This document shows, one piece after another, positions 1 to 41,770 of a DNA stretch of 41,770 nucleotides. Under the pieces are notes generated by a model, which saw only the letters and a program-made list of their open reading frames with translations, searched no databases and was not told the origin of the DNA. The stretch is from Acidobacteriota bacterium (GTDB lineage: Bacteria > Acidobacteriota > Thermoanaerobaculia > UBA5066 > Gp7-AA6), in assembly GCA_040004075.1 (NCBI GenBank), contig JBDUBP010000275.1, positions 1 through 41,770 on the forward strand, in the 5' to 3' direction. Numbering within the stretch: position 1 is the first letter of the stretch; each line of letters starts with the position of its first letter. A program made the translations under genes and the position numbers.

Positions 1-329
1 GCCGCCTCGATCGTCGGCAGCCCGGCGGCGATCCGGCGGTCGTTCTCGTAAGCCTGGTTCATGGCGAACCAGAAGAAGAACCCGACTAAGAAAATCATCC
101 CGACGATCGGCACGTTGTCGGGCAACGAGGCGACCGCGTTGAAGTTCGGGTCGAGGTACGAAAGGCCCATCCCGCCGCCGATCGCGATCAGGAGGAAGAG
201 GCCGCCGCGCTTCGACCAGAGCAGTTTCGAGCGCAGCCCCACGAGGAGCAGCACCAGCATCGCCGTCACGAGGTACTGCGGAGCGGACAGAAAATTGACG
301 GCGGACTTGAAGGCGTTGATGACGGGCAT
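1..329 (-). CDS. Cytochrome b6 subunit IV / QcrC-like membrane protein, 5' part (runs off window edge)
   Basis: Manual translation from ATG at 329: MPVINAFKSAVNFLSAPQYLVTAMLVLLLVGL...YLDPNFNAVASLPDNVPIVGMIFLVGFFFWFAMNQAYEND. Several TM segments; lies directly downstream of a split cyt b6 gene; not in the ORF track because it has no stop inside the window. Confidence 0.7.
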   Translation of the reverse strand, partial: MPVINAFKSAVNFLSAPQYLVTAMLVLLLVGLRSKLLWSKRGGLFLLIAIGGGMGLSYLDPNFNAVASLPDNVPIVGMIFLVGFFFWFAMNQAYENDRRIAAGLPTIEA

Positions 330-351
330 GAGAGCTAGGCCTGCCTCCGTT

Positions 352-381
352 CGCCTTCCGCCTTCCGCCTTCCGCCTTCCG
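352..381. repeat. Heptamer tandem array (GCCTTCC)x4
   Basis: Four perfect GCCTTCC copies at 353-380 between cyt b6 and the subunit IV-like gene. Confidence 0.9.
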
Positions 382-387
382 TCCTCA

Positions 388-1176
388 TCACGCCGGCCCC
401 GAGATGCCGCCGTCCTTCCGGACGCGCCAGAAGTGGACCGCCATCAGGAACGCCGCGATCAGGGGGATGCCGACGCAGTGGAGGACGTAGAAGCGGAGAA
501 GGGCTCCCGCGCCGACGAATCGCCCGCCGAGCAGGCCGAAGCGCGCGTCGTTCGTCGACGTGACGAGCGGGATGTCGCCGATCTTCAGAAGGCCGGTCCC
601 CGGCCCCTGGATTCCCATGAGGGGCGTCGCGGAAGCCATGTTGGAACCGACCGTGATCGCCCAGATCGCGAGCTGGTCCCACGGGAGCAGGTATCCGGTG
701 AACGACAGCAGCAGGGTCAGCACGAGGAGGATCACGCCGATCACCCAGTTGAACTCGCGCGGCGGCTTGTAGGAGCCCGTCATGAAGACGCGGAACATGT
801 GGATCCAGACCGAGATCACCATCGCGTGCGCGCCCCACCGGTGCACCTCGCGCATGATCCCGAACGGGACCTGCTCCCGGAGATCCAGGATGTCGACGAA
901 GGCGTACTCGACGGTCGGCCGGTAATAGAACATGAGGAGAAGGCCCGTGAACGTCAGCACGAGAAAGAGGAAGAAGGTGACGCCGCCCGCGCACCACGTG
1001 TAGCGCATCTTGACGCCGGACTTGCGGGTCTTGACCGGGTGCAGATGCAGGACGACGTTGCCGAGCATCGCAAGGACGCGCTTGCGGTTGGTGTTCGGGA
1101 TGCCGACCCGGAAGATGGACTTCCAGAACTGGCTCGCGACAATCTGCTCTTGTATCTGGCGCCAACGAGGAACCAA
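388..1176 (-). CDS. petB: Cytochrome b6 (N-terminal, split cytochrome b)
   Basis: Heme-ligand His pairs ([23 protein letters not shown]; YVLHC...AVHFW), [17 protein letters not shown]-terminal GGISGP, TWCAGG Cys at the heme ci site. TTG start is uncertain. Confidence 0.93.
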
Positions 1177-1212
1177 AAAGACCTCCGCTTTCGAGTGCGA
1201 CCGGGGCGAGCC

Positions 1213-1755
1213 TCAGACCATCTTCACGAATGCCTTGGGATCGCTCCACTGCCCTCGTTCGTAGAGATACCGCGTGGCCTTATCGACGACGATCTGTCCG
1301 TCGTCGGGGGAAAGCGTGATCTCGGCGCGCTCGAGCGGCCGGGGAGCGGGACCCTCGAAGTTGATCCCGGAGACGTAATAGCCCGATCCGTGGCACGGGC
1401 ACTTGAACTTGTTCTGGGCGGCGAGCCAGTTCGGCGTGCAGCCCAAGTGCACGCACACCGCGACGAGGGCGTAGATCGACTCGGTGTTCCGCACGATCCA
1501 GACTCCGTACTTTTCCTTCCAGCGCTCGTCGACACCCGGGCTGTAGGTGGAAGGCTCGCCCGCCTTGAACCGCGTGGGCGGCTCGAAGAGCACGTTCGGG
1601 AAGAGGAACCGGACGGTGGCGGTGAGTCCGACGACGGTCGCGGCGGTGAAGCCGAGCCACGCGGCGGTCATCCACTTCAGTGTGGAGCGTCGTGTGAGTC
1701 CGTCGGCGAGGACCTCGTCCGAGGGAGAGGGGACCTGTTTTTCTGCCGTGGCCAT
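1213..1755 (-). CDS. petC: Rieske [2Fe-2S] subunit of Rieske/cytochrome b complex
   Basis: CVHLGC and CPCHGS boxes, twin-Arg LTRRSTL followed by TM helix, GPAPRPL. Confidence 0.95.
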   Translation of the reverse strand: MATAEKQVPSPSDEVLADGLTRRSTLKWMTAAWLGFTAATVVGLTATVRFLFPNVLFEPPTRFKAGEPSTYSPGVDERWKEKYGVWIVRNTESIYALVAVCVHLGCTPNWLAAQNKFKCPCHGSGYYVSGINFEGPAPRPLERAEITLSPDDGQIVVDKATRYLYERGQWSDPKAFVKMV

Positions 1756-1764
1756 CGGTCCGGC

Positions 1765-2733
1765 TCAGACTACCAAAAGCGCGGCGCGCCGCTCAAGGAT
1801 TCGCGAGGTCTTCGCCGGAGAACCGGCCGGCACTCCTCGCGTCGCATCCGCCGCGCGGCGAGCCGCCTCGCGCACACGCAGGTTCGGGTCCTCGCGCGCG
1901 ACGCGGTCGATGAGCGCGAGGCTGCCCGGGTCTCGCAGCACGGCGAGCGCCTGCAGGGCGGACACCATCGCGGTTTCCGCCTGTTCCGTCGAAAGGTTCG
2001 CCTGGCGTGAGAGCGCGCCCCGATCGATCATGCCGCGCAGCACCTCCAGGCCCGAGCCGTCGTGCAGAAGAGCGAGCGCGATCGCGGCGTTCCACCGGAC
2101 GTCGGCGACCGGGTCTCCCAGCAGGACGCGAAGACGGAGAGCGGCGCGGGGGTCGCCGAGCTTTCCGAGGACGTACGCCGCCATCTTCCGGGCGCCCGCG
2201 TCCTCAGACGACGAGCTCTCGATGACCGGATCGACGGCGCGGCGGTCTCCGAGCATCCCGAGGCCCCAGATCGCGTAGAGCCGCGTCTCCGGATCGTCGT
2301 CCCGCGCGGCCGTGAGCAGCTGCGGAAGCGCCGCGCGGTCCTGCAGCTTCCCGAGGACGAGGACGAGGTAGCGCCGGACCTTCACGTCGTCCGCACGCTT
2401 GCCGGAAAGCCCGTCGAAGACCCGGCGGGTCTCCGCCGAGAGAGCGTCGCGCTCGGGGCCGGGAGCCATGTGGCCGATCGTGCGCGAGAGCTCGAAGGCC
2501 GCCTGCCAGCGGCGGTTGGCCGTACCTCCGCGGACTTCGGCGAGCTCGTCGGCCGGCGACCGGCGCTCGAACGTCATGAGGTTGAAGACGAAGAAGATGA
2601 CGAGGGCGGTGCCGACGACCAGGAGCGGGAGGACGAAGAACCGCGCGACGGTGGCCCCGCGCGCCGCCGGTCCTTCCTCTTCTTCCGACTCCCCGGGGGC
2701 CGAACCGGAATCCGCGCGCGGGTCGTCGGTCAC
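1765..2733 (-). CDS. Membrane-anchored HEAT/PBS-lyase-like repeat protein
   Basis: N-terminal TM (FFVLPLLVVGTALVIFFVF); repeated D..VR..A...LG.LGD motifs; GTG start overlaps the ferredoxin stop (GTGA). Confidence 0.85.
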   Translation of the reverse strand: MTDDPRADSGSAPGESEEEEGPAARGATVARFFVLPLLVVGTALVIFFVFNLMTFERRSPADELAEVRGGTANRRWQAAFELSRTIGHMAPGPERDALSAETRRVFDGLSGKRADDVKVRRYLVLVLGKLQDRAALPQLLTAARDDDPETRLYAIWGLGMLGDRRAVDPVIESSSSEDAGARKMAAYVLGKLGDPRAALRLRVLLGDPVADVRWNAAIALALLHDGSGLEVLRGMIDRGALSRQANLSTEQAETAMVSALQALAVLRDPGSLALIDRVAREDPNLRVREAARRAADATRGVPAGSPAKTSRILERRAALLVV

Positions 2734-3176
2734 AGGGCCGGGAGGTATCTCTTCGCGGATGTGATCGGGTTCGGAACGAAAATCGCGTCCTTTTCACAGA
2801 CGGTCTCGCACAGGCGGCAGGAGACGCAAGGGCCCGCATCGACCTCCGCGATCTTGTGAAACGTCTCCTTCAAAGGGTCCTCGATCAGGTAGATGCAGTC
2901 GAACGGACAGATGTCGATGCAGAACTCGCACCCGGTGCAGAGGTCCCGGTCGACGATCGCCTTCGGAATGTCGCGGGGTTTGACCTTCTCGACGAGCAGG
3001 CCGCGGTTGTCCTGGATGCAGGAAACCGGGCAGTACCGGGCGCAGACGGAGCAGTCGATGCACCGGTCCTCGTGAATGACGTATTTCTCGCTCTTGTCAC
3101 CCGTGATCGTGTGCGTGGGGCACTTGATTTCGCACACCCCGCACCCGATGCACGTGTCTGTAATGAAATGAGGCAT
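2730..3176 (-). CDS. Polyferredoxin with four [4Fe-4S] motifs (148 aa)
   Basis: Start reassigned to ATG 3176 (MPHFITDT; GAGGGA upstream). Motifs CIGCGVCEIKCP, CIDCSVCARYCP, CTGCEFCIDICP, CVSCRLCETVCE. Confidence 0.92.
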   Translation of the reverse strand: MPHFITDTCIGCGVCEIKCPTHTITGDKSEKYVIHEDRCIDCSVCARYCPVSCIQDNRGLLVEKVKPRDIPKAIVDRDLCTGCEFCIDICPFDCIYLIEDPLKETFHKIAEVDAGPCVSCRLCETVCEKDAIFVPNPITSAKRYLPAL

Positions 3177-3290
3177 TTCTCGCAAGTCCCTCGCGGAGAG
3201 CAGGTTCGTCCGCAGAGGCAAAAATATCACAAGGGGAGGACTCGATGGCGGCCTCCGTGGGCCTTGGGTTGCCTCGAACCGGCTTGAGAG

Positions 3291-3436
3291 CTCCCTCTCC
3301 CGCACCCGGGGAGAGGGCTGGGATGAGGGGTGGTCTCTCTGTTGATCGAGTCCTTGCTGGCGGCTGGCCCCCCCGGCTCGCGTCCTGACTGTGATGAAGA
3401 GACGAGGAGGCCTGGTGGCGAGCCGGGACTTACACA
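3291..3436. repeat. Composite palindromic intergenic element, copy 1 (REP-like CCCTCTCCC..GGGAGAGGG hairpin plus CCGGCTCGC..GCGAGCCGG-bounded unit)
   Basis: Hairpin at 3291-3330; 54-bp unit at 3373-3426 with 9-bp terminal inverted repeats; the reverse complement resembles 9974-10197. Confidence 0.75.
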
Positions 3437-3491
3437 GCCGGCGAGCCGGTCCATACCCTGCCTGGAACCTTTCCTGCCAGAATACGTTCCC

Positions 3492-4058
3492 ATGGGCATG
3501 AGAGAAGTCCGCGCGGTCGTGCTCGGTCTCATCGTGGTGATTCTGGGAGCGCTCGCTCTCTCGATGTGGCAGCGCCCCGCCCGCGAGTTCCGCCGGGTCC
3601 GCGGGTATCGGGTCGAGATCCGGAAGGCGGAGAACGGCGGCAATCGCCACGTGGCGTTCACGGTGCCGATCAGCCTCGTCGCCCGGATGGCCTCGCTCGT
3701 CCCCGTCTCGGACATCGGCGGCAACATGCGGGCGGACTTCGGCGACGGCGAGATCACCGCCCGCGACATCCTCGAGGCGGGAAACGGCAGCGCCCCCGGC
3801 AAGCCGGGAGTCATCACCCGCGGGCACTCGCGTATCGAGGTGCTCTCCGACGGCGCCGTTCTGGACATCCAGGCCAAAGACGACTGGGACAAGAGCGTGC
3901 ACATCCGGGTGCCCCGGGCGCTCGTCGAGTCCCTGTCGAAGGAGAGCCGGGTGTCTCCCAAAGACATCCTCCGACGGCTCGACGAGCTCGGCCCGGGAGA
4001 CATCGTTTCGATCAAGGACCGGGACAACGACGTCACGATCACGGCGCAGGGGAAGTAG
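3492..4058 (+). CDS. Hypothetical membrane-anchored/exported protein with internal two-fold repeat
   Basis: ATG at 3492 or 3498; hydrophobic N-terminus (AVVLGLIVVILGALAL); repeated segments RHVAFTVPISLV and KSVHIRVPRALV. Confidence 0.8.
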   Translation: MGMREVRAVVLGLIVVILGALALSMWQRPAREFRRVRGYRVEIRKAENGGNRHVAFTVPISLVARMASLVPVSDIGGNMRADFGDGEITARDILEAGNGSAPGKPGVITRGHSRIEVLSDGAVLDIQAKDDWDKSVHIRVPRALVESLSKESRVSPKDILRRLDELGPGDIVSIKDRDNDVTITAQGK

Positions 4059-4137
4059 TTGTCAGTTGTTCAGTTGTCAGTCGTCAGTTCTGGAAAGCCG
4101 GGAGCTGGAGACTGAAAACTGAACACTGAAAACTGAC
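4057..4137. repeat. Inverted pair of heptamer arrays (AGTYGTC)n ... (ACTGAAM)n
   Basis: Left arm 4057-4089 and right arm 4111-4137 are approximately complementary. TCAGTTGTCAGTCGTCAGTT and a central GCCGGGA are shared with 20496-20577. Confidence 0.85.
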
Positions 4138-4164
4138 TCGGAATCCTCCCCCTCCCGCCGGGGT

Positions 4165-4170
4165 TATCGT
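4165..4170 (+). promoter_or_regulatory. Putative -10 box of a leaderless transcript
   Basis: TATCGT 6 nt before ATG 4177; no Shine-Dalgarno in between. Confidence 0.5.
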
Positions 4171-4176
4171 CTCGCC

Positions 4177-6214
<2,038 letters not shown>

Positions 6215-6222
<8 letters not shown>

Positions 6223-6664
6223 TCCCGGTCCGGCGGAGCGCTCGCGCCTGCGGATCGTCCCTCCGGGCGAGCCGCCGCCGGTCCGGCGCGCGCGGCGACC
6301 GGGCCCCGCCGTTCTTCTCGTTCTGCTTTACGGGGCGATTTTCGCAGCGGGTCTCTGGTGGTTGCGGGCGCGCAGCCCGCTCTTCCGCGCCCGTCGCGCC
6401 GGGCCTTCGGGCACGAGCGCTCCTCCGGCGGCGGGCCGGGGCTCGCTTCCCCCGCTAGCGGCCGCGTCGCTGCCGGACCGGCGCAGGGCGCTTCTCGCCG
6501 GGGAAGGGCTCTCGGGGGCCTCGGCGGAAAAATACGCGGAGAGGCTCGCGGCGGAGCACTGCACCTGCGGGTGCGATCTCGCCCTGAACCTATGCCTCGC
6601 GCGCGACACCTCCTGCACGAGAAGTCCGGAGCTCGCGGAGCGGATCCGGGACTCCTTGCGATGA
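6215..6664 (+). CDS. Small membrane protein with C-terminal CxCGC...C...C domain (149 aa)
   Basis: ATG 6215 overlaps the yyaL end by 8 nt; [21 protein letters not shown]; [21 protein letters not shown]; stop overlaps the HDAC start (ATGA). Confidence 0.75.
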
Positions 6665-7818
6665 GCGCTGCGACCGGGATCCTCTTCGACGAGCGACTCC
6701 AGTCGCACGCCGCTCCCTACGAGCATCCGGAGAGGCCGGCGCGGCTGGCGGCGATCGAGGCGCGCCTGGCGGCGGACGGACTCACGTCGCGGTGCCGGAG
6801 GGTCCCCGCGCGGGAGGCGACCCGTGAGGAGCTCCTCGCGGTCCATTCCGCGGGGCACATCGACGAGATCGCGGCGACCGCGGACCGCACGTACACGTCC
6901 CTCGATCCGGAAACGTACGCGTCGGCCGGCTCCGCGCTCGCGGCCCGCCTCGCCGCGGGCGGTCTCGTCGATCTGACGCTCGACGTCCTGAGAGGCGAGC
7001 TTCGGAACGGCCTCGCCCTCGTCCGGCCGCCGGGACACCACGCCGAAGAGGATCGCGCGATGGGGTTCTGCCTGTTCAACAACGTGGCGGTCGCCGCGAA
7101 AGCGGCGCAGAGCGACTTCGTCGCAAGGAGCGCGCGGAGCGAAATCGTCGCCGGGGCCTCGCCGAGCGAAATCGTCGCCGGGGCCGCGCAAAGCGCCACA
7201 ATCGCGAGGGCCGCCCCGAACGCCGAAGCGCCGCGCGTCCTGATCGTCGACTGGGACGTTCACCACGGCAACGGCACCCAGAACACGTTCTGGGACGACG
7301 CGAGCGTCCTCTACTTCTCGACGCACCAGTGGCCGTTCTATCCCGGGACCGGCGCCACCGGCGAGACGGGCGGGGTCGGCGCACCCGGACGGACCGTCAA
7401 CGTCGCGTGGCCGGCAGGCCGCGGCGACGCTGACCACCTGGCCGCGTTCGACGAAATCCTTCTGCCGATCGCCCGCGAATTCGAGCCCGACCTGGTCCTC
7501 GTCTCGTGTGGGTTCGACGCCGCCCGGGGCGACCTTCTCGGCCAGCAGCTCGTGTCGGCCGGGGGGTACGCCGAGCTGACCGCGCGGCTTCAAACCCTCG
7601 CAGGGGGGAAGGTCGTTCTCGCGCTCGAAGGCGGATACGCCCTCGAAGCCATCGCCGAGGCCGCCGCCGCCTGCCTGCGAACGCTGCTCGGCGACCCGGT
7701 CCGCGGAGCGGAGGCCGGCGAACCGTCGGCAGCGGCCCGCGACGTGATCGCGGATGTCAGGGAAGCGCACAGGCCCTACTGGAGAGCGCTTCAGGGGACG
7801 GGAGGGGAAAGGGGGTAG
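6661..7818 (+). CDS. Zn-dependent histone deacetylase-family amidohydrolase
   Basis: Start reassigned to ATG 6661. HPERPARL, RPPGHHA, GFCLFNN, DWDVHHGNGTQ, GFDA, LEGGY. Confidence 0.95.
   Translation: MSAATGILFDERLQSHAAPYEHPERPARLAAIEARLAADGLTSRCRRVPAREATREELLAVHSAGHIDEIAATADRTYTSLDPETYASAGSALAARLAAGGLVDLTLDVLRGELRNGLALVRPPGHHAEEDRAMGFCLFNNVAVAAKAAQSDFVARSARSEIVAGASPSEIVAGAAQSATIARAAPNAEAPRVLIVDWDVHHGNGTQNTFWDDASVLYFSTHQWPFYPGTGATGETGGVGAPGRTVNVAWPAGRGDADHLAAFDEILLPIAREFEPDLVLVSCGFDAARGDLLGQQLVSAGGYAELTARLQTLAGGKVVLALEGGYALEAIAEAAAACLRTLLGDPVRGAEAGEPSAAARDVIADVREAHRPYWRALQGTGGERG
7111..7218 (+). repeat. Four degenerate in-frame 27-bp tandem repeats inside the HDAC gene
   Basis: Units start at 7111, 7138, 7165 and 7192 (each begins AGCG); units 2 and 3 share AGCGAAATCGTCGCCGGGGCC. 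Confidence 0.85.
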
Positions 7819-7968
7819 GCGGGAGGCGGACGGGGACGACCGGAGCCGGGAGCCGAGCGACCAAAGGGAGCGAGACGGCGCGGTACTCCGCGGTCAACTA
7901 GATCGGAGATCCAAAGCCGGGAAACGAAAACCGGAAGCGAGGCGTCACCCCGCACCCGGCTCCGCATG

Positions 7969-7989
7969 AACGCTCGACGCTCAACGCTC
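7969..7989. repeat. Heptamer array (RACGCTC)x3
   Basis: AACGCTC GACGCTC AACGCTC; same unit as at 21413-21429. Confidence 0.75.
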
Positions 7990-8005
7990 CCTCAGGCCCG
8001 CGGAC

Positions 8006-9943
8006 TTACTTCAGTAAATTCTCCTTCATGAACTCGACCGCGGCGTAGAACTGAAAGTCCTGGTTGCGCTTCTTGGCGAACCCGTGCCCTTCGTCCTTCG
8101 CCATCAGGAACCAGACCGGCGCGCCGTTTTTCCGGACGGTGGCGACCATCTGCTCGGACTCGTTGCGCGGAACTCGCGGGTCGTTCGCGCCCTGAACGAC
8201 GAACAGGGGCTTCGTAATCTTCGACGCCGAGGTGAGCGGAGAGATCTTCTGCAGAAACTCCCTCATCTTCGGATCGCGCTCGTCTCCATACTCGACGCGC
8301 CGCAGGTCCCGCCGGTATGCCTCGGTCTTCTCCAGAAACGTGACGAAGTTGGAGATCCCGACCACGTCGAGCGAGCAGCGGATCCGGTCGTTGTAGGCGA
8401 CCGCTGACGCGAGCGTCATGAATCCGCCGTAGCTGCCGCCTGTGACCATGATCCGGTCGGCGTCGAGGTCCGGCCGCGTGCGGATCCAGTCGAGCAGCGC
8501 CCCGATGTCCCTGACCGAGTCCTCGCGGAGGGTGCCGTTGTCGAGCTTGGAAAACGTCTTCCCGAATCCCGTCGAACCCCGCACGTTGGGAAACAGCATC
8601 GCCAGGCCGAGCTCGTTCATGAAGTAGTTGTTGCGGCCGAGATACGCGGGACGCGACTGTCCCTCGGGGCCGCCGTGAATGTTCACGATTACGGGGCGCT
8701 TTCCGGGAAACCGCCCGCCCGGCTTGTACAGGAAACCCGAGATCAGTTTGCCGTCGAAGCTCTTCCATCGCACGAGCTCCGGCTCGCTGAAGCTCTCGGG
8801 ATTCAGCCCGCCCGTCTCGCTCTCCGTCCAGCGTTCGAGTTTTCCCGCGGCGGCGTCGAACGAGTACACGTCGGAGGGCGAGTGAGCGCTCGAGAAGCTG
8901 AAGCCGAGATCGCGGCCGTTCTCGTGCCAGTGGAGCGCTCCGATCGTCCCGAGAGGCAGACCCGGAACCCGGAGCTCCTTGCCCGAATCGACCTCCAGCA
9001 CCCGGAGGACGCTCGCGCCCTCCTCGTCAGTCACGTAGGCGATCCGTTTTCCATCGCGGGTGACGTCGAAGTCCTCGACGTCCCACGGAATCTTTCCAGT
9101 GAGCACCGTCTGCCGGCCCGAAGCCAGATCGAGGCGGACGAGACGCTGGAACTCGGCATCCTTGTCTGTGGTCGTGTAGATCGCGTTTGCGCCCGGAACG
9201 AACTCGCCGGATCCGTAGGAGACCTTCTCGCCCGGACCCTTCGGAGTCACGAGGGTCTTGACGCCGGTCGCAGCGTCGACGAGCCAGAGGTAGGACTCGT
9301 TGACGGAAAGCGCTTCGACGACCAGAAGCTTCTTCGCGTCCGCCGACCAGTCGACGGCCTGCCAGCCTCCGCCCGAGAGCTCCGCGAGGCGCCGGTCGGT
9401 CTTCGGGTCGGAAGGATCCTGGACGTAGAGGTCGGTGTCCTGCCCGTTGCGCCGCGTGGAGCTGTAGGCCATCCACTTTCCGTCGTGGGATCCCAAGGCG
9501 CCGCTGTTGCGCGATTTGCCGTCGGTCAGAAGCGTCACGGCGCCCGTCGCGAGGTCGTCGCGGTAGAGCTGGAAAAACTCTCCGCCGCCGACGTCCTTCG
9601 AGAAGACGAAGAACTGGCCGCGCGCGGACTGGAAGGCGGCTCCTCCGACGCGATCCGGAAAGAAGGTGAGCTGCCGGCGCGCTCCGCCAGGGTTCTTCAC
9701 GAGATGCACCTGCGCCGTGTCCGCGAACCGGGTTGTGATCAACATCTCCCGGCGGGTGGGATGCCAGCTTGCGAACCCGGCGGATCGGCTCTCGGTATAC
9801 GGCCGGACCGATTCGGCGATCGCCGCGGGAACCGGCGGGATCCCTTCGACGACCAGGTTTTCGTTGGGGACGATCGAGCCCGACTGAGCCAGGACGACCG
9901 ATGCGGCGAGCACCGCGGCAAATCCCAGAGTGACGAATTTCAT
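8006..9943 (-). CDS. Secreted S9 family (prolyl oligopeptidase / acylaminoacyl peptidase-like) peptidase
   Basis: Signal peptide; beta-propeller-like repeats; HGGPE, GGSYGG nucleophile, GANDPRV Asp, DEGHGF His; GAAGGGA RBS. Confidence 0.95.
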   Translation of the reverse strand: MKFVTLGFAAVLAASVVLAQSGSIVPNENLVVEGIPPVPAAIAESVRPYTESRSAGFASWHPTRREMLITTRFADTAQVHLVKNPGGARRQLTFFPDRVGGAAFQSARGQFFVFSKDVGGGEFFQLYRDDLATGAVTLLTDGKSRNSGALGSHDGKWMAYSSTRRNGQDTDLYVQDPSDPKTDRRLAELSGGGWQAVDWSADAKKLLVVEALSVNESYLWLVDAATGVKTLVTPKGPGEKVSYGSGEFVPGANAIYTTTDKDAEFQRLVRLDLASGRQTVLTGKIPWDVEDFDVTRDGKRIAYVTDEEGASVLRVLEVDSGKELRVPGLPLGTIGALHWHENGRDLGFSFSSAHSPSDVYSFDAAAGKLERWTESETGGLNPESFSEPELVRWKSFDGKLISGFLYKPGGRFPGKRPVIVNIHGGPEGQSRPAYLGRNNYFMNELGLAMLFPNVRGSTGFGKTFSKLDNGTLREDSVRDIGALLDWIRTRPDLDADRIMVTGGSYGGFMTLASAVAYNDRIRCSLDVVGISNFVTFLEKTEAYRRDLRRVEYGDERDPKMREFLQKISPLTSASKITKPLFVVQGANDPRVPRNESEQMVATVRKNGAPVWFLMAKDEGHGFAKKRNQDFQFYAAVEFMKENLLK

Positions 9944-9973
9944 ACGGATCCCTTCATTTTTTTGGGGGTCAAT

Positions 9974-10197
9974 TGTATAAGTCCGGGCTCGAGTGTGTCT
10001 GTCCGGCTCGCCTCCCGCCGGAGTCGCCTCCTCACCACGGTCAGGACGCGAGCCGGCTCGCTCCTCCCCTCTCTACCCGCGGCAGCGGGGGGAGGAGGAA
10101 GAGTGAGGGGGGCGAGAGGCAAGGCGCATCGCTGGCACAATCACCAGAGCGCCTGCGGCTCACCCCAACCCTCTCCCCGGCCGCGGGAAGAGGAAGG
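9974..10197. repeat. Composite palindromic intergenic element, copy 2
   Basis: TGTATAAGTCCGGGCTCG at 9974; CCGGCTCGC..GCGAGCCGG unit at 10003-10056; two oppositely oriented REP-like hairpins at about 10064-10112 and 10159-10197. Confidence 0.75.
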
Positions 10198-10240
10198 TGG
10201 CGCCGGAGCCCCGCACCGCGTAACATCACCCAGCCCCATC

Positions 10241-10987
10241 ATGCGATTGCACATTTCCCGGGCAGACGCGCGGCGTCTGCGCACGTCGGCCGTGCGCACC
10301 GCCGCCTTCGCGACCCTCCTGCTGCCTTCCTACGCACTCCTGGCGTACGTGCTGCTGCCCGCCGCCTGGCGGAGCCCCGCGACCCGCCTCCTGCAGCCGC
10401 CCGCGGAGCGCGTCACGTTCACGCGTGAGGGCATCCCTTCCGATCCCCTGAACGTGGCGCTCGTCGGCAGCCGCGAATCGGTCGTCGAGGGAATGGGGTC
10501 CGCCGGGTGGAATCTCGCCGACCCGATCACGTTTCGGTCGGGCCTCCGAGACGCCCACAGCGTTCTCTTCGGCCGGCCGTACGAGACCGCGCCGGTGAGC
10601 ACGCAATACCTCTGGAACCGGCCGCAGGATCTCGCGTTCGAGAAGACGGTCGGCGGAAGCCCGCGCCGCCGCCATCACGCACGGTTCTGGGCAACAGCCC
10701 GGCCGCCCGATTCCTCGAGAACCGTCTGGATCGGCGCGGCGACCTACGACCTGAACGTCGGCGTCAGTTACCGGACGGGCGAAGTCATGCACCACATCGA
10801 CGAGGACGTCGACGCCGAACGGGCGCGCCTCTTCGCGGATCTCGACCGCGCCGTCCGGCTCGCGCACACGACGCGGGTGGAAAACTATCGCGCCGCGGGC
10901 ACCGGACAGAACGGCGGGGGCGACGACTACCGGACGGACGGCGCCATCCTGATCGGGACCCTCATCGGCCCGACGCCGGGGCGCTGA
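10241..10987 (+). CDS. Stand-alone LssY C-terminal domain protein
   Basis: Start reassigned to ATG 10241. GIPSDPLNVALVG, APVSTQYLWNRPQDLAFE, RHHARFW, WIGAATYD, HHIDEDVDAER; N-terminal TM. Confidence 0.88.
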   Translation: MRLHISRADARRLRTSAVRTAAFATLLLPSYALLAYVLLPAAWRSPATRLLQPPAERVTFTREGIPSDPLNVALVGSRESVVEGMGSAGWNLADPITFRSGLRDAHSVLFGRPYETAPVSTQYLWNRPQDLAFEKTVGGSPRRRHHARFWATARPPDSSRTVWIGAATYDLNVGVSYRTGEVMHHIDEDVDAERARLFADLDRAVRLAHTTRVENYRAAGTGQNGGGDDYRTDGAILIGTLIGPTPGR

Positions 10988-11003
10988 GACCTCTTACCGC
11001 CGA

Positions 11004-11543
11004 TCAGTCGGGGTCGTCCACCGGAGACCGCAGAAAGTCGGACAGGTCGTAGGACCCGCTCGCGAACTGGAGGGTCAGCTGGCCCGGCTCGAAGATCGTG
11101 CGCTCCAGCGAGAGGTCGATTCCCGGAGGCATCCAGTCGTTCAGGTTGACGACCATGATGCGGTCTTCCGGGTAGAACGTCAGCAGCCCCGGAGGCGCCT
11201 TCTGCACCACGTAGTGCAGGAGCTGATCGGGAATCGGGATGAAGGAAAGCGCCTGGACCTTGTCGAGCACGAAGGCGAGAAAACCGTCCTTGAGCCGCAG
11301 CTGCGACAGGGTCGCCTTGGCGGATAAGGGGACGCCGAATCGATGCACGACGACGGTCGCGGCGAGCTCGCCCGGGGTCACCGCGATCCGAAGATCCTTC
11401 AGATCGGGAATGCGGTCGACCAGACGCTCGACAAAACCGTTCAAAGTTCGCTCATCGAAGATCAGGGATAGGCCGCTCCAGCGAACCCGTCCTTCCTCGA
11501 TGGCGGCCGGCGGGAGAATCTCCGCCGTAGCCTCGTTTTCCAT
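11004..11543 (-). CDS. Hypothetical protein, possibly LmeA/DUF2993- or YpmS-like lipid-binding fold
   Basis: ATG start with TACAAT upstream; protein-like composition with alternating hydrophobic beta strands (DERTLN..., LRLKDGFLAF, IPIPDQLL, GQLTLQF). The family call is by eye. Confidence 0.75.
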   Translation of the reverse strand: MENEATAEILPPAAIEEGRVRWSGLSLIFDERTLNGFVERLVDRIPDLKDLRIAVTPGELAATVVVHRFGVPLSAKATLSQLRLKDGFLAFVLDKVQALSFIPIPDQLLHYVVQKAPPGLLTFYPEDRIMVVNLNDWMPPGIDLSLERTIFEPGQLTLQFASGSYDLSDFLRSPVDDPD

Positions 11544-11551
11544 CTCGAATC

Positions 11552-11557
11552 ATTGTA
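11552..11557 (-). promoter_or_regulatory. Putative -10 box (TACAAT), near-leaderless
   Basis: TACAAT 8 nt before ATG 11543. Confidence 0.55.
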
Positions 11558-11577
11558 ACGCCCTGGAAGAAAGTCAG

Positions 11578-11653
11578 GAGTTGAGAGTTCAGAGTTAAGA
11601 GTAAAAGCCCGCAAAAGATCGTCTTTTGACTCTCCACTCTCGACTCTCAACTT
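11578..11653. repeat. Inverted pair of heptamer arrays (GAGTWNA)n ... (ACTCTCN)n with inner hairpin
   Basis: Left arm 11578-11605; CAAAAGA-TCG-TCTTTTG hairpin at 11612-11628; right arm 11629-11653. Confidence 0.85.
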
Positions 11654-11654
11654 C

Positions 11655-12629
11655 CTAAAACAGATACGCCAGCGCGAATCCCACCTGCGCGGCCATCATC
11701 AGCAGGTACATGTGGGTCCAGGCCGGATGGTTTTCCGTTCGCGCCAGCTCATCGGGGTCCCGCAGGAGCAGGTAGGCGGCCCAGGCGCCCCAGAGAGCGA
11801 GACCGATTCCGAGCGCTGTCAGCAGGACACGGTTTCCCGTCAGGAGCGCGCCCGTTCCGTGAGGGCCGGACGGCCAGGCGAAGACGGGAATGAGAAGCCA
11901 GGGCAGGATGAAGAACGGGGCGATGATGCGTGCCGCGCGGCGGACGCCGAACCGAATGGGAAGAGTGATGCATCCGTGAGCGCGGTCGCCCTCCATGTCC
12001 GAGAAGTCCTTGGTCGACATCGCGCCGAGCAGGAACAGGGCGAAGATTCCCCCGATGGCCCAGGCTTCGAGCGCCGCGACGCTCGCGACGAACGCCCATC
12101 CCGCCACCTTGAGCAAGCCTCCCCTCGGAATCGCAATCGTCACGTTCGCCGCGAGCCAGTGCCGCTTGGTCCTGCCGAATGCGGGGAACGAATACACGAG
12201 CGTCGCGAGGGCGCCGACGCCATAGAGGAAGAAGGCGGCGTGCAGCGGGAGGGGGGCGGCGAAACGCTCGGAGAGCCGGCTGTAGGGAAACGGCACGACG
12301 ATCCACGTCGGAAGAATCGCCAGGCCATAGAGCGCTCCCGCGGCCTGCCACGCGCGGCGGATCGTGATTTCTCCGGTGACCAGCGGCCTGTTCGGCTTGT
12401 TGCGCCGATCGATTTCGAGGTCGGCAATCTGATTGACGATGTTCGAGGCGGCGTTCAGCGCCGACGCGCACAGAGAGCCGATCGCGACGGTCAGCACGAC
12501 CGCCCACGTGACCCGCCGCGCGGGATCGGGATTGTGCGCCGAGCCGAACGCGCACACCGCGCCCGAAACGATCCCGAGGAGCGGCGGCAGAAGCGTAAAC
12601 GGCCGCGCGAGCCGGAGATATCGCTTCAA
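11655..12629 (-). CDS. UbiA-superfamily prenyltransferase (DGGGP synthase / homogentisate prenyltransferase-like motifs)
   Basis: LARPFT, NQIADLEIDRRNKPNRPLVTG (NxxxDxxxD) and KDFSDMEGD..G..TLP; multiple TM helices; TTG start. Confidence 0.9.
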   Translation of the reverse strand: MKRYLRLARPFTLLPPLLGIVSGAVCAFGSAHNPDPARRVTWAVVLTVAIGSLCASALNAASNIVNQIADLEIDRRNKPNRPLVTGEITIRRAWQAAGALYGLAILPTWIVVPFPYSRLSERFAAPLPLHAAFFLYGVGALATLVYSFPAFGRTKRHWLAANVTIAIPRGGLLKVAGWAFVASVAALEAWAIGGIFALFLLGAMSTKDFSDMEGDRAHGCITLPIRFGVRRAARIIAPFFILPWLLIPVFAWPSGPHGTGALLTGNRVLLTALGIGLALWGAWAAYLLLRDPDELARTENHPAWTHMYLLMMAAQVGFALAYLF

Positions 12630-12676
12630 GAGTCCGTCCGGGCCTGCGAGGCGGCAGTCATCGAGTGTGAGTCGCC

Positions 12677-12697
12677 AACTCTCGACTCTGAACTCTC
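12677..12697. repeat. Heptamer array (RACTCTS)x3
   Basis: AACTCTC GACTCTG AACTCTC between the DUF92 fusion gene and the UbiA gene. Confidence 0.75.
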
Positions 12698-12700
12698 ATG

Positions 12701-14065
12701 TCAACTCAGCTCAAACGGTAGATAGATCCGCCCCCTCGCGATCGACATCGCGACCTCCGCCCCGGCGGCCGCGCCCGCAAACGTGTTCAGGGCATTCGCA
12801 AACTCGTGGTCCGGACGGAACCCGCGCCGCGCGCCGAGATCCGAGAGCAGGCTCTCGCACAGCGAACCGGCCACCCCCGCAGCCCCGACGACCCACACGA
12901 GCGAGAGAGGGATCAGGCCGGCCGCATAGCCGACGCCTCCCATCGCCAGGGCGCCCGCCGCTCCGGCGACGGTGCCCTGCCACGAGACCGCGCCGGCGGT
13001 TCCCGGCGGAACGCGCCGGCCCGAGAGCAGCGAAAGGGGATGGCGGCCCGCCAGGCTCCCGACCTCCGTTCCGAGGGTGTCCGCGAGCGCGGCCGCGAAC
13101 GCCGCGGTCAGCGCCGCGAAGACGGCGTCGGGAAGAAAGGGCCGGCGGCCGGCCGCGACGAGAAGGATTGCGACCGCCAGCCCGCAGTTGGCGACGACGT
13201 GGCGAGCTCCCCGGCGTCCGTCCTCCGCCTGCGCCGTTCCCCGAGAGGACTTCGCGGCCCAGCCCAGCTTCGTCGCGGCGGTCCCCAGCGCGAAGAACGC
13301 CCAGAGGAGCTCGTACGCGCCCCAGCCTCCGATCGCGAGAAGGAGCGTCCCGACGACGAAGCCCGCGGCGGCGCCCGACGAGGAAACGATCCCGAGCCGC
13401 GCGAGGACGAAGGCGAGCACGGCGTTCAGCGCGACGGCGACGAGGAGGTTGCCCGCAAAGCCGGGATACCGGAAAAGCAGGGCCCAGGCGTCGGGACCCA
13501 CGGCGAGCGAGCCCCACAGGACGAGGGAGGCGGTGAGAGGCGCGACGAGGTTGTCTTCGACTCCGGTGCGCAGCGATTCCGCGAAGGCGAAGGCGCCGGC
13601 GGCGGCGAGGACGGGCTCGATCGCGCTCGGCGCCGGCCCCCGCGAGACGAAACGAAACAGGAAGAGACCCGCCGCCAGCGAGACGGTGAAATTGACCAGG
13701 AGACCTGCCCACGTCTTCTCCCGATTCCAGGGCAGGCGGGGCCCGCCGAAAGCGCGTCCGGCGAGGGCGGCGGCGGGGTCGCCGAAGGCGAGCATCCCCC
13801 AGACCGAGGCCGCGATCTCCAGCCGGTGCCGGTAGAGCAGCACGAGCGCGAGAACCGCGGCCGAGTAAGCGACGATGCCCGGGTCCCGGGCGCGCGAGGG
13901 ATCACGGTAGATCGCTCGGCCGATCCGCGGCATCACGAACAGATTGAAGAGGAGCGCGCCAGCGGCCAGGAGCGCCGCCCCGCGCCAGTCGAGGACCGCC
14001 AGGAGCAGCGCGAAAAGCCCCATGACGGCGTGGACCGCCTTTCGCCTGCCGTCGTGCGGGATCAA
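12701..14065 (-). CDS. Fusion of phytol/dolichol-kinase-like (CTP-dependent) domain and DUF92 (TMEM19/VTE6-like) domain
   Basis: N-half: RKAVH, GDPAAALAGRAFG..LPWNREKTWAG, EDNLVAP. C-half: ATKLG, GRRGARHVVANCG, ADTLGTEVG, VPPGTAGAVSWQGT, ESLL, ANALNT. Confidence 0.85.
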   Translation of the reverse strand: MIPHDGRRKAVHAVMGLFALLLAVLDWRGAALLAAGALLFNLFVMPRIGRAIYRDPSRARDPGIVAYSAAVLALVLLYRHRLEIAASVWGMLAFGDPAAALAGRAFGGPRLPWNREKTWAGLLVNFTVSLAAGLFLFRFVSRGPAPSAIEPVLAAAGAFAFAESLRTGVEDNLVAPLTASLVLWGSLAVGPDAWALLFRYPGFAGNLLVAVALNAVLAFVLARLGIVSSSGAAAGFVVGTLLLAIGGWGAYELLWAFFALGTAATKLGWAAKSSRGTAQAEDGRRGARHVVANCGLAVAILLVAAGRRPFLPDAVFAALTAAFAAALADTLGTEVGSLAGRHPLSLLSGRRVPPGTAGAVSWQGTVAGAAGALAMGGVGYAAGLIPLSLVWVVGAAGVAGSLCESLLSDLGARRGFRPDHEFANALNTFAGAAAGAEVAMSIARGRIYLPFELS

Positions 14066-14069
14066 ACTC

Positions 14070-14996
14070 TCACGCCTCCGGCCGGGCGCGCGCGGCGAGG
14101 TACTCGGCGAGCGCGTCGCGCCAGGGCCGAATCGGCTTTCCCGTCTTCGCCTCGTACCGTCCCGTGTCGAGAACGGAGTAGGCGGGGCGAACGGCCGGCC
14201 TCGCGAGCGTCGCCGAGTCGATCGGCAGCACGGGGACCTCTCCGCGACCGGCGAGAGAGACGATCGCCTCGGCGAACTCGAGCCAGCTCGCTTCGCCGCG
14301 GTTGGCGAAGTGGTACACGCCGGAGCCGCGCGAGAGAATCAGCGCCACGATCGCCTCGGCGAGATCCGGGGTCGCGGTGGGGCGCCCTCTCTGATCGTGG
14401 ACGACCGAGAGCTGCGCGCGCCCGGACTCGACCTGCCTCAGGATCGCCTCGACGAAGTTCCAACCCGAGCGGCCGAACAGCCACGAGCTGCGCACGACCA
14501 GGGCGTCGGGAGCCCGGAGCGCCGCTTCCTCGCCCGCGCGTTTGGTGCGGCCATACGCCGAAAGCGGCCGCGTTTCGTCCTGCTCCGTGTAGGGAGAGCC
14601 CTTCGCGCCGTCGAACACGAAGTCGGTCGAGACGTGGACGAGTTGAATCGACCGCGCGAGACACTCCTCGGCCAGAATCCCGACGGCCGCCGCGTTGACC
14701 GCGTGCGCGCGCGGATCGGTCTCGCAATCGTCGACCCTCGTGAACGCAGCGCAGTTGACGACGACGTCGGGAGCCGCTTCCCGAAAGGCGCGACCGACGG
14801 CGGCGGAATCCGTAACGTCCAGGTCTTCTAGCGCCCGCGGAACGACCTGGAACCCCGCCCGCGCGAGCGCCGGAACGACGTCGGAGCCGAGCATCCCTGT
14901 CGCCCCCGTCACGAGCGCCCGGCGCGGCGTGGCCAGCGCGACATGCCCCCCCGGAAGGGATTCCGCCGAGGACGCCGGGCCGGATGCGGTGCTCAT
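14070..14996 (-). CDS. rmlD: dTDP-4-dehydrorhamnose reductase
   Basis: GATGMLG, VNCAAFTRVDDCE, STDFVFDG, YGRTK, DQRGRPT, RPAYSVLD. Confidence 0.95.
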   Translation of the reverse strand: MSTASGPASSAESLPGGHVALATPRRALVTGATGMLGSDVVPALARAGFQVVPRALEDLDVTDSAAVGRAFREAAPDVVVNCAAFTRVDDCETDPRAHAVNAAAVGILAEECLARSIQLVHVSTDFVFDGAKGSPYTEQDETRPLSAYGRTKRAGEEAALRAPDALVVRSSWLFGRSGWNFVEAILRQVESGRAQLSVVHDQRGRPTATPDLAEAIVALILSRGSGVYHFANRGEASWLEFAEAIVSLAGRGEVPVLPIDSATLARPAVRPAYSVLDTGRYEAKTGKPIRPWRDALAEYLAARARPEA

Positions 14997-15008
14997 CGGA
15001 GCGACCGC

Positions 15009-15248
15009 CTAGGAGTCCGTCCTCGTAATCTCCTGCTGCGCGAAAGCGTGTCTCTCGCTGCGAGCGAAATGCTCGGTCTGATTCTGAGCAGGGGACTTCG
15101 CCAGTCCTCTGGACCCCTGGGGCTCGTCCGGCGTAGCCCGGCTACGCCTCCCCGCCGCCGGGGGTTCGGGGGACCGCCAGGCCCCACGCAAAGAATCAGC
15201 CGTTCGCTTCCGCTCTCGCTTCCGCCTCACCGCGTTCGCGATGGACAT
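15009..15248 (-). CDS. Possible small ORF (79 aa) spanning a palindromic element; may be non-coding
   Basis: ATG with AGGAG upstream; fills the rmlB-rmlD gap; sequence is R/A/P/S-rich with no recognisable domain. Confidence 0.25.
   Translation of the reverse strand: MSIANAVRRKRERKRTADSLRGAWRSPEPPAAGRRSRATPDEPQGSRGLAKSPAQNQTEHFARSERHAFAQQEITRTDS
15078..15199. repeat. 122-nt imperfect palindrome (MITE/RPE-like)
   Basis: CTGATTCT (15078-15085) pairs with AGAATCAG (15192-15199); apical GGCGTAGC-CCG-GCTACGCC (15130-15148) sits at the same centre. Confidence 0.8.
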
Positions 15249-15263
15249 GACTCGGACGGGCTC

Positions 15264-16316
15264 CTAGCGGCGCCCGGCCGGCTCTTTCGCCGTCGCCGAG
15301 GAGGTAGCGAGCCGGTCTCCATACTGCGTCCGGTAGTAATCCCGATACGCGGCGTCCTTCTCCTTCACCGGCCGCCACCAGTCCTCGCGGTTCCGGTACC
15401 ACGCGACGGTCTCCGAGAGGCCGCTCTCAAACGGCGTGCGGCTCGTGAACCCGAGGCGGGCGAGCTTCGACGCGTCGAGGGAATAGCGGCGGTCGTGCCC
15501 GGGGCGGTCGTTGACGAATCGGATCAGGCTCTCGGGCTTCTTCAGCTCGCGCAGGACCTGACGGGTGATTTCGATGTTTTCCGCCTCGTTACCTCCTGCG
15601 ATGTTGTAAACCTCCCCCGGCTCGCCGGCGTCCAGAAGGAAGTCGATCGCGGCCGCGTGATCGCGCACATAGAGCCAGTCGCGCACGTTGCGCCCGTCTC
15701 CATAGAGGGGCAGCGGCTGATCGTCGATCGCGTTCGTGACGAACAGCGGAATCAGCTTCTCCGGGTACTGATACGGGCCATAGTTGTTGGACGCCCGCGT
15801 GATCACGACGGGGACGCCATACGAGGCCCAGTACGAGTACGCCAGGCGGTCGCCCCCCGCCTTCGACGCGGAGTAGGGATTCCTCGGGTTCAGCGCGGAT
15901 TCCTCTGTGAACGAGCCCTCCGCGATCGTTCCGTACACTTCGTCCGTCGAGATCTGGACGAACCGCCGGACACTACGGCGGCGGGCCTCCTCGAGCAGGA
16001 CGAAGACGCCTCGTACGTCCGTCTCGATGAAGGACGCATCGCCCAGAAGCGAGCGGTCCACGTGGGTCTCGGCGGCGAAGTTCACGACGTCCGTGCACCC
16101 GTCCATAGCGGTCCGGACGGCGTCGGGGTCGGTGATGTCGCCGTGGATGAACTGATAGTTGGACCGGTGATCGACGTCCGCCAGGTTGGCGGGGTTGGCG
16201 GCGTACGTCAGCTTGTCGAGGTTGACGACGGTCACGCCGTCCCCGCGCGCCTCGAGGATCTGGCGGATGAAGTTCGATCCGATGAACCCGGACCCGCCCG
16301 TCACGAGAACCTTCAT
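15264..16316 (-). CDS. rmlB: dTDP-glucose 4,6-dehydratase
   Basis: Start reassigned to ATG 16316 (ATGA overlap with rmlA). VTGGSGFIGSNF, DKLTYA, AAETHVDRS, STDEVYG, YSASK, DRPGHDRRY. Confidence 0.96.
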   Translation of the reverse strand: MKVLVTGGSGFIGSNFIRQILEARGDGVTVVNLDKLTYAANPANLADVDHRSNYQFIHGDITDPDAVRTAMDGCTDVVNFAAETHVDRSLLGDASFIETDVRGVFVLLEEARRRSVRRFVQISTDEVYGTIAEGSFTEESALNPRNPYSASKAGGDRLAYSYWASYGVPVVITRASNNYGPYQYPEKLIPLFVTNAIDDQPLPLYGDGRNVRDWLYVRDHAAAIDFLLDAGEPGEVYNIAGGNEAENIEITRQVLRELKKPESLIRFVNDRPGHDRRYSLDASKLARLGFTSRTPFESGLSETVAWYRNREDWWRPVKEKDAAYRDYYRTQYGDRLATSSATAKEPAGRR

Positions 16317-17377
16317 ACGATACCGATCTCCGAGTTGTCTCCGATCAAGAAACGGTGGACGCGAGGGCGCTCGGCGCCCGGATGAATCCGAACGTTCGTG
16401 CCGATCAGGGAATCGGCGATGCGTCCGGGGATGCTCACGACCTGCGACCCGCGGAGGATGATCGAGTTTTCGATCTCGCACCGATCGATCAGGCAGTCCG
16501 GGCCAATGGCCGTGTACGGGCCGACAAACGCGTCCCGGATCTCGGATCCCGGTCCGATGATCGCCGGGCCTCGCACGATGCTGCGGACGAGCTTCGCCCC
16601 GTCTTCCACCACGACCTTGCCCTCGATGCGGCAGCCCGAGTCGACGCCCGCGAGACCGTTCGGCGAGAACGTGTCGAGAATGATTCGGTTCGCCTCGAGC
16701 ATGTCTTCGATCTTGCCGGTGTCCTTCCACCATCCGGAGACCAGGTGCGCATGGACCGTCTTCCCGTGGTCGATGAGCCACTGGATCGCGTCGGTGATCT
16801 CGAGCTCGTCGCGCGCGCTGGGACGGATCGCCTTGACGGCTTCCCAGATGGTGTCGTCGAACATGTAGACGCCGACCAACGCGAGATCGGATCTGGGATT
16901 CTTCGGCTTTTCGGTCAGCCGGAAGACGCGGTCCCCGTCGAGCTCCGCCACCCCGAACTGCTCCGGGTTGGGTACCTTCGCGAGCAGGATCTGAGAGTTG
17001 CAGCCGATGCGCCGGTACTCGTCGACGAGGCTCGAGATCCCGTCGGCGATCAGGTTGTCGCCGAGGTACATGACGAACGGAGATCCCCGCAGGAACTCCT
17101 CCGAGATCAGGACCGCGTGCGCGAGGCCCCGCGGGGCGTCCTGCTCGATGTAGGTGATCTTCGCGCCGAACCGGGACCCGTCGCCGAGCGCCGCCTGGAT
17201 TTCCTCCCGCGTATCACCCACGACGACGCCGATCTCGCGGATCCCCGCGGCGACGATGGCCTCGACCCCGTAGAAGAGGACGGGCTTGTTCGCGACCGGG
17301 ACGAGCTGCTTCGCCCGCGTGTACGTCAGCGGGCGCAGGCGGGTTCCCCGGCCGCCCGAGAGGATCAGACCTTTCAT
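16313..17377 (-). CDS. rmlA: Glucose-1-phosphate thymidylyltransferase, long form with C-terminal beta-helix
   Basis: Start ATG 17377. GLILSGGRGTRLRPLT, KQLVPVANKP, YLGDN, EKP, ELEITDA, WWKDTG, hexapeptide tail. Confidence 0.95.
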   Translation of the reverse strand: MKGLILSGGRGTRLRPLTYTRAKQLVPVANKPVLFYGVEAIVAAGIREIGVVVGDTREEIQAALGDGSRFGAKITYIEQDAPRGLAHAVLISEEFLRGSPFVMYLGDNLIADGISSLVDEYRRIGCNSQILLAKVPNPEQFGVAELDGDRVFRLTEKPKNPRSDLALVGVYMFDDTIWEAVKAIRPSARDELEITDAIQWLIDHGKTVHAHLVSGWWKDTGKIEDMLEANRIILDTFSPNGLAGVDSGCRIEGKVVVEDGAKLVRSIVRGPAIIGPGSEIRDAFVGPYTAIGPDCLIDRCEIENSIILRGSQVVSIPGRIADSLIGTNVRIHPGAERPRVHRFLIGDNSEIGIV

Positions 17378-17386
17378 TCGCGAGGG

Positions 17387-17392
17387 ATCATA
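17387..17392 (-). promoter_or_regulatory. Putative -10 box (TATGAT), near-leaderless
   Basis: TATGAT 9 nt before the rmlA ATG; no SD in between. Confidence 0.55.
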
Positions 17393-17400
17393 ACCGGGCG

Positions 17401-17428
17401 GGAGGCGGCAGGCGGAAGGCGTGAGGCG
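17401..17428. repeat. Heptamer array (NNAGGCG)x4
   Basis: GGAGGCG GCAGGCG GAAGGCG TGAGGCG; complement of the 352-381 unit type. Confidence 0.7.
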
Positions 17429-17488
17429 GCGGCCGAAAAGGACTCCCGCTGGCCGGCCAGCCCCACCGCCCAACCGCCCGGCGGTTTC

Positions 17489-19831
17489 TCACTGCCCGAA
17501 TATCCGGTCGACGCTCTGATGCAGATCGAGCAGGGTGCCGATGTCCTTCAGGTTGACCACGAACCGCACGTCCCGGCGCGTGGTGGGCGGCAGGCGCAGC
17601 TGCCGCACCTCCACGAAAACGGTGTAGCAGGAGGCGCGGAAGGCGACGAGCGTGCGGTCCTCGAGAAGCAGGTTCTGCCGCGCGTCGTAGTTCAACTGCG
17701 TGTCCACCCGGAACTGCTTCGAGAGCTCGATGCCCGCCGCGACCCGGAACTGGTCGGAATTCGGCGAGGGAAATCCCGCGGGAAGGGGCGTGGCCAGGAT
17801 GGGACGGCTCGCGAACCACGTCGCGTTGACGAAGCTCGTCTTGCGGTTGTAGGCGGCGGAGATCGACGTGCCCGTGACCTGAGAAGCGCCCCCGTCGTAG
17901 GAGAGCCGGCCGTCGAGGTGGAACCCCGGACCGGGCGCCACCCGGAGCGTGGCTTCGACGGGGCCTGTCTTCGTGACGAGAGGATTGGCGAACGTGGTCG
18001 CGCTCGGCAGGAGACTCTGCGGCAGAGTGAAGGCGCGCGTCTGCGCGACCTCGAACGAGGCGATTTCCTCGGCCGCCGGGGCCTTCGGGTCGGCGGCGCG
18101 GGCGAGCAGCCGATTGACCAGCGCGTAGCGGACCTGGTTCTGCCCGAGCTGCAGGTCCACCTCGTCGAACGACGGAATCCGTTCGGGATCGCCCACTTCG
18201 GACACGTAGCTGTAGTCGATCCGCGGCTCGATCACGTGTTTGAACTTGCCGAACCGGCCGATCGCTACGTCGAAGATCCGGGAAAACGACGGACCGACGA
18301 TGGAGAGGCCAGCCTCCCCGTACTCGCGGGTCAGAGATTCTCCGACGAAGCGGGTCTGCGTGGCGGAATCCGTCGAGTCCGTGTACTCGGTGAACCGGCC
18401 GCCCGCGCGGGCCGTGATCGACAGCCACGGAATTTTCTTCCAGGGGAGTGACACAGTCGGATGGACGTCGAACCGCCCGTAGTCTCCCCGTGGCAGCCCG
18501 GGCCCGCGGTTCAGGTAAAGCCAGGAGGCGGAGGACTCCAGCGCGAGGAACAACGGGGTCTGCCCGACGCGCGACGTCCGCCGGAAGAACTCCGCGCTCG
18601 GCAGGCGCTCCGAAATCACCGTCGTTCCGAAGAACGTTACCGCCCGCTCGAACCGGATGTTGAGCGAGTCGTCCCCGAAGTTCTTCGTGAGAAACGCGCG
18701 AGAGAGAATCTGCCGCGCCGAGTTCAGCGCGAACGAGCGCTCGAGGTCCTGCAGGTACTGCTCGTCGGAGTAGTCGCGCAAGGCGAGCACGCCGCGGAAG
18801 CCCCCGGGGAGATCGTCGGACACGTGGTCCAGCCGGTACTTCCAGCGGTTCTTCGTCTTCCGCGTGAAAACGCCCGTCGTTCCGTCCGGCAGCGTGCAGA
18901 AGCTCGTTTCCCCCGGCGCCTGGTCGAGCGGGACGCACACCGTCGCATCCGTGTCGTGGATCGCATACCCCTGAAAGAGCCCGGCCGACTCGGCGGTCGG
19001 GGTCCAGCGGAACTCTTCGCCGAGGCCGACGGAGCCCTTCGAATAGAGGTCCAGGTTCGACGTCAGGTCCGTCGAGCGCCCCGTGACCCAGTAGTGCGTC
19101 AGGCCGAGGTAGGCCCCTCGCGAGCTGTACCCCGCCCCCGGGACGAGCAGGCCGGAGGCGCGGTCCTCCTTCGTCGGCCAGACGAGGTAGGGCGTCCAGA
19201 GGAGAGGCACCGAGCCGGCCCGGAACGAGACGTTCTTCATGCGGGCGTAGTCGTCGAGCGTGACGATCGCCTCGGAGAGCCGGAACGACCAGGAGGGCTT
19301 CGGGACGTCGCACGCCGTGAAGAGGCCGTCGTGGATCCGGTAGGTCGCCTCGCCGATCTTCTCAATGGACTTCGCGATGACGTGGTACGCGGGCGAGAGA
19401 TCCGCCGTGGCGTCCTCCATGCGGCCCGTCTTCGCTTCGAGCTGGAAGGTCCCCCGGCTGCCCGAAAGTCGGGTCGGCCCCTGGTCGATCACGACGTGGC
19501 CCTCGAGAGTGGCGGTCTTCGTGGGAAAGTCGTACCGCGCCTTGTCGGCGGTGATCTTCACGTCCTGGTACTCGATGACGACCTCGTCCGACCCCTCCCA
19601 CGACACGTCCTTCTCGTAGTGGACGGGCTTCTTCGTGTAAAGGCGGACCTCGCCGCCCTTCGTCGGAGGCCGAAATCGCAGCTGAAAGTTGGGTCGGACC
19701 TTGAACTGGCCCTCGAACGGGTCGGAGGAGCCGAACGGGTCCTGGGCGAGAAGCGTGCCGGAACAGAAAACGGAAACGAGGAGAAGCGCCGCGGAGACGG
19801 CCGTCCGCAGGCGATCCGGCGCTGGCCTCAC
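17489..19831 (-). CDS. lptD: LPS-assembly outer-membrane protein LptD
   Basis: Start reassigned to GTG 19831 (GTGA overlap with the scoB stop), which gives a signal peptide. OstA-like N-domain (ITADKARYD), FTAC...[28 protein letters not shown]-terminal ASCY. Confidence 0.88.
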
Positions 19832-20487
19832 GCCGGCATGGAACGCACGTCGGAGGCGACCCGGAACGCGGCTTCGGTCCTCGCCCGAATCTCCTCCTCC
19901 CCGACTCCCGGAGCGAGCTCGACTAAGACGAGCTGGCGTTCTCTTCGATCGACGTCGAAGACGCAGAGGTCGGTGATGATGCGGTCGACGCAGCCTCGAC
20001 CCGTCAGCGGCAGCGTGCATCGCCTCAGGATCTTCTTCTCCCCCGACCGCGCCGTGTGCTCCATCGTCACCACGAGGCGGCGAGCCCCGGCAACGAGGTC
20101 CATCGCCCCGCCCATGCCCTTCACCATTTTTCCCGGGATCATGTAGTTGGCGATCGAGCCCTCCTCGTCCACCTGCATCGCCCCGAGGATCGAGAGATCG
20201 ACGTGCCCCCCCCGGATCATCGCGAAAGAGTCCGCTGAAGAGAAGTACGAAGCGCCGGGCCGGACCGTCACCGTCTCTTTTCCGGCATTGATGAGGTCGG
20301 GATCGATCTCCGCCTCCGTGGGATATGGGCCCAGCCCGAGAATTCCATTCTCCGACTGGAGGATCACTTCCATGCCCGCGGGGATGTGGTTCGCGACGAG
20401 GGTCGGCATCCCGATCCCGAGGTTCACCGTAAAGCCGTCCTCGAGCTCGAGAACGGCGCGCCGGATGATGCCTTCCCGATCGAGCAT
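19828..20487 (-). CDS. scoB: 3-oxoacid CoA-transferase subunit B
   Basis: [14 protein letters not shown] catalytic Glu, [23 protein letters not shown]; ATG 20487 preferred. Confidence 0.95.
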
Positions 20488-20495
20488 GGAGATCA

Positions 20496-20577
20496 AGTTA
20501 TCAGTTGTCAGTCGTCAGTTTTCAGTGGTCCAACTCGAAGGCCGGGACTGAGACTGAGAACTGAGGACTGAAAACTA
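20496..20577. repeat. Inverted pair of heptamer arrays between scoA and scoB
   Basis: AGTTATC AGTTGTC AGTCGTC AGTTTTC ... ACTGAGA ACTGAGG ACTGAAA ACTA; includes the scoA stop codon. Confidence 0.88.
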
Positions 20578-21270
20578 TCTTTTTCTCACCGTCCGACGCT
20601 CGATGCGCTTCTCCCGGGGCGCGACGACGACCCGGTTGACGTAGATCCCGGGCGTGTGGACGTTTTCGGGGTCGATCTCCCCCACCTCCACGAGCACTTC
20701 GACTTCTGCGATCGAGATGCGGCCCGCGGTCGCCGCGACCGGATTGAAGTTGCGGGCGGCGCGGCGGTAGACGAGGTTCCCGATCCGATCGCCCTTCCAG
20801 GCCGCGACGAGCGAAAAATCGCCGACAATGCCGCGCTCGAGAACATAGTCGCGTCCATCGATCGTCCGCGTTTCCTTGCCTTCCGCGACGAGCGTCCCGA
20901 CGCCGGTAGGAGTGAAGAAGGCGGGGATCCCCGCGCCTCCGGCCCGCATTCTCTCGGCGAGCGTCCCCTGGGGAACGAGCTCGACCTCGAGCTCGCCGCT
21001 CAAGAACTGCCGCTCGAATTCCGCGTTTTCCCCGACGTAGGAGGAGACCATTTTGCGGATCTGCCGGTTCTTGAGCAGGATCCCGAGGCCCCAATCGTCG
21101 ACCCCGCAGTTGTTCGAGACGGCCGTCAGGTTCCCGACCCCCCGGCGCCGGAGCGCCGCGATCAGGTTCTCTGGAATGCCGCAGAGCCCGAAGCCCCCGA
21201 CGACGAGCGTCGCGCCCGCGGGGATGTCGCCGACGGCCTCGTCCGCGCTCGCGACGACCTTGTTGATCAC
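20575..21270 (-). CDS. scoA: 3-oxoacid CoA-transferase subunit A
   Basis: [39 protein letters not shown]. Confidence 0.95.
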
Positions 21271-21276
21271 GGGGGG

Positions 21277-21282
21277 ATCATA
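21277..21282 (-). promoter_or_regulatory. Putative -10 box (TATGAT), leaderless
   Basis: TATGAT-CCCCCC-GTG (6-nt spacer). Confidence 0.6.
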
Positions 21283-21289
21283 CGGGAGG

Positions 21290-21429
21290 GTTGAGCGTTA
21301 GGCGTCGAGCGCTGAGCGCAGGAGCTCAGAGTTCAGAATTCAGAGTTGAGAGTTGAGAGTTCAAAGTTTGAAGCCGGCTGGCCGCGCTGGCTCGCATGAA
21401 CGCCTATCGCTGAACGCTCGACGCTCAAC
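21290..21429. repeat. Nested heptamer arrays
   Basis: Outer GTTGAGC-type arm (21290-21318) is approximately complementary to the ACGCTC-type arm (21398-21429) and encloses a GAGTTSA-type array (about 21322-21368). Confidence 0.85.
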
Positions 21430-22597
21430 CACCCTTCCGGCGGGCAACCGCGACGAACTCGACCACGTCGAGGTCGTCTGACGCGCCGGGAACGCGTCTC
21501 AATCTCTCCAGAGCCTTCGCGCCTTCCGGCGACGGGGTGAAGCGGACCGTTTCGATGCGCGGGGACTCGAATCCGCACGCCTCGAACAGGTCAGCCAGCG
21601 TGCGGCGGGTGAAGAACCTCACGTGGGTGCCCGAGAGGATCGAGTAGGGAACGTAGTCGAAGCGGCCCTGCAGGAGGTCGGCGATCACGGACCAGTGCCC
21701 GACGTTAGGGACCGACGCGACGACGGCTCCGCGGGAGGAAAGCCACGGGCGCACGCGAAGCAGCGCGGCGGAAGGATCCGCCAGATGCTCCAGCACGTCG
21801 CCGAAGAGGACTGCGTCGAAGCGGCCGGCGAAGTCCTCGGTGACGGCTTCGAGCGGTACCGCGAGAACGCGGTCGTATCGCCGGGCGGCCTGGACGGCGT
21901 CTCCCGGGTCGGGCTCTATGCCGATGATTTCCGTGACGCCGGCCCGCCGGAGGGCCGCGCCGGTGCCGCCCCGAGAGCAACCGACGTCCAGCACGACGCG
22001 CGACCCCTCCGGGATCCGCGCCGCCAGGTCCTCCCGCGCCTGCCCGTCCATCTCGCCATACCGGTGCAGGTAGGCGCCGGGATCGACGCGCACCCGCCTG
22101 CCGAGAACCGACGCACGCTCGACGGCGGCGTCGAGCGGAAGATCACGCGGAAATCCGGCCAGCGCTTCGCGGCGAGCGGCGAAGACGGGAGACCGGAACG
22201 GGCCATCGCGGCCAAGTCCCCTCGCCGCCCTGGCAACCGCGCGGGCGGCCTCTTCGAGCAACGCCGGCGTATGGTACGGAAAGGGCGCCTCGCGCCGCGC
22301 GGCCTCGCACCACGGCTCGTTCGAGACGGGCAGGGCGACGTCCGCCTCCCCGGATTCCAGAAGATCGAGAAGACGCCGCGCCGAAAGCGCGGGAAGGTAC
22401 GCCTCGGGATCCGCCTGCACGAGAACGTGCGGGCTCTCGCCCGCGAGGTCCGCGATGGTCGGCCGGGCACCCGCCCGCATCGTTCGCGTCGAAGCCGGCA
22501 GCGTCGCGAGGCATCGGCGCGCGAGACGCCAGGCCCATGGCGACTCCGCTTCGAATCGGGGAACTCCGCCGAGCACCAGATCGAACGGGATGCTCAC
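21425..22597 (-). CDS. Class I SAM-dependent methyltransferase with degenerate GT2-like N-terminal domain
   Basis: VLDVGCSRG, IGIEP, FDAVLFGDVLEHL, SVPNVGH, THVRFFT. The N-domain has GT-A-like fragments but DPE at the apparent DxD position. Confidence 0.85.
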   Translation of the reverse strand: MSIPFDLVLGGVPRFEAESPWAWRLARRCLATLPASTRTMRAGARPTIADLAGESPHVLVQADPEAYLPALSARRLLDLLESGEADVALPVSNEPWCEAARREAPFPYHTPALLEEAARAVARAARGLGRDGPFRSPVFAARREALAGFPRDLPLDAAVERASVLGRRVRVDPGAYLHRYGEMDGQAREDLAARIPEGSRVVLDVGCSRGGTGAALRRAGVTEIIGIEPDPGDAVQAARRYDRVLAVPLEAVTEDFAGRFDAVLFGDVLEHLADPSAALLRVRPWLSSRGAVVASVPNVGHWSVIADLLQGRFDYVPYSILSGTHVRFFTRRTLADLFEACGFESPRIETVRFTPSPEGAKALERLRRVPGASDDLDVVEFVAVARRKGG

Positions 22598-22611
22598 GCC
22601 CGTCGGCGCGC

Positions 22612-22634
22612 CGGGAAACGGGAAACGGGAAACG
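22612..22634. repeat. Heptamer array (CGGGAAA)x3
   Basis: Three perfect copies immediately after the thiolase stop. Confidence 0.8.
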
Positions 22635-22640
22635 ACTCCG

Positions 22641-23822
22641 TCAGAACGCCTCGAGAAGCATCGCGGTGGCTTCGCCTCCTCCGATACAGATCGCCGCGAC
22701 GCCGCGCTTCTTGCCTTCCCGGCGCAGCGAATGCACGAGCGTCGTCAGGAGCCTCGCGCCCGAGGCGCCGATCGGGTGACCGAGGGCGACGGCGCCGCCG
22801 AGGACGTTCACCTTCGCCGGGTCGAGCTCCAGCTCCCGGATCGCCGCCATCCCCACGGCGGCGAAGGCCTCGTTCACCTCGAAGAGATCGATGTCGGAAA
22901 CCTTGAGCCCCGCCTTGTCGAGAAGCTTGCGGACGGCGCCGATCGGAGCCGTGGTGAACCACTCCGGCTCCTGCGCCACCCCGCACCAGCCCGCGATCCG
23001 GGCGAGGGGCTTGATGCCGAGCGAGGCGGCCTTCTCTTCCGAGGAGAGGATCAGCGCCGCAGCGCCGTCGTTGATCTTGGAGGAATTCGCGGCCGTCACG
23101 GTCCCGCCTTCCTTCTGGAACGCGGGCTTCAGGCCGGCCATCTTGTCGAGCGAGGCCGCGAACGGCTCCTCGTCGGCGTCGACGACGGCGGGCGGGCCTT
23201 TCTTCGAGGGCACCTCGACGGGCACGATCTCGTCCGCGAACAGCCCGCGTTTCGAGGCTTCCTGGGCTCGGCGGTAGGACTCGAGGCTGAAGGCGTCCTG
23301 CTCTTCCCGCGTGAAGTGGTACTTCGCCACGCATTTCTCGGCGCAGGTGCCCATGTGGACGTCGCCGTACGGGTCCCAGAGGCCGTCCTTGATCATCGAA
23401 TCGACGAGAACGCCGTGGCCCATCCGGTACCCGGTCCTGGCCCGGTCCAGCAGGTACGGCGCGTTCGACATCGACTCCATGCCGCCCGCCACCGCGATGT
23501 CGTACTCGCCCGCGATGATCGCGTTGGCGACGTCCATCGCCGCGCGCATGCCGGAGCCGCAGACCTTGTGCACCGTCACGCACGGGACCGAATTGGGGAT
23601 GCCGGCCCCCAGGGACGCCTGCCGCGCCGGCGCCTGCCCGAGCCCGGCCTGGAGCACGTTGCCGAGGACCACGGCCTCGATGCTCTCCGGGGCGACTCCC
23701 GATCGCGCGAGCGCGCCGCGGATCGCCGCCGAGCCGAGCGCCGGCGCGGAGAGAGAGGAGAGCTTGCCGAGAAAGGAGCCCACGGGAGTCCGTGCGGCGC
23801 CGAGAATCACCACGTTCTTCAT
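22641..23822 (-). CDS. atoB: Acetyl-CoA C-acetyltransferase (thiolase)
   Basis: RTPVG, GQAPARQA, KVCGSG, NEAF, GHPIGASG, CIGGG. Confidence 0.96.
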   Translation of the reverse strand: MKNVVILGAARTPVGSFLGKLSSLSAPALGSAAIRGALARSGVAPESIEAVVLGNVLQAGLGQAPARQASLGAGIPNSVPCVTVHKVCGSGMRAAMDVANAIIAGEYDIAVAGGMESMSNAPYLLDRARTGYRMGHGVLVDSMIKDGLWDPYGDVHMGTCAEKCVAKYHFTREEQDAFSLESYRRAQEASKRGLFADEIVPVEVPSKKGPPAVVDADEEPFAASLDKMAGLKPAFQKEGGTVTAANSSKINDGAAALILSSEEKAASLGIKPLARIAGWCGVAQEPEWFTTAPIGAVRKLLDKAGLKVSDIDLFEVNEAFAAVGMAAIRELELDPAKVNVLGGAVALGHPIGASGARLLTTLVHSLRREGKKRGVAAICIGGGEATAMLLEAF

Positions 23823-23831
23823 GATTCGACG

Positions 23832-23837
23832 ATTCTA
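23832..23837 (-). promoter_or_regulatory. Putative -10 box (TAGAAT), near-leaderless
   Basis: TAGAAT 9 nt before the thiolase ATG. Confidence 0.55.
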
Positions 23838-23880
23838 ACCGTGCGCGTCCGGGAGGGATTCCACCCTTGGGGACAGGGGG

Positions 23881-23974
23881 GTTGAGCGTTCAGAGTTGAG
23901 GGTTTACGCCGCGGATTCCCCGAGCGGGGGATCAGGGAGCTCTCTCAAAACTGACAACTGTCGACTGTAAACTC
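23881..23974. repeat. Degenerate heptamer arrays in the divergent atoB/ruvX region
   Basis: GTTGAGC GTTCAGA GTTGAGG GTT (23881-23904) and AACTGAC AACTGTC GACTGTA AACTC (23949-23974). Confidence 0.7.
23968..23973 (+). promoter_or_regulatory. Putative -10 box (TAAACT), leaderless
   Basis: TAAACT 7 nt before the ruvX ATG, formed at the junction of two heptamer units. Confidence 0.55.
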
Positions 23975-23980
23975 CTCGGG

Positions 23981-24394
23981 ATGCCTCGCATTCTGGCCAT
24001 CGATTTCGGCGAAAAGCGGATCGGCCTCGCGACCTGCGATGCCGCTGGCATGATCGCCACCCCCCGGCGCACCCTGCTCCGCAAGGGTGACGACGCCTCG
24101 ATCGCCGAGATCCTGGCGTTCTGCCTGGAGGAGGAGGCGGAGGGAATTCTCGTCGGAATCCCGCGATCGCCGGAGGGGGTCGAGAGCTCGTTCGCCGCGA
24201 GGATCCGGTCGTTCGCCCGGAAGCTCGCCCGCAGAACGGCCCTCCCGATCCACTTTCACGAGGAGACGCTGACATCCAACGAGGCGGCCCGGCGGCTTCC
24301 CGCCGGCGCCTCCCGGGAGGCGGCGGACAGGACCGCCGCGGCGGTCCTTCTCGAGGACTGGCTGTCGCACGTGGCGGGCGCGCGGCGCCCATGA
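23981..24394 (+). CDS. ruvX: YqgF/RuvX RNase H-like nuclease (pre-16S rRNA processing)
   Basis: ILAIDFGEKRIGLA, LVGIP, EETLTS, DRTAAAVLL; typical adjacency to mltG. Confidence 0.92.
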   Translation: MPRILAIDFGEKRIGLATCDAAGMIATPRRTLLRKGDDASIAEILAFCLEEEAEGILVGIPRSPEGVESSFAARIRSFARKLARRTALPIHFHEETLTSNEAARRLPAGASREAADRTAAAVLLEDWLSHVAGARRP

Positions 24395-25470
24395 CCACCG
24401 CCCGCCGCATCGTTCGGGTCGTTCTGCTCCTGGCCGTCCTCGGCGTCCTCGGCGTCGTCTACGCGTATTACCGGCTGGAGCATCCCCGCCGCCCGCCGGT
24501 CGCCGCGGGCCGGACGACGGTCCTCTTCCCGCCCGGGACGTCCACGAAGCAGATCTTCGAGCGCCTGGCGAAGGAGGGGGTGGTTCAGGACGCCCGGCTG
24601 GCGGAGATCTACTACCGCGTCTATCGGAGCGGCACCCGGCTCCAGGCCGGCGAGTACCAGTTCGACCGCCCGATGCCGATCGACGAGGCCATCAACCGGA
24701 TGGGCAAGGGGGAAGTCGTCCAGTACCCGATCGTGGTTCCGGAGGGACTGACCGAGGACGAGACCTTCGAGCTCTTCTGGAGCCGCGGATTCGGGGGGCC
24801 CGAAGCCTTCAAGCGCGCGCTCACGGAAACCGAGCTCCTGCCGGGCCTGACCACCGGCGTCAACGACCTCGAGGGTTTTCTGTTCCCGGAGACCTACGTC
24901 GTGACGCGGACGACCTCGGCGCGCCAGATCGTGGACAGCATGGTGGCGCAGTTCCGGAAGAACTTCACGCCCGACCTTCGGGAGAAGGCGCGCGCCCTCG
25001 GGTTCACTCCGCGGCAGGCGGTCATCCTCGCTTCGATCATCGAGAAGGAAAGCGCGATCAAGAGCGAAGGGCCCCTGATCGCGGCGGTCTACTGGAATCG
25101 CCTCAGAAAGAACATGAGGCTTCAAGCGGACCCGACCGTCTCCTACGCCTTGAGACGAGACGGACGCTGGACGGGAACCCTGCACCGCTCGGACTACACC
25201 TACGAGTCGCCCTACAACACGTACACGAACGACGGCCTTCCTCCGGGCCCGGTCTGCAGTCCGGGACTCGCGGCGTTGAAGGCGGCGGTCTCGCCCGCGA
25301 AAACCGACTACCTCTACTTCGTCGCGGACATGACCGGCGGGCACACGTTCACCCGGACCTACGAGGAGCATCTCCAGGCGATCGCGACGGCTCACCGGCT
25401 CCGCGAAGCCGGCGCCCAGTCTCCGGAGCCGGCGTCGACCCCCGAGCCCACCCCCGCGCGGTCGCCGTAG
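24391..25470 (+). CDS. mltG: Endolytic transglycosylase MltG
   Basis: N-terminal TM, LQAGEY, LEGFLFPETY, LASIIEKE, LQADPTV, SPYNTY..GLPPGP, YLYFV. Confidence 0.95.
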   Translation: MTTARRIVRVVLLLAVLGVLGVVYAYYRLEHPRRPPVAAGRTTVLFPPGTSTKQIFERLAKEGVVQDARLAEIYYRVYRSGTRLQAGEYQFDRPMPIDEAINRMGKGEVVQYPIVVPEGLTEDETFELFWSRGFGGPEAFKRALTETELLPGLTTGVNDLEGFLFPETYVVTRTTSARQIVDSMVAQFRKNFTPDLREKARALGFTPRQAVILASIIEKESAIKSEGPLIAAVYWNRLRKNMRLQADPTVSYALRRDGRWTGTLHRSDYTYESPYNTYTNDGLPPGPVCSPGLAALKAAVSPAKTDYLYFVADMTGGHTFTRTYEEHLQAIATAHRLREAGAQSPEPASTPEPTPARSP

Positions 25471-25678
25471 GGCCTTCTCCGCTTGCCGGCGAGCGCGCAC
25501 GGCGAAAGGGCAAACGGCCGAAAGCCGCTGAAACGAAGGGGTTAACGGCCGACCGTCCGGTCCCGAGTCCATCCGGCCCGCTGGAACTGAAAACTCAGAT
25601 CGATAACTGTTTACAATCGTTCGACCGAACGGATCCACACATCATGAAAGTCTCCCCTTCCGGCCAGCGCCGCCGCGC

Positions 25679-27535
25679 GTGGCGATGACGGACGAGCCTC
25701 TGCCGCGGCGTTTCGGGCCGTATCTCCTGACCGCATACCTCCAGGAAGACGCGCTCGGCCGCGTCTATCGGGCGCTCCGTGTCACGGGGGAGAAGGGCTT
25801 CGCCCGCCTCCGCATCCTCGAAGGGCCGGAGATCTCGGAGGACGCGGTGCTCGACGCCATCGAGGAAAACGGCGAGGTCCATACGTTCCTGAAGAACACG
25901 ACCATCTCCCGCGGCGTCGTTCTCGATTCCGCGGACGGGATTCCTTACCTCGCCTGGAGCGAGGACAGCGGACGCACCCTCGACGCGGTCCTCGAGAAGG
26001 CTCGCGGCGAGCACCAGGCGATCCCGTACGAGCATGCGCTGCTGATCGTCGAAAAGGTCGCGACCGCGCTCGACCATGCGTACAACACGACGATCGAGGG
26101 AGAACGCACCCTGCACGGCCTCGTGTGGCCGGGCTTCGTCTCGCTTTCCGACGACGGCGAGATCCGCCTGACCGGCTTCGGCCTTGCCGGCGGCTTTCTC
26201 CCCTCGCTCGGCCGGCCGCGATTCGCCCGGGAGATCGCGCCGTACCTCGCTCCCGAGGAACGCGCCCAGGCGCGGATCGAGAAAAACTCGGATGTCTACT
26301 CGCTCGGAGCGCTTCTCTACGAGATGCTCGTGGGCAAGGCTCCGAGCCCCTCCGATACGGCGGGAGACCTCCGCGCGGCGCTTCGCGACGGCGCTCCCAT
26401 CGCGCCCGAGGTCTCGGCCGTGCTCCGCCTGTGCCTGGGTCCTTCGGAGGCGCGGTTCCAGTCGAGCGGAGAGCTTCGCCGCGAGCTCGGAAAGCTCCTC
26501 TTCTCCGGGCAGTATTCGCCGTCCACTTTCAATCTCGCCTTCTTCCTGAACGGGCTGTTCTCCCCGGAGATGGAGGCGGAAGGAAAGGCGCGGGCGGCGG
26601 AAGCGGCGCTCGACCCTCCCGCCGGAGCCGCGGCACCCGCTTCGCTCTCGCGTCCGAGAGTTCCCTCGCCGCCGGCTCCCGCCCCTCTCACCCCCTCGTC
26701 CCCCGCTCCGGCCCCGGGCCGTTCCCCTGTTTCCCGGGCGCCCGTGCCCGCCGAGCCGGACCCGCCGGCTCGACGCCGCCCGCCGTTCGTGCTCGGCGGA
26801 GCCCTGCTGGTCGCCGCGGCGGTCGGCGGGACGATCTTCCTGGTCCTGCGGCGCCCGCAACCCGCCGTGCGGGTCGCGGCCGTCCCGGCGCTGCCAACGC
26901 AGACACCGGCGACCCCCACCGCGCTTCCGGTGATCGTGTCCGGGCCGACCGCGCGAATGAGCGACTCCGAATTCAAGGACGAGGTCGCGCGCCGGGTCTC
27001 TCAGGAGCTGCGAAAAATCGAGCAGGAGATGCGAAAGCGCACGCCACACGAGGTCCCGAACGCCGCCGCCGTCCTCAAGCCGCGGCCGCTCGCGCCCGCG
27101 GTGAGCGTTGTCGCCGCTCCCGAGCCGCCGGCGCCCGCAGCGGCTGTCGAGGCGCCGACGCCTTCTCCGGTCCGCGTCGCGATCGCGCCGCCTCCCGAGC
27201 CTTCGCCGGTTCCCGAAAGGGAGAGCCCGGATCCCGTTATCCTGGCGCCCGTCGCGGCCGCTCCCGCCATGGAAGTCGCCCCGAAGATCTCCCGGGTGAT
27301 CAAGCCGCTGTATCCGCAGGCGGCGCTGCGCGCCCACATCGGCGGAATCGTCCTGCTGCGCGTCCTCGTCTCGGAAACCGGTGAGCCCCTGGAGATCCAG
27401 GTCCAGAAGGGCGTCGCGGGTGGCCTCACCGAAAGCGCGGTCTCCGCCGTCCGCGCCTGGCGCTTCCAGCCCGGGACCCGCGGAGGAGCTCCCGTCCGCG
27501 GCTGGACGACGATACCGATTCCGTTTGAACCGTGA
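25679..27535 (+). CDS. Ser/Thr pseudokinase - TM - Pro-rich linker - TonB C-terminal domain fusion
   Basis: Kinase scaffold (FGPY, GRVYRA, ALDHA, YLAPE, SDVYSLGALLYEMLVG) with HRD replaced by HGL and DFG by GFG. TM FVLGGALLVAAAVGGTIFLVL. TonB_C: PLYPQAA...GIVLLRVLVSETG...AVRAWRFQPG. Start GTG 25679 or ATG 25685. Confidence 0.88.
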   Translation: MAMTDEPLPRRFGPYLLTAYLQEDALGRVYRALRVTGEKGFARLRILEGPEISEDAVLDAIEENGEVHTFLKNTTISRGVVLDSADGIPYLAWSEDSGRTLDAVLEKARGEHQAIPYEHALLIVEKVATALDHAYNTTIEGERTLHGLVWPGFVSLSDDGEIRLTGFGLAGGFLPSLGRPRFAREIAPYLAPEERAQARIEKNSDVYSLGALLYEMLVGKAPSPSDTAGDLRAALRDGAPIAPEVSAVLRLCLGPSEARFQSSGELRRELGKLLFSGQYSPSTFNLAFFLNGLFSPEMEAEGKARAAEAALDPPAGAAAPASLSRPRVPSPPAPAPLTPSSPAPAPGRSPVSRAPVPAEPDPPARRRPPFVLGGALLVAAAVGGTIFLVLRRPQPAVRVAAVPALPTQTPATPTALPVIVSGPTARMSDSEFKDEVARRVSQELRKIEQEMRKRTPHEVPNAAAVLKPRPLAPAVSVVAAPEPPAPAAAVEAPTPSPVRVAIAPPPEPSPVPERESPDPVILAPVAAAPAMEVAPKISRVIKPLYPQAALRAHIGGIVLLRVLVSETGEPLEIQVQKGVAGGLTESAVSAVRAWRFQPGTRGGAPVRGWTTIPIPFEP

Positions 27536-27538
27536 GGA

Positions 27539-27660
27539 AGTTGAGAGTTCAGAGTTGAGAGTCGAGAGTTACGTCAAGGCGTCGAGGTTGAACATTTCAG
27601 CAAACGAGTTCGGACTCTGAACTCTGAACTCTCGACTCTCAACTCTCAACTCTCAACTCT
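27539..27660. repeat. Inverted pair of heptamer arrays between convergent genes
   Basis: AGTTGAG-type arm at 27539-27570 and ACTCTCA-type arm at 27613-27660; includes the stop of the Dsb gene. Confidence 0.9.
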
Positions 27661-28795
27661 TCCCGAAAATCGACTTGAGCTTCGGGAAAAGCGTGCGCAG
27701 GAACTCTTCCATCACCTTGTCCTCGATCCAGGTGATCTCGGTCCCGTCGATGAAGTACGTCGGAGTGGAATTGACGCCCAGCCGGTAGCCCTCTTCGATC
27801 TCGTGCCGCACGCGCGAGAAGCTCCTCTCCTGCAGGTAGCAGGCGAGGAGATCCGCCGAGGAGATTCCTTCCGCGCCCGCGGTCGTCACCGCGAGCTCGT
27901 CGATCCCTGAGACCGTCATGCTCTCCTGCCGCGCGTAGACCTGCTCCTTGAAGCGAAAGAACGGCGCGGCTCCCGCGGACTTGAAGATGCAGTCGCCGGC
28001 GGAGGCCGCCTTCATCGCCCAGATGTGCCCGAACCACAGGGGGAAGAACTTGTAGTGGCGCCGCGCGTTGACGATCCCCGCGTTGGCTTCGAGGAGCCTG
28101 TCGAACTGGAGGCCGCGCATCTTGCAATACCCGCACTCCATGTCCGCGAATTCGACGATGTTGACGGCCGCCTCGGGCTTTCCGGTCGCGCGCGCCGCGG
28201 AGAGGTCGATGTGCCGGCGCCGCTCCTCGCGCGGATCGCCGCGGAAATCCCACAAGACGCCCTGCAGGAATTTCGTGCCGTCGGCGGAAACGTACCCGGG
28301 GAAACGGACGGGCCCGTATCCGGTCTCGACCGCCACGTTCACGCCTTTGTAGGGAGGGGTGTCCCGCTCGGGCGCGAGCTGCGGAGTCACCTTCGTCCGG
28401 AAGACCGCCGAGATCTTCTCTCCCACCCACGAGAGGTCGGCGGCGGATCGGATCGGCCGAGGCGCCGGGTTCGCCACGGAGTCCCCTTCGAAGAACCACT
28501 TGCCGTCGTCGGAGACGTAGTACAGGCGGTCGACGTTCAACTTCTCGTAGCGGCCCTTCCGCACGATCTTGTAGCCCTGCATCCCCGGGAGACGCTCGGC
28601 CGACTTCGTCACCGCGATGTGGCTCTCGGGGTCCCAGGAGAGAAATCGGAGCGCAAAGGTCTGCAGCTGCGCCTCGACGCCTGCCGCCGGCTCCGGGGCG
28701 CCGGCGGGACGGGCGGCAGCCTTTTTGGGCGCCGCGGCCGCGACCGCTCCGATGGCCGCCGCGATGAGTGCGGCCCCGACGATTCTCTTGTTCAT
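27653..28795 (-). CDS. Exported DsbA/DsbC-like thiol-disulfide oxidoreductase
   Basis: Start reassigned to ATG 28795 (GAGGAG RBS). Signal peptide; EFADMECGYC; GVNSTPTYFIDG cis-Pro loop; two DsbC_N-like segments. Confidence 0.9.
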   Translation of the reverse strand: MNKRIVGAALIAAAIGAVAAAAPKKAAARPAGAPEPAAGVEAQLQTFALRFLSWDPESHIAVTKSAERLPGMQGYKIVRKGRYEKLNVDRLYYVSDDGKWFFEGDSVANPAPRPIRSAADLSWVGEKISAVFRTKVTPQLAPERDTPPYKGVNVAVETGYGPVRFPGYVSADGTKFLQGVLWDFRGDPREERRRHIDLSAARATGKPEAAVNIVEFADMECGYCKMRGLQFDRLLEANAGIVNARRHYKFFPLWFGHIWAMKAASAGDCIFKSAGAAPFFRFKEQVYARQESMTVSGIDELAVTTAGAEGISSADLLACYLQERSFSRVRHEIEEGYRLGVNSTPTYFIDGTEITWIEDKVMEEFLRTLFPKLKSIFGKS

Positions 28796-28803
28796 GTCTC
28801 TCC

Positions 28804-30999
28804 TCAAGATCGGGGACGCGCGCCCCCGCGGACGACCCGGAGCGATTCGATCACTCCGGGCTGGTTGGCATTCATGGCGAGAGAACGCTCGAAGAGGCGA
28901 ACCGCTTCCTCGGTGTCTCCCAGGCACGTGTGAAAGAGGCCCAGGGCATTCAGAGTCTCTATGTCGCGCGTGGCGGGCGCAAACTGATTCAAGGCCTCGA
29001 GCGCGCCCTTGCAGTCGCGGGACTGGAACCGGGCCAGAGCCGCTTCCCGGGCGACCGGTTCGCTGGCAGGGAGCTGGCGCAGCGCCCTTTCCGCGACGGC
29101 GCGCGCTTCACGGGGCTTGCCGCGCCTCTCGTAATCCTGGATCCACTGGCGGACCGTGCCGGGGGGGTCCGCGTGCCCCGCCGCGAGCGAGCGGAAGAGC
29201 CACTCCTGCGCGTCGGAGTCTTTCCCCTCCGTGCGGTCGAGCACCGCCAGGTTGAACATCGGCGAATGATAGTCGGGACGAAGCTCGAGCGCCTTCCCGA
29301 ACGCGGCGCGCGCCGCCGGCAGGTCGCGCTCGGAGTCCCGTTCGTACAGCCCGAGGTTGTTCCAGGCGCCCTCGGTTCGCCCGGGCAGCGCCCCGCCCGG
29401 CGCCGCCAGCGGACGCGTCTCCGAACCGGACAGGTACCCGAGAGCGAGAAGTTTTTTCGCGTACTCGGACGCCTGAGCCGCCGACATTTCCTGAGCCTCG
29501 ACCCGCCGAACCGGGACGTTTCGCGTGGCTTCCCGGGGCAGGATTTTCAAATCCGAGAACGCCGCCGAGATCGCGCGCCCCGGCATCTGTCGGTCCGCCG
29601 CTACCCCGAGGAGCGCGAGAACCGTTGGAGCGGCGTCGAACATCGACGGCTTCAGGGCGGATTTCCCGGGTAAGACGCGCTCGCCCCAGGCCGCGAAAAC
29701 GCCGTCGAGCCGGTGCCAGAACGCCGCCGTGCTCCAGTTCAATGAGGAGCGCTCGCAGGGGCGGTCCGTTCCCCATTTGAACCCGTGGTCCGACTGCATC
29801 AGGAGGGTCCCGTGATCTTCCTTGGCGCGACGCATCCATTGGCCCAGCATCCGGTCGATCACCGCGTAGTACTCGTCGACGGCGCGCCCGTACCGCGCAA
29901 AATCCGCCTCGGGAGTGCAGGAAAGGCGCGGCGGCGCATCGGACCCGAAGACGTGGCCGATTTCGTCCGTCCCCTCGATGTACAGCATCATCAGGTCCGG
30001 CAGATTGCGGTCGTAGAGGTCGCGAGCCGCGCGATGGGAGACCCGCGTCGCTCCGAGAATTCGAGACAGCGCGACGATCGGGTTTTCCATGCCGGCCCCG
30101 CTCGCCAGCGCCTGCTCGATCTCGCCCTGGGGCACGTCCACGAAGCGCGCGAGGTCCGCCGCCGCGACCCGCCCGTCGCGCGCGATGACCTGCGCCACGC
30201 CGGCCTCGAGCGCCGCGGGATAGGCCACCCCGGAGAGCGGGAGCCTGTCGTAGAGGATCGGGCTCGCATGATCGGTCAGGAAAAATCCGTTCACCTGTTC
30301 CGCCGGATGCGTGGCCCACCAGCCGACGACCCCCACCTTCTTTCCCGCCTCCGACGCGATGTTCCAGACCGCCGGCACGCGGCGGGAGCGTCCCGAGATC
30401 GGAACCTTCTGCCCGGTCTTGGGGTCCACCTCTTGAAAATCCAGGACTCCGTGAACTTTGGGCGATACGCCCGTGGCAATCGTGGTCCAGACGATCGGGG
30501 AAAGAATCGGGATGAAGCTCGTGATGCGCGTGGAGTATCCGGTCCCGACCAGTCGCGTCCAATTGGGCATCTTTCCCTCGGATGAAAGCCGGTCGAGGAT
30601 CTCCCAATCGAGCCCGTCCAGGCCGAGCCAGATCACCGGATGCGAGGAGCCGTCGGGCCGCCGATTGCGTGTCGCGACGTCGGAGCTCTCGACCGCTGGC
30701 GACTCGGCGGCGCGCTCTGCGGGAGCCGCGACAGAGGCCGGTCGAAGCCCCGCCGACCTTTCACCGCGACCGCACGAGAGAAGCACTCCGAACGCCGCGG
30801 CTAGCCCGACGATCGCCGCCGCGCGCCCGCGAGGGTTGCTCGACCGTTGTCTGGCGCGAGTCACGGAGGGCGGCCGCCTCTCTTGAGCAGTTTTCGCTCG
30901 CCGGAGATCAGGTCCGGAGCGCGAAAGAGGGGCATCCACCCTGGCGGAGGAGGCCGCGGAGACGCCAGAGAAGAGCGCCAGCGCGAGCAACCTTCGCAC
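28804..30999 (-). CDS. Alkaline phosphatase-superfamily (NPP/phosphodiesterase-like) lipoprotein with C-terminal TPRs
   Basis: LGLDGLD, SPIVWTTIATG, TDEIGH, SDHGF, LLALGYL linker, TPRs, lipobox LLSC. Start is either GTG 30999 or GTG 30864. Confidence 0.88.
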   Translation of the reverse strand: MRRLLALALFSGVSAASSARVDAPLSRSGPDLRRAKTAQERRPPSVTRARQRSSNPRGRAAAIVGLAAAFGVLLSCGRGERSAGLRPASVAAPAERAAESPAVESSDVATRNRRPDGSSHPVIWLGLDGLDWEILDRLSSEGKMPNWTRLVGTGYSTRITSFIPILSPIVWTTIATGVSPKVHGVLDFQEVDPKTGQKVPISGRSRRVPAVWNIASEAGKKVGVVGWWATHPAEQVNGFFLTDHASPILYDRLPLSGVAYPAALEAGVAQVIARDGRVAAADLARFVDVPQGEIEQALASGAGMENPIVALSRILGATRVSHRAARDLYDRNLPDLMMLYIEGTDEIGHVFGSDAPPRLSCTPEADFARYGRAVDEYYAVIDRMLGQWMRRAKEDHGTLLMQSDHGFKWGTDRPCERSSLNWSTAAFWHRLDGVFAAWGERVLPGKSALKPSMFDAAPTVLALLGVAADRQMPGRAISAAFSDLKILPREATRNVPVRRVEAQEMSAAQASEYAKKLLALGYLSGSETRPLAAPGGALPGRTEGAWNNLGLYERDSERDLPAARAAFGKALELRPDYHSPMFNLAVLDRTEGKDSDAQEWLFRSLAAGHADPPGTVRQWIQDYERRGKPREARAVAERALRQLPASEPVAREAALARFQSRDCKGALEALNQFAPATRDIETLNALGLFHTCLGDTEEAVRLFERSLAMNANQPGVIESLRVVRGGARPRS

Positions 31000-31005
31000 G
31001 ATGAA

Positions 31006-31014
31006 ACCTTAACA
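31006..31014 (-). promoter_or_regulatory. Putative extended -10 (TGtTAAGGT)
   Basis: 6 nt before GTG 30999, downstream of the receptor terminator. Confidence 0.5.
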
Positions 31015-31149
31015 TGTGGACCCGCGCCCGGATTCCGCGGCGTATGCGGCCGCGCAAAGCGTTCGCTCGCTCGGTGCCCGAGGCTCATCTTTGCGGGCGA
31101 GACTCGGAGACGAAGCGGGAAGATCCGCAATGGATGGGAGAAGTAGCGC

Positions 31150-31176
31150 AAAAACGGCCCCGCTTGCGCGGGGCCC
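31150..31176 (-). terminator. Rho-independent terminator after TonB-dependent receptor 1
   Basis: Minus strand GGCCCCGC-GCAA-GCGGGGCC-GTTTTT. Confidence 0.85.
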
Positions 31177-31201
31177 GGAAAAAGCCGAAATCGCGACCGG
31201 T

Positions 31202-34117
31202 CTAGAAGTGGACGCGCAGGCCCAGTTGCGCTAAGCGCTGCTCACCTTGAAGCGGATCACCCGCGAAGAAGGAGGGCTTGCCAAACGCGGCGGAGCTCAT
31301 GTCGCCGACGTACCCGGCCGGGTTCGTGGAATTGAAGACATTGAAGGCTTCGGCGATCACCTCGACCCCGACATCCTTGGTGAAGAGGAAATCCTTGGAG
31401 AGGCGGATGTCAAATTGCGAGAAGTCGTGCCCGCGTCCAGAGTTGACATGGGTGACTCCGGGAGGCAAATCGATGACAAATCCGTCGTTATTGAGATCCG
31501 TCCCAGCATGGATGTTGTAGGGGGTCGCGGAGCGATAGCGGAAGAAGCCGGAAGCCGTGATTCCCAGCGGCGCCGAATAGACAACGCCGAGCGTGAAGCG
31601 ATGCCGCGCGTCGGTGTTCAGCGGACCGGAGCAGGCATTGCACAGCGGGTCGAGGGGGTTGACCGAGACGTCGCGTCCCCGGCGCAAGTCCGGCTGGTAG
31701 GTGGTGTTGGAGAGACGGAACTCGTCGGCGCCCGAGATCACGTTGCCATTCGTCCTCGACCACGTATAGAAGCCCTGCGCCACGAGCGTGTTGGAGATCC
31801 GCGCCCGCAGTGAAAAGTTGACGCCGTCGTAGTCCGCGAAACCGTTGCCGTACCAAATTCGAAAATTGCCGAAATCGGGAAAACGGCGAGGGTTGCTCTG
31901 CGGCGGAGGATTTCCGACGCGGGGATTCGCGCGGAAACGGAAGGGAAGATTCCGGTAACGGATGAGGACGCCATCGAGCGACGCCGCGAGCCAAGGCGTC
32001 ACTTCCGTGGAAACGCCGAGCGAGGCCTGTCGGGAGAAAGGGGTCTTCAACGTCGGCGACGCGACCTCGTTGGGGGGATTGGAAGCCAAGCCTGAGAGCT
32101 GGTTGGGAGGCAGTGGCTGCCCCGGCTGGAAGAAGCTGCCGTCCACGTTTCGAATGCCGCTGGAGTTGTTGTTGTTGTAGATGACGCCGTAGTTGGACTG
32201 CACGGCCGCCGAGGGGAAGAGGATCGTCGCGTTTGTGTACGGGAAGTCGTAGTAGATCCCCCAGCCGCCGCGCACGAACATCCTCCCGTTACCCGTTACG
32301 TCCCAGGCGAAGCCCAAGCGCGGTCCCCAGTTCTTCTTGTCGTTGGAGAGCACGCCGCCTTTCCCGCCCTGGAAGTCTCGAAGATAATTCTCGTTGTAGC
32401 TGGTTTGTGTCGAGAGCGTCTTCCAGATGGGATTCGATCGCTGGTCCAGGTCGAATCCGGTCCACAGGTCGTAGCGCAATCCCACACTGAGAGTGATGCG
32501 TGGGCCCGGCCGCCAGTCGTCCTGAATGTACACGCTGTACTGGTTTACAGGGGTCGAATCCGTGAAGAGGCCTCCGTTTCGCGTGATGTCGGTGACCGGC
32601 GAGCCGGCGCGATCCTCCTTGAGGGTGAACTGCGGCGCGTCCACGCCCGTCGAGAAGTCGCCGCCCAGCGTCGGCTCGTGGATGACATTGAAGCCCACCT
32701 TGAAGTCGTGCCGCTGTCCGGCGATGTCGCGGCCGAAGCTGACGTCGTCCTTGAACTGGTACTTGATCTGGTGCGTGGACTGCGGTGTGTTGATGTTTTG
32801 ACCGGAATGCACGCCCGAGGGATAGGCGATTGCGAGATTGGTCGAGTCCGACGAAATCGTGTTGTCGAACTTGCTGTACTGGATCACGAACTCGTTGACT
32901 GCGTTGGCGCCCAACTGCGCGGAATGCCCGCCCAGAATCGAGGAGTACTTATTGGCGACTGTGCCGAGGGAATCGGGCGTGGCCTTAGGGCTGGCGCCGT
33001 ACTTGTCGCTGTTCTTCTGGTACCCGAACCGGACCTGGAGGTACTGCGAGGCCGAGAGATTGACAGTCCCCTTGGCCGTGACGAGGTCGTCGGTGAAGGG
33101 AAGCTCGGCCGCTTGACCCTGTACCGCCGGGTAGAGGGGCTGGCTCGTCGCCGAAGGCCGCGTGTCGACCGTGTAGTTGGTCTTGCGGTCCGTGCGCTCG
33201 TAGGCGGCAAAGAAGTGAGCCTTGTCCTGAACGACCGGGCCGCCGAGCGACGCGCCGTACTGGTAGCGGCGGTAGGCCTGCTTGCCACGGCCTGAATTCT
33301 TTTCCGATTCCGTCTCGGAGTTCAGCCCCTTGTCGCGGAAGAAGCCGAAGCCGTTGCCGTGGAAATCGTTGGTTCCGGTCTTTGTGACGACCGTGAGCAC
33401 ACCCCCCGTCGAGCGCCCGTACTCCGCCTTGTACTGCTGCGTCTGGATGTTGAACTCCTGGACGCTGTCGAGCGAGAAGTTCTGCAGCGCCCCTCCGATG
33501 GTGTCGTCGGTATTGTCCCCGCCGTCCGAGACGTAGTTGACGTTGCGGCCGATCCCGCCGTTCAAGGCGACCGTGAGCTGGCCCGGCTTGGTCGGATCCG
33601 TGTTGTAGGCGAGCGACGTCCCGGGCGCGAGTACGGCAACGTTGGCAAACTGGCGTCCGTTCAGGGGAAGACTCTTGAGCTCCTTCTCGGAAACGACCGC
33701 GCCGATCGAGGCTTCGTTCCTCACGAGCGGCGTCTCGGCCGTGACGGTGACGGCGGCCGTTGCCGTCGCGAGCGACATGTTAAAGTTCAGACTGCGCGTC
33801 GTCGCGACGTTCAACTCCACGCCTGTCTGCTCGACTGTCTTGAAGCCCGTGAGCTGCGCGGTGACCATATAGGTGTCGGCGGGGATCGAGGCGAACCGGT
33901 AGGTCCCGTCTCCCACCGTCGTGACGGTGCGCGTGAAGCCCTTAGATGTCGATCTGGCGGTCAGGGCGACGCCCGGAAGCGCCCCTCCCTGCTCGTCGGC
34001 GACGCGTCCCGCGAGCGAAGCACCGGTCGCCTGCGCGGCGGCGGGTTGGGGGATGGAGAGCAGCGCCGCCAGTCCAACCGCGGCGGCGCCACCCAGGATT
34101 GCCGAAAGCTTTCTCAT
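31202..34117 (-). CDS. TonB-dependent receptor, Oar/carboxypeptidase-regulatory-like family
   Basis: GGAGG RBS; signal peptide; GRVADEQGGALPGV; LPLNGRQF; YKAEYGRSTGGV...TKTGTNDFHG; terminal Phe (LRVHF). Confidence 0.95.
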   Translation of the reverse strand: MRKLSAILGGAAAVGLAALLSIPQPAAAQATGASLAGRVADEQGGALPGVALTARSTSKGFTRTVTTVGDGTYRFASIPADTYMVTAQLTGFKTVEQTGVELNVATTRSLNFNMSLATATAAVTVTAETPLVRNEASIGAVVSEKELKSLPLNGRQFANVAVLAPGTSLAYNTDPTKPGQLTVALNGGIGRNVNYVSDGGDNTDDTIGGALQNFSLDSVQEFNIQTQQYKAEYGRSTGGVLTVVTKTGTNDFHGNGFGFFRDKGLNSETESEKNSGRGKQAYRRYQYGASLGGPVVQDKAHFFAAYERTDRKTNYTVDTRPSATSQPLYPAVQGQAAELPFTDDLVTAKGTVNLSASQYLQVRFGYQKNSDKYGASPKATPDSLGTVANKYSSILGGHSAQLGANAVNEFVIQYSKFDNTISSDSTNLAIAYPSGVHSGQNINTPQSTHQIKYQFKDDVSFGRDIAGQRHDFKVGFNVIHEPTLGGDFSTGVDAPQFTLKEDRAGSPVTDITRNGGLFTDSTPVNQYSVYIQDDWRPGPRITLSVGLRYDLWTGFDLDQRSNPIWKTLSTQTSYNENYLRDFQGGKGGVLSNDKKNWGPRLGFAWDVTGNGRMFVRGGWGIYYDFPYTNATILFPSAAVQSNYGVIYNNNNSSGIRNVDGSFFQPGQPLPPNQLSGLASNPPNEVASPTLKTPFSRQASLGVSTEVTPWLAASLDGVLIRYRNLPFRFRANPRVGNPPPQSNPRRFPDFGNFRIWYGNGFADYDGVNFSLRARISNTLVAQGFYTWSRTNGNVISGADEFRLSNTTYQPDLRRGRDVSVNPLDPLCNACSGPLNTDARHRFTLGVVYSAPLGITASGFFRYRSATPYNIHAGTDLNNDGFVIDLPPGVTHVNSGRGHDFSQFDIRLSKDFLFTKDVGVEVIAEAFNVFNSTNPAGYVGDMSSAAFGKPSFFAGDPLQGEQRLAQLGLRVHF

Positions 34118-34184
34118 GGAGTTTCCTCCTCCGTATCAGAATTGCCTGACTTGAATCAAAGAGCGGGGCTTGGGTCTTCCGGCC

Positions 34185-36392
34185 TCACCTCCTTTCAGGC
34201 TGCGAAAGACCGCTGGCGCCCGAGAGCCGGGCGATCAATTGGCGGGCGACGGCGCGCTGCTTCGCGAATCCGGGATCGCCGGCGGCGGCGCGCAGGAAAT
34301 CCCGGTACGCAGCGACGGCAGAGCGGGTCTGTCCCATCGTTTCGAAGGCGATGCCGCGGTTCAACCTCGCCTCGTGGTACTGCGGCGCGAGGACCAGCGC
34401 GCGCTCGAAGTCGGGGATTGCCGCTCCCGGGCGTCCGCACGCGACCTCGAGGGTGCCGAGGCCGTTCCACGCCTCCGCGTAGCGCGGCGCCAGCTCAGTT
34501 GCCCGCCGGTAGGCCCTCTCCGCCTCGTCGAGGCGGCCGAGCTGGCGCAGGACGTTGCCCCGGTTGTTCTGGGCTCGCGCATCTCGCGGATCGAGCTCTG
34601 CGGTGCGGTCGAACTGCGCGAGCGCCTGGAGCGGGTTCCCCTTCCCCGCGAGCGCGATGCCGAGCGCGTTGTGCGCCTCCGGCCGGGAGGAATCGCGCCG
34701 GATCGCCTCCTCAAGGGCCCCACGGGCCTCGTCTCCCTGCCCCGCCTCTTGCAACGTCACCGCGAGATTGTAGCGAGCATCGGGGTCGGTGGGCGCATCA
34801 GCGACGGCGCGGCGGTAAAGCGCGACCGCCCGCGGATAATCCTTTTGGCGCCGGTACGCCTCTGCGAGAAGGCCGCGGAAGACTGAGTTCTTCGGGTCGG
34901 CGGCGATGAGCGGCTCGAGCTTGCGCACGGCTTCTTTCAGGAGCCCGCTCTGAAGCGACCAGTTCGCCTCCTCGAACTTCCGGAAAAGCGGCGCCATCTC
35001 CTTCGGATCCTTCCGGGTGCCGCCGGCGGAAGAGGCCGAGCCGGCCGGGCCGCCGGAGATGTAACCGAGACTCGCAAGCTTCGCGGCGGTCTCGTCGCGG
35101 CCGTACGCCGCAGCGGCGGCGACGCTCCCTTCTTGGAACTTCGCGAGCCGTGTCTCCAGGTCCGCGCGCCGCGCCCCTTCGGCCAGCAGGTTCGAGGCCT
35201 CGCCGGGGTCGCGCGAGAGATCGTAGAGCTCCGCCCGCGGCGCCGCGATGTACTTCAACCTCCCGCGCCGCACTGCCGAGAGACCACTCCACCCGAAGGT
35301 CCGCGGGTACTCCGTCTCGGCGTAGAGCTCGGTCTCGACCGGCTCGCTTCCGTTCTTGATCGCAGAGGAGAGGTCCCGCCCGTCGAAGGGTCGGACACCC
35401 TTTCCACCGCTCGCCCCGGCCAGGGGCTTTCCGAGCATCCCCGCCAGCGTCGGCGCGAGATCGGCGAGGCCGACAGGTGCGCCGACTGCCTTTCCGGCCG
35501 GGAGCCCGGGGCCGCGCAAAATCAGAGGCACCCGCAGCGTCGGCTCGTAGAGGAGCAGACCGTGTGTGAGCTCGCCATGCTCGCCGAGCGCCTCGCCATG
35601 GTCGGCGGTGACGGCGACGACGGTCGAATCGGCGAGCCCGCTGCGATCCAGAAAGTCGAGCAACTTCGCAATTTGCGCATCGACGAACGCGATCTCACCG
35701 TCGTAGGGGACCGCCTTGTGCCGGCTCGCATAGGGCTCGGGAGGCGCGTAAGGCGCATGCGCGTCGTAGAAGTGCACCCAGGCGAAGAAAGGCCGTCCGC
35801 CGCTCCCCCCCTGGGTTTTCTCGAGCCAGGCGACCGCGCGGTCCGCGACCTGCGAAGCCGGGCGCTCCGCGTCGAGCGAGCCGGGTGCGTTCGGGTCCCG
35901 TTCGATCTCGTCGTCGTAGACGTCGAACCCACGCCCAAGGCCAAACCGATGGTCGAGCACGAAGGAGCCGACGAACGCGCCGGTCGAATAGCCCGCCGCG
36001 GACAGCAGCGTGGCGAGTGTCGGGCGGTCGTCCGGGAAGCAACCGGCGCCATTGTTGCGCAGCCCATGGTGCGGAGGCGTGAGGCCGGAGAGGATCGTCG
36101 CGTGCGAAGCGAGAGTCAGCGGAACCGCGGACTGCGCGTGGTCGAAGCGGATGCCCTCATGCGCAAGGCGGTCGAGCGCTGGCGTCTCGGCGGAGCGGTA
36201 GCCGTAGGCGCCCACGTGATCGGCGCGCACCGTGTCGATCGTGACAAGGAGGAGGCTGCGAGGGTGCGACCAGACGTTTTCGCGGGGGCCGCAGCTCCAC
36301 AGAGCGAGACCGACCGCTGCAACGACGAAGGCAGACACGATGCGTCCGGGCGACGAAACCGAGCCGCGTGCCCGTTCCATGGATCCCTGCAT
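34185..36392 (-). CDS. Sulfatase-like hydrolase/transferase lipoprotein with C-terminal TPRs
   Basis: Lipobox LWSC; TIDTVRADH, PLTLASHATILSG, YDAHAPY, ADHGE..GEHGE..HG, LASLGY, TPRs. Start ATG 36392 or 36380. Confidence 0.92.
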   Translation of the reverse strand: MQGSMERARGSVSSPGRIVSAFVVAAVGLALWSCGPRENVWSHPRSLLLVTIDTVRADHVGAYGYRSAETPALDRLAHEGIRFDHAQSAVPLTLASHATILSGLTPPHHGLRNNGAGCFPDDRPTLATLLSAAGYSTGAFVGSFVLDHRFGLGRGFDVYDDEIERDPNAPGSLDAERPASQVADRAVAWLEKTQGGSGGRPFFAWVHFYDAHAPYAPPEPYASRHKAVPYDGEIAFVDAQIAKLLDFLDRSGLADSTVVAVTADHGEALGEHGELTHGLLLYEPTLRVPLILRGPGLPAGKAVGAPVGLADLAPTLAGMLGKPLAGASGGKGVRPFDGRDLSSAIKNGSEPVETELYAETEYPRTFGWSGLSAVRRGRLKYIAAPRAELYDLSRDPGEASNLLAEGARRADLETRLAKFQEGSVAAAAAYGRDETAAKLASLGYISGGPAGSASSAGGTRKDPKEMAPLFRKFEEANWSLQSGLLKEAVRKLEPLIAADPKNSVFRGLLAEAYRRQKDYPRAVALYRRAVADAPTDPDARYNLAVTLQEAGQGDEARGALEEAIRRDSSRPEAHNALGIALAGKGNPLQALAQFDRTAELDPRDARAQNNRGNVLRQLGRLDEAERAYRRATELAPRYAEAWNGLGTLEVACGRPGAAIPDFERALVLAPQYHEARLNRGIAFETMGQTRSAVAAYRDFLRAAAGDPGFAKQRAVARQLIARLSGASGLSQPERR

Positions 36393-36401
36393 TACGCGGG
36401 A

Positions 36402-36407
36402 AGTTTA
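36402..36407 (-). promoter_or_regulatory. Putative -10 box (TAAACT), near-leaderless
   Basis: TAAACT 9 nt before ATG 36392. Confidence 0.5.
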
Positions 36408-36504
36408 CTCAAAAGAATCGGCGGGCGCCGCGGGGCCGGCTGGGAGGCGACGCGACGAAGGCGATGCTGTTCGCATCGGGGAGGAGCGTCAACGATACGG
36501 CCGG

Positions 36505-37587
36505 TCAGCCCTGCTTCTTGAGAAGCGCTTTTGCCCTCTCCAGAGTATCCAGGGCCTGCGTGTCACGCTGCAGGACATTCTCGCCGTAACCACGCTTGGT
36601 GACGAATTCGAAGTCCACCTGGAGGTAGGGGATCCCCCTGGGGAGAAGCTCGCGGCGGTAGTGCCAGACCTCGCGCCAGTTGGATGCGGCGTCGTTGGCT
36701 TTCGTTCCCGGCCCCGTGACCCGGTCGATTCGCGCGGCGCGCTGCGACGTTGTGCCTCCGGATGCCGACGCCGCCCTGACGTCCGAGGGGCGATACTGAA
36801 AGAGCGCCGAAGAATCCGTGGCGTCCTCCCCGGAGGTGAGAGGCTTTCGGCCGACATAGGTCGGCGGCCCGAGCAGGACGAACACCATCCCCCGGTCGGT
36901 CAAACTCCCCCGGATCTCCCCCTGAGTGAAGTGCGCGTCCGCGAAGGCCACCCGCTTCTCGAGCTCCTCGCGAAACTCGTTCTCGGGCGTTTCCGGCTTG
37001 GGGTCTCGCGACTTCCAGAAGCTCGTGATGAATTCGGAGCGAGAGACAGGATCCGGCAGGCGGGTGAAATCCCGCCGTTCGTCAGGAGTCATGAGAAACC
37101 GGGCTGGCCCTTCGACCCAGTTTTCTCCGAGCGAACCTTCGGTGGCGTGATCCGGTGTGGGAAACGCGGCGTAGGCGAGAGCGAGCGAGCCCTTCTCCTC
37201 CAGCCGGCCTTCAACGTGCCCCAGGCTCTTTCGCGCTTCTTCGAAGACGGCAATGACCTTCTTCGGGTAGATCGCGGGATCGAGAGCCGCGGTCGGATGG
37301 GAAGCGAGATACGTTTCGAAACGCGAACGCGCCTCTGCGCCCTTCCCCAGGGCGGCATAACACGCCCCCTCGTAGAAAGCGACGGCTGCTTCCAGAGTGG
37401 GGCGAAGCTGCTTCGAACCGGGCTCCAGGCTTTCGGCCTCCAGCCGAGAAAGGGTCTGCAAAGCCTTATCGTAAGACCCGAGTCGAAACTCCTCCTTCGC
37501 CCGCGAAAAAAGCCGGTTCAGAGACGGCTCGTCGGCGGCCAGGGCGAGGAAAATCGCGAGAACGGGGAAAAAGGGAAGTAATGGCAT
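36505..37587 (-). CDS. GWxTD domain-containing exported protein with N-terminal TPR-like helices
   Basis: Start ATG 37587 gives a signal peptide. FLMTPDER, FITSFWKSRDP.PETPENEFREE..KRVAFAD..F, GSLTDRGMVFVLLGPP, EVWHY. Confidence 0.9.
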   Translation of the reverse strand: MPLLPFFPVLAIFLALAADEPSLNRLFSRAKEEFRLGSYDKALQTLSRLEAESLEPGSKQLRPTLEAAVAFYEGACYAALGKGAEARSRFETYLASHPTAALDPAIYPKKVIAVFEEARKSLGHVEGRLEEKGSLALAYAAFPTPDHATEGSLGENWVEGPARFLMTPDERRDFTRLPDPVSRSEFITSFWKSRDPKPETPENEFREELEKRVAFADAHFTQGEIRGSLTDRGMVFVLLGPPTYVGRKPLTSGEDATDSSALFQYRPSDVRAASASGGTTSQRAARIDRVTGPGTKANDAASNWREVWHYRRELLPRGIPYLQVDFEFVTKRGYGENVLQRDTQALDTLERAKALLKKQG

Positions 37588-37642
37588 GCCCGGTATCCTG
37601 GACTCTGTCTCCCGCAATTCTATCGAAGAGAACACCCCCGGG

Positions 37643-37675
37643 AAAAGAAGGGGGGGCTGGACGCCCCCCCTCTTC
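37643..37675 (-). terminator. Rho-independent terminator after TonB-dependent receptor 2
   Basis: Minus strand GGGGGGGC-GTCCA-GCCCCCCC-TTCTTTT. Confidence 0.85.
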
Positions 37676-37684
37676 GAAGAGATA

Positions 37685-40600
37685 TCAGAATGAAACCTTC
37701 ACGCTCGCCCGGACTTCCCGGGGCGACTGTCGCAACTGTGCAGCGCCCCAGTTCTGCTGGGGCAACGGGTCTCCCAGGTTCAACCTCCCGAGGCGCTCGA
37801 AGTTCTTCTGGCTGTATTCCGGGGTGTTGGCCGGCGTGCAGCCTCCCGCGTTCTCGCAGAACGTACCATCCGGGTTGAAGCGCTCGTCGATCTTCAGGAC
37901 ACCCTGCCGGTTCAACGCGTTGAAAACGTAGATCGCCGGCGTGATCGACACCGGACCGGCTTTGATGGTGTATCCCAGCGAAAGGTTCGCTTCGTACTCG
38001 TACGGCAGACGGGCGCCGGAATAAATGGCGCTGTCCGATCCCCGCTGCACGAGGTGGAGCAGATCGGGGTAGAAGCTGTTGTAGAAGCCGGCGCGCGAAA
38101 CCGGCGCTCCGCTTCGGAGGTAGGTGCCGAAGCCAACGCTCAGGCCGAAGGGTGTGGTGTAGACCGCATCGAGCCGAAGCTGGTGCGGCCGATCCAGGAA
38201 CAGCCGGCCGTCGGCGTTCTTCAAGAAAAGCGGGTAGTCGTAATCGGCGTTGATGCCGGGGTCGGTCTGGCCGGAGGCGACCCGGACCGCTCCGTCGTAG
38301 TTTCCCCTCAACGTCGAATAGAGGTAGGAGAACTGGACCCAGGCGTTCTGCGTGAAGGTTTTGCGGGCTGTCAGCTCGATCCCCTTGAAGGTGCGCGAGG
38401 CCTTCGGCACCTGGGGAGCGCCGCTCGCGAAACACTCTCCCGCCGTGGGGGAAGTGAATTGGGACTCGGCGCTGTCGCACCAGCCGAAGGTGCTATTGGG
38501 ACCGCCGTCCCAGAATCCGCCGGAGCCGGGGTTGATGATCGCGCACGTGGAATTCTGATTGACCGGGTCCCCGTCGTCGAGGTCGCACCGGTCCTCAATG
38601 ACGCGGCCCAGTTTGCGGTATATCCCCTTCAATCCCACCGCGAAGGTGGGCGCCAGCGCCATCTCCGCCCCGAGGTTGAACTCATCCTGGTACTGTCCCT
38701 TGATGCCCGGTTCCGTCGGCTCGCTGGTCGCCCCCTGAAACAAGCTCTTACGCTTCGGAGGCCCGGTGCCGGGTCCGCCCGGCGTGGTGGAGATCGTCGA
38801 GTAGTTAAAGGTCTGTGTCTGGAATTGGTCGCCGTAATTTCGGACATTCAGGTCGTTGGGGAGGTTGTAATAGAAACGGCCGTAGGAGCCGAACAGCTTC
38901 GTCGAGCCGTCTCCCTTCCAATCGTAGACGAGTCCGACGCGGGGCTGCCACTCCTTGTTGAGGTCGATGGTCGTTTCATTCCTTTTGTTCTTGACCTTTT
39001 CGATGTCGAGCCGCACTCCCGCGTTGATCGAGAAACGAGGCGCGACCCGCCAGGTGTCCTGGACGAAGCCCGCATAAGCGTTCGTGGGAGGCGAGGAAAT
39101 ACTCTTGTCAAGAATCGTGAAGGAGCCGAGCGTGGGGGCGTAAAAGTCGTGCTGGTAGTAGACCCGCTTCGGCTCGCCGTAGAAGTTGGTAATGTTCACA
39201 CCCTCGCCCACCGGGCAGAAGCTCGAGGATGCGGAATTGCTGCTGCAAGTCCGGACGCGGACGCGCTGGCCGCCCGTGAAGAATGAAACGTCCGTGGTGA
39301 CGCTCTTGGCGTAATCGCCCCCGAGCCTGAACTCATGATTTCCAAGGTAAGCCGTGAACGAGCCGATGTACTCGTCTCGCTTACCCGTGTTGTTGAGCCT
39401 GTAACCCGGGACCTGGCCGAAGCCCTGAAGTTGGGGGAAGTTCGGATAGTCTTGAGGATGCGTCCGGTCCTGGATTCCTATGATCGACGGGTTAGTCGGC
39501 TGGAAGAAGTAGCGGTCGTTGTGTTTCGCGTACTGGAGCGTCAGCACGCCCACGGAACCAAAGAGCTGGTTGAAACGCCCGGCATAGTCTTCCGAGCCGA
39601 TGTCCCGGCGCCCCAGGGAGTCGTCCAGGTTGGTGCTGATGGGAGTGAAGATCGCGCCGTCATGGTGTTCCGGATCCCGGAAATAGGTCCCGACCAGGGT
39701 CGAGCCCTGCGCGATGTTCCAGGTCATCTTGCCCGAGAGAAGGTTGTATCGGATGTTTTCGGTGAAATCCTTGTTGTAGACGCCGAAGAATTGGGACGAA
39801 GACGACTTGGGAACGCGGTCGCGGTCGCCGTCCGAGTAGTTGTACGCCGTGAAGAACCAGAGGCGGTCTTTGATGACGTAACCGCCGAGGTCCGCCCCGT
39901 AATCGGCCGTCTTGACATTGTCAAAAACGCCGAATCGCGCGGCGACCCCGCCGTCGTCCAAGAGAGCGTCATCTGTCCGGAAGTCCTGCCTGGCGCGGAA
40001 GCTCTTCCCGGCGTAGTTGGCGAAGACGTCGCCATGAAACTCGTTGCCGCCGGACTTGGTGATGACGTTGATGATGCCGCCGGTGGCCCGGCCATACTCA
40101 GCCTGGTAGCCGCCGGTCTTGACCTCGACCTCCTGGATGAACTCACTGTTGATGATCTTGCCCTGCACCCCCCGGACGACGCTGTTCGTATTGACACCGT
40201 CGATGACGAACGTGTTTTCGGCGGAGGTGGAGCCGTAGACCGAGAGGGCCAAACCGCGCCCCTGGCGATCGCCGGTGTCTTCCTGCACCCCCGGCTGAAG
40301 TTTCACGACCGCGGCGTAGTTGCGGCCCAGCGGAAGCTTCTCCATGACCTTCGCGCTGTAGTTCGAGCCAGTTGTCGTGCTGGATATGTCTACGATCGGA
40401 GCCTCGCCGCTGACGATGACCGCTTCCTGGGCGGTGATCCTCAGGGTCATGTTGACCGTCGCGGTCGAGCCGAGCGTTATAAATGCCGTCTTCTCGCCGG
40501 CCGTGAAGCCGGAGAGCGCCGCCTTGACCTTATAGGTCCCCGGAGGAACCGAGGCGATGTGGAAATTGCCGCTGTTCGCGGTCACCCCCACGCGCGTGCC

Positions 40601-40765
40601 CTGCAGCGCGGGGCTCGTGGCTTCGACGGTGACGCCGGGAAGGGGTTTACCATCCGCATCGGTGATCGTCCCCTGGAGGTCCCCCGTCGTCTGCGCGAAG
40701 ACGGTAGGGACCGCCAGGAGAAGGCAAACGGACACGATGAGTGTCAGTCGGTATCCAGGCTTCAT
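37685..40765 (-). CDS. TonB-dependent receptor, Oar-like, with eight paired Cys
   Basis: Start reassigned to ATG 40765 (AAGGAGG RBS). Signal peptide ending AQ; GTITDADGKPLPGV; LPLGRNY; GGYQAEYGRATGGIINVITKSGGNEFHG; terminal Phe (VKVSF). Confidence 0.95.
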   Translation of the reverse strand: MKPGYRLTLIVSVCLLLAVPTVFAQTTGDLQGTITDADGKPLPGVTVEATSPALQGTRVGVTANSGNFHIASVPPGTYKVKAALSGFTAGEKTAFITLGSTATVNMTLRITAQEAVIVSGEAPIVDISSTTTGSNYSAKVMEKLPLGRNYAAVVKLQPGVQEDTGDRQGRGLALSVYGSTSAENTFVIDGVNTNSVVRGVQGKIINSEFIQEVEVKTGGYQAEYGRATGGIINVITKSGGNEFHGDVFANYAGKSFRARQDFRTDDALLDDGGVAARFGVFDNVKTADYGADLGGYVIKDRLWFFTAYNYSDGDRDRVPKSSSSQFFGVYNKDFTENIRYNLLSGKMTWNIAQGSTLVGTYFRDPEHHDGAIFTPISTNLDDSLGRRDIGSEDYAGRFNQLFGSVGVLTLQYAKHNDRYFFQPTNPSIIGIQDRTHPQDYPNFPQLQGFGQVPGYRLNNTGKRDEYIGSFTAYLGNHEFRLGGDYAKSVTTDVSFFTGGQRVRVRTCSSNSASSSFCPVGEGVNITNFYGEPKRVYYQHDFYAPTLGSFTILDKSISSPPTNAYAGFVQDTWRVAPRFSINAGVRLDIEKVKNKRNETTIDLNKEWQPRVGLVYDWKGDGSTKLFGSYGRFYYNLPNDLNVRNYGDQFQTQTFNYSTISTTPGGPGTGPPKRKSLFQGATSEPTEPGIKGQYQDEFNLGAEMALAPTFAVGLKGIYRKLGRVIEDRCDLDDGDPVNQNSTCAIINPGSGGFWDGGPNSTFGWCDSAESQFTSPTAGECFASGAPQVPKASRTFKGIELTARKTFTQNAWVQFSYLYSTLRGNYDGAVRVASGQTDPGINADYDYPLFLKNADGRLFLDRPHQLRLDAVYTTPFGLSVGFGTYLRSGAPVSRAGFYNSFYPDLLHLVQRGSDSAIYSGARLPYEYEANLSLGYTIKAGPVSITPAIYVFNALNRQGVLKIDERFNPDGTFCENAGGCTPANTPEYSQKNFERLGRLNLGDPLPQQNWGAAQLRQSPREVRASVKVSF

Positions 40766-40819
40766 CCGTGCCTCCTTAACGAAAAAGAGAGCCAAAAAAG
40801 AAAACCTCGAAATATTCAG

Positions 40820-40836
40820 AGCAATGTCATTGCCAG
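40820..40836 (-). promoter_or_regulatory. Sigma-54 (-24/-12) promoter
   Basis: Minus strand CTGGCAATGACATTGCT has exact GG-N10-GC spacing and matches TGGCA...TTGCW; about 55 nt upstream of the receptor ATG. Confidence 0.75.
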
Positions 40837-41107
40837 AAAGGCCAACTCCGTGGCTGAGCCTAAGTGCCTCCGGGGAAAAGAACAAGCGAAAAATCCCGAC
40901 GATGTCAGAGGCCGTCTAAAACACAGCTTCTTGAAGATTCATCCAACTTTTTGAACTCAACGCGGTCAGGTGCTGACTGACACGGCATTCCCCGAGTCGC
41001 GGAGAACCGCAGCTGATCAACCCTCCCATGGAGCGGATCGGCGAGCGCGAACAGCAAGTCCCGCGCCGAAGGATCCCCGGCCACCGAGAAGGCGGACCCC
41101 TTCGAGC

Positions 41108-41770
41108 TCACCGCTCTTTCGCCGAGCGGCCGCGCCAGGCGGCGGCTCCCCGCGGGTCGCCGATGGAATCGAGGGTCTTCGCCGCGAGCAACGCCGAGTC
41201 CCGGCCGGGGTTGGCCGCATACATCTTCTCGAGCAGGCCGTAGACATCCCTGACCGGGCGGTGCTGGACCGCATAGAGAATGGCAAGCCGCGCGTACGCC
41301 TCGGAGTTGGCCGGAAAGGATCGAATCTCTTCCTGGAAGGCCTGTTGCGCCTCTGCATAGCGCCCGAGACGCGCGAGAGCGTCCCCACGCAGGAACTGGA
41401 GGTTGCCGGGCGGCTGCTGCTCCTTTTCCCGGAGCCTCTTCAACGCTAAATCGAGAAGAGCCAGAGCTTGCAGCGGCTGGTCGCGCCGCAGGCGAACCTC
41501 GGCGATCAAGACGGCTCCGTCCGCCTCGACGCCGGAAGCCCTGGCCCCAAGAGAGACCTCGCGCTCGACGGCATCCAGATCGTTCCGGGCCAGGGCCACC
41601 CGCGCGAGCACCTCGTGGGCCTCGGCGGGCGAGTCCCGCATCGCGAGCCCGGCATTAAGCTCCGCCTCCTTCAGCTCGCCGAGCGCGAGGCTGACGCGGG
41701 CGAGTGCCAGCGAGATCGGACCCGCCGCCGACGGCGAGATCCGGATCGCCTCCTTGTAGGCCTCGGCCGC
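41108..41770 (-). CDS. TPR-repeat C-terminus of a larger protein (5' part outside window)
   Basis: The frame is open to the window edge (AAEAYKEAIRISP...); TPRs such as RGDALARLGRYAEAQQAF. Confidence 0.85.
   Translation of the reverse strand, partial: AAEAYKEAIRISPSAAGPISLALARVSLALGELKEAELNAGLAMRDSPAEAHEVLARVALARNDLDAVEREVSLGARASGVEADGAVLIAEVRLRRDQPLQALALLDLALKRLREKEQQPPGNLQFLRGDALARLGRYAEAQQAFQEEIRSFPANSEAYARLAILYAVQHRPVRDVYGLLEKMYAANPGRDSALLAAKTLDSIGDPRGAAAWRGRSAKER

Follow-up and report, generated by a model that had tools for sequence, protein, structure and literature searches.

The window is the whole 41,770-nucleotide stretch of acidobacterial DNA that was analysed. This work concerns two neighbouring genes on its minus strand, one for a fusion of two enzyme-like domains and one for an orphan UbiA (Table 1). 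Both open reading frames were read in the sequence where the initial annotation had placed them. So was the start of the fusion 4 nt past the rmlD stop (TGA at 14072-14070, TTG at 14065-14063). RmlD itself scores 286.9 bits on TIGR01214 against a cut-off of 224. The TTG start is favoured over an ATG at codon 14 because, in an alignment of 40 sequences, residues 5-13 (KRKAVHA) show at least 90% conservation and 36 rows cover them. The UbiA gene starts 71 nt past the fusion stop codon. The hairpin behind it folds at -40.6 kcal/mol (z -5.28), and none of 200 shuffles folds as well. The terminator scan did not call this hairpin, and a sigma-70 promoter scan gave 0 sites. The 179-aa protein further downstream has no Pfam or NCBIfam match. 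It is present in 32 of the 52 adjacent-pair loci and in 0 of 20 phylum-wide loci, and its Atlas clusters are restricted to Acidobacteriota, with a weak lead to LmeA (0.82). In line with the initial annotation, the window ORFs scanned with Pfam showed no photosynthesis gene.

Table 1. Positions of the kinase-like fusion, the orphan UbiA and the features around them in the window
Feature	Position	Strand	Description or basis
Fusion gene	12701..14065	-	454 aa, TTG start; two-domain membrane protein, dolichol/phytol-kinase-like + DUF92
N-terminal domain of fusion, aa 1-205	13451..14065	-	putative CTP-dependent prenol kinase, CdsA/CarS/dolichol-kinase superfamily
DUF92 domain, aa 206-454 + stop codon	12701..13450	-	PF01940, COG1836, VTE6-type; putative prenyl-phosphate kinase
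Orphan UbiA-superfamily prenyltransferase gene	11655..12629	-	324 aa; PF01040
UbiA first Asp-rich motif, N63-R81, NIVNQIADLEIDRRNKPNR	12387..12443	-	invariant residues, MjDGGGPS alignment
UbiA second motif, K207-D215, KDFSDMEGD	11985..12011	-	invariant residues; MjDGGGPS and ChlG alignment
rmlD, dTDP-4-dehydrorhamnose reductase	14070..14996	-	TIGR01214
Co-directional upstream genes (rmlB, rmlA-like, lptD)	15264..20020	-	Pfam matches
rmlB	about 15264-16316	-	Pfam match
rmlA-like nucleotidyltransferase, long form	16313-17473	-	Pfam match
lptD	17489-20020	-	Pfam match
Long imperfect hairpin, GAGAGTC-like 7-nt units	11574..11658	-	inverted repeat; overlaps and directly follows UbiA stop codon
179-aa protein, no family match	11004..11543	-	downstream of UbiA; conserved only in close relatives

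The initial annotation named two kinase-like domains in the fusion, and family models confirm one of them. PF01940 covers aa 214-407 (E 3.8e-42, 144.8 bits against a cut-off of 27.5), which makes this half a DUF92 protein, while TIGR00297 stays under its cut-off (125.3 against 205.85 bits). The N-terminal domain searched alone has no Pfam or NCBIfam match and matches no curated kinase model; its superfamily was recovered by profile and fold comparison instead. A 26-sequence alignment of this domain and its stand-alone homologues was compared with five acidobacterial CdsA proteins in hhalign. The match (probability 95.6%, E 1.2e-8) spans the GDxxAxxxGR...K(T/S)W(E/A)G...ES motifs. The model of the domain (pLDDT 92.3) was compared with 48,161 chains using VIA-align, and the two best fold matches are CdsA 4q2e (Z 8.9, rmsd 5.8, 172 aligned) and CarS 5guf (Z 7.1, rmsd 2.6, 92 aligned). 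PF01148 is weakly matched by 4 of the 26 homologues (best E 0.014). It is also a weak lead in an Atlas feature search with the N-terminal part (score 0.91, the family being on 16% of cluster members). The stand-alone homologues are about 190-240 aa long, and two of the ten looked up carry the JGI name 'dolichol kinase'. G95 D96, W113 N114 K117 G121, E163 and D171 N172 are invariant, and we take the ES...DDN(L)xVP motif to resemble that of VTE5 and Sec59. These profile and model comparisons support the N-terminal domain as a putative member of the CdsA/dolichol-kinase superfamily of CTP enzymes, at superfamily level only.

The whole fusion is modelled as all-helical (AF2, pLDDT 91.9, pTM 0.88). 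Scoring 8000 candidates gave 539 homologues at E<=0.001, and the 120 listed all have PF01940 and are mostly of similar length. Foldseek against the PDB, run with the whole model and with the N-terminal model, had no hit at E<=0.001, CdsA appearing only at E 0.08-0.46. Profiles of the fusion and of its N-terminal domain, searched against PDB sequences, gave nothing relevant. The DUF92 half matches CarS 5guf best in fold (125 aligned, 21% identity); the Z of 9.4 falls, for an all-helical model, in what the fold tool describes as the common range. CdsA 4q2e follows at Z 7.1, and hhalign also relates this half to CdsA (76%, E 2.2e-5). Both halves share the fold of the CdsA/CarS/dolichol-kinase CTP enzymes. 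Cytidylyltransferases have this fold too. Since the best fold match of the DUF92 half is CarS, its kinase chemistry stays inferred, and kinase rather than cytidylyltransferase activity is a prediction for the fusion in general. According to one review, a phytyl-phosphate kinase function was predicted for plant VTE6 via COG1836, and VTE5 and FOLK are similar to dolichol kinase (PMC9782597).

The second protein belongs to the UbiA superfamily. It scores 106.4 bits on PF01040 against a cut-off of 34.2 and has two Asp-rich motifs. The first reads NQIADLEIDRRNKPNRP, and N63, N66, Q67, D70, D74, N77, K78, P79 and R81 are invariant across 16 orthologues; NIVNQIADLEIDRRNKPNR aligns with NVINDIFDIEIDRINKPSR of MjDGGGPS. 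The second is KDFSDMEGD, as the initial annotation said (residues 207-215, 12011-11985). K207, D208, F209, D211, E213, G214 and D215 are invariant in the same 16 orthologues, and the motif aligns with KDFEDMEGD of MjDGGGPS and NDFKSVEGD of ChlG. The nearest solved relatives in a PDB sequence search are DGGGPS 6m31 (E 1.8e-12) and ChlG 9sau (E 1.1e-8). The best NCBIfam models are all under their cut-offs: chlorophyll synthase (NF005742, 89.6 against 313 bits; TIGR01476, 74.5 against 212.3), PRK12884 (84.9 against 269), the DGGGPS equivalogs (NF009521, 61.3 against 296; NF009522, 51.5 against 353) and the HPT equivalog (NF009525, 57.8 against 226). All 16 orthologues likewise match the ChlG, BchG, DGGGPS and HPT models. 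Grouping with canonical MenA, UbiA or CyoE would have refuted the initial annotation and is not seen. The MenA, UbiA, MqnP and CyoE models give at most 27 bits and are not the best match, and the same genome has separate paralogues that are MqnP/UbiA-like (TIGR01475 over cut-off), heme O synthase (TIGR01473 over cut-off) and DPPR-synthase-like (170 bits). Judged by its sequence, the putative transferase sits with enzymes that use C20 diphosphates.

The synteny that the initial annotation had put forward for checking extends across the phylum. A UbiA orthologue is present in 70 of 201 sampled Acidobacteriota genomes, and 69 of the 70 have a kinase match. The two genes are at most 500 nt apart in 42 genomes, on the same strand in 39, and lie on different contigs in 26 of the 69. 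A survey of the best 80 loci of a contig scan, all from uncultured MAG records, has the pair adjacent in 52. None of the ten genomes with DUF92 alone has the UbiA. Thus the support is for a conserved unit made of a two-domain kinase-type protein and a UbiA. Four genomes encode the kinase domains separately, as adjacent genes in G001, G041 and G054 and on different contigs in G194, which fits two sequential activities. The dependence is looser in the other direction. Full-length fusion occurs without a UbiA orthologue at E<=1e-30 in 5 of 56 genomes. One genome, G160, is the only one of the 201 with true BchG-family genes over cut-off (three genes). It keeps the fusion and lacks the orphan UbiA, which fits a generic supplier of prenyl diphosphate for ChlG-type enzymes.

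The surroundings of the pair point to the cell envelope. Of 17 phylum-wide loci with the pair, 15 have an LptD-like gene, as do 38 of the 52 adjacent-pair loci from MAG records, and in 15 of the 17 the fusion is downstream of lptD and SDR genes of sugar-nucleotide type. The fusion stays in this cluster when the UbiA is elsewhere (L030) and when no UbiA orthologue is found at E<=1e-30 (L132-L134). A fusion kept without a nearby or detected UbiA must therefore have at least one other client or role. The suggestion of a rhamnosylated isoprenoid in the initial annotation has nothing in its favour other than gene order. An RmlD-like gene is in 7 of the 17 loci, and in other lineages an HpnA-like SDR of lipid type takes its place directly upstream of the kinase gene. 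We looked at 18 loci in which the UbiA lies away from the kinase. Clustering and Pfam on 33 neighbours found no recurrent partner beyond one family, and no conserved acceptor-pathway gene is next to the UbiA in these contexts. In one (G005) the UbiA sits immediately downstream of a gene of FPP/GGPP-synthase type (NF045485, 276.4 bits, cut-off 275) and neighbours PagL and a GT2 glycosyltransferase. The chain length proposed below is drawn from this one context of the 18.

We argue that this pair of genes in a soil acidobacterium probably makes an isoprenoid-bearing envelope lipid. The scheme we favour, with a confidence only a little better than even, is a fused two-step prenol kinase that feeds a UbiA prenyltransferase. 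The N-terminal domain would convert a free membrane prenol, most likely a short one of C15-C20, to the monophosphate, probably with CTP. The VTE6-type DUF92 domain would then make the prenyl diphosphate. The UbiA would bind this diphosphate through its two Asp-rich motifs and move the prenyl group onto an acceptor other than homogentisate, chlorophyllide or GGGP. The product would probably be a cell-envelope lipid with a prenyl group in O-linkage (ether or ester). The data show directly which superfamily each domain belongs to, the motifs, and that the genes co-occur and lie side by side across the phylum; we infer the kinase chemistry, the order of the steps, the chain length and the acceptor. 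FPP and GGPP can be made de novo by cells. Given this, and a non-phototrophic organism, the need for prenol salvage is unexplained. One can imagine a bolder version, tentative and rather doubtful, in which the module is the core of an undescribed class of bacterial isoprenoid lipids. A C15-C20 prenol, possibly reduced or otherwise modified, would be made at the alcohol level, in many lineages perhaps by the adjacent HpnA-like reductase. It would then pass through the fused kinase and be joined by the UbiA in ether or ester linkage to an acceptor in the envelope, for instance a glycerophosphate lipid or a molecule associated with LPS. If so, Acidobacteriota would have a prenyl-bearing outer-membrane lipid without GGGP synthase.

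The initial annotation called the UbiA an HPT/DGGGPS-type enzyme, but membership in either family is not supported. HPT, DGGGPS and (bacterio)chlorophyll synthase are its best-scoring curated families, and it has the KDxxDxEGD motif in common with DGGGPS. However, its scores fall short of every curated cut-off by about threefold or more, and the routes to the co-substrates are lacking. A search for PcrB/GGGPS (PF01884) at E<=1e-6 matched its controls, B. subtilis and four archaea, but 0 of 201 Acidobacteriota genomes. Five carrier genomes, four of them at least 95% complete, were checked for a tocopherol route; tocopherol cyclase (PF14249) is in none and HPPD (TIGR01263) is over cut-off in one. 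The one BchG-family genome lacks the orphan UbiA. Given these missed cut-offs and genome counts the enzyme is not a canonical HPT, DGGGPS or ChlG. A divergent homogentisate phytyltransferase, DGGGP synthase or (bacterio)chlorophyll synthase is largely refuted and hardly credible. The geranylgeranyl-reductase superfamily (TIGR02032) has full-length matches below cut-off in four of five genomes, which is uninformative on phytyl versus geranylgeranyl. A small maximum-likelihood tree of the 16 orphan UbiAs, the three BchG-family genes of G160 and three own paralogues is weak and dominated by long branches. In it the orphan UbiAs did not join the BchG-family clade, MqnP or CtaB; the DPPR-like paralogue attaches within their group, probably as an artefact. 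The resemblance to DGGGPS, closest among solved structures and near-identical in its motifs, would also suit an archaeal-style route without GGGPS. The UbiA would make a prenyl-ether or prenyl-ester phosphate lipid, a CarS-like DUF92 half would turn it into a CDP-lipid, and only the N-terminal domain would be a kinase. The best fold match of the DUF92 half is indeed CDP-archaeol synthase, at a Z in the common range noted above. We consider this route quite improbable, as GGGPS was found in none of the 201 genomes and the CarS family (PF01864) in 0 of 5, and a review assigns the plant phytyl-phosphate kinase VTE6 to DUF92 (PMC9782597).

An unlikely but less remote scenario is the supply of a lipid carrier. 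The N-terminal domain would phosphorylate undecaprenol or another polyprenol to a monophosphate carrier for LPS or O-antigen assembly, and the UbiA would use the polyprenyl phosphate as an acceptor, like DPPR synthase, to give a lipid-linked sugar. This agrees with the place of the fusion behind lptD and the SDR genes, its persistence there when the UbiA is elsewhere or not found, its start just past the rmlD stop, and the PagL and GT2 neighbours in G005. Archaeal COG1836 was also linked to uppS in the available passages of Makarova et al. (PMC5898192). However, on the DPPR-synthase model the UbiA reaches no more than 23.4 bits, no DPPR synthase is among its PDB sequence matches at E<=1, and the genome has its separate DPPR-synthase-like paralogue. 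A second phosphorylation by DUF92 would give a diphosphate, which is not the carrier form. Carrier recycling also leaves the near-obligate dependence of UbiA on the kinase unexplained. Alternatively the UbiA could be a terpene synthase or cyclase that converts the kinase-made diphosphate with no second substrate. Bacterial and fungal UbiA-type terpene synthases are mentioned in part of a preprint (bioRxiv 10.64898/2026.10.28.762581), and the lack of a conserved acceptor-pathway gene in the 18 separate contexts would be in line with this. It is nevertheless very improbable: in all 16 orthologues the motifs and best families belong to transferases (DGGGPS, ChlG, HPT). Identities of 79-93% to the window protein among 120 database relatives listed (own row excluded) and the envelope context would sooner be expected of a core lipid than of a secondary metabolite.

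The product of the kinase-UbiA pair is worth finding. Acidobacteriota rank with the most abundant bacteria of soils, and their envelope lipids serve as environmental proxies. Here a highly conserved UbiA is tied to a putative two-step prenol kinase beside lptD, an LPS-insertion gene. Knowing the product would extend the known bacterial membrane lipids by a class, reveal the role of prenol 'salvage' kinases outside photosynthesis, and assign a function to the DUF92/COG1836 proteins of non-phototrophs. If it is an isoprenoid ether lipid it bears on the debate about the archaeal-bacterial 'lipid divide'. Literature searches covering UbiA, dolichol kinase and DUF92 turned up no account of this bacterial module, and no paper that joins Thermoanaerobaculia with prenyltransferase. 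On DGGGPS in Acidobacteria, the available passages of PMC6431249 do not mention the orphan UbiA gene.

MjDGGGPS of M. jannaschii (6m31) is the best solved sequence match to the UbiA, and its motifs N..N.I.D.EIDR.NKP.RPL and KDF.DMEGD..G.I.LPI..G are nearly identical. Unlike DGGGPS, the UbiA has Gln for Asp at the second motif position (NQ, not ND) and an inserted segment at about aa 106-160, and GGGP synthase was found in none of 201 genomes and CarS in none of 5. ChlG/BchG (9sau) supplies the best-scoring NCBIfam model, with an alignment over aa 4-236, yet the UbiA is far under its cut-offs. The fusion architecture is not new. The available text of Makarova, Galperin and Koonin (PMC5898192) describes a COG0170-COG1836 fusion in Methanosarcina in 2015. 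By this description the archaeal protein (arCOG02245 with a Sec59-like N-terminal domain, e.g. Mbar_A3310 of Methanosarcina barkeri) has an identical domain architecture. The same passages tie both halves to the pfam01148 cytidylyltransferase/dolichol-kinase family by HHpred and predict a kinase step of isoprenoid metabolism. The archaeal context has uppS as its single conserved member (same passages), whereas here it is lptD, SDR genes and the orphan UbiA.

The closest functional parallel is phytol salvage in plants and cyanobacteria (VTE5 -> VTE6 -> HPT/VTE2, ChlG, MenA). VTE5 has reportedly been characterised as a phytol kinase and VTE6 as a phytyl-phosphate kinase in the plant pathway. Here the kinases are fused in one polypeptide, the organism is a non-phototroph, the UbiA is not HPT, ChlG or MenA, and homogentisate/tocopherol genes were not found in most carriers checked. 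Nevertheless what are probably the same two protein families occur in the same presumed order as in the fusion, and by the review (PMC9782597) the client is likewise a UbiA enzyme of the ChlG/HPT/DGGGPS group.

On the minus strand eleven genes run in one direction from 23822 to 11004. The kinase fusion begins (TTG, 14065) 4 nt past the rmlD stop (TGA, ending at 14070), as the initial annotation had read it, and a 71-nt spacer separates it from the UbiA. GC content is 61-73% across the window (2-kb windows), and the source-named database relatives of both proteins are labelled Thermoanaerobaculia or Acidobacteriota. Within its lineage this locus is typical. What sets it apart locally is rmlD immediately upstream, in the place of an HpnA-like SDR, together with the 179-aa downstream protein and the repeat-built spacer hairpins.

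Genes of the minus-strand run around the fusion and the UbiA
Feature	Position	Strand	Remark
Thiolase, methyltransferase, two CoA-transferase subunits	first genes of the 23822-11004 run	-	
lptD	17489-20020	-	
rmlA-like nucleotidyltransferase, long form, 386 aa	16313-17473	-	C-terminal left-handed beta-helix/hexapeptide part
rmlB	about 15264-16316	-	
rmlD	14070-14996	-	TIGR01214 286.9 bits, cut-off 224
Kinase fusion, 454 aa	12701-14065	-	PF01940 in C-terminal half
UbiA, 324 aa	11655-12629	-	PF01040
179-aa protein, no known family	11004-11543	-	no Pfam or NCBIfam match

Several other features of the window can be recorded here. No rmlC was seen between rmlA, rmlB and rmlD. Of 52 close-relative loci, 32 have the 179-aa protein immediately after the UbiA; none of 20 phylum-wide loci has it. 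Its Atlas neighbours form Acidobacteriota-only clusters, with weak named leads (LmeA 0.82, DUF2140 0.80, DUF1439 0.80). Two large minus-strand proteins (28804-30999 and 34185-36392) have an alkaline-phosphatase-superfamily domain (Phosphodiest; Sulfatase) and C-terminal TPR repeats. An 85-nt hairpin (11574-11658; -40.6 kcal/mol, z -5.28) overlaps the UbiA stop codon and extends past it. A family of intergenic palindromic elements with the 7-nt units GAGAGTC and GAGAGTT is found at 11579-11652, 12678-12698, 21341-21426 and 27543-27661. GAGAGTCGAGAGT has 17 matches at two mismatches or fewer where 2.7 would be expected, a count that none of 100 shuffles attained. The hairpin at the UbiA stop is formed by one copy of this family. 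The elements resemble gene-flanking REP-type elements or terminators.

The distribution of the pair was examined in 201 Acidobacteriota genomes, with E<=1e-10 for a fusion match and E<=1e-30 for a UbiA orthologue. The fusion is matched in 89 genomes and the UbiA in 70. The pair is conserved together, since 69 of the 70 UbiA genomes have the kinase and the two genes are within 500 nt of each other in 42, as a same-strand pair in 39 and convergently in 3. One genome has them 1.1 kb apart, and 26 have them on separate contigs. These counts take in two genomes flagged as unpublished (G024 and G152); leaving both out gives 68 genomes with the UbiA, of which 67 have the kinase and 40 have it adjacent. 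A near-full-length fusion is found in 56 genomes, 5 of which have no UbiA orthologue. Ten genomes have a DUF92-type match alone, and the UbiA is found in none of them. Four genomes encode the two kinase domains separately, three of them in adjacent genes and G194 on different contigs. Of the best 80 loci in named MAG records, 52 have the kinase within 600 nt of the UbiA. In 26 it is not there although the upstream DNA extends for 1.5 kb or more, and in 2 that DNA is too short. The dependence is asymmetric: the UbiA is almost never without the kinase, and the kinase is sometimes without the UbiA. This supports a kinase that supplies the UbiA with its donor and is able to serve other clients.

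It is worth considering which UbiA this is. It scores 106.4 bits against PF01040, and its best curated models are all under cut-off: ChlG (89.6 vs 313), PRK12884 (84.9 vs 269), BchG (74.5 vs 212.3), DGGGPS (61.3 vs 296) and HPT (57.8 vs 226). The same pattern holds in 16 of 16 aligned orthologues. Its sequence matches the solved structures of M. jannaschii DGGGPS (E 1.8e-12), chlorophyll a synthase (E 1.1e-8) and AfUbiA (E 5.9e-4). The first motif is nearly letter-for-letter that of the M. jannaschii DGGGPS (NVINDIFDIEIDRINKPSRPL against NIVNQIADLEIDRRNKPNRPL), and the second differs by one letter (KDFEDMEGD there, KDFSDMEGD here). The second residue of the first motif is Gln here, unlike in both solved relatives; this Gln is typical of HPT. 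Of the label HPT/DGGGPS-type, the closeness to DGGGPS in motifs and among solved structures is supported, and membership by the DGGGPS and HPT models is not. The protein is unusually conserved, at 79-93% identity among the 120 database relatives listed; the fusion goes down to about 50-55% among its listed matches.

One can imagine that the UbiA is a canonical enzyme with a divergent sequence, or that the module supplies a carrier lipid, with a DPPR-like reaction by the UbiA. The MenA, UbiA, MqnP, CyoE and DPPR synthase models give at most 27 bits on this protein. The window's own genome (74% complete) has three more UbiA paralogues, one MqnP/UbiA-like (TIGR01475, 287.7 vs 180.8), one a heme O synthase (TIGR01473, 274 vs 210.3) and one DPPR-synthase-like (170.4 vs 207; C66:16600-17301, L004:1396-2526, minus strand). 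With these in the same genome the canonical UbiA functions are served by other genes, and the protein falls outside canonical MenA/UbiA/CyoE, in agreement with the initial annotation. The last paralogue, decaprenyl-phosphate phosphoribosyltransferase-like, may indicate that this acidobacterium has a lipid-linked pentose pathway.

The named relatives do not give the identity either. PcrB/GGGP synthase is found in 0 of 201 genomes (the positive controls, B. subtilis and four archaea, were matched) and CarS in 0 of 5, so the substrate of a DGGGP synthase and its follow-up step are missing and that identity is largely refuted. Among 5 genomes, none has tocopherol cyclase and one has HPPD over cut-off, which leaves no tocopherol route and speaks against HPT. 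True BchG-family genes are found in 1 of 201 genomes (G160, three genes), and that genome lacks the orphan UbiA, which speaks against a BchG-family identity. As a separate observation, this 3.7-Mb genome in two contigs (loci L128-L131) keeps a full-length fusion without an orphan UbiA orthologue, and the fusion is not beside lptD or SDR genes.

In the fusion, DUF92 (PF01940) covers aa 214-407 (E 3.8e-42). The N-terminal 205-210 aa searched alone have no Pfam or NCBIfam match, so the earlier label of phytol/dolichol-kinase-like needed a test. A phmmer search of the N-terminal 210 aa against 1.84 billion representatives gave 1013 proteins at E<=0.001, among them fusions of roughly 450 aa and stand-alone forms of roughly 190-240 aa. 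Two of 10 stand-alone homologues looked up have the JGI name dolichol kinase; the other 8 are nameless. An alignment of the query and 25 stand-alone forms has the conserved motifs GDxxAxxxG(R)xxGxxxLPWNxxK(S/T)WxG and ES...DDN. Scanned singly, 4 of its 26 members weakly match PF01148, the sole recurrent family (best E 0.014). Against five acidobacterial CdsA proteins hhalign gives this alignment a probability of 95.6% (E 1.2e-8), and its GD, K(T/S)W(E/A)G and ES motifs align with the CdsA signature. The DUF92 half gives 76% (E 2.2e-5) against the same five proteins.

The AlphaFold models are confident (whole fusion pLDDT 91.9, pTM 0.88; N-terminal domain alone pLDDT 92.3). Foldseek with the fusion and N-terminal models found nothing at E<=0.001. 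In an exhaustive fold alignment to 48,161 PDB representatives, both halves had CdsA (4q2e) and CDP-archaeol synthase (5guf) as their two best matches. The Z values lie in the middle range for helical proteins: the N-terminal domain matches 4q2e at Z 8.9 (rmsd 5.8, 172 aligned) and 5guf at Z 7.1 (rmsd 2.6, 92 aligned), and the DUF92 half matches 5guf at Z 9.4 (rmsd 3.9, 125 aligned, 21% identity) and 4q2e at Z 7.1. Sequence profile and fold agree, and because this agreement carries the weight we place both halves in the intramembrane CTP-enzyme superfamily (CdsA, CarS, dolichol/phytol kinases), in which each half may be a kinase or a cytidylyltransferase. The superfamily part of the earlier label thus holds up, while curated families give the domain no name.

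Of 17 phylum-wide loci with the pair, 15 have lptD upstream and 7 an RmlD-like gene. The fusion's immediate upstream neighbour in many lineages is an extended SDR of the lipid type, about 330 aa long. Its best model is HpnA, the hopanoid-associated sugar epimerase, in 7 of 7 scanned (126-248 bits, cut-off 367.65), followed by sterol demethylase SdmB and OleD. The window locus is without this SDR and has a 35%-identical homologue elsewhere in the genome. Identical HpnA-like matches (same E-value, score and length) at C115:25444-26409 and C116:25422-26387 of that genome are probably a duplicated or redundant assembly contig. Where the UbiA is elsewhere or unfound at E<=1e-30, the fusion remains with SDR genes (four loci, L030, L132, L133 and L134), two of which also keep lptD (L133, L134). 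An AlkP-family phosphodiesterase is directly beside the module in 3 scanned loci (L020, L023, L024). In G005, one genome with a separate UbiA, that gene comes after an FPP/GGPP-synthase-type gene, PagL and a GT2 glycosyltransferase. By gene order alone, the lptD, SDR and PagL neighbourhoods point to a possible envelope role. In G176 (L013, C2 3218-6848) an ICMT-family (isoprenylcysteine carboxyl methyltransferase-type) methyltransferase, an AMP-binding enzyme and a geranylgeranyl-reductase-like gene are downstream of the UbiA, which could be a lineage-specific extension of the module. There is no recurrent partner across 18 separate-UbiA contexts, so gene context does not name the acceptor.

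We argue that the most economical reading, by analogy, is the VTE5 -> VTE6 -> phytyltransferase scheme. The N-terminal domain would convert a prenol to prenyl-P, DUF92 would convert this to prenyl-PP, and the UbiA would transfer the prenyl group. C20 diphosphates are the donors for ChlG, DGGGPS and HPT. Affinity to that clade, together with the FPP/GGPP-synthase-type gene next to the UbiA in one genome, suggests a donor of C15-C20. DGGGPS and ChlG catalyse C-O bond formation, which makes an ether- or ester-linked product somewhat likelier than aromatic C-prenylation. A rival gives DUF92 a CarS-like role, and CDP-archaeol synthase is the best fold match of that half. Another rival makes the UbiA a UbiA-type terpene synthase, against which stand its transferase-type motifs and family matches.

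The two-kinase pathway (VTE5, VTE6) is known from plants and cyanobacteria. We found no paper on a bacterial kinase-UbiA module in the literature searched, and the UbiA is an uncharacterised clade. For the kinases there is precedent. A comparative-genomics survey tabulates COG1836 (At1g78620) under phytol-phosphate metabolism (PMC3223725), and according to a review COG1836 led to the prediction of VTE6, and VTE5 and FOLK are dolichol-kinase-like (PMC9782597). Makarova, Galperin and Koonin (PMC5898192) relate COG1836/pfam01940 to pfam01148 by HHpred at 97.57%, and in proteins of the Methanosarcina barkeri Mbar_A3310 type they describe an extra N-terminal domain with a 99.85% match to the COG0170/Sec59 dolichol kinase. 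They assign the family a probable kinase step in isoprenoid metabolism. The fusion architecture is thus already known, from archaea, since 2015.

Follow-up and report, generated by a model that had tools for sequence, protein, structure and literature searches.

TonB-dependent transporters of the Oar subclass are defined by a CarboxypepD_reg N-terminal extension, and, according to the text available from PMC6434023, the only characterised protein of this type, Oar of Myxococcus xanthus, is needed for secretion of PopC and exports rather than imports. We have analysed a locus from an uncultured soil-type acidobacterium of the class Thermoanaerobaculia, in which two receptors resemble Oar in having this extension, followed by a plug (matched in one of the two only) and a large barrel, with TonB dependence expected from the family. 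The genes here have phosphoesterase-TPR lipoproteins as partners, together with a GWxTD protein, and lie behind a sigma-54 promoter, all of them points of difference from the Oar system and none of them mentioned for Oar in the available text of PMC6434023. A second comparison is with the SusC/SusD polysaccharide utilisation loci, where a TonB-dependent barrel likewise stands beside lipoproteins rich in TPR-like helices and substrate-processing enzymes, and where modular cassettes are likewise multiplied per genome. Here, however, enzyme and TPR domain form a single fusion protein, the enzymes resemble phosphoesterases and regulation is of the sigma-54 type, whereas polysaccharide utilisation loci of Bacteroidota are regulated by hybrid two-component or ECF systems. 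A Pfam scan of the 34 ORFs in the window (the whole stretch of DNA analysed, 41,770 nucleotides) revealed no SusD, glycoside hydrolase, inner-membrane transporter or sulfatase maturase. This confirms the original prediction, made from the DNA itself, as to these absences and, given that neither SusD nor a glycoside hydrolase is present, as to this not being a standard polysaccharide utilisation locus.

The window is an entire contig (C278), ending at position 41770. We label the locus genes G1 to G7 and their convergent neighbour G0; C-numbers denote contigs of the same genome, three-digit G-numbers (G0xx) the genomes of relatives, and L-numbers (L0xx) the loci compared. The ORF list and Pfam place all seven genes on the minus strand, as had been predicted, and their products are a pair of TonB-dependent transporters of Oar type, three alkaline-phosphatase-superfamily/TPR lipoproteins (two of them complete, one represented by its tail), one GWxTD protein and one that is DsbA-like. 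Signal peptides and lipoboxes were read by eye from the translations; on this reading the six complete genes all carry the expected export signals, Sec-type in G1, G3, G5 and G6 and a lipobox in G2 and G4. Acyl-CoA carboxylase genes, YceG, RuvX, thiolase and LptD surround the locus and are syntenic in relatives too, so conserved order alone partly reflects vertical inheritance.

Our leading, though still tentative, reading is that this is one stretch of a larger sigma-54-controlled envelope locus built of repeated receptor-enzyme cassettes, which together would form a TonB-powered module scavenging phosphoester-bearing organic matter. Each cassette would comprise an Oar-subclass transporter and a lipoprotein in which an alkaline-phosphatase-superfamily phosphoesterase is fused to a TPR domain, the phosphoesterase being of one of two types: sulfatase-fold, with Thr as nucleophile, or PafA/NPP-like, with Ser in that role. 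A GWxTD protein would follow the sigma-54-driven receptor, and one or two DsbA-like oxidoreductases would end the row.

The receptors are G6 (37685..40765, minus strand; 1026 aa, counted from the ATG behind AAGGAGG) and G3 (31202..34117, minus strand), the partner of G4. In Pfam the CarboxypepD_reg extension (PF13620) is matched at 5.8e-17 in G6 and 8.7e-17 in G3, and both proteins match OMP_b-brl_4 and TonB_dep_Rec_b-barrel over a large TonB-dependent beta-barrel; Plug (PF07715) is matched by G6 (2.7e-9), with no G3 match at E 0.01. Of the four Cys pairs in G6, one is invariant among 9 aligned receptors and each of the others occurs in 6-8 of them; the closer orthologues have the full set. 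Each receptor was expected to have a strong Shine-Dalgarno sequence, and such sequences were found, AAGGAGG before G6 and GGAGGAGG before G3. Each was also expected to have its own terminator, and here the placement stands: one terminator-like hairpin lies directly 3' of the G6 stop codon (37651..37670, minus strand; six G-C pairs, then CTTCTTTTCC) and a strong one 3' of the G3 stop codon (31156..31175, minus strand; eight G-C pairs, loop GCAA, then GTTTTTGCGC). The region as a whole has no more such hairpins than shuffled sequence (10 versus 11.5), so it is only where they lie that carries weight.

Upstream of G6, about 55 nt ahead of its start, is the sigma-54 (-24/-12) promoter motif TGGCAATGACATTGCT (40820..40835, minus strand) that the original prediction had reported for one receptor. 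The motif count in the window is not above chance, and genome-wide there are 14 exact matches against about 7 estimated from base composition. Among 14 orthologous receptor genes, nevertheless, 12 have the exact form TGGCA-N6-TTGCT in their upstream 200 nt, as against 1.3% of control stretches, and judged by this conservation the motif before G6 is real. It is also found ahead of Oar-type genes on C155 and C68. Sigma-54 activators are encoded elsewhere in this genome, on C68, where one adjoins the Oar-type gene, and on C158; Pfam identified none among the 34 window ORFs.

The product of G4 (34185..36392, minus strand) is a lipoprotein (lipobox LWSC in the translation) with a sulfatase fold (Pfam Sulfatase, PF00884, 2.1e-45) and a C-terminal TPR domain, also matched in Pfam. 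Its likeness to S1 sulfatases extends to the fold and, within the catalytic domain, to the C-terminal half, but it differs in having Thr at the nucleophile position in place of the formylglycine Cys/Ser, and His in place of the motif Arg. These substitutions, seen where T-L-A-S-H of G4 aligns with C-S-P-S-R of 6pt4_B, mean that sulfate-ester chemistry is not expected, and the sulfo-ester substrates included in the original prediction are unlikely because the formylglycine motif C/S-x-P-x-R is absent. The motif and lipobox of G4 are retained in its paralogues, all five of those checked having DTxR[AS]D and, as their core, Thr-Leu-Pro-[Ser/Ala]-His. Were this a locus for the utilisation of sulfated glycans, equipped with true sulfatases, the Pfam match of G4 would be explained, as would the fact that its closest solved structures are carrageenan and choline sulfatases; yet with C/S-x-P-x-R replaced in G4 and paralogues alike, and with maturase, SusD and glycoside hydrolase all missing from the window, this is extremely improbable.

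Phosphoethanolamine and phosphoglycerol transferases (EptA, LtaS, YejM) typically combine a sulfatase fold with a Thr nucleophile, and G4 gives weak matches to the NCBIfam YejM and EptA models. Both points would suit a role in envelope remodelling, in which the Thr- and Ser-type enzymes would be transferases or hydrolases acting on the cell's own lipopolysaccharide, exopolysaccharide or phospholipid head groups, and the receptors and Dsb proteins would be envelope components under shared control, not a route of transport for what the enzymes act on; LptD and dTDP-rhamnose (rml) genes also share the window. We nonetheless regard such a role as improbable. Known transferases of the EptA/LtaS/YejM type have N-terminal membrane domains, which the lipoproteins G2 and G4 lack, unrelated housekeeping genes lie between the locus and both LptD and the rml genes, which share the region through plain synteny, and the specific pairing of enzyme and receptor would be left unexplained.

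The second complete enzyme, G2 (28804..30861, minus strand), is a lipoprotein with a PafA/NPP-like domain (Pfam Phosphodiest, 4.6e-29) and a C-terminal TPR domain (Pfam TPR). Its longest ORF extends to 30999, and the true start is about 46 codons inside this, orthologues being 659-689 aa long; the lipobox, LLSC, is kept in five of the six orthologues inspected. In alignment with the PafA chains 5tj3/5too (E 2.5e-7; good in the first ~110 residues only), the likeness takes in the nucleophile segment, where a Ser of G2 stands opposite PafA Thr79, and the metal ligands D, DxxxH and DH, to which LGLDG, TDEIGH and SDHG are aligned, the last two in low-scoring segments. The differences from PafA/NPP enzymes are low identity, Ser rather than Thr as putative nucleophile, and the additional 190-residue TPR domain and lipoprotein anchor, and G2 is not a PafA equivalog (NCBIfam alk_phos_PafA, 23 bits where the cut-off is 650). 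Of 41 relatives, 37 have the family; in G006 the greater part of the gene is gone, so the enzyme is dispensable there. On the residues at their nucleophile positions, G2 and G4 are both non-canonical members of the alkaline phosphatase superfamily, which agrees with the original prediction.

The third enzyme gene, G7 (41108..41770, minus strand), is cut by the contig end, and what is left is the C-terminal TPR part of a sulfatase-like/TPR gene (TPR families in Pfam). Contig C155 carries a third sigma-54 receptor and an N-terminal sulfatase fragment. In G010, a genome of the same genus, a single gene matches both this fragment (92%) and G7 (95%), and has a C155-type receptor on one side and a receptor-GWxTD pair on the other. 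The ends of C278 and C155 share no overlap longer than 10 bases, and we join the contigs on the gene order in G010, by which the locus probably continues on C155 with the third sigma-54 receptor, an extension that the original prediction did not anticipate.

The GWxTD protein G5 (36505..37587, minus strand; 360 aa, the short GWxTD form) is exported and scores 85.1 bits with TIGR04514 (cut-off 28) and 30.6 bits with PF20094 (cut-off 26.9), the GWxTD domain being C-terminal. In its predicted model (pLDDT 69.7) residues 20-125 are TPR-like (Z ~11), so that TPRs, originally claimed for at least three proteins of the locus, are indeed present and the count becomes four. The full-length model had structure matches to this TPR-like head only, and the C-terminal domain modelled alone (pLDDT 57.5) had a best structure match of Z 3.8; a profile search of solved structures gave no match below E 0.02, and an ESM Atlas look-up returned GWxTD clusters only. 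As regards the C-terminal fold, these results indicate neither novelty nor the absence of a known fold. Clustering at 50% identity divides the family into no fewer than 5,426 clusters, and it occurs in 50 of 61 Acidobacteriota genomes versus 0 of 14 controls. Of 20 GWxTD loci sampled, 7 have a strong Oar-type barrel within 8 kb. At a second locus GWxTD paralogues stand in arrays, with as many as eight copies; array loci with annotated flanks are mostly without an adjoining receptor, L033 and L038 being those that have one.

At the other end of the row, G1 (27653..28795, minus strand) encodes an exported DsbA-like thioredoxin-fold protein (Pfam Thioredoxin_4 and DSBA) with an N-terminal domain of ~200 aa and CGYC at residues 221-224, the CxxC being kept in orthologues. 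Its convergent neighbour G0 (25679..27535, plus strand; Pfam TonB_C and a weak Pkinase match) is laid out as a kinase-like domain, a membrane segment, a Pro-rich linker and a TonB C-terminal domain, and its translation appears to have LHG at the expected HRD and GFG at the expected DFG. It could possibly serve the locus as energiser or sensor. The same neighbour is found in L005, G018, G006 and G014, and its absence from the orthologous position in L003, L009, L013 and L020 rules it out as a core part.

Comparison with relatives shows the row to be a composite, which the original prediction had not foreseen. Their core order is receptor, GWxTD, thioredoxin-like, PafA/NPP-like-TPR and Dsb, the gene between GWxTD and G2 being a thioredoxin-fold protein with a CERC motif. 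A G6-like receptor (orthologues 47-90% identical) stands directly before GWxTD in 17 of 39 loci, G2 is downstream in 15, and G1 follows G2 in 11. The receptor-GWxTD pair has been duplicated as a unit in L005, L012, L020 and G014. In the present genome the G4-G3 pair occupies the site that holds the thioredoxin-like gene in most relatives; the pair is at the same site in G018 and at other sites in G010 and G036, and its genes are adjacent also in G016 and G032. From these positions, G4-G3 is best described as a movable two-gene cassette inserted in a lineage-conserved core of receptor, GWxTD, PafA-like-TPR and Dsb genes.

High-copy envelope families might also come to be neighbours by accident and be held together by inherited gene order, in which case the row would be no functional unit at all. 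Matches to CarboxypepD_reg number 30-41 per genome, Oar-type genes occur in tens and sulfatase-like/TPR genes in 1-9 copies, the housekeeping flanks are equally syntenic, and receptor-less GWxTD arrays occur, all of which would fit such an origin. However, five near-complete relatives together have 24 sulfatase-like/TPR genes, and an Oar-type gene is no more than 500 bp away for 8 of them, 3.5 kb for 16 and 8 kb for 20, while direct adjacency is expected for about 2-3%, so that the observed value is some tenfold higher. A single receptor may be followed by two to five enzyme genes in tandem, and in the present genome three of six distinct sulfatase-like genes (G4, one on C76 and the split C155/G7 gene) abut an Oar-type gene. 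Since the pairing exceeds copy-number expectation, the outcome that the original prediction had named as fatal to it, co-localisation no greater than copy numbers would give, is not what is found. With G4-G3 travelling between sites as a unit, receptor-GWxTD pairs duplicating together and a conserved promoter ahead of the first gene, the gene arrangement indicates that the grouping is not chance, and an accidental assembly, already disfavoured, is highly doubtful.

In the scavenging reading, a nutrient signal would act through a sigma-54 activator encoded outside the locus, and the receptors would be made in excess over the accessory proteins, an excess read from hairpin placement only. The lipoprotein enzymes, working either in the periplasm or at the outer membrane, would cut organic matter joined by phosphoester links, and the TonB-powered barrels would move substrate or products through the outer membrane. 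The TPR domains and the GWxTD protein may hold cargo or dock the enzyme to the receptor (a complex prediction for G4 residues 36-735 with the G3 N-terminal extension, residues 29-135, scored 0.01 against a mark of 0.32), and the Dsb proteins may make the disulfides, four in number, in the loops of the G6-type receptor. Transport direction, cargo, protein contacts, operon structure and the role of Dsb are each parts of the model that we infer. Pfam identified neither an inner-membrane transporter nor a periplasmic binding protein in the locus among the 34 window ORFs and, the activator being likewise missing from the locus, the uptake pathway is incomplete as seen.

This absence of import partners also suits the main rival reading, which reverses the direction of transport: the Oar-type barrel would be a TonB-powered exit for the adjoining enzyme-TPR lipoprotein, and perhaps for GWxTD, serving surface placement or release. 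In the text available from PMC6434023 the Oar subclass is the sole type of TonB-dependent transporter shown to be required for protein secretion. The tight one-to-one pairing of receptor and exported-enzyme genes would fit such a route. The candidate cargoes here, however, have Sec or lipoprotein signals, whereas PopC is reportedly a soluble protease without a signal peptide, and two to five tandem enzyme genes per receptor fit shared substrate processing equally well or better. We consider export unlikely, and its most specific form rather improbable, namely that Acidobacteriota Oar-type barrels are dedicated energy-driven exporters, each placing its adjoining phosphoesterase-TPR lipoprotein on the surface with GWxTD as chaperone or adaptor. 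If true, this would amount to a widespread TonB-powered route of protein and lipoprotein secretion, of which Oar/PopC of Myxococcus would be the only studied example.

A literature search, judged by titles and the starts of abstracts, returned no paper on this gene set, and GWxTD was the subject of no paper in the literature searched. Few groups of soil bacteria are as abundant as the Acidobacteriota, in whose genomes genes for Oar-type TonB-dependent transporters are present by the tens. The substitutions in G4 and its paralogues serve as a warning that the many "sulfatase" annotations in Acidobacteriota are wrong as to the chemistry. For the transporters, the recurrent pairing of barrel, phosphoesterase-TPR lipoprotein and GWxTD protein offers a testable choice between organic phosphorus scavenging and enzyme secretion.

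The interval 27653-41770 is filled by seven co-directional genes on the minus strand, and the gene row of the original prediction, with its stated domain content, was recovered in full. G1 (27653-28795) encodes a DsbA-like thioredoxin-fold protein with a CGYC motif, G2 (28804-30861) a Phosphodiest domain with TPRs, G4 (34185-36392) a sulfatase-fold domain with TPRs, and G5 (36505-37587) a GWxTD protein; G3 (31202-34117) and G6 (37685-40765) are Oar-type TonB-dependent transporters, and G7 (41108-41770) is a TPR tail truncated by the contig end. Lipoboxes, read off the translations as were signal peptides, are LLSC in G2 and LWSC in G4; that of G2 is kept in five of six orthologues inspected, and orthologue lengths place the true G2 start about 46 codons inside the longest ORF. 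The host genome is metagenome-assembled and 74% complete, and the window is the whole of its 41.8-kb contig C278, which ends at 41770. Apart from the plus-strand gene G0 (25679-27535), which is convergent with G1 here and in locus L005 and genomes G018, G006 and G014, the remainder of the window consists of housekeeping genes (cytochrome b/Rieske, LptD, dTDP-rhamnose genes, CoA transferase, thiolase, RuvX, YceG). G0 encodes a protein in which a kinase-like domain is joined to a membrane segment, a linker rich in Pro and Ala, and a TonB C-terminal domain. By eye, LHG and GFG replace the expected HRD and DFG, so G0 is probably a pseudokinase; it could couple a TonB-type contact with the receptors to cytoplasmic signalling.

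The locus appears to continue on a second contig of the same genome, C155 (positions 1-8500, minus strand). It holds genes for carboxyltransferase and biotin carboxylase, one sigma-54 motif (exact, at 4053) and a third gene of the Oar type; a sulfatase-like lipoprotein gene runs off the contig start, leaving its N-terminal 337 residues. G7 is a C-terminal tail of the matching kind, entering from the end of C278. As there is no overlap between the ends of the two contigs, we infer the join from the same-genus genome G010, where one contig carries a C155-type receptor (95%), then a single gene matching both the C155 fragment (92%) and G7 (95%), followed by a receptor, GWxTD, a thioredoxin-like gene and G2 (87%). 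Given this matching order, the locus most probably reads: carboxylase genes, a first sigma-54 receptor, a first enzyme-TPR gene (C155 fragment plus G7), a second sigma-54 receptor (G6), GWxTD, a second enzyme-TPR gene (G4), a third receptor (G3), the PafA-like-TPR gene (G2) and Dsb (G1).

Parts of this order recur among relatives. At 39 loci with a G5 relative, tblastn places a G6-like receptor directly upstream in 17, G2 downstream in 15 and G1 after G2 in 11; between GWxTD and G2, these relatives carry a second thioredoxin-fold protein (Pfam) with a CERC motif. Close relatives of G3 or G4 are absent from all 39; the only such receptor matches are weak ones, at 26% identity in L033 and as a 24-bit fragment in L024. 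All relatives found with the GWxTD protein are labelled Thermoanaerobaculia or Acidobacteriota except L037 (CAWBAL010000009.1), which has GWxTD, thioredoxin-like, G2 and G1 relatives under the label 'uncultured Actinomycetota'; it contains several frame breaks, and mis-binning and long-read indel errors are likely. In another same-genus locus (G006, C226:1-5260), G3 is 98% identical and all that lies between G3 and G1 is a G2 remnant of about 80 residues, which suggests loss of the PafA-like-TPR gene in this genome.

Gene order alone could simply be inherited, since the flanking housekeeping genes (acyl-CoA carboxylase genes upstream; YceG, RuvX, thiolase and LptD downstream) are equally syntenic, and on that ground the genes might form no functional unit at all. 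Support for function comes from units that move or duplicate together. The receptor-GWxTD pair is doubled as a unit in L005, L012, L020 and G014. The G4-G3 pair occupies the same slot of the same seven-gene order in G018, from another genus (84% and 82% identity). It is found as a pair elsewhere in the genomes G010 and G036, and its two genes are neighbours in G016 and G032. The families also co-localise well beyond what their copy numbers predict, as the original prediction required. Of 41 same-order genomes, 40 carry sulfatase-like/TPR genes, at one to nine copies each, and 37 of 41 relatives have the G2 family. In five near-complete genomes, among the matches listed, 8 of 24 sulfatase-like/TPR copies are separated by no more than 500 bp from an Oar-type gene, against roughly 2-3% expected for direct adjacency; 16 of 24 lie within 3.5 kb and 20 of 24 within 8 kb. 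These distances, from the 24 copies to the listed CarboxypepD_reg N-domains of long frames, are upper bounds, because the comparison leaves out 21 matches of one search and 31 of the other; receptor spans are approximate, and the related genomes are non-independent samples. The host genome itself has six distinct sulfatase-like genes, of which three are direct neighbours of an Oar-type gene. Five genomes flagged as unpublished (G003, G013, G024, G030, G087) enter only the pooled tallies (G4-G3 adjacency, sulfatase-like/TPR, G2 family, GWxTD), and no individual statement depends on them. We give very little weight to the reading that there is no functional unit. The locus is a real and recurrent, undescribed variant of TonB-dependent-transporter-centred loci.

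Of 61 Acidobacteriota genomes sampled, 50 contain the GWxTD family; none of 14 control genomes does. A full scan yielded 5,426 clusters (E up to 0.001); a literature word search found no publication using the word. The G5 model (pLDDT 69.7) predicts a TPR-like head at residues 20-125; for the C-terminal domain, neither a usable model nor a match was obtained. At 20 phylum-wide loci (best match per genome, 8 kb on each side, profiles built by us), 7 have a strong Oar-type barrel and 12 any Oar or CarboxypepD_reg-like match. Tandem paralogue arrays of up to eight copies occupy a second conserved site (L031, L034, L038 and contig C32 of the host genome), flanked by cytochrome c7/Fe-S oxidoreductase genes on one side and by a DedA/VTT gene and ribonucleotide reductase on the other; the arrayed copies are 38-53% identical to G5. 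Most of the arrays with annotated flanks have no adjoining receptor, the exceptions being L033 and L038.

The predicted strong ribosome-binding sites are present upstream of both G3 and G6, and a hairpin with a T-run lies immediately 3' of each; as the regional hairpin number is no higher than in shuffles (10 versus 11.5), it is their placement alone that is suggestive. About 55 nt upstream of the G6 start stands the motif TGGCAATGACATTGCT. By count, sigma-54 motifs in the window are unremarkable (19 matches with up to two mismatches, 24 expected), and it is conservation that bears the proposed motif out: in 200 nt upstream of each of 14 orthologous receptor genes, an exact TGGCA-N6-TTGCT is found in 12, against 1.3% of 3000 control stretches. 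The other two are second copies at loci with two tandem receptor-GWxTD pairs. Three of the 14 exact matches in the host genome lie upstream of Oar-type genes (C278, C155, C68); on C68 a sigma-54 response-regulator activator adjoins the receptor, and none was found in the window.

The wider interpretation held in part: grouping beyond chance and the conserved sigma-54 motif favour it, and the sulfatase chemistry does not. G4 aligns with solved sulfatases, with T-L-A-S-H in place of C-x-P-x-R (chain 6pt4_B), and all five paralogues checked in the host genome share DTxR[AS]D as well as a Thr-Leu-Pro-[Ser/Ala]-His core. In the phosphoryl-transfer enzymes of this fold (EptA, LtaS, YejM), a threonine at the formylglycine position acts as the nucleophile. 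G2 aligns with the alkaline phosphatase PafA, a serine standing opposite Thr79; the metal ligands D, DxxxH and DH can be aligned as well, DxxxH and DH in segments of low score, and similarity to the PafA equivalog is remote (23 bits, cut-off 650). Judged by these residues, both are phosphoesterase-like enzymes, not sulfatases, and would therefore need no maturase; the proposed sulfo-ester substrates become unlikely, and a true sulfatase locus is barely credible. In L033 a formylglycine-generating-enzyme-like gene (11246-12193; FGE-sulfatase, 1e-73) directly follows the GWxTD array beside an Oar-type gene, which is odd, as this group's sulfatase-like proteins do not have the target motif. Among NCBIfam models, YejM and EptA match G4 weakly. 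That the locus serves envelope remodelling seems very unlikely.

The receptors differ in their cysteines. G3 has a single pair and G6 four (507/517, 727/741, 763/778, 970/976), all present in closer orthologues; 727/741 is invariant across nine aligned receptors, and the other three are kept in six to eight. The main alternative is that the barrels export the enzymes encoded next to them: the one Oar protein studied so far is required for secretion of PopC (PMC6434023), an analogy that may speak for export, which we nevertheless consider unlikely. Our tentative preference, held at somewhat less than even confidence, is for a sigma-54-induced scavenging module. Phosphoesterase-TPR lipoproteins would process organic matter with phosphoester links, and outer-membrane passage of substrate or products would be the task of the Oar-type barrels. 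The TPR and GWxTD parts may bind cargo or dock partners, the Dsb proteins would form the four cysteine pairs of the G6-type receptor, and the hairpins after the receptor genes may let receptors outnumber the accessory proteins.
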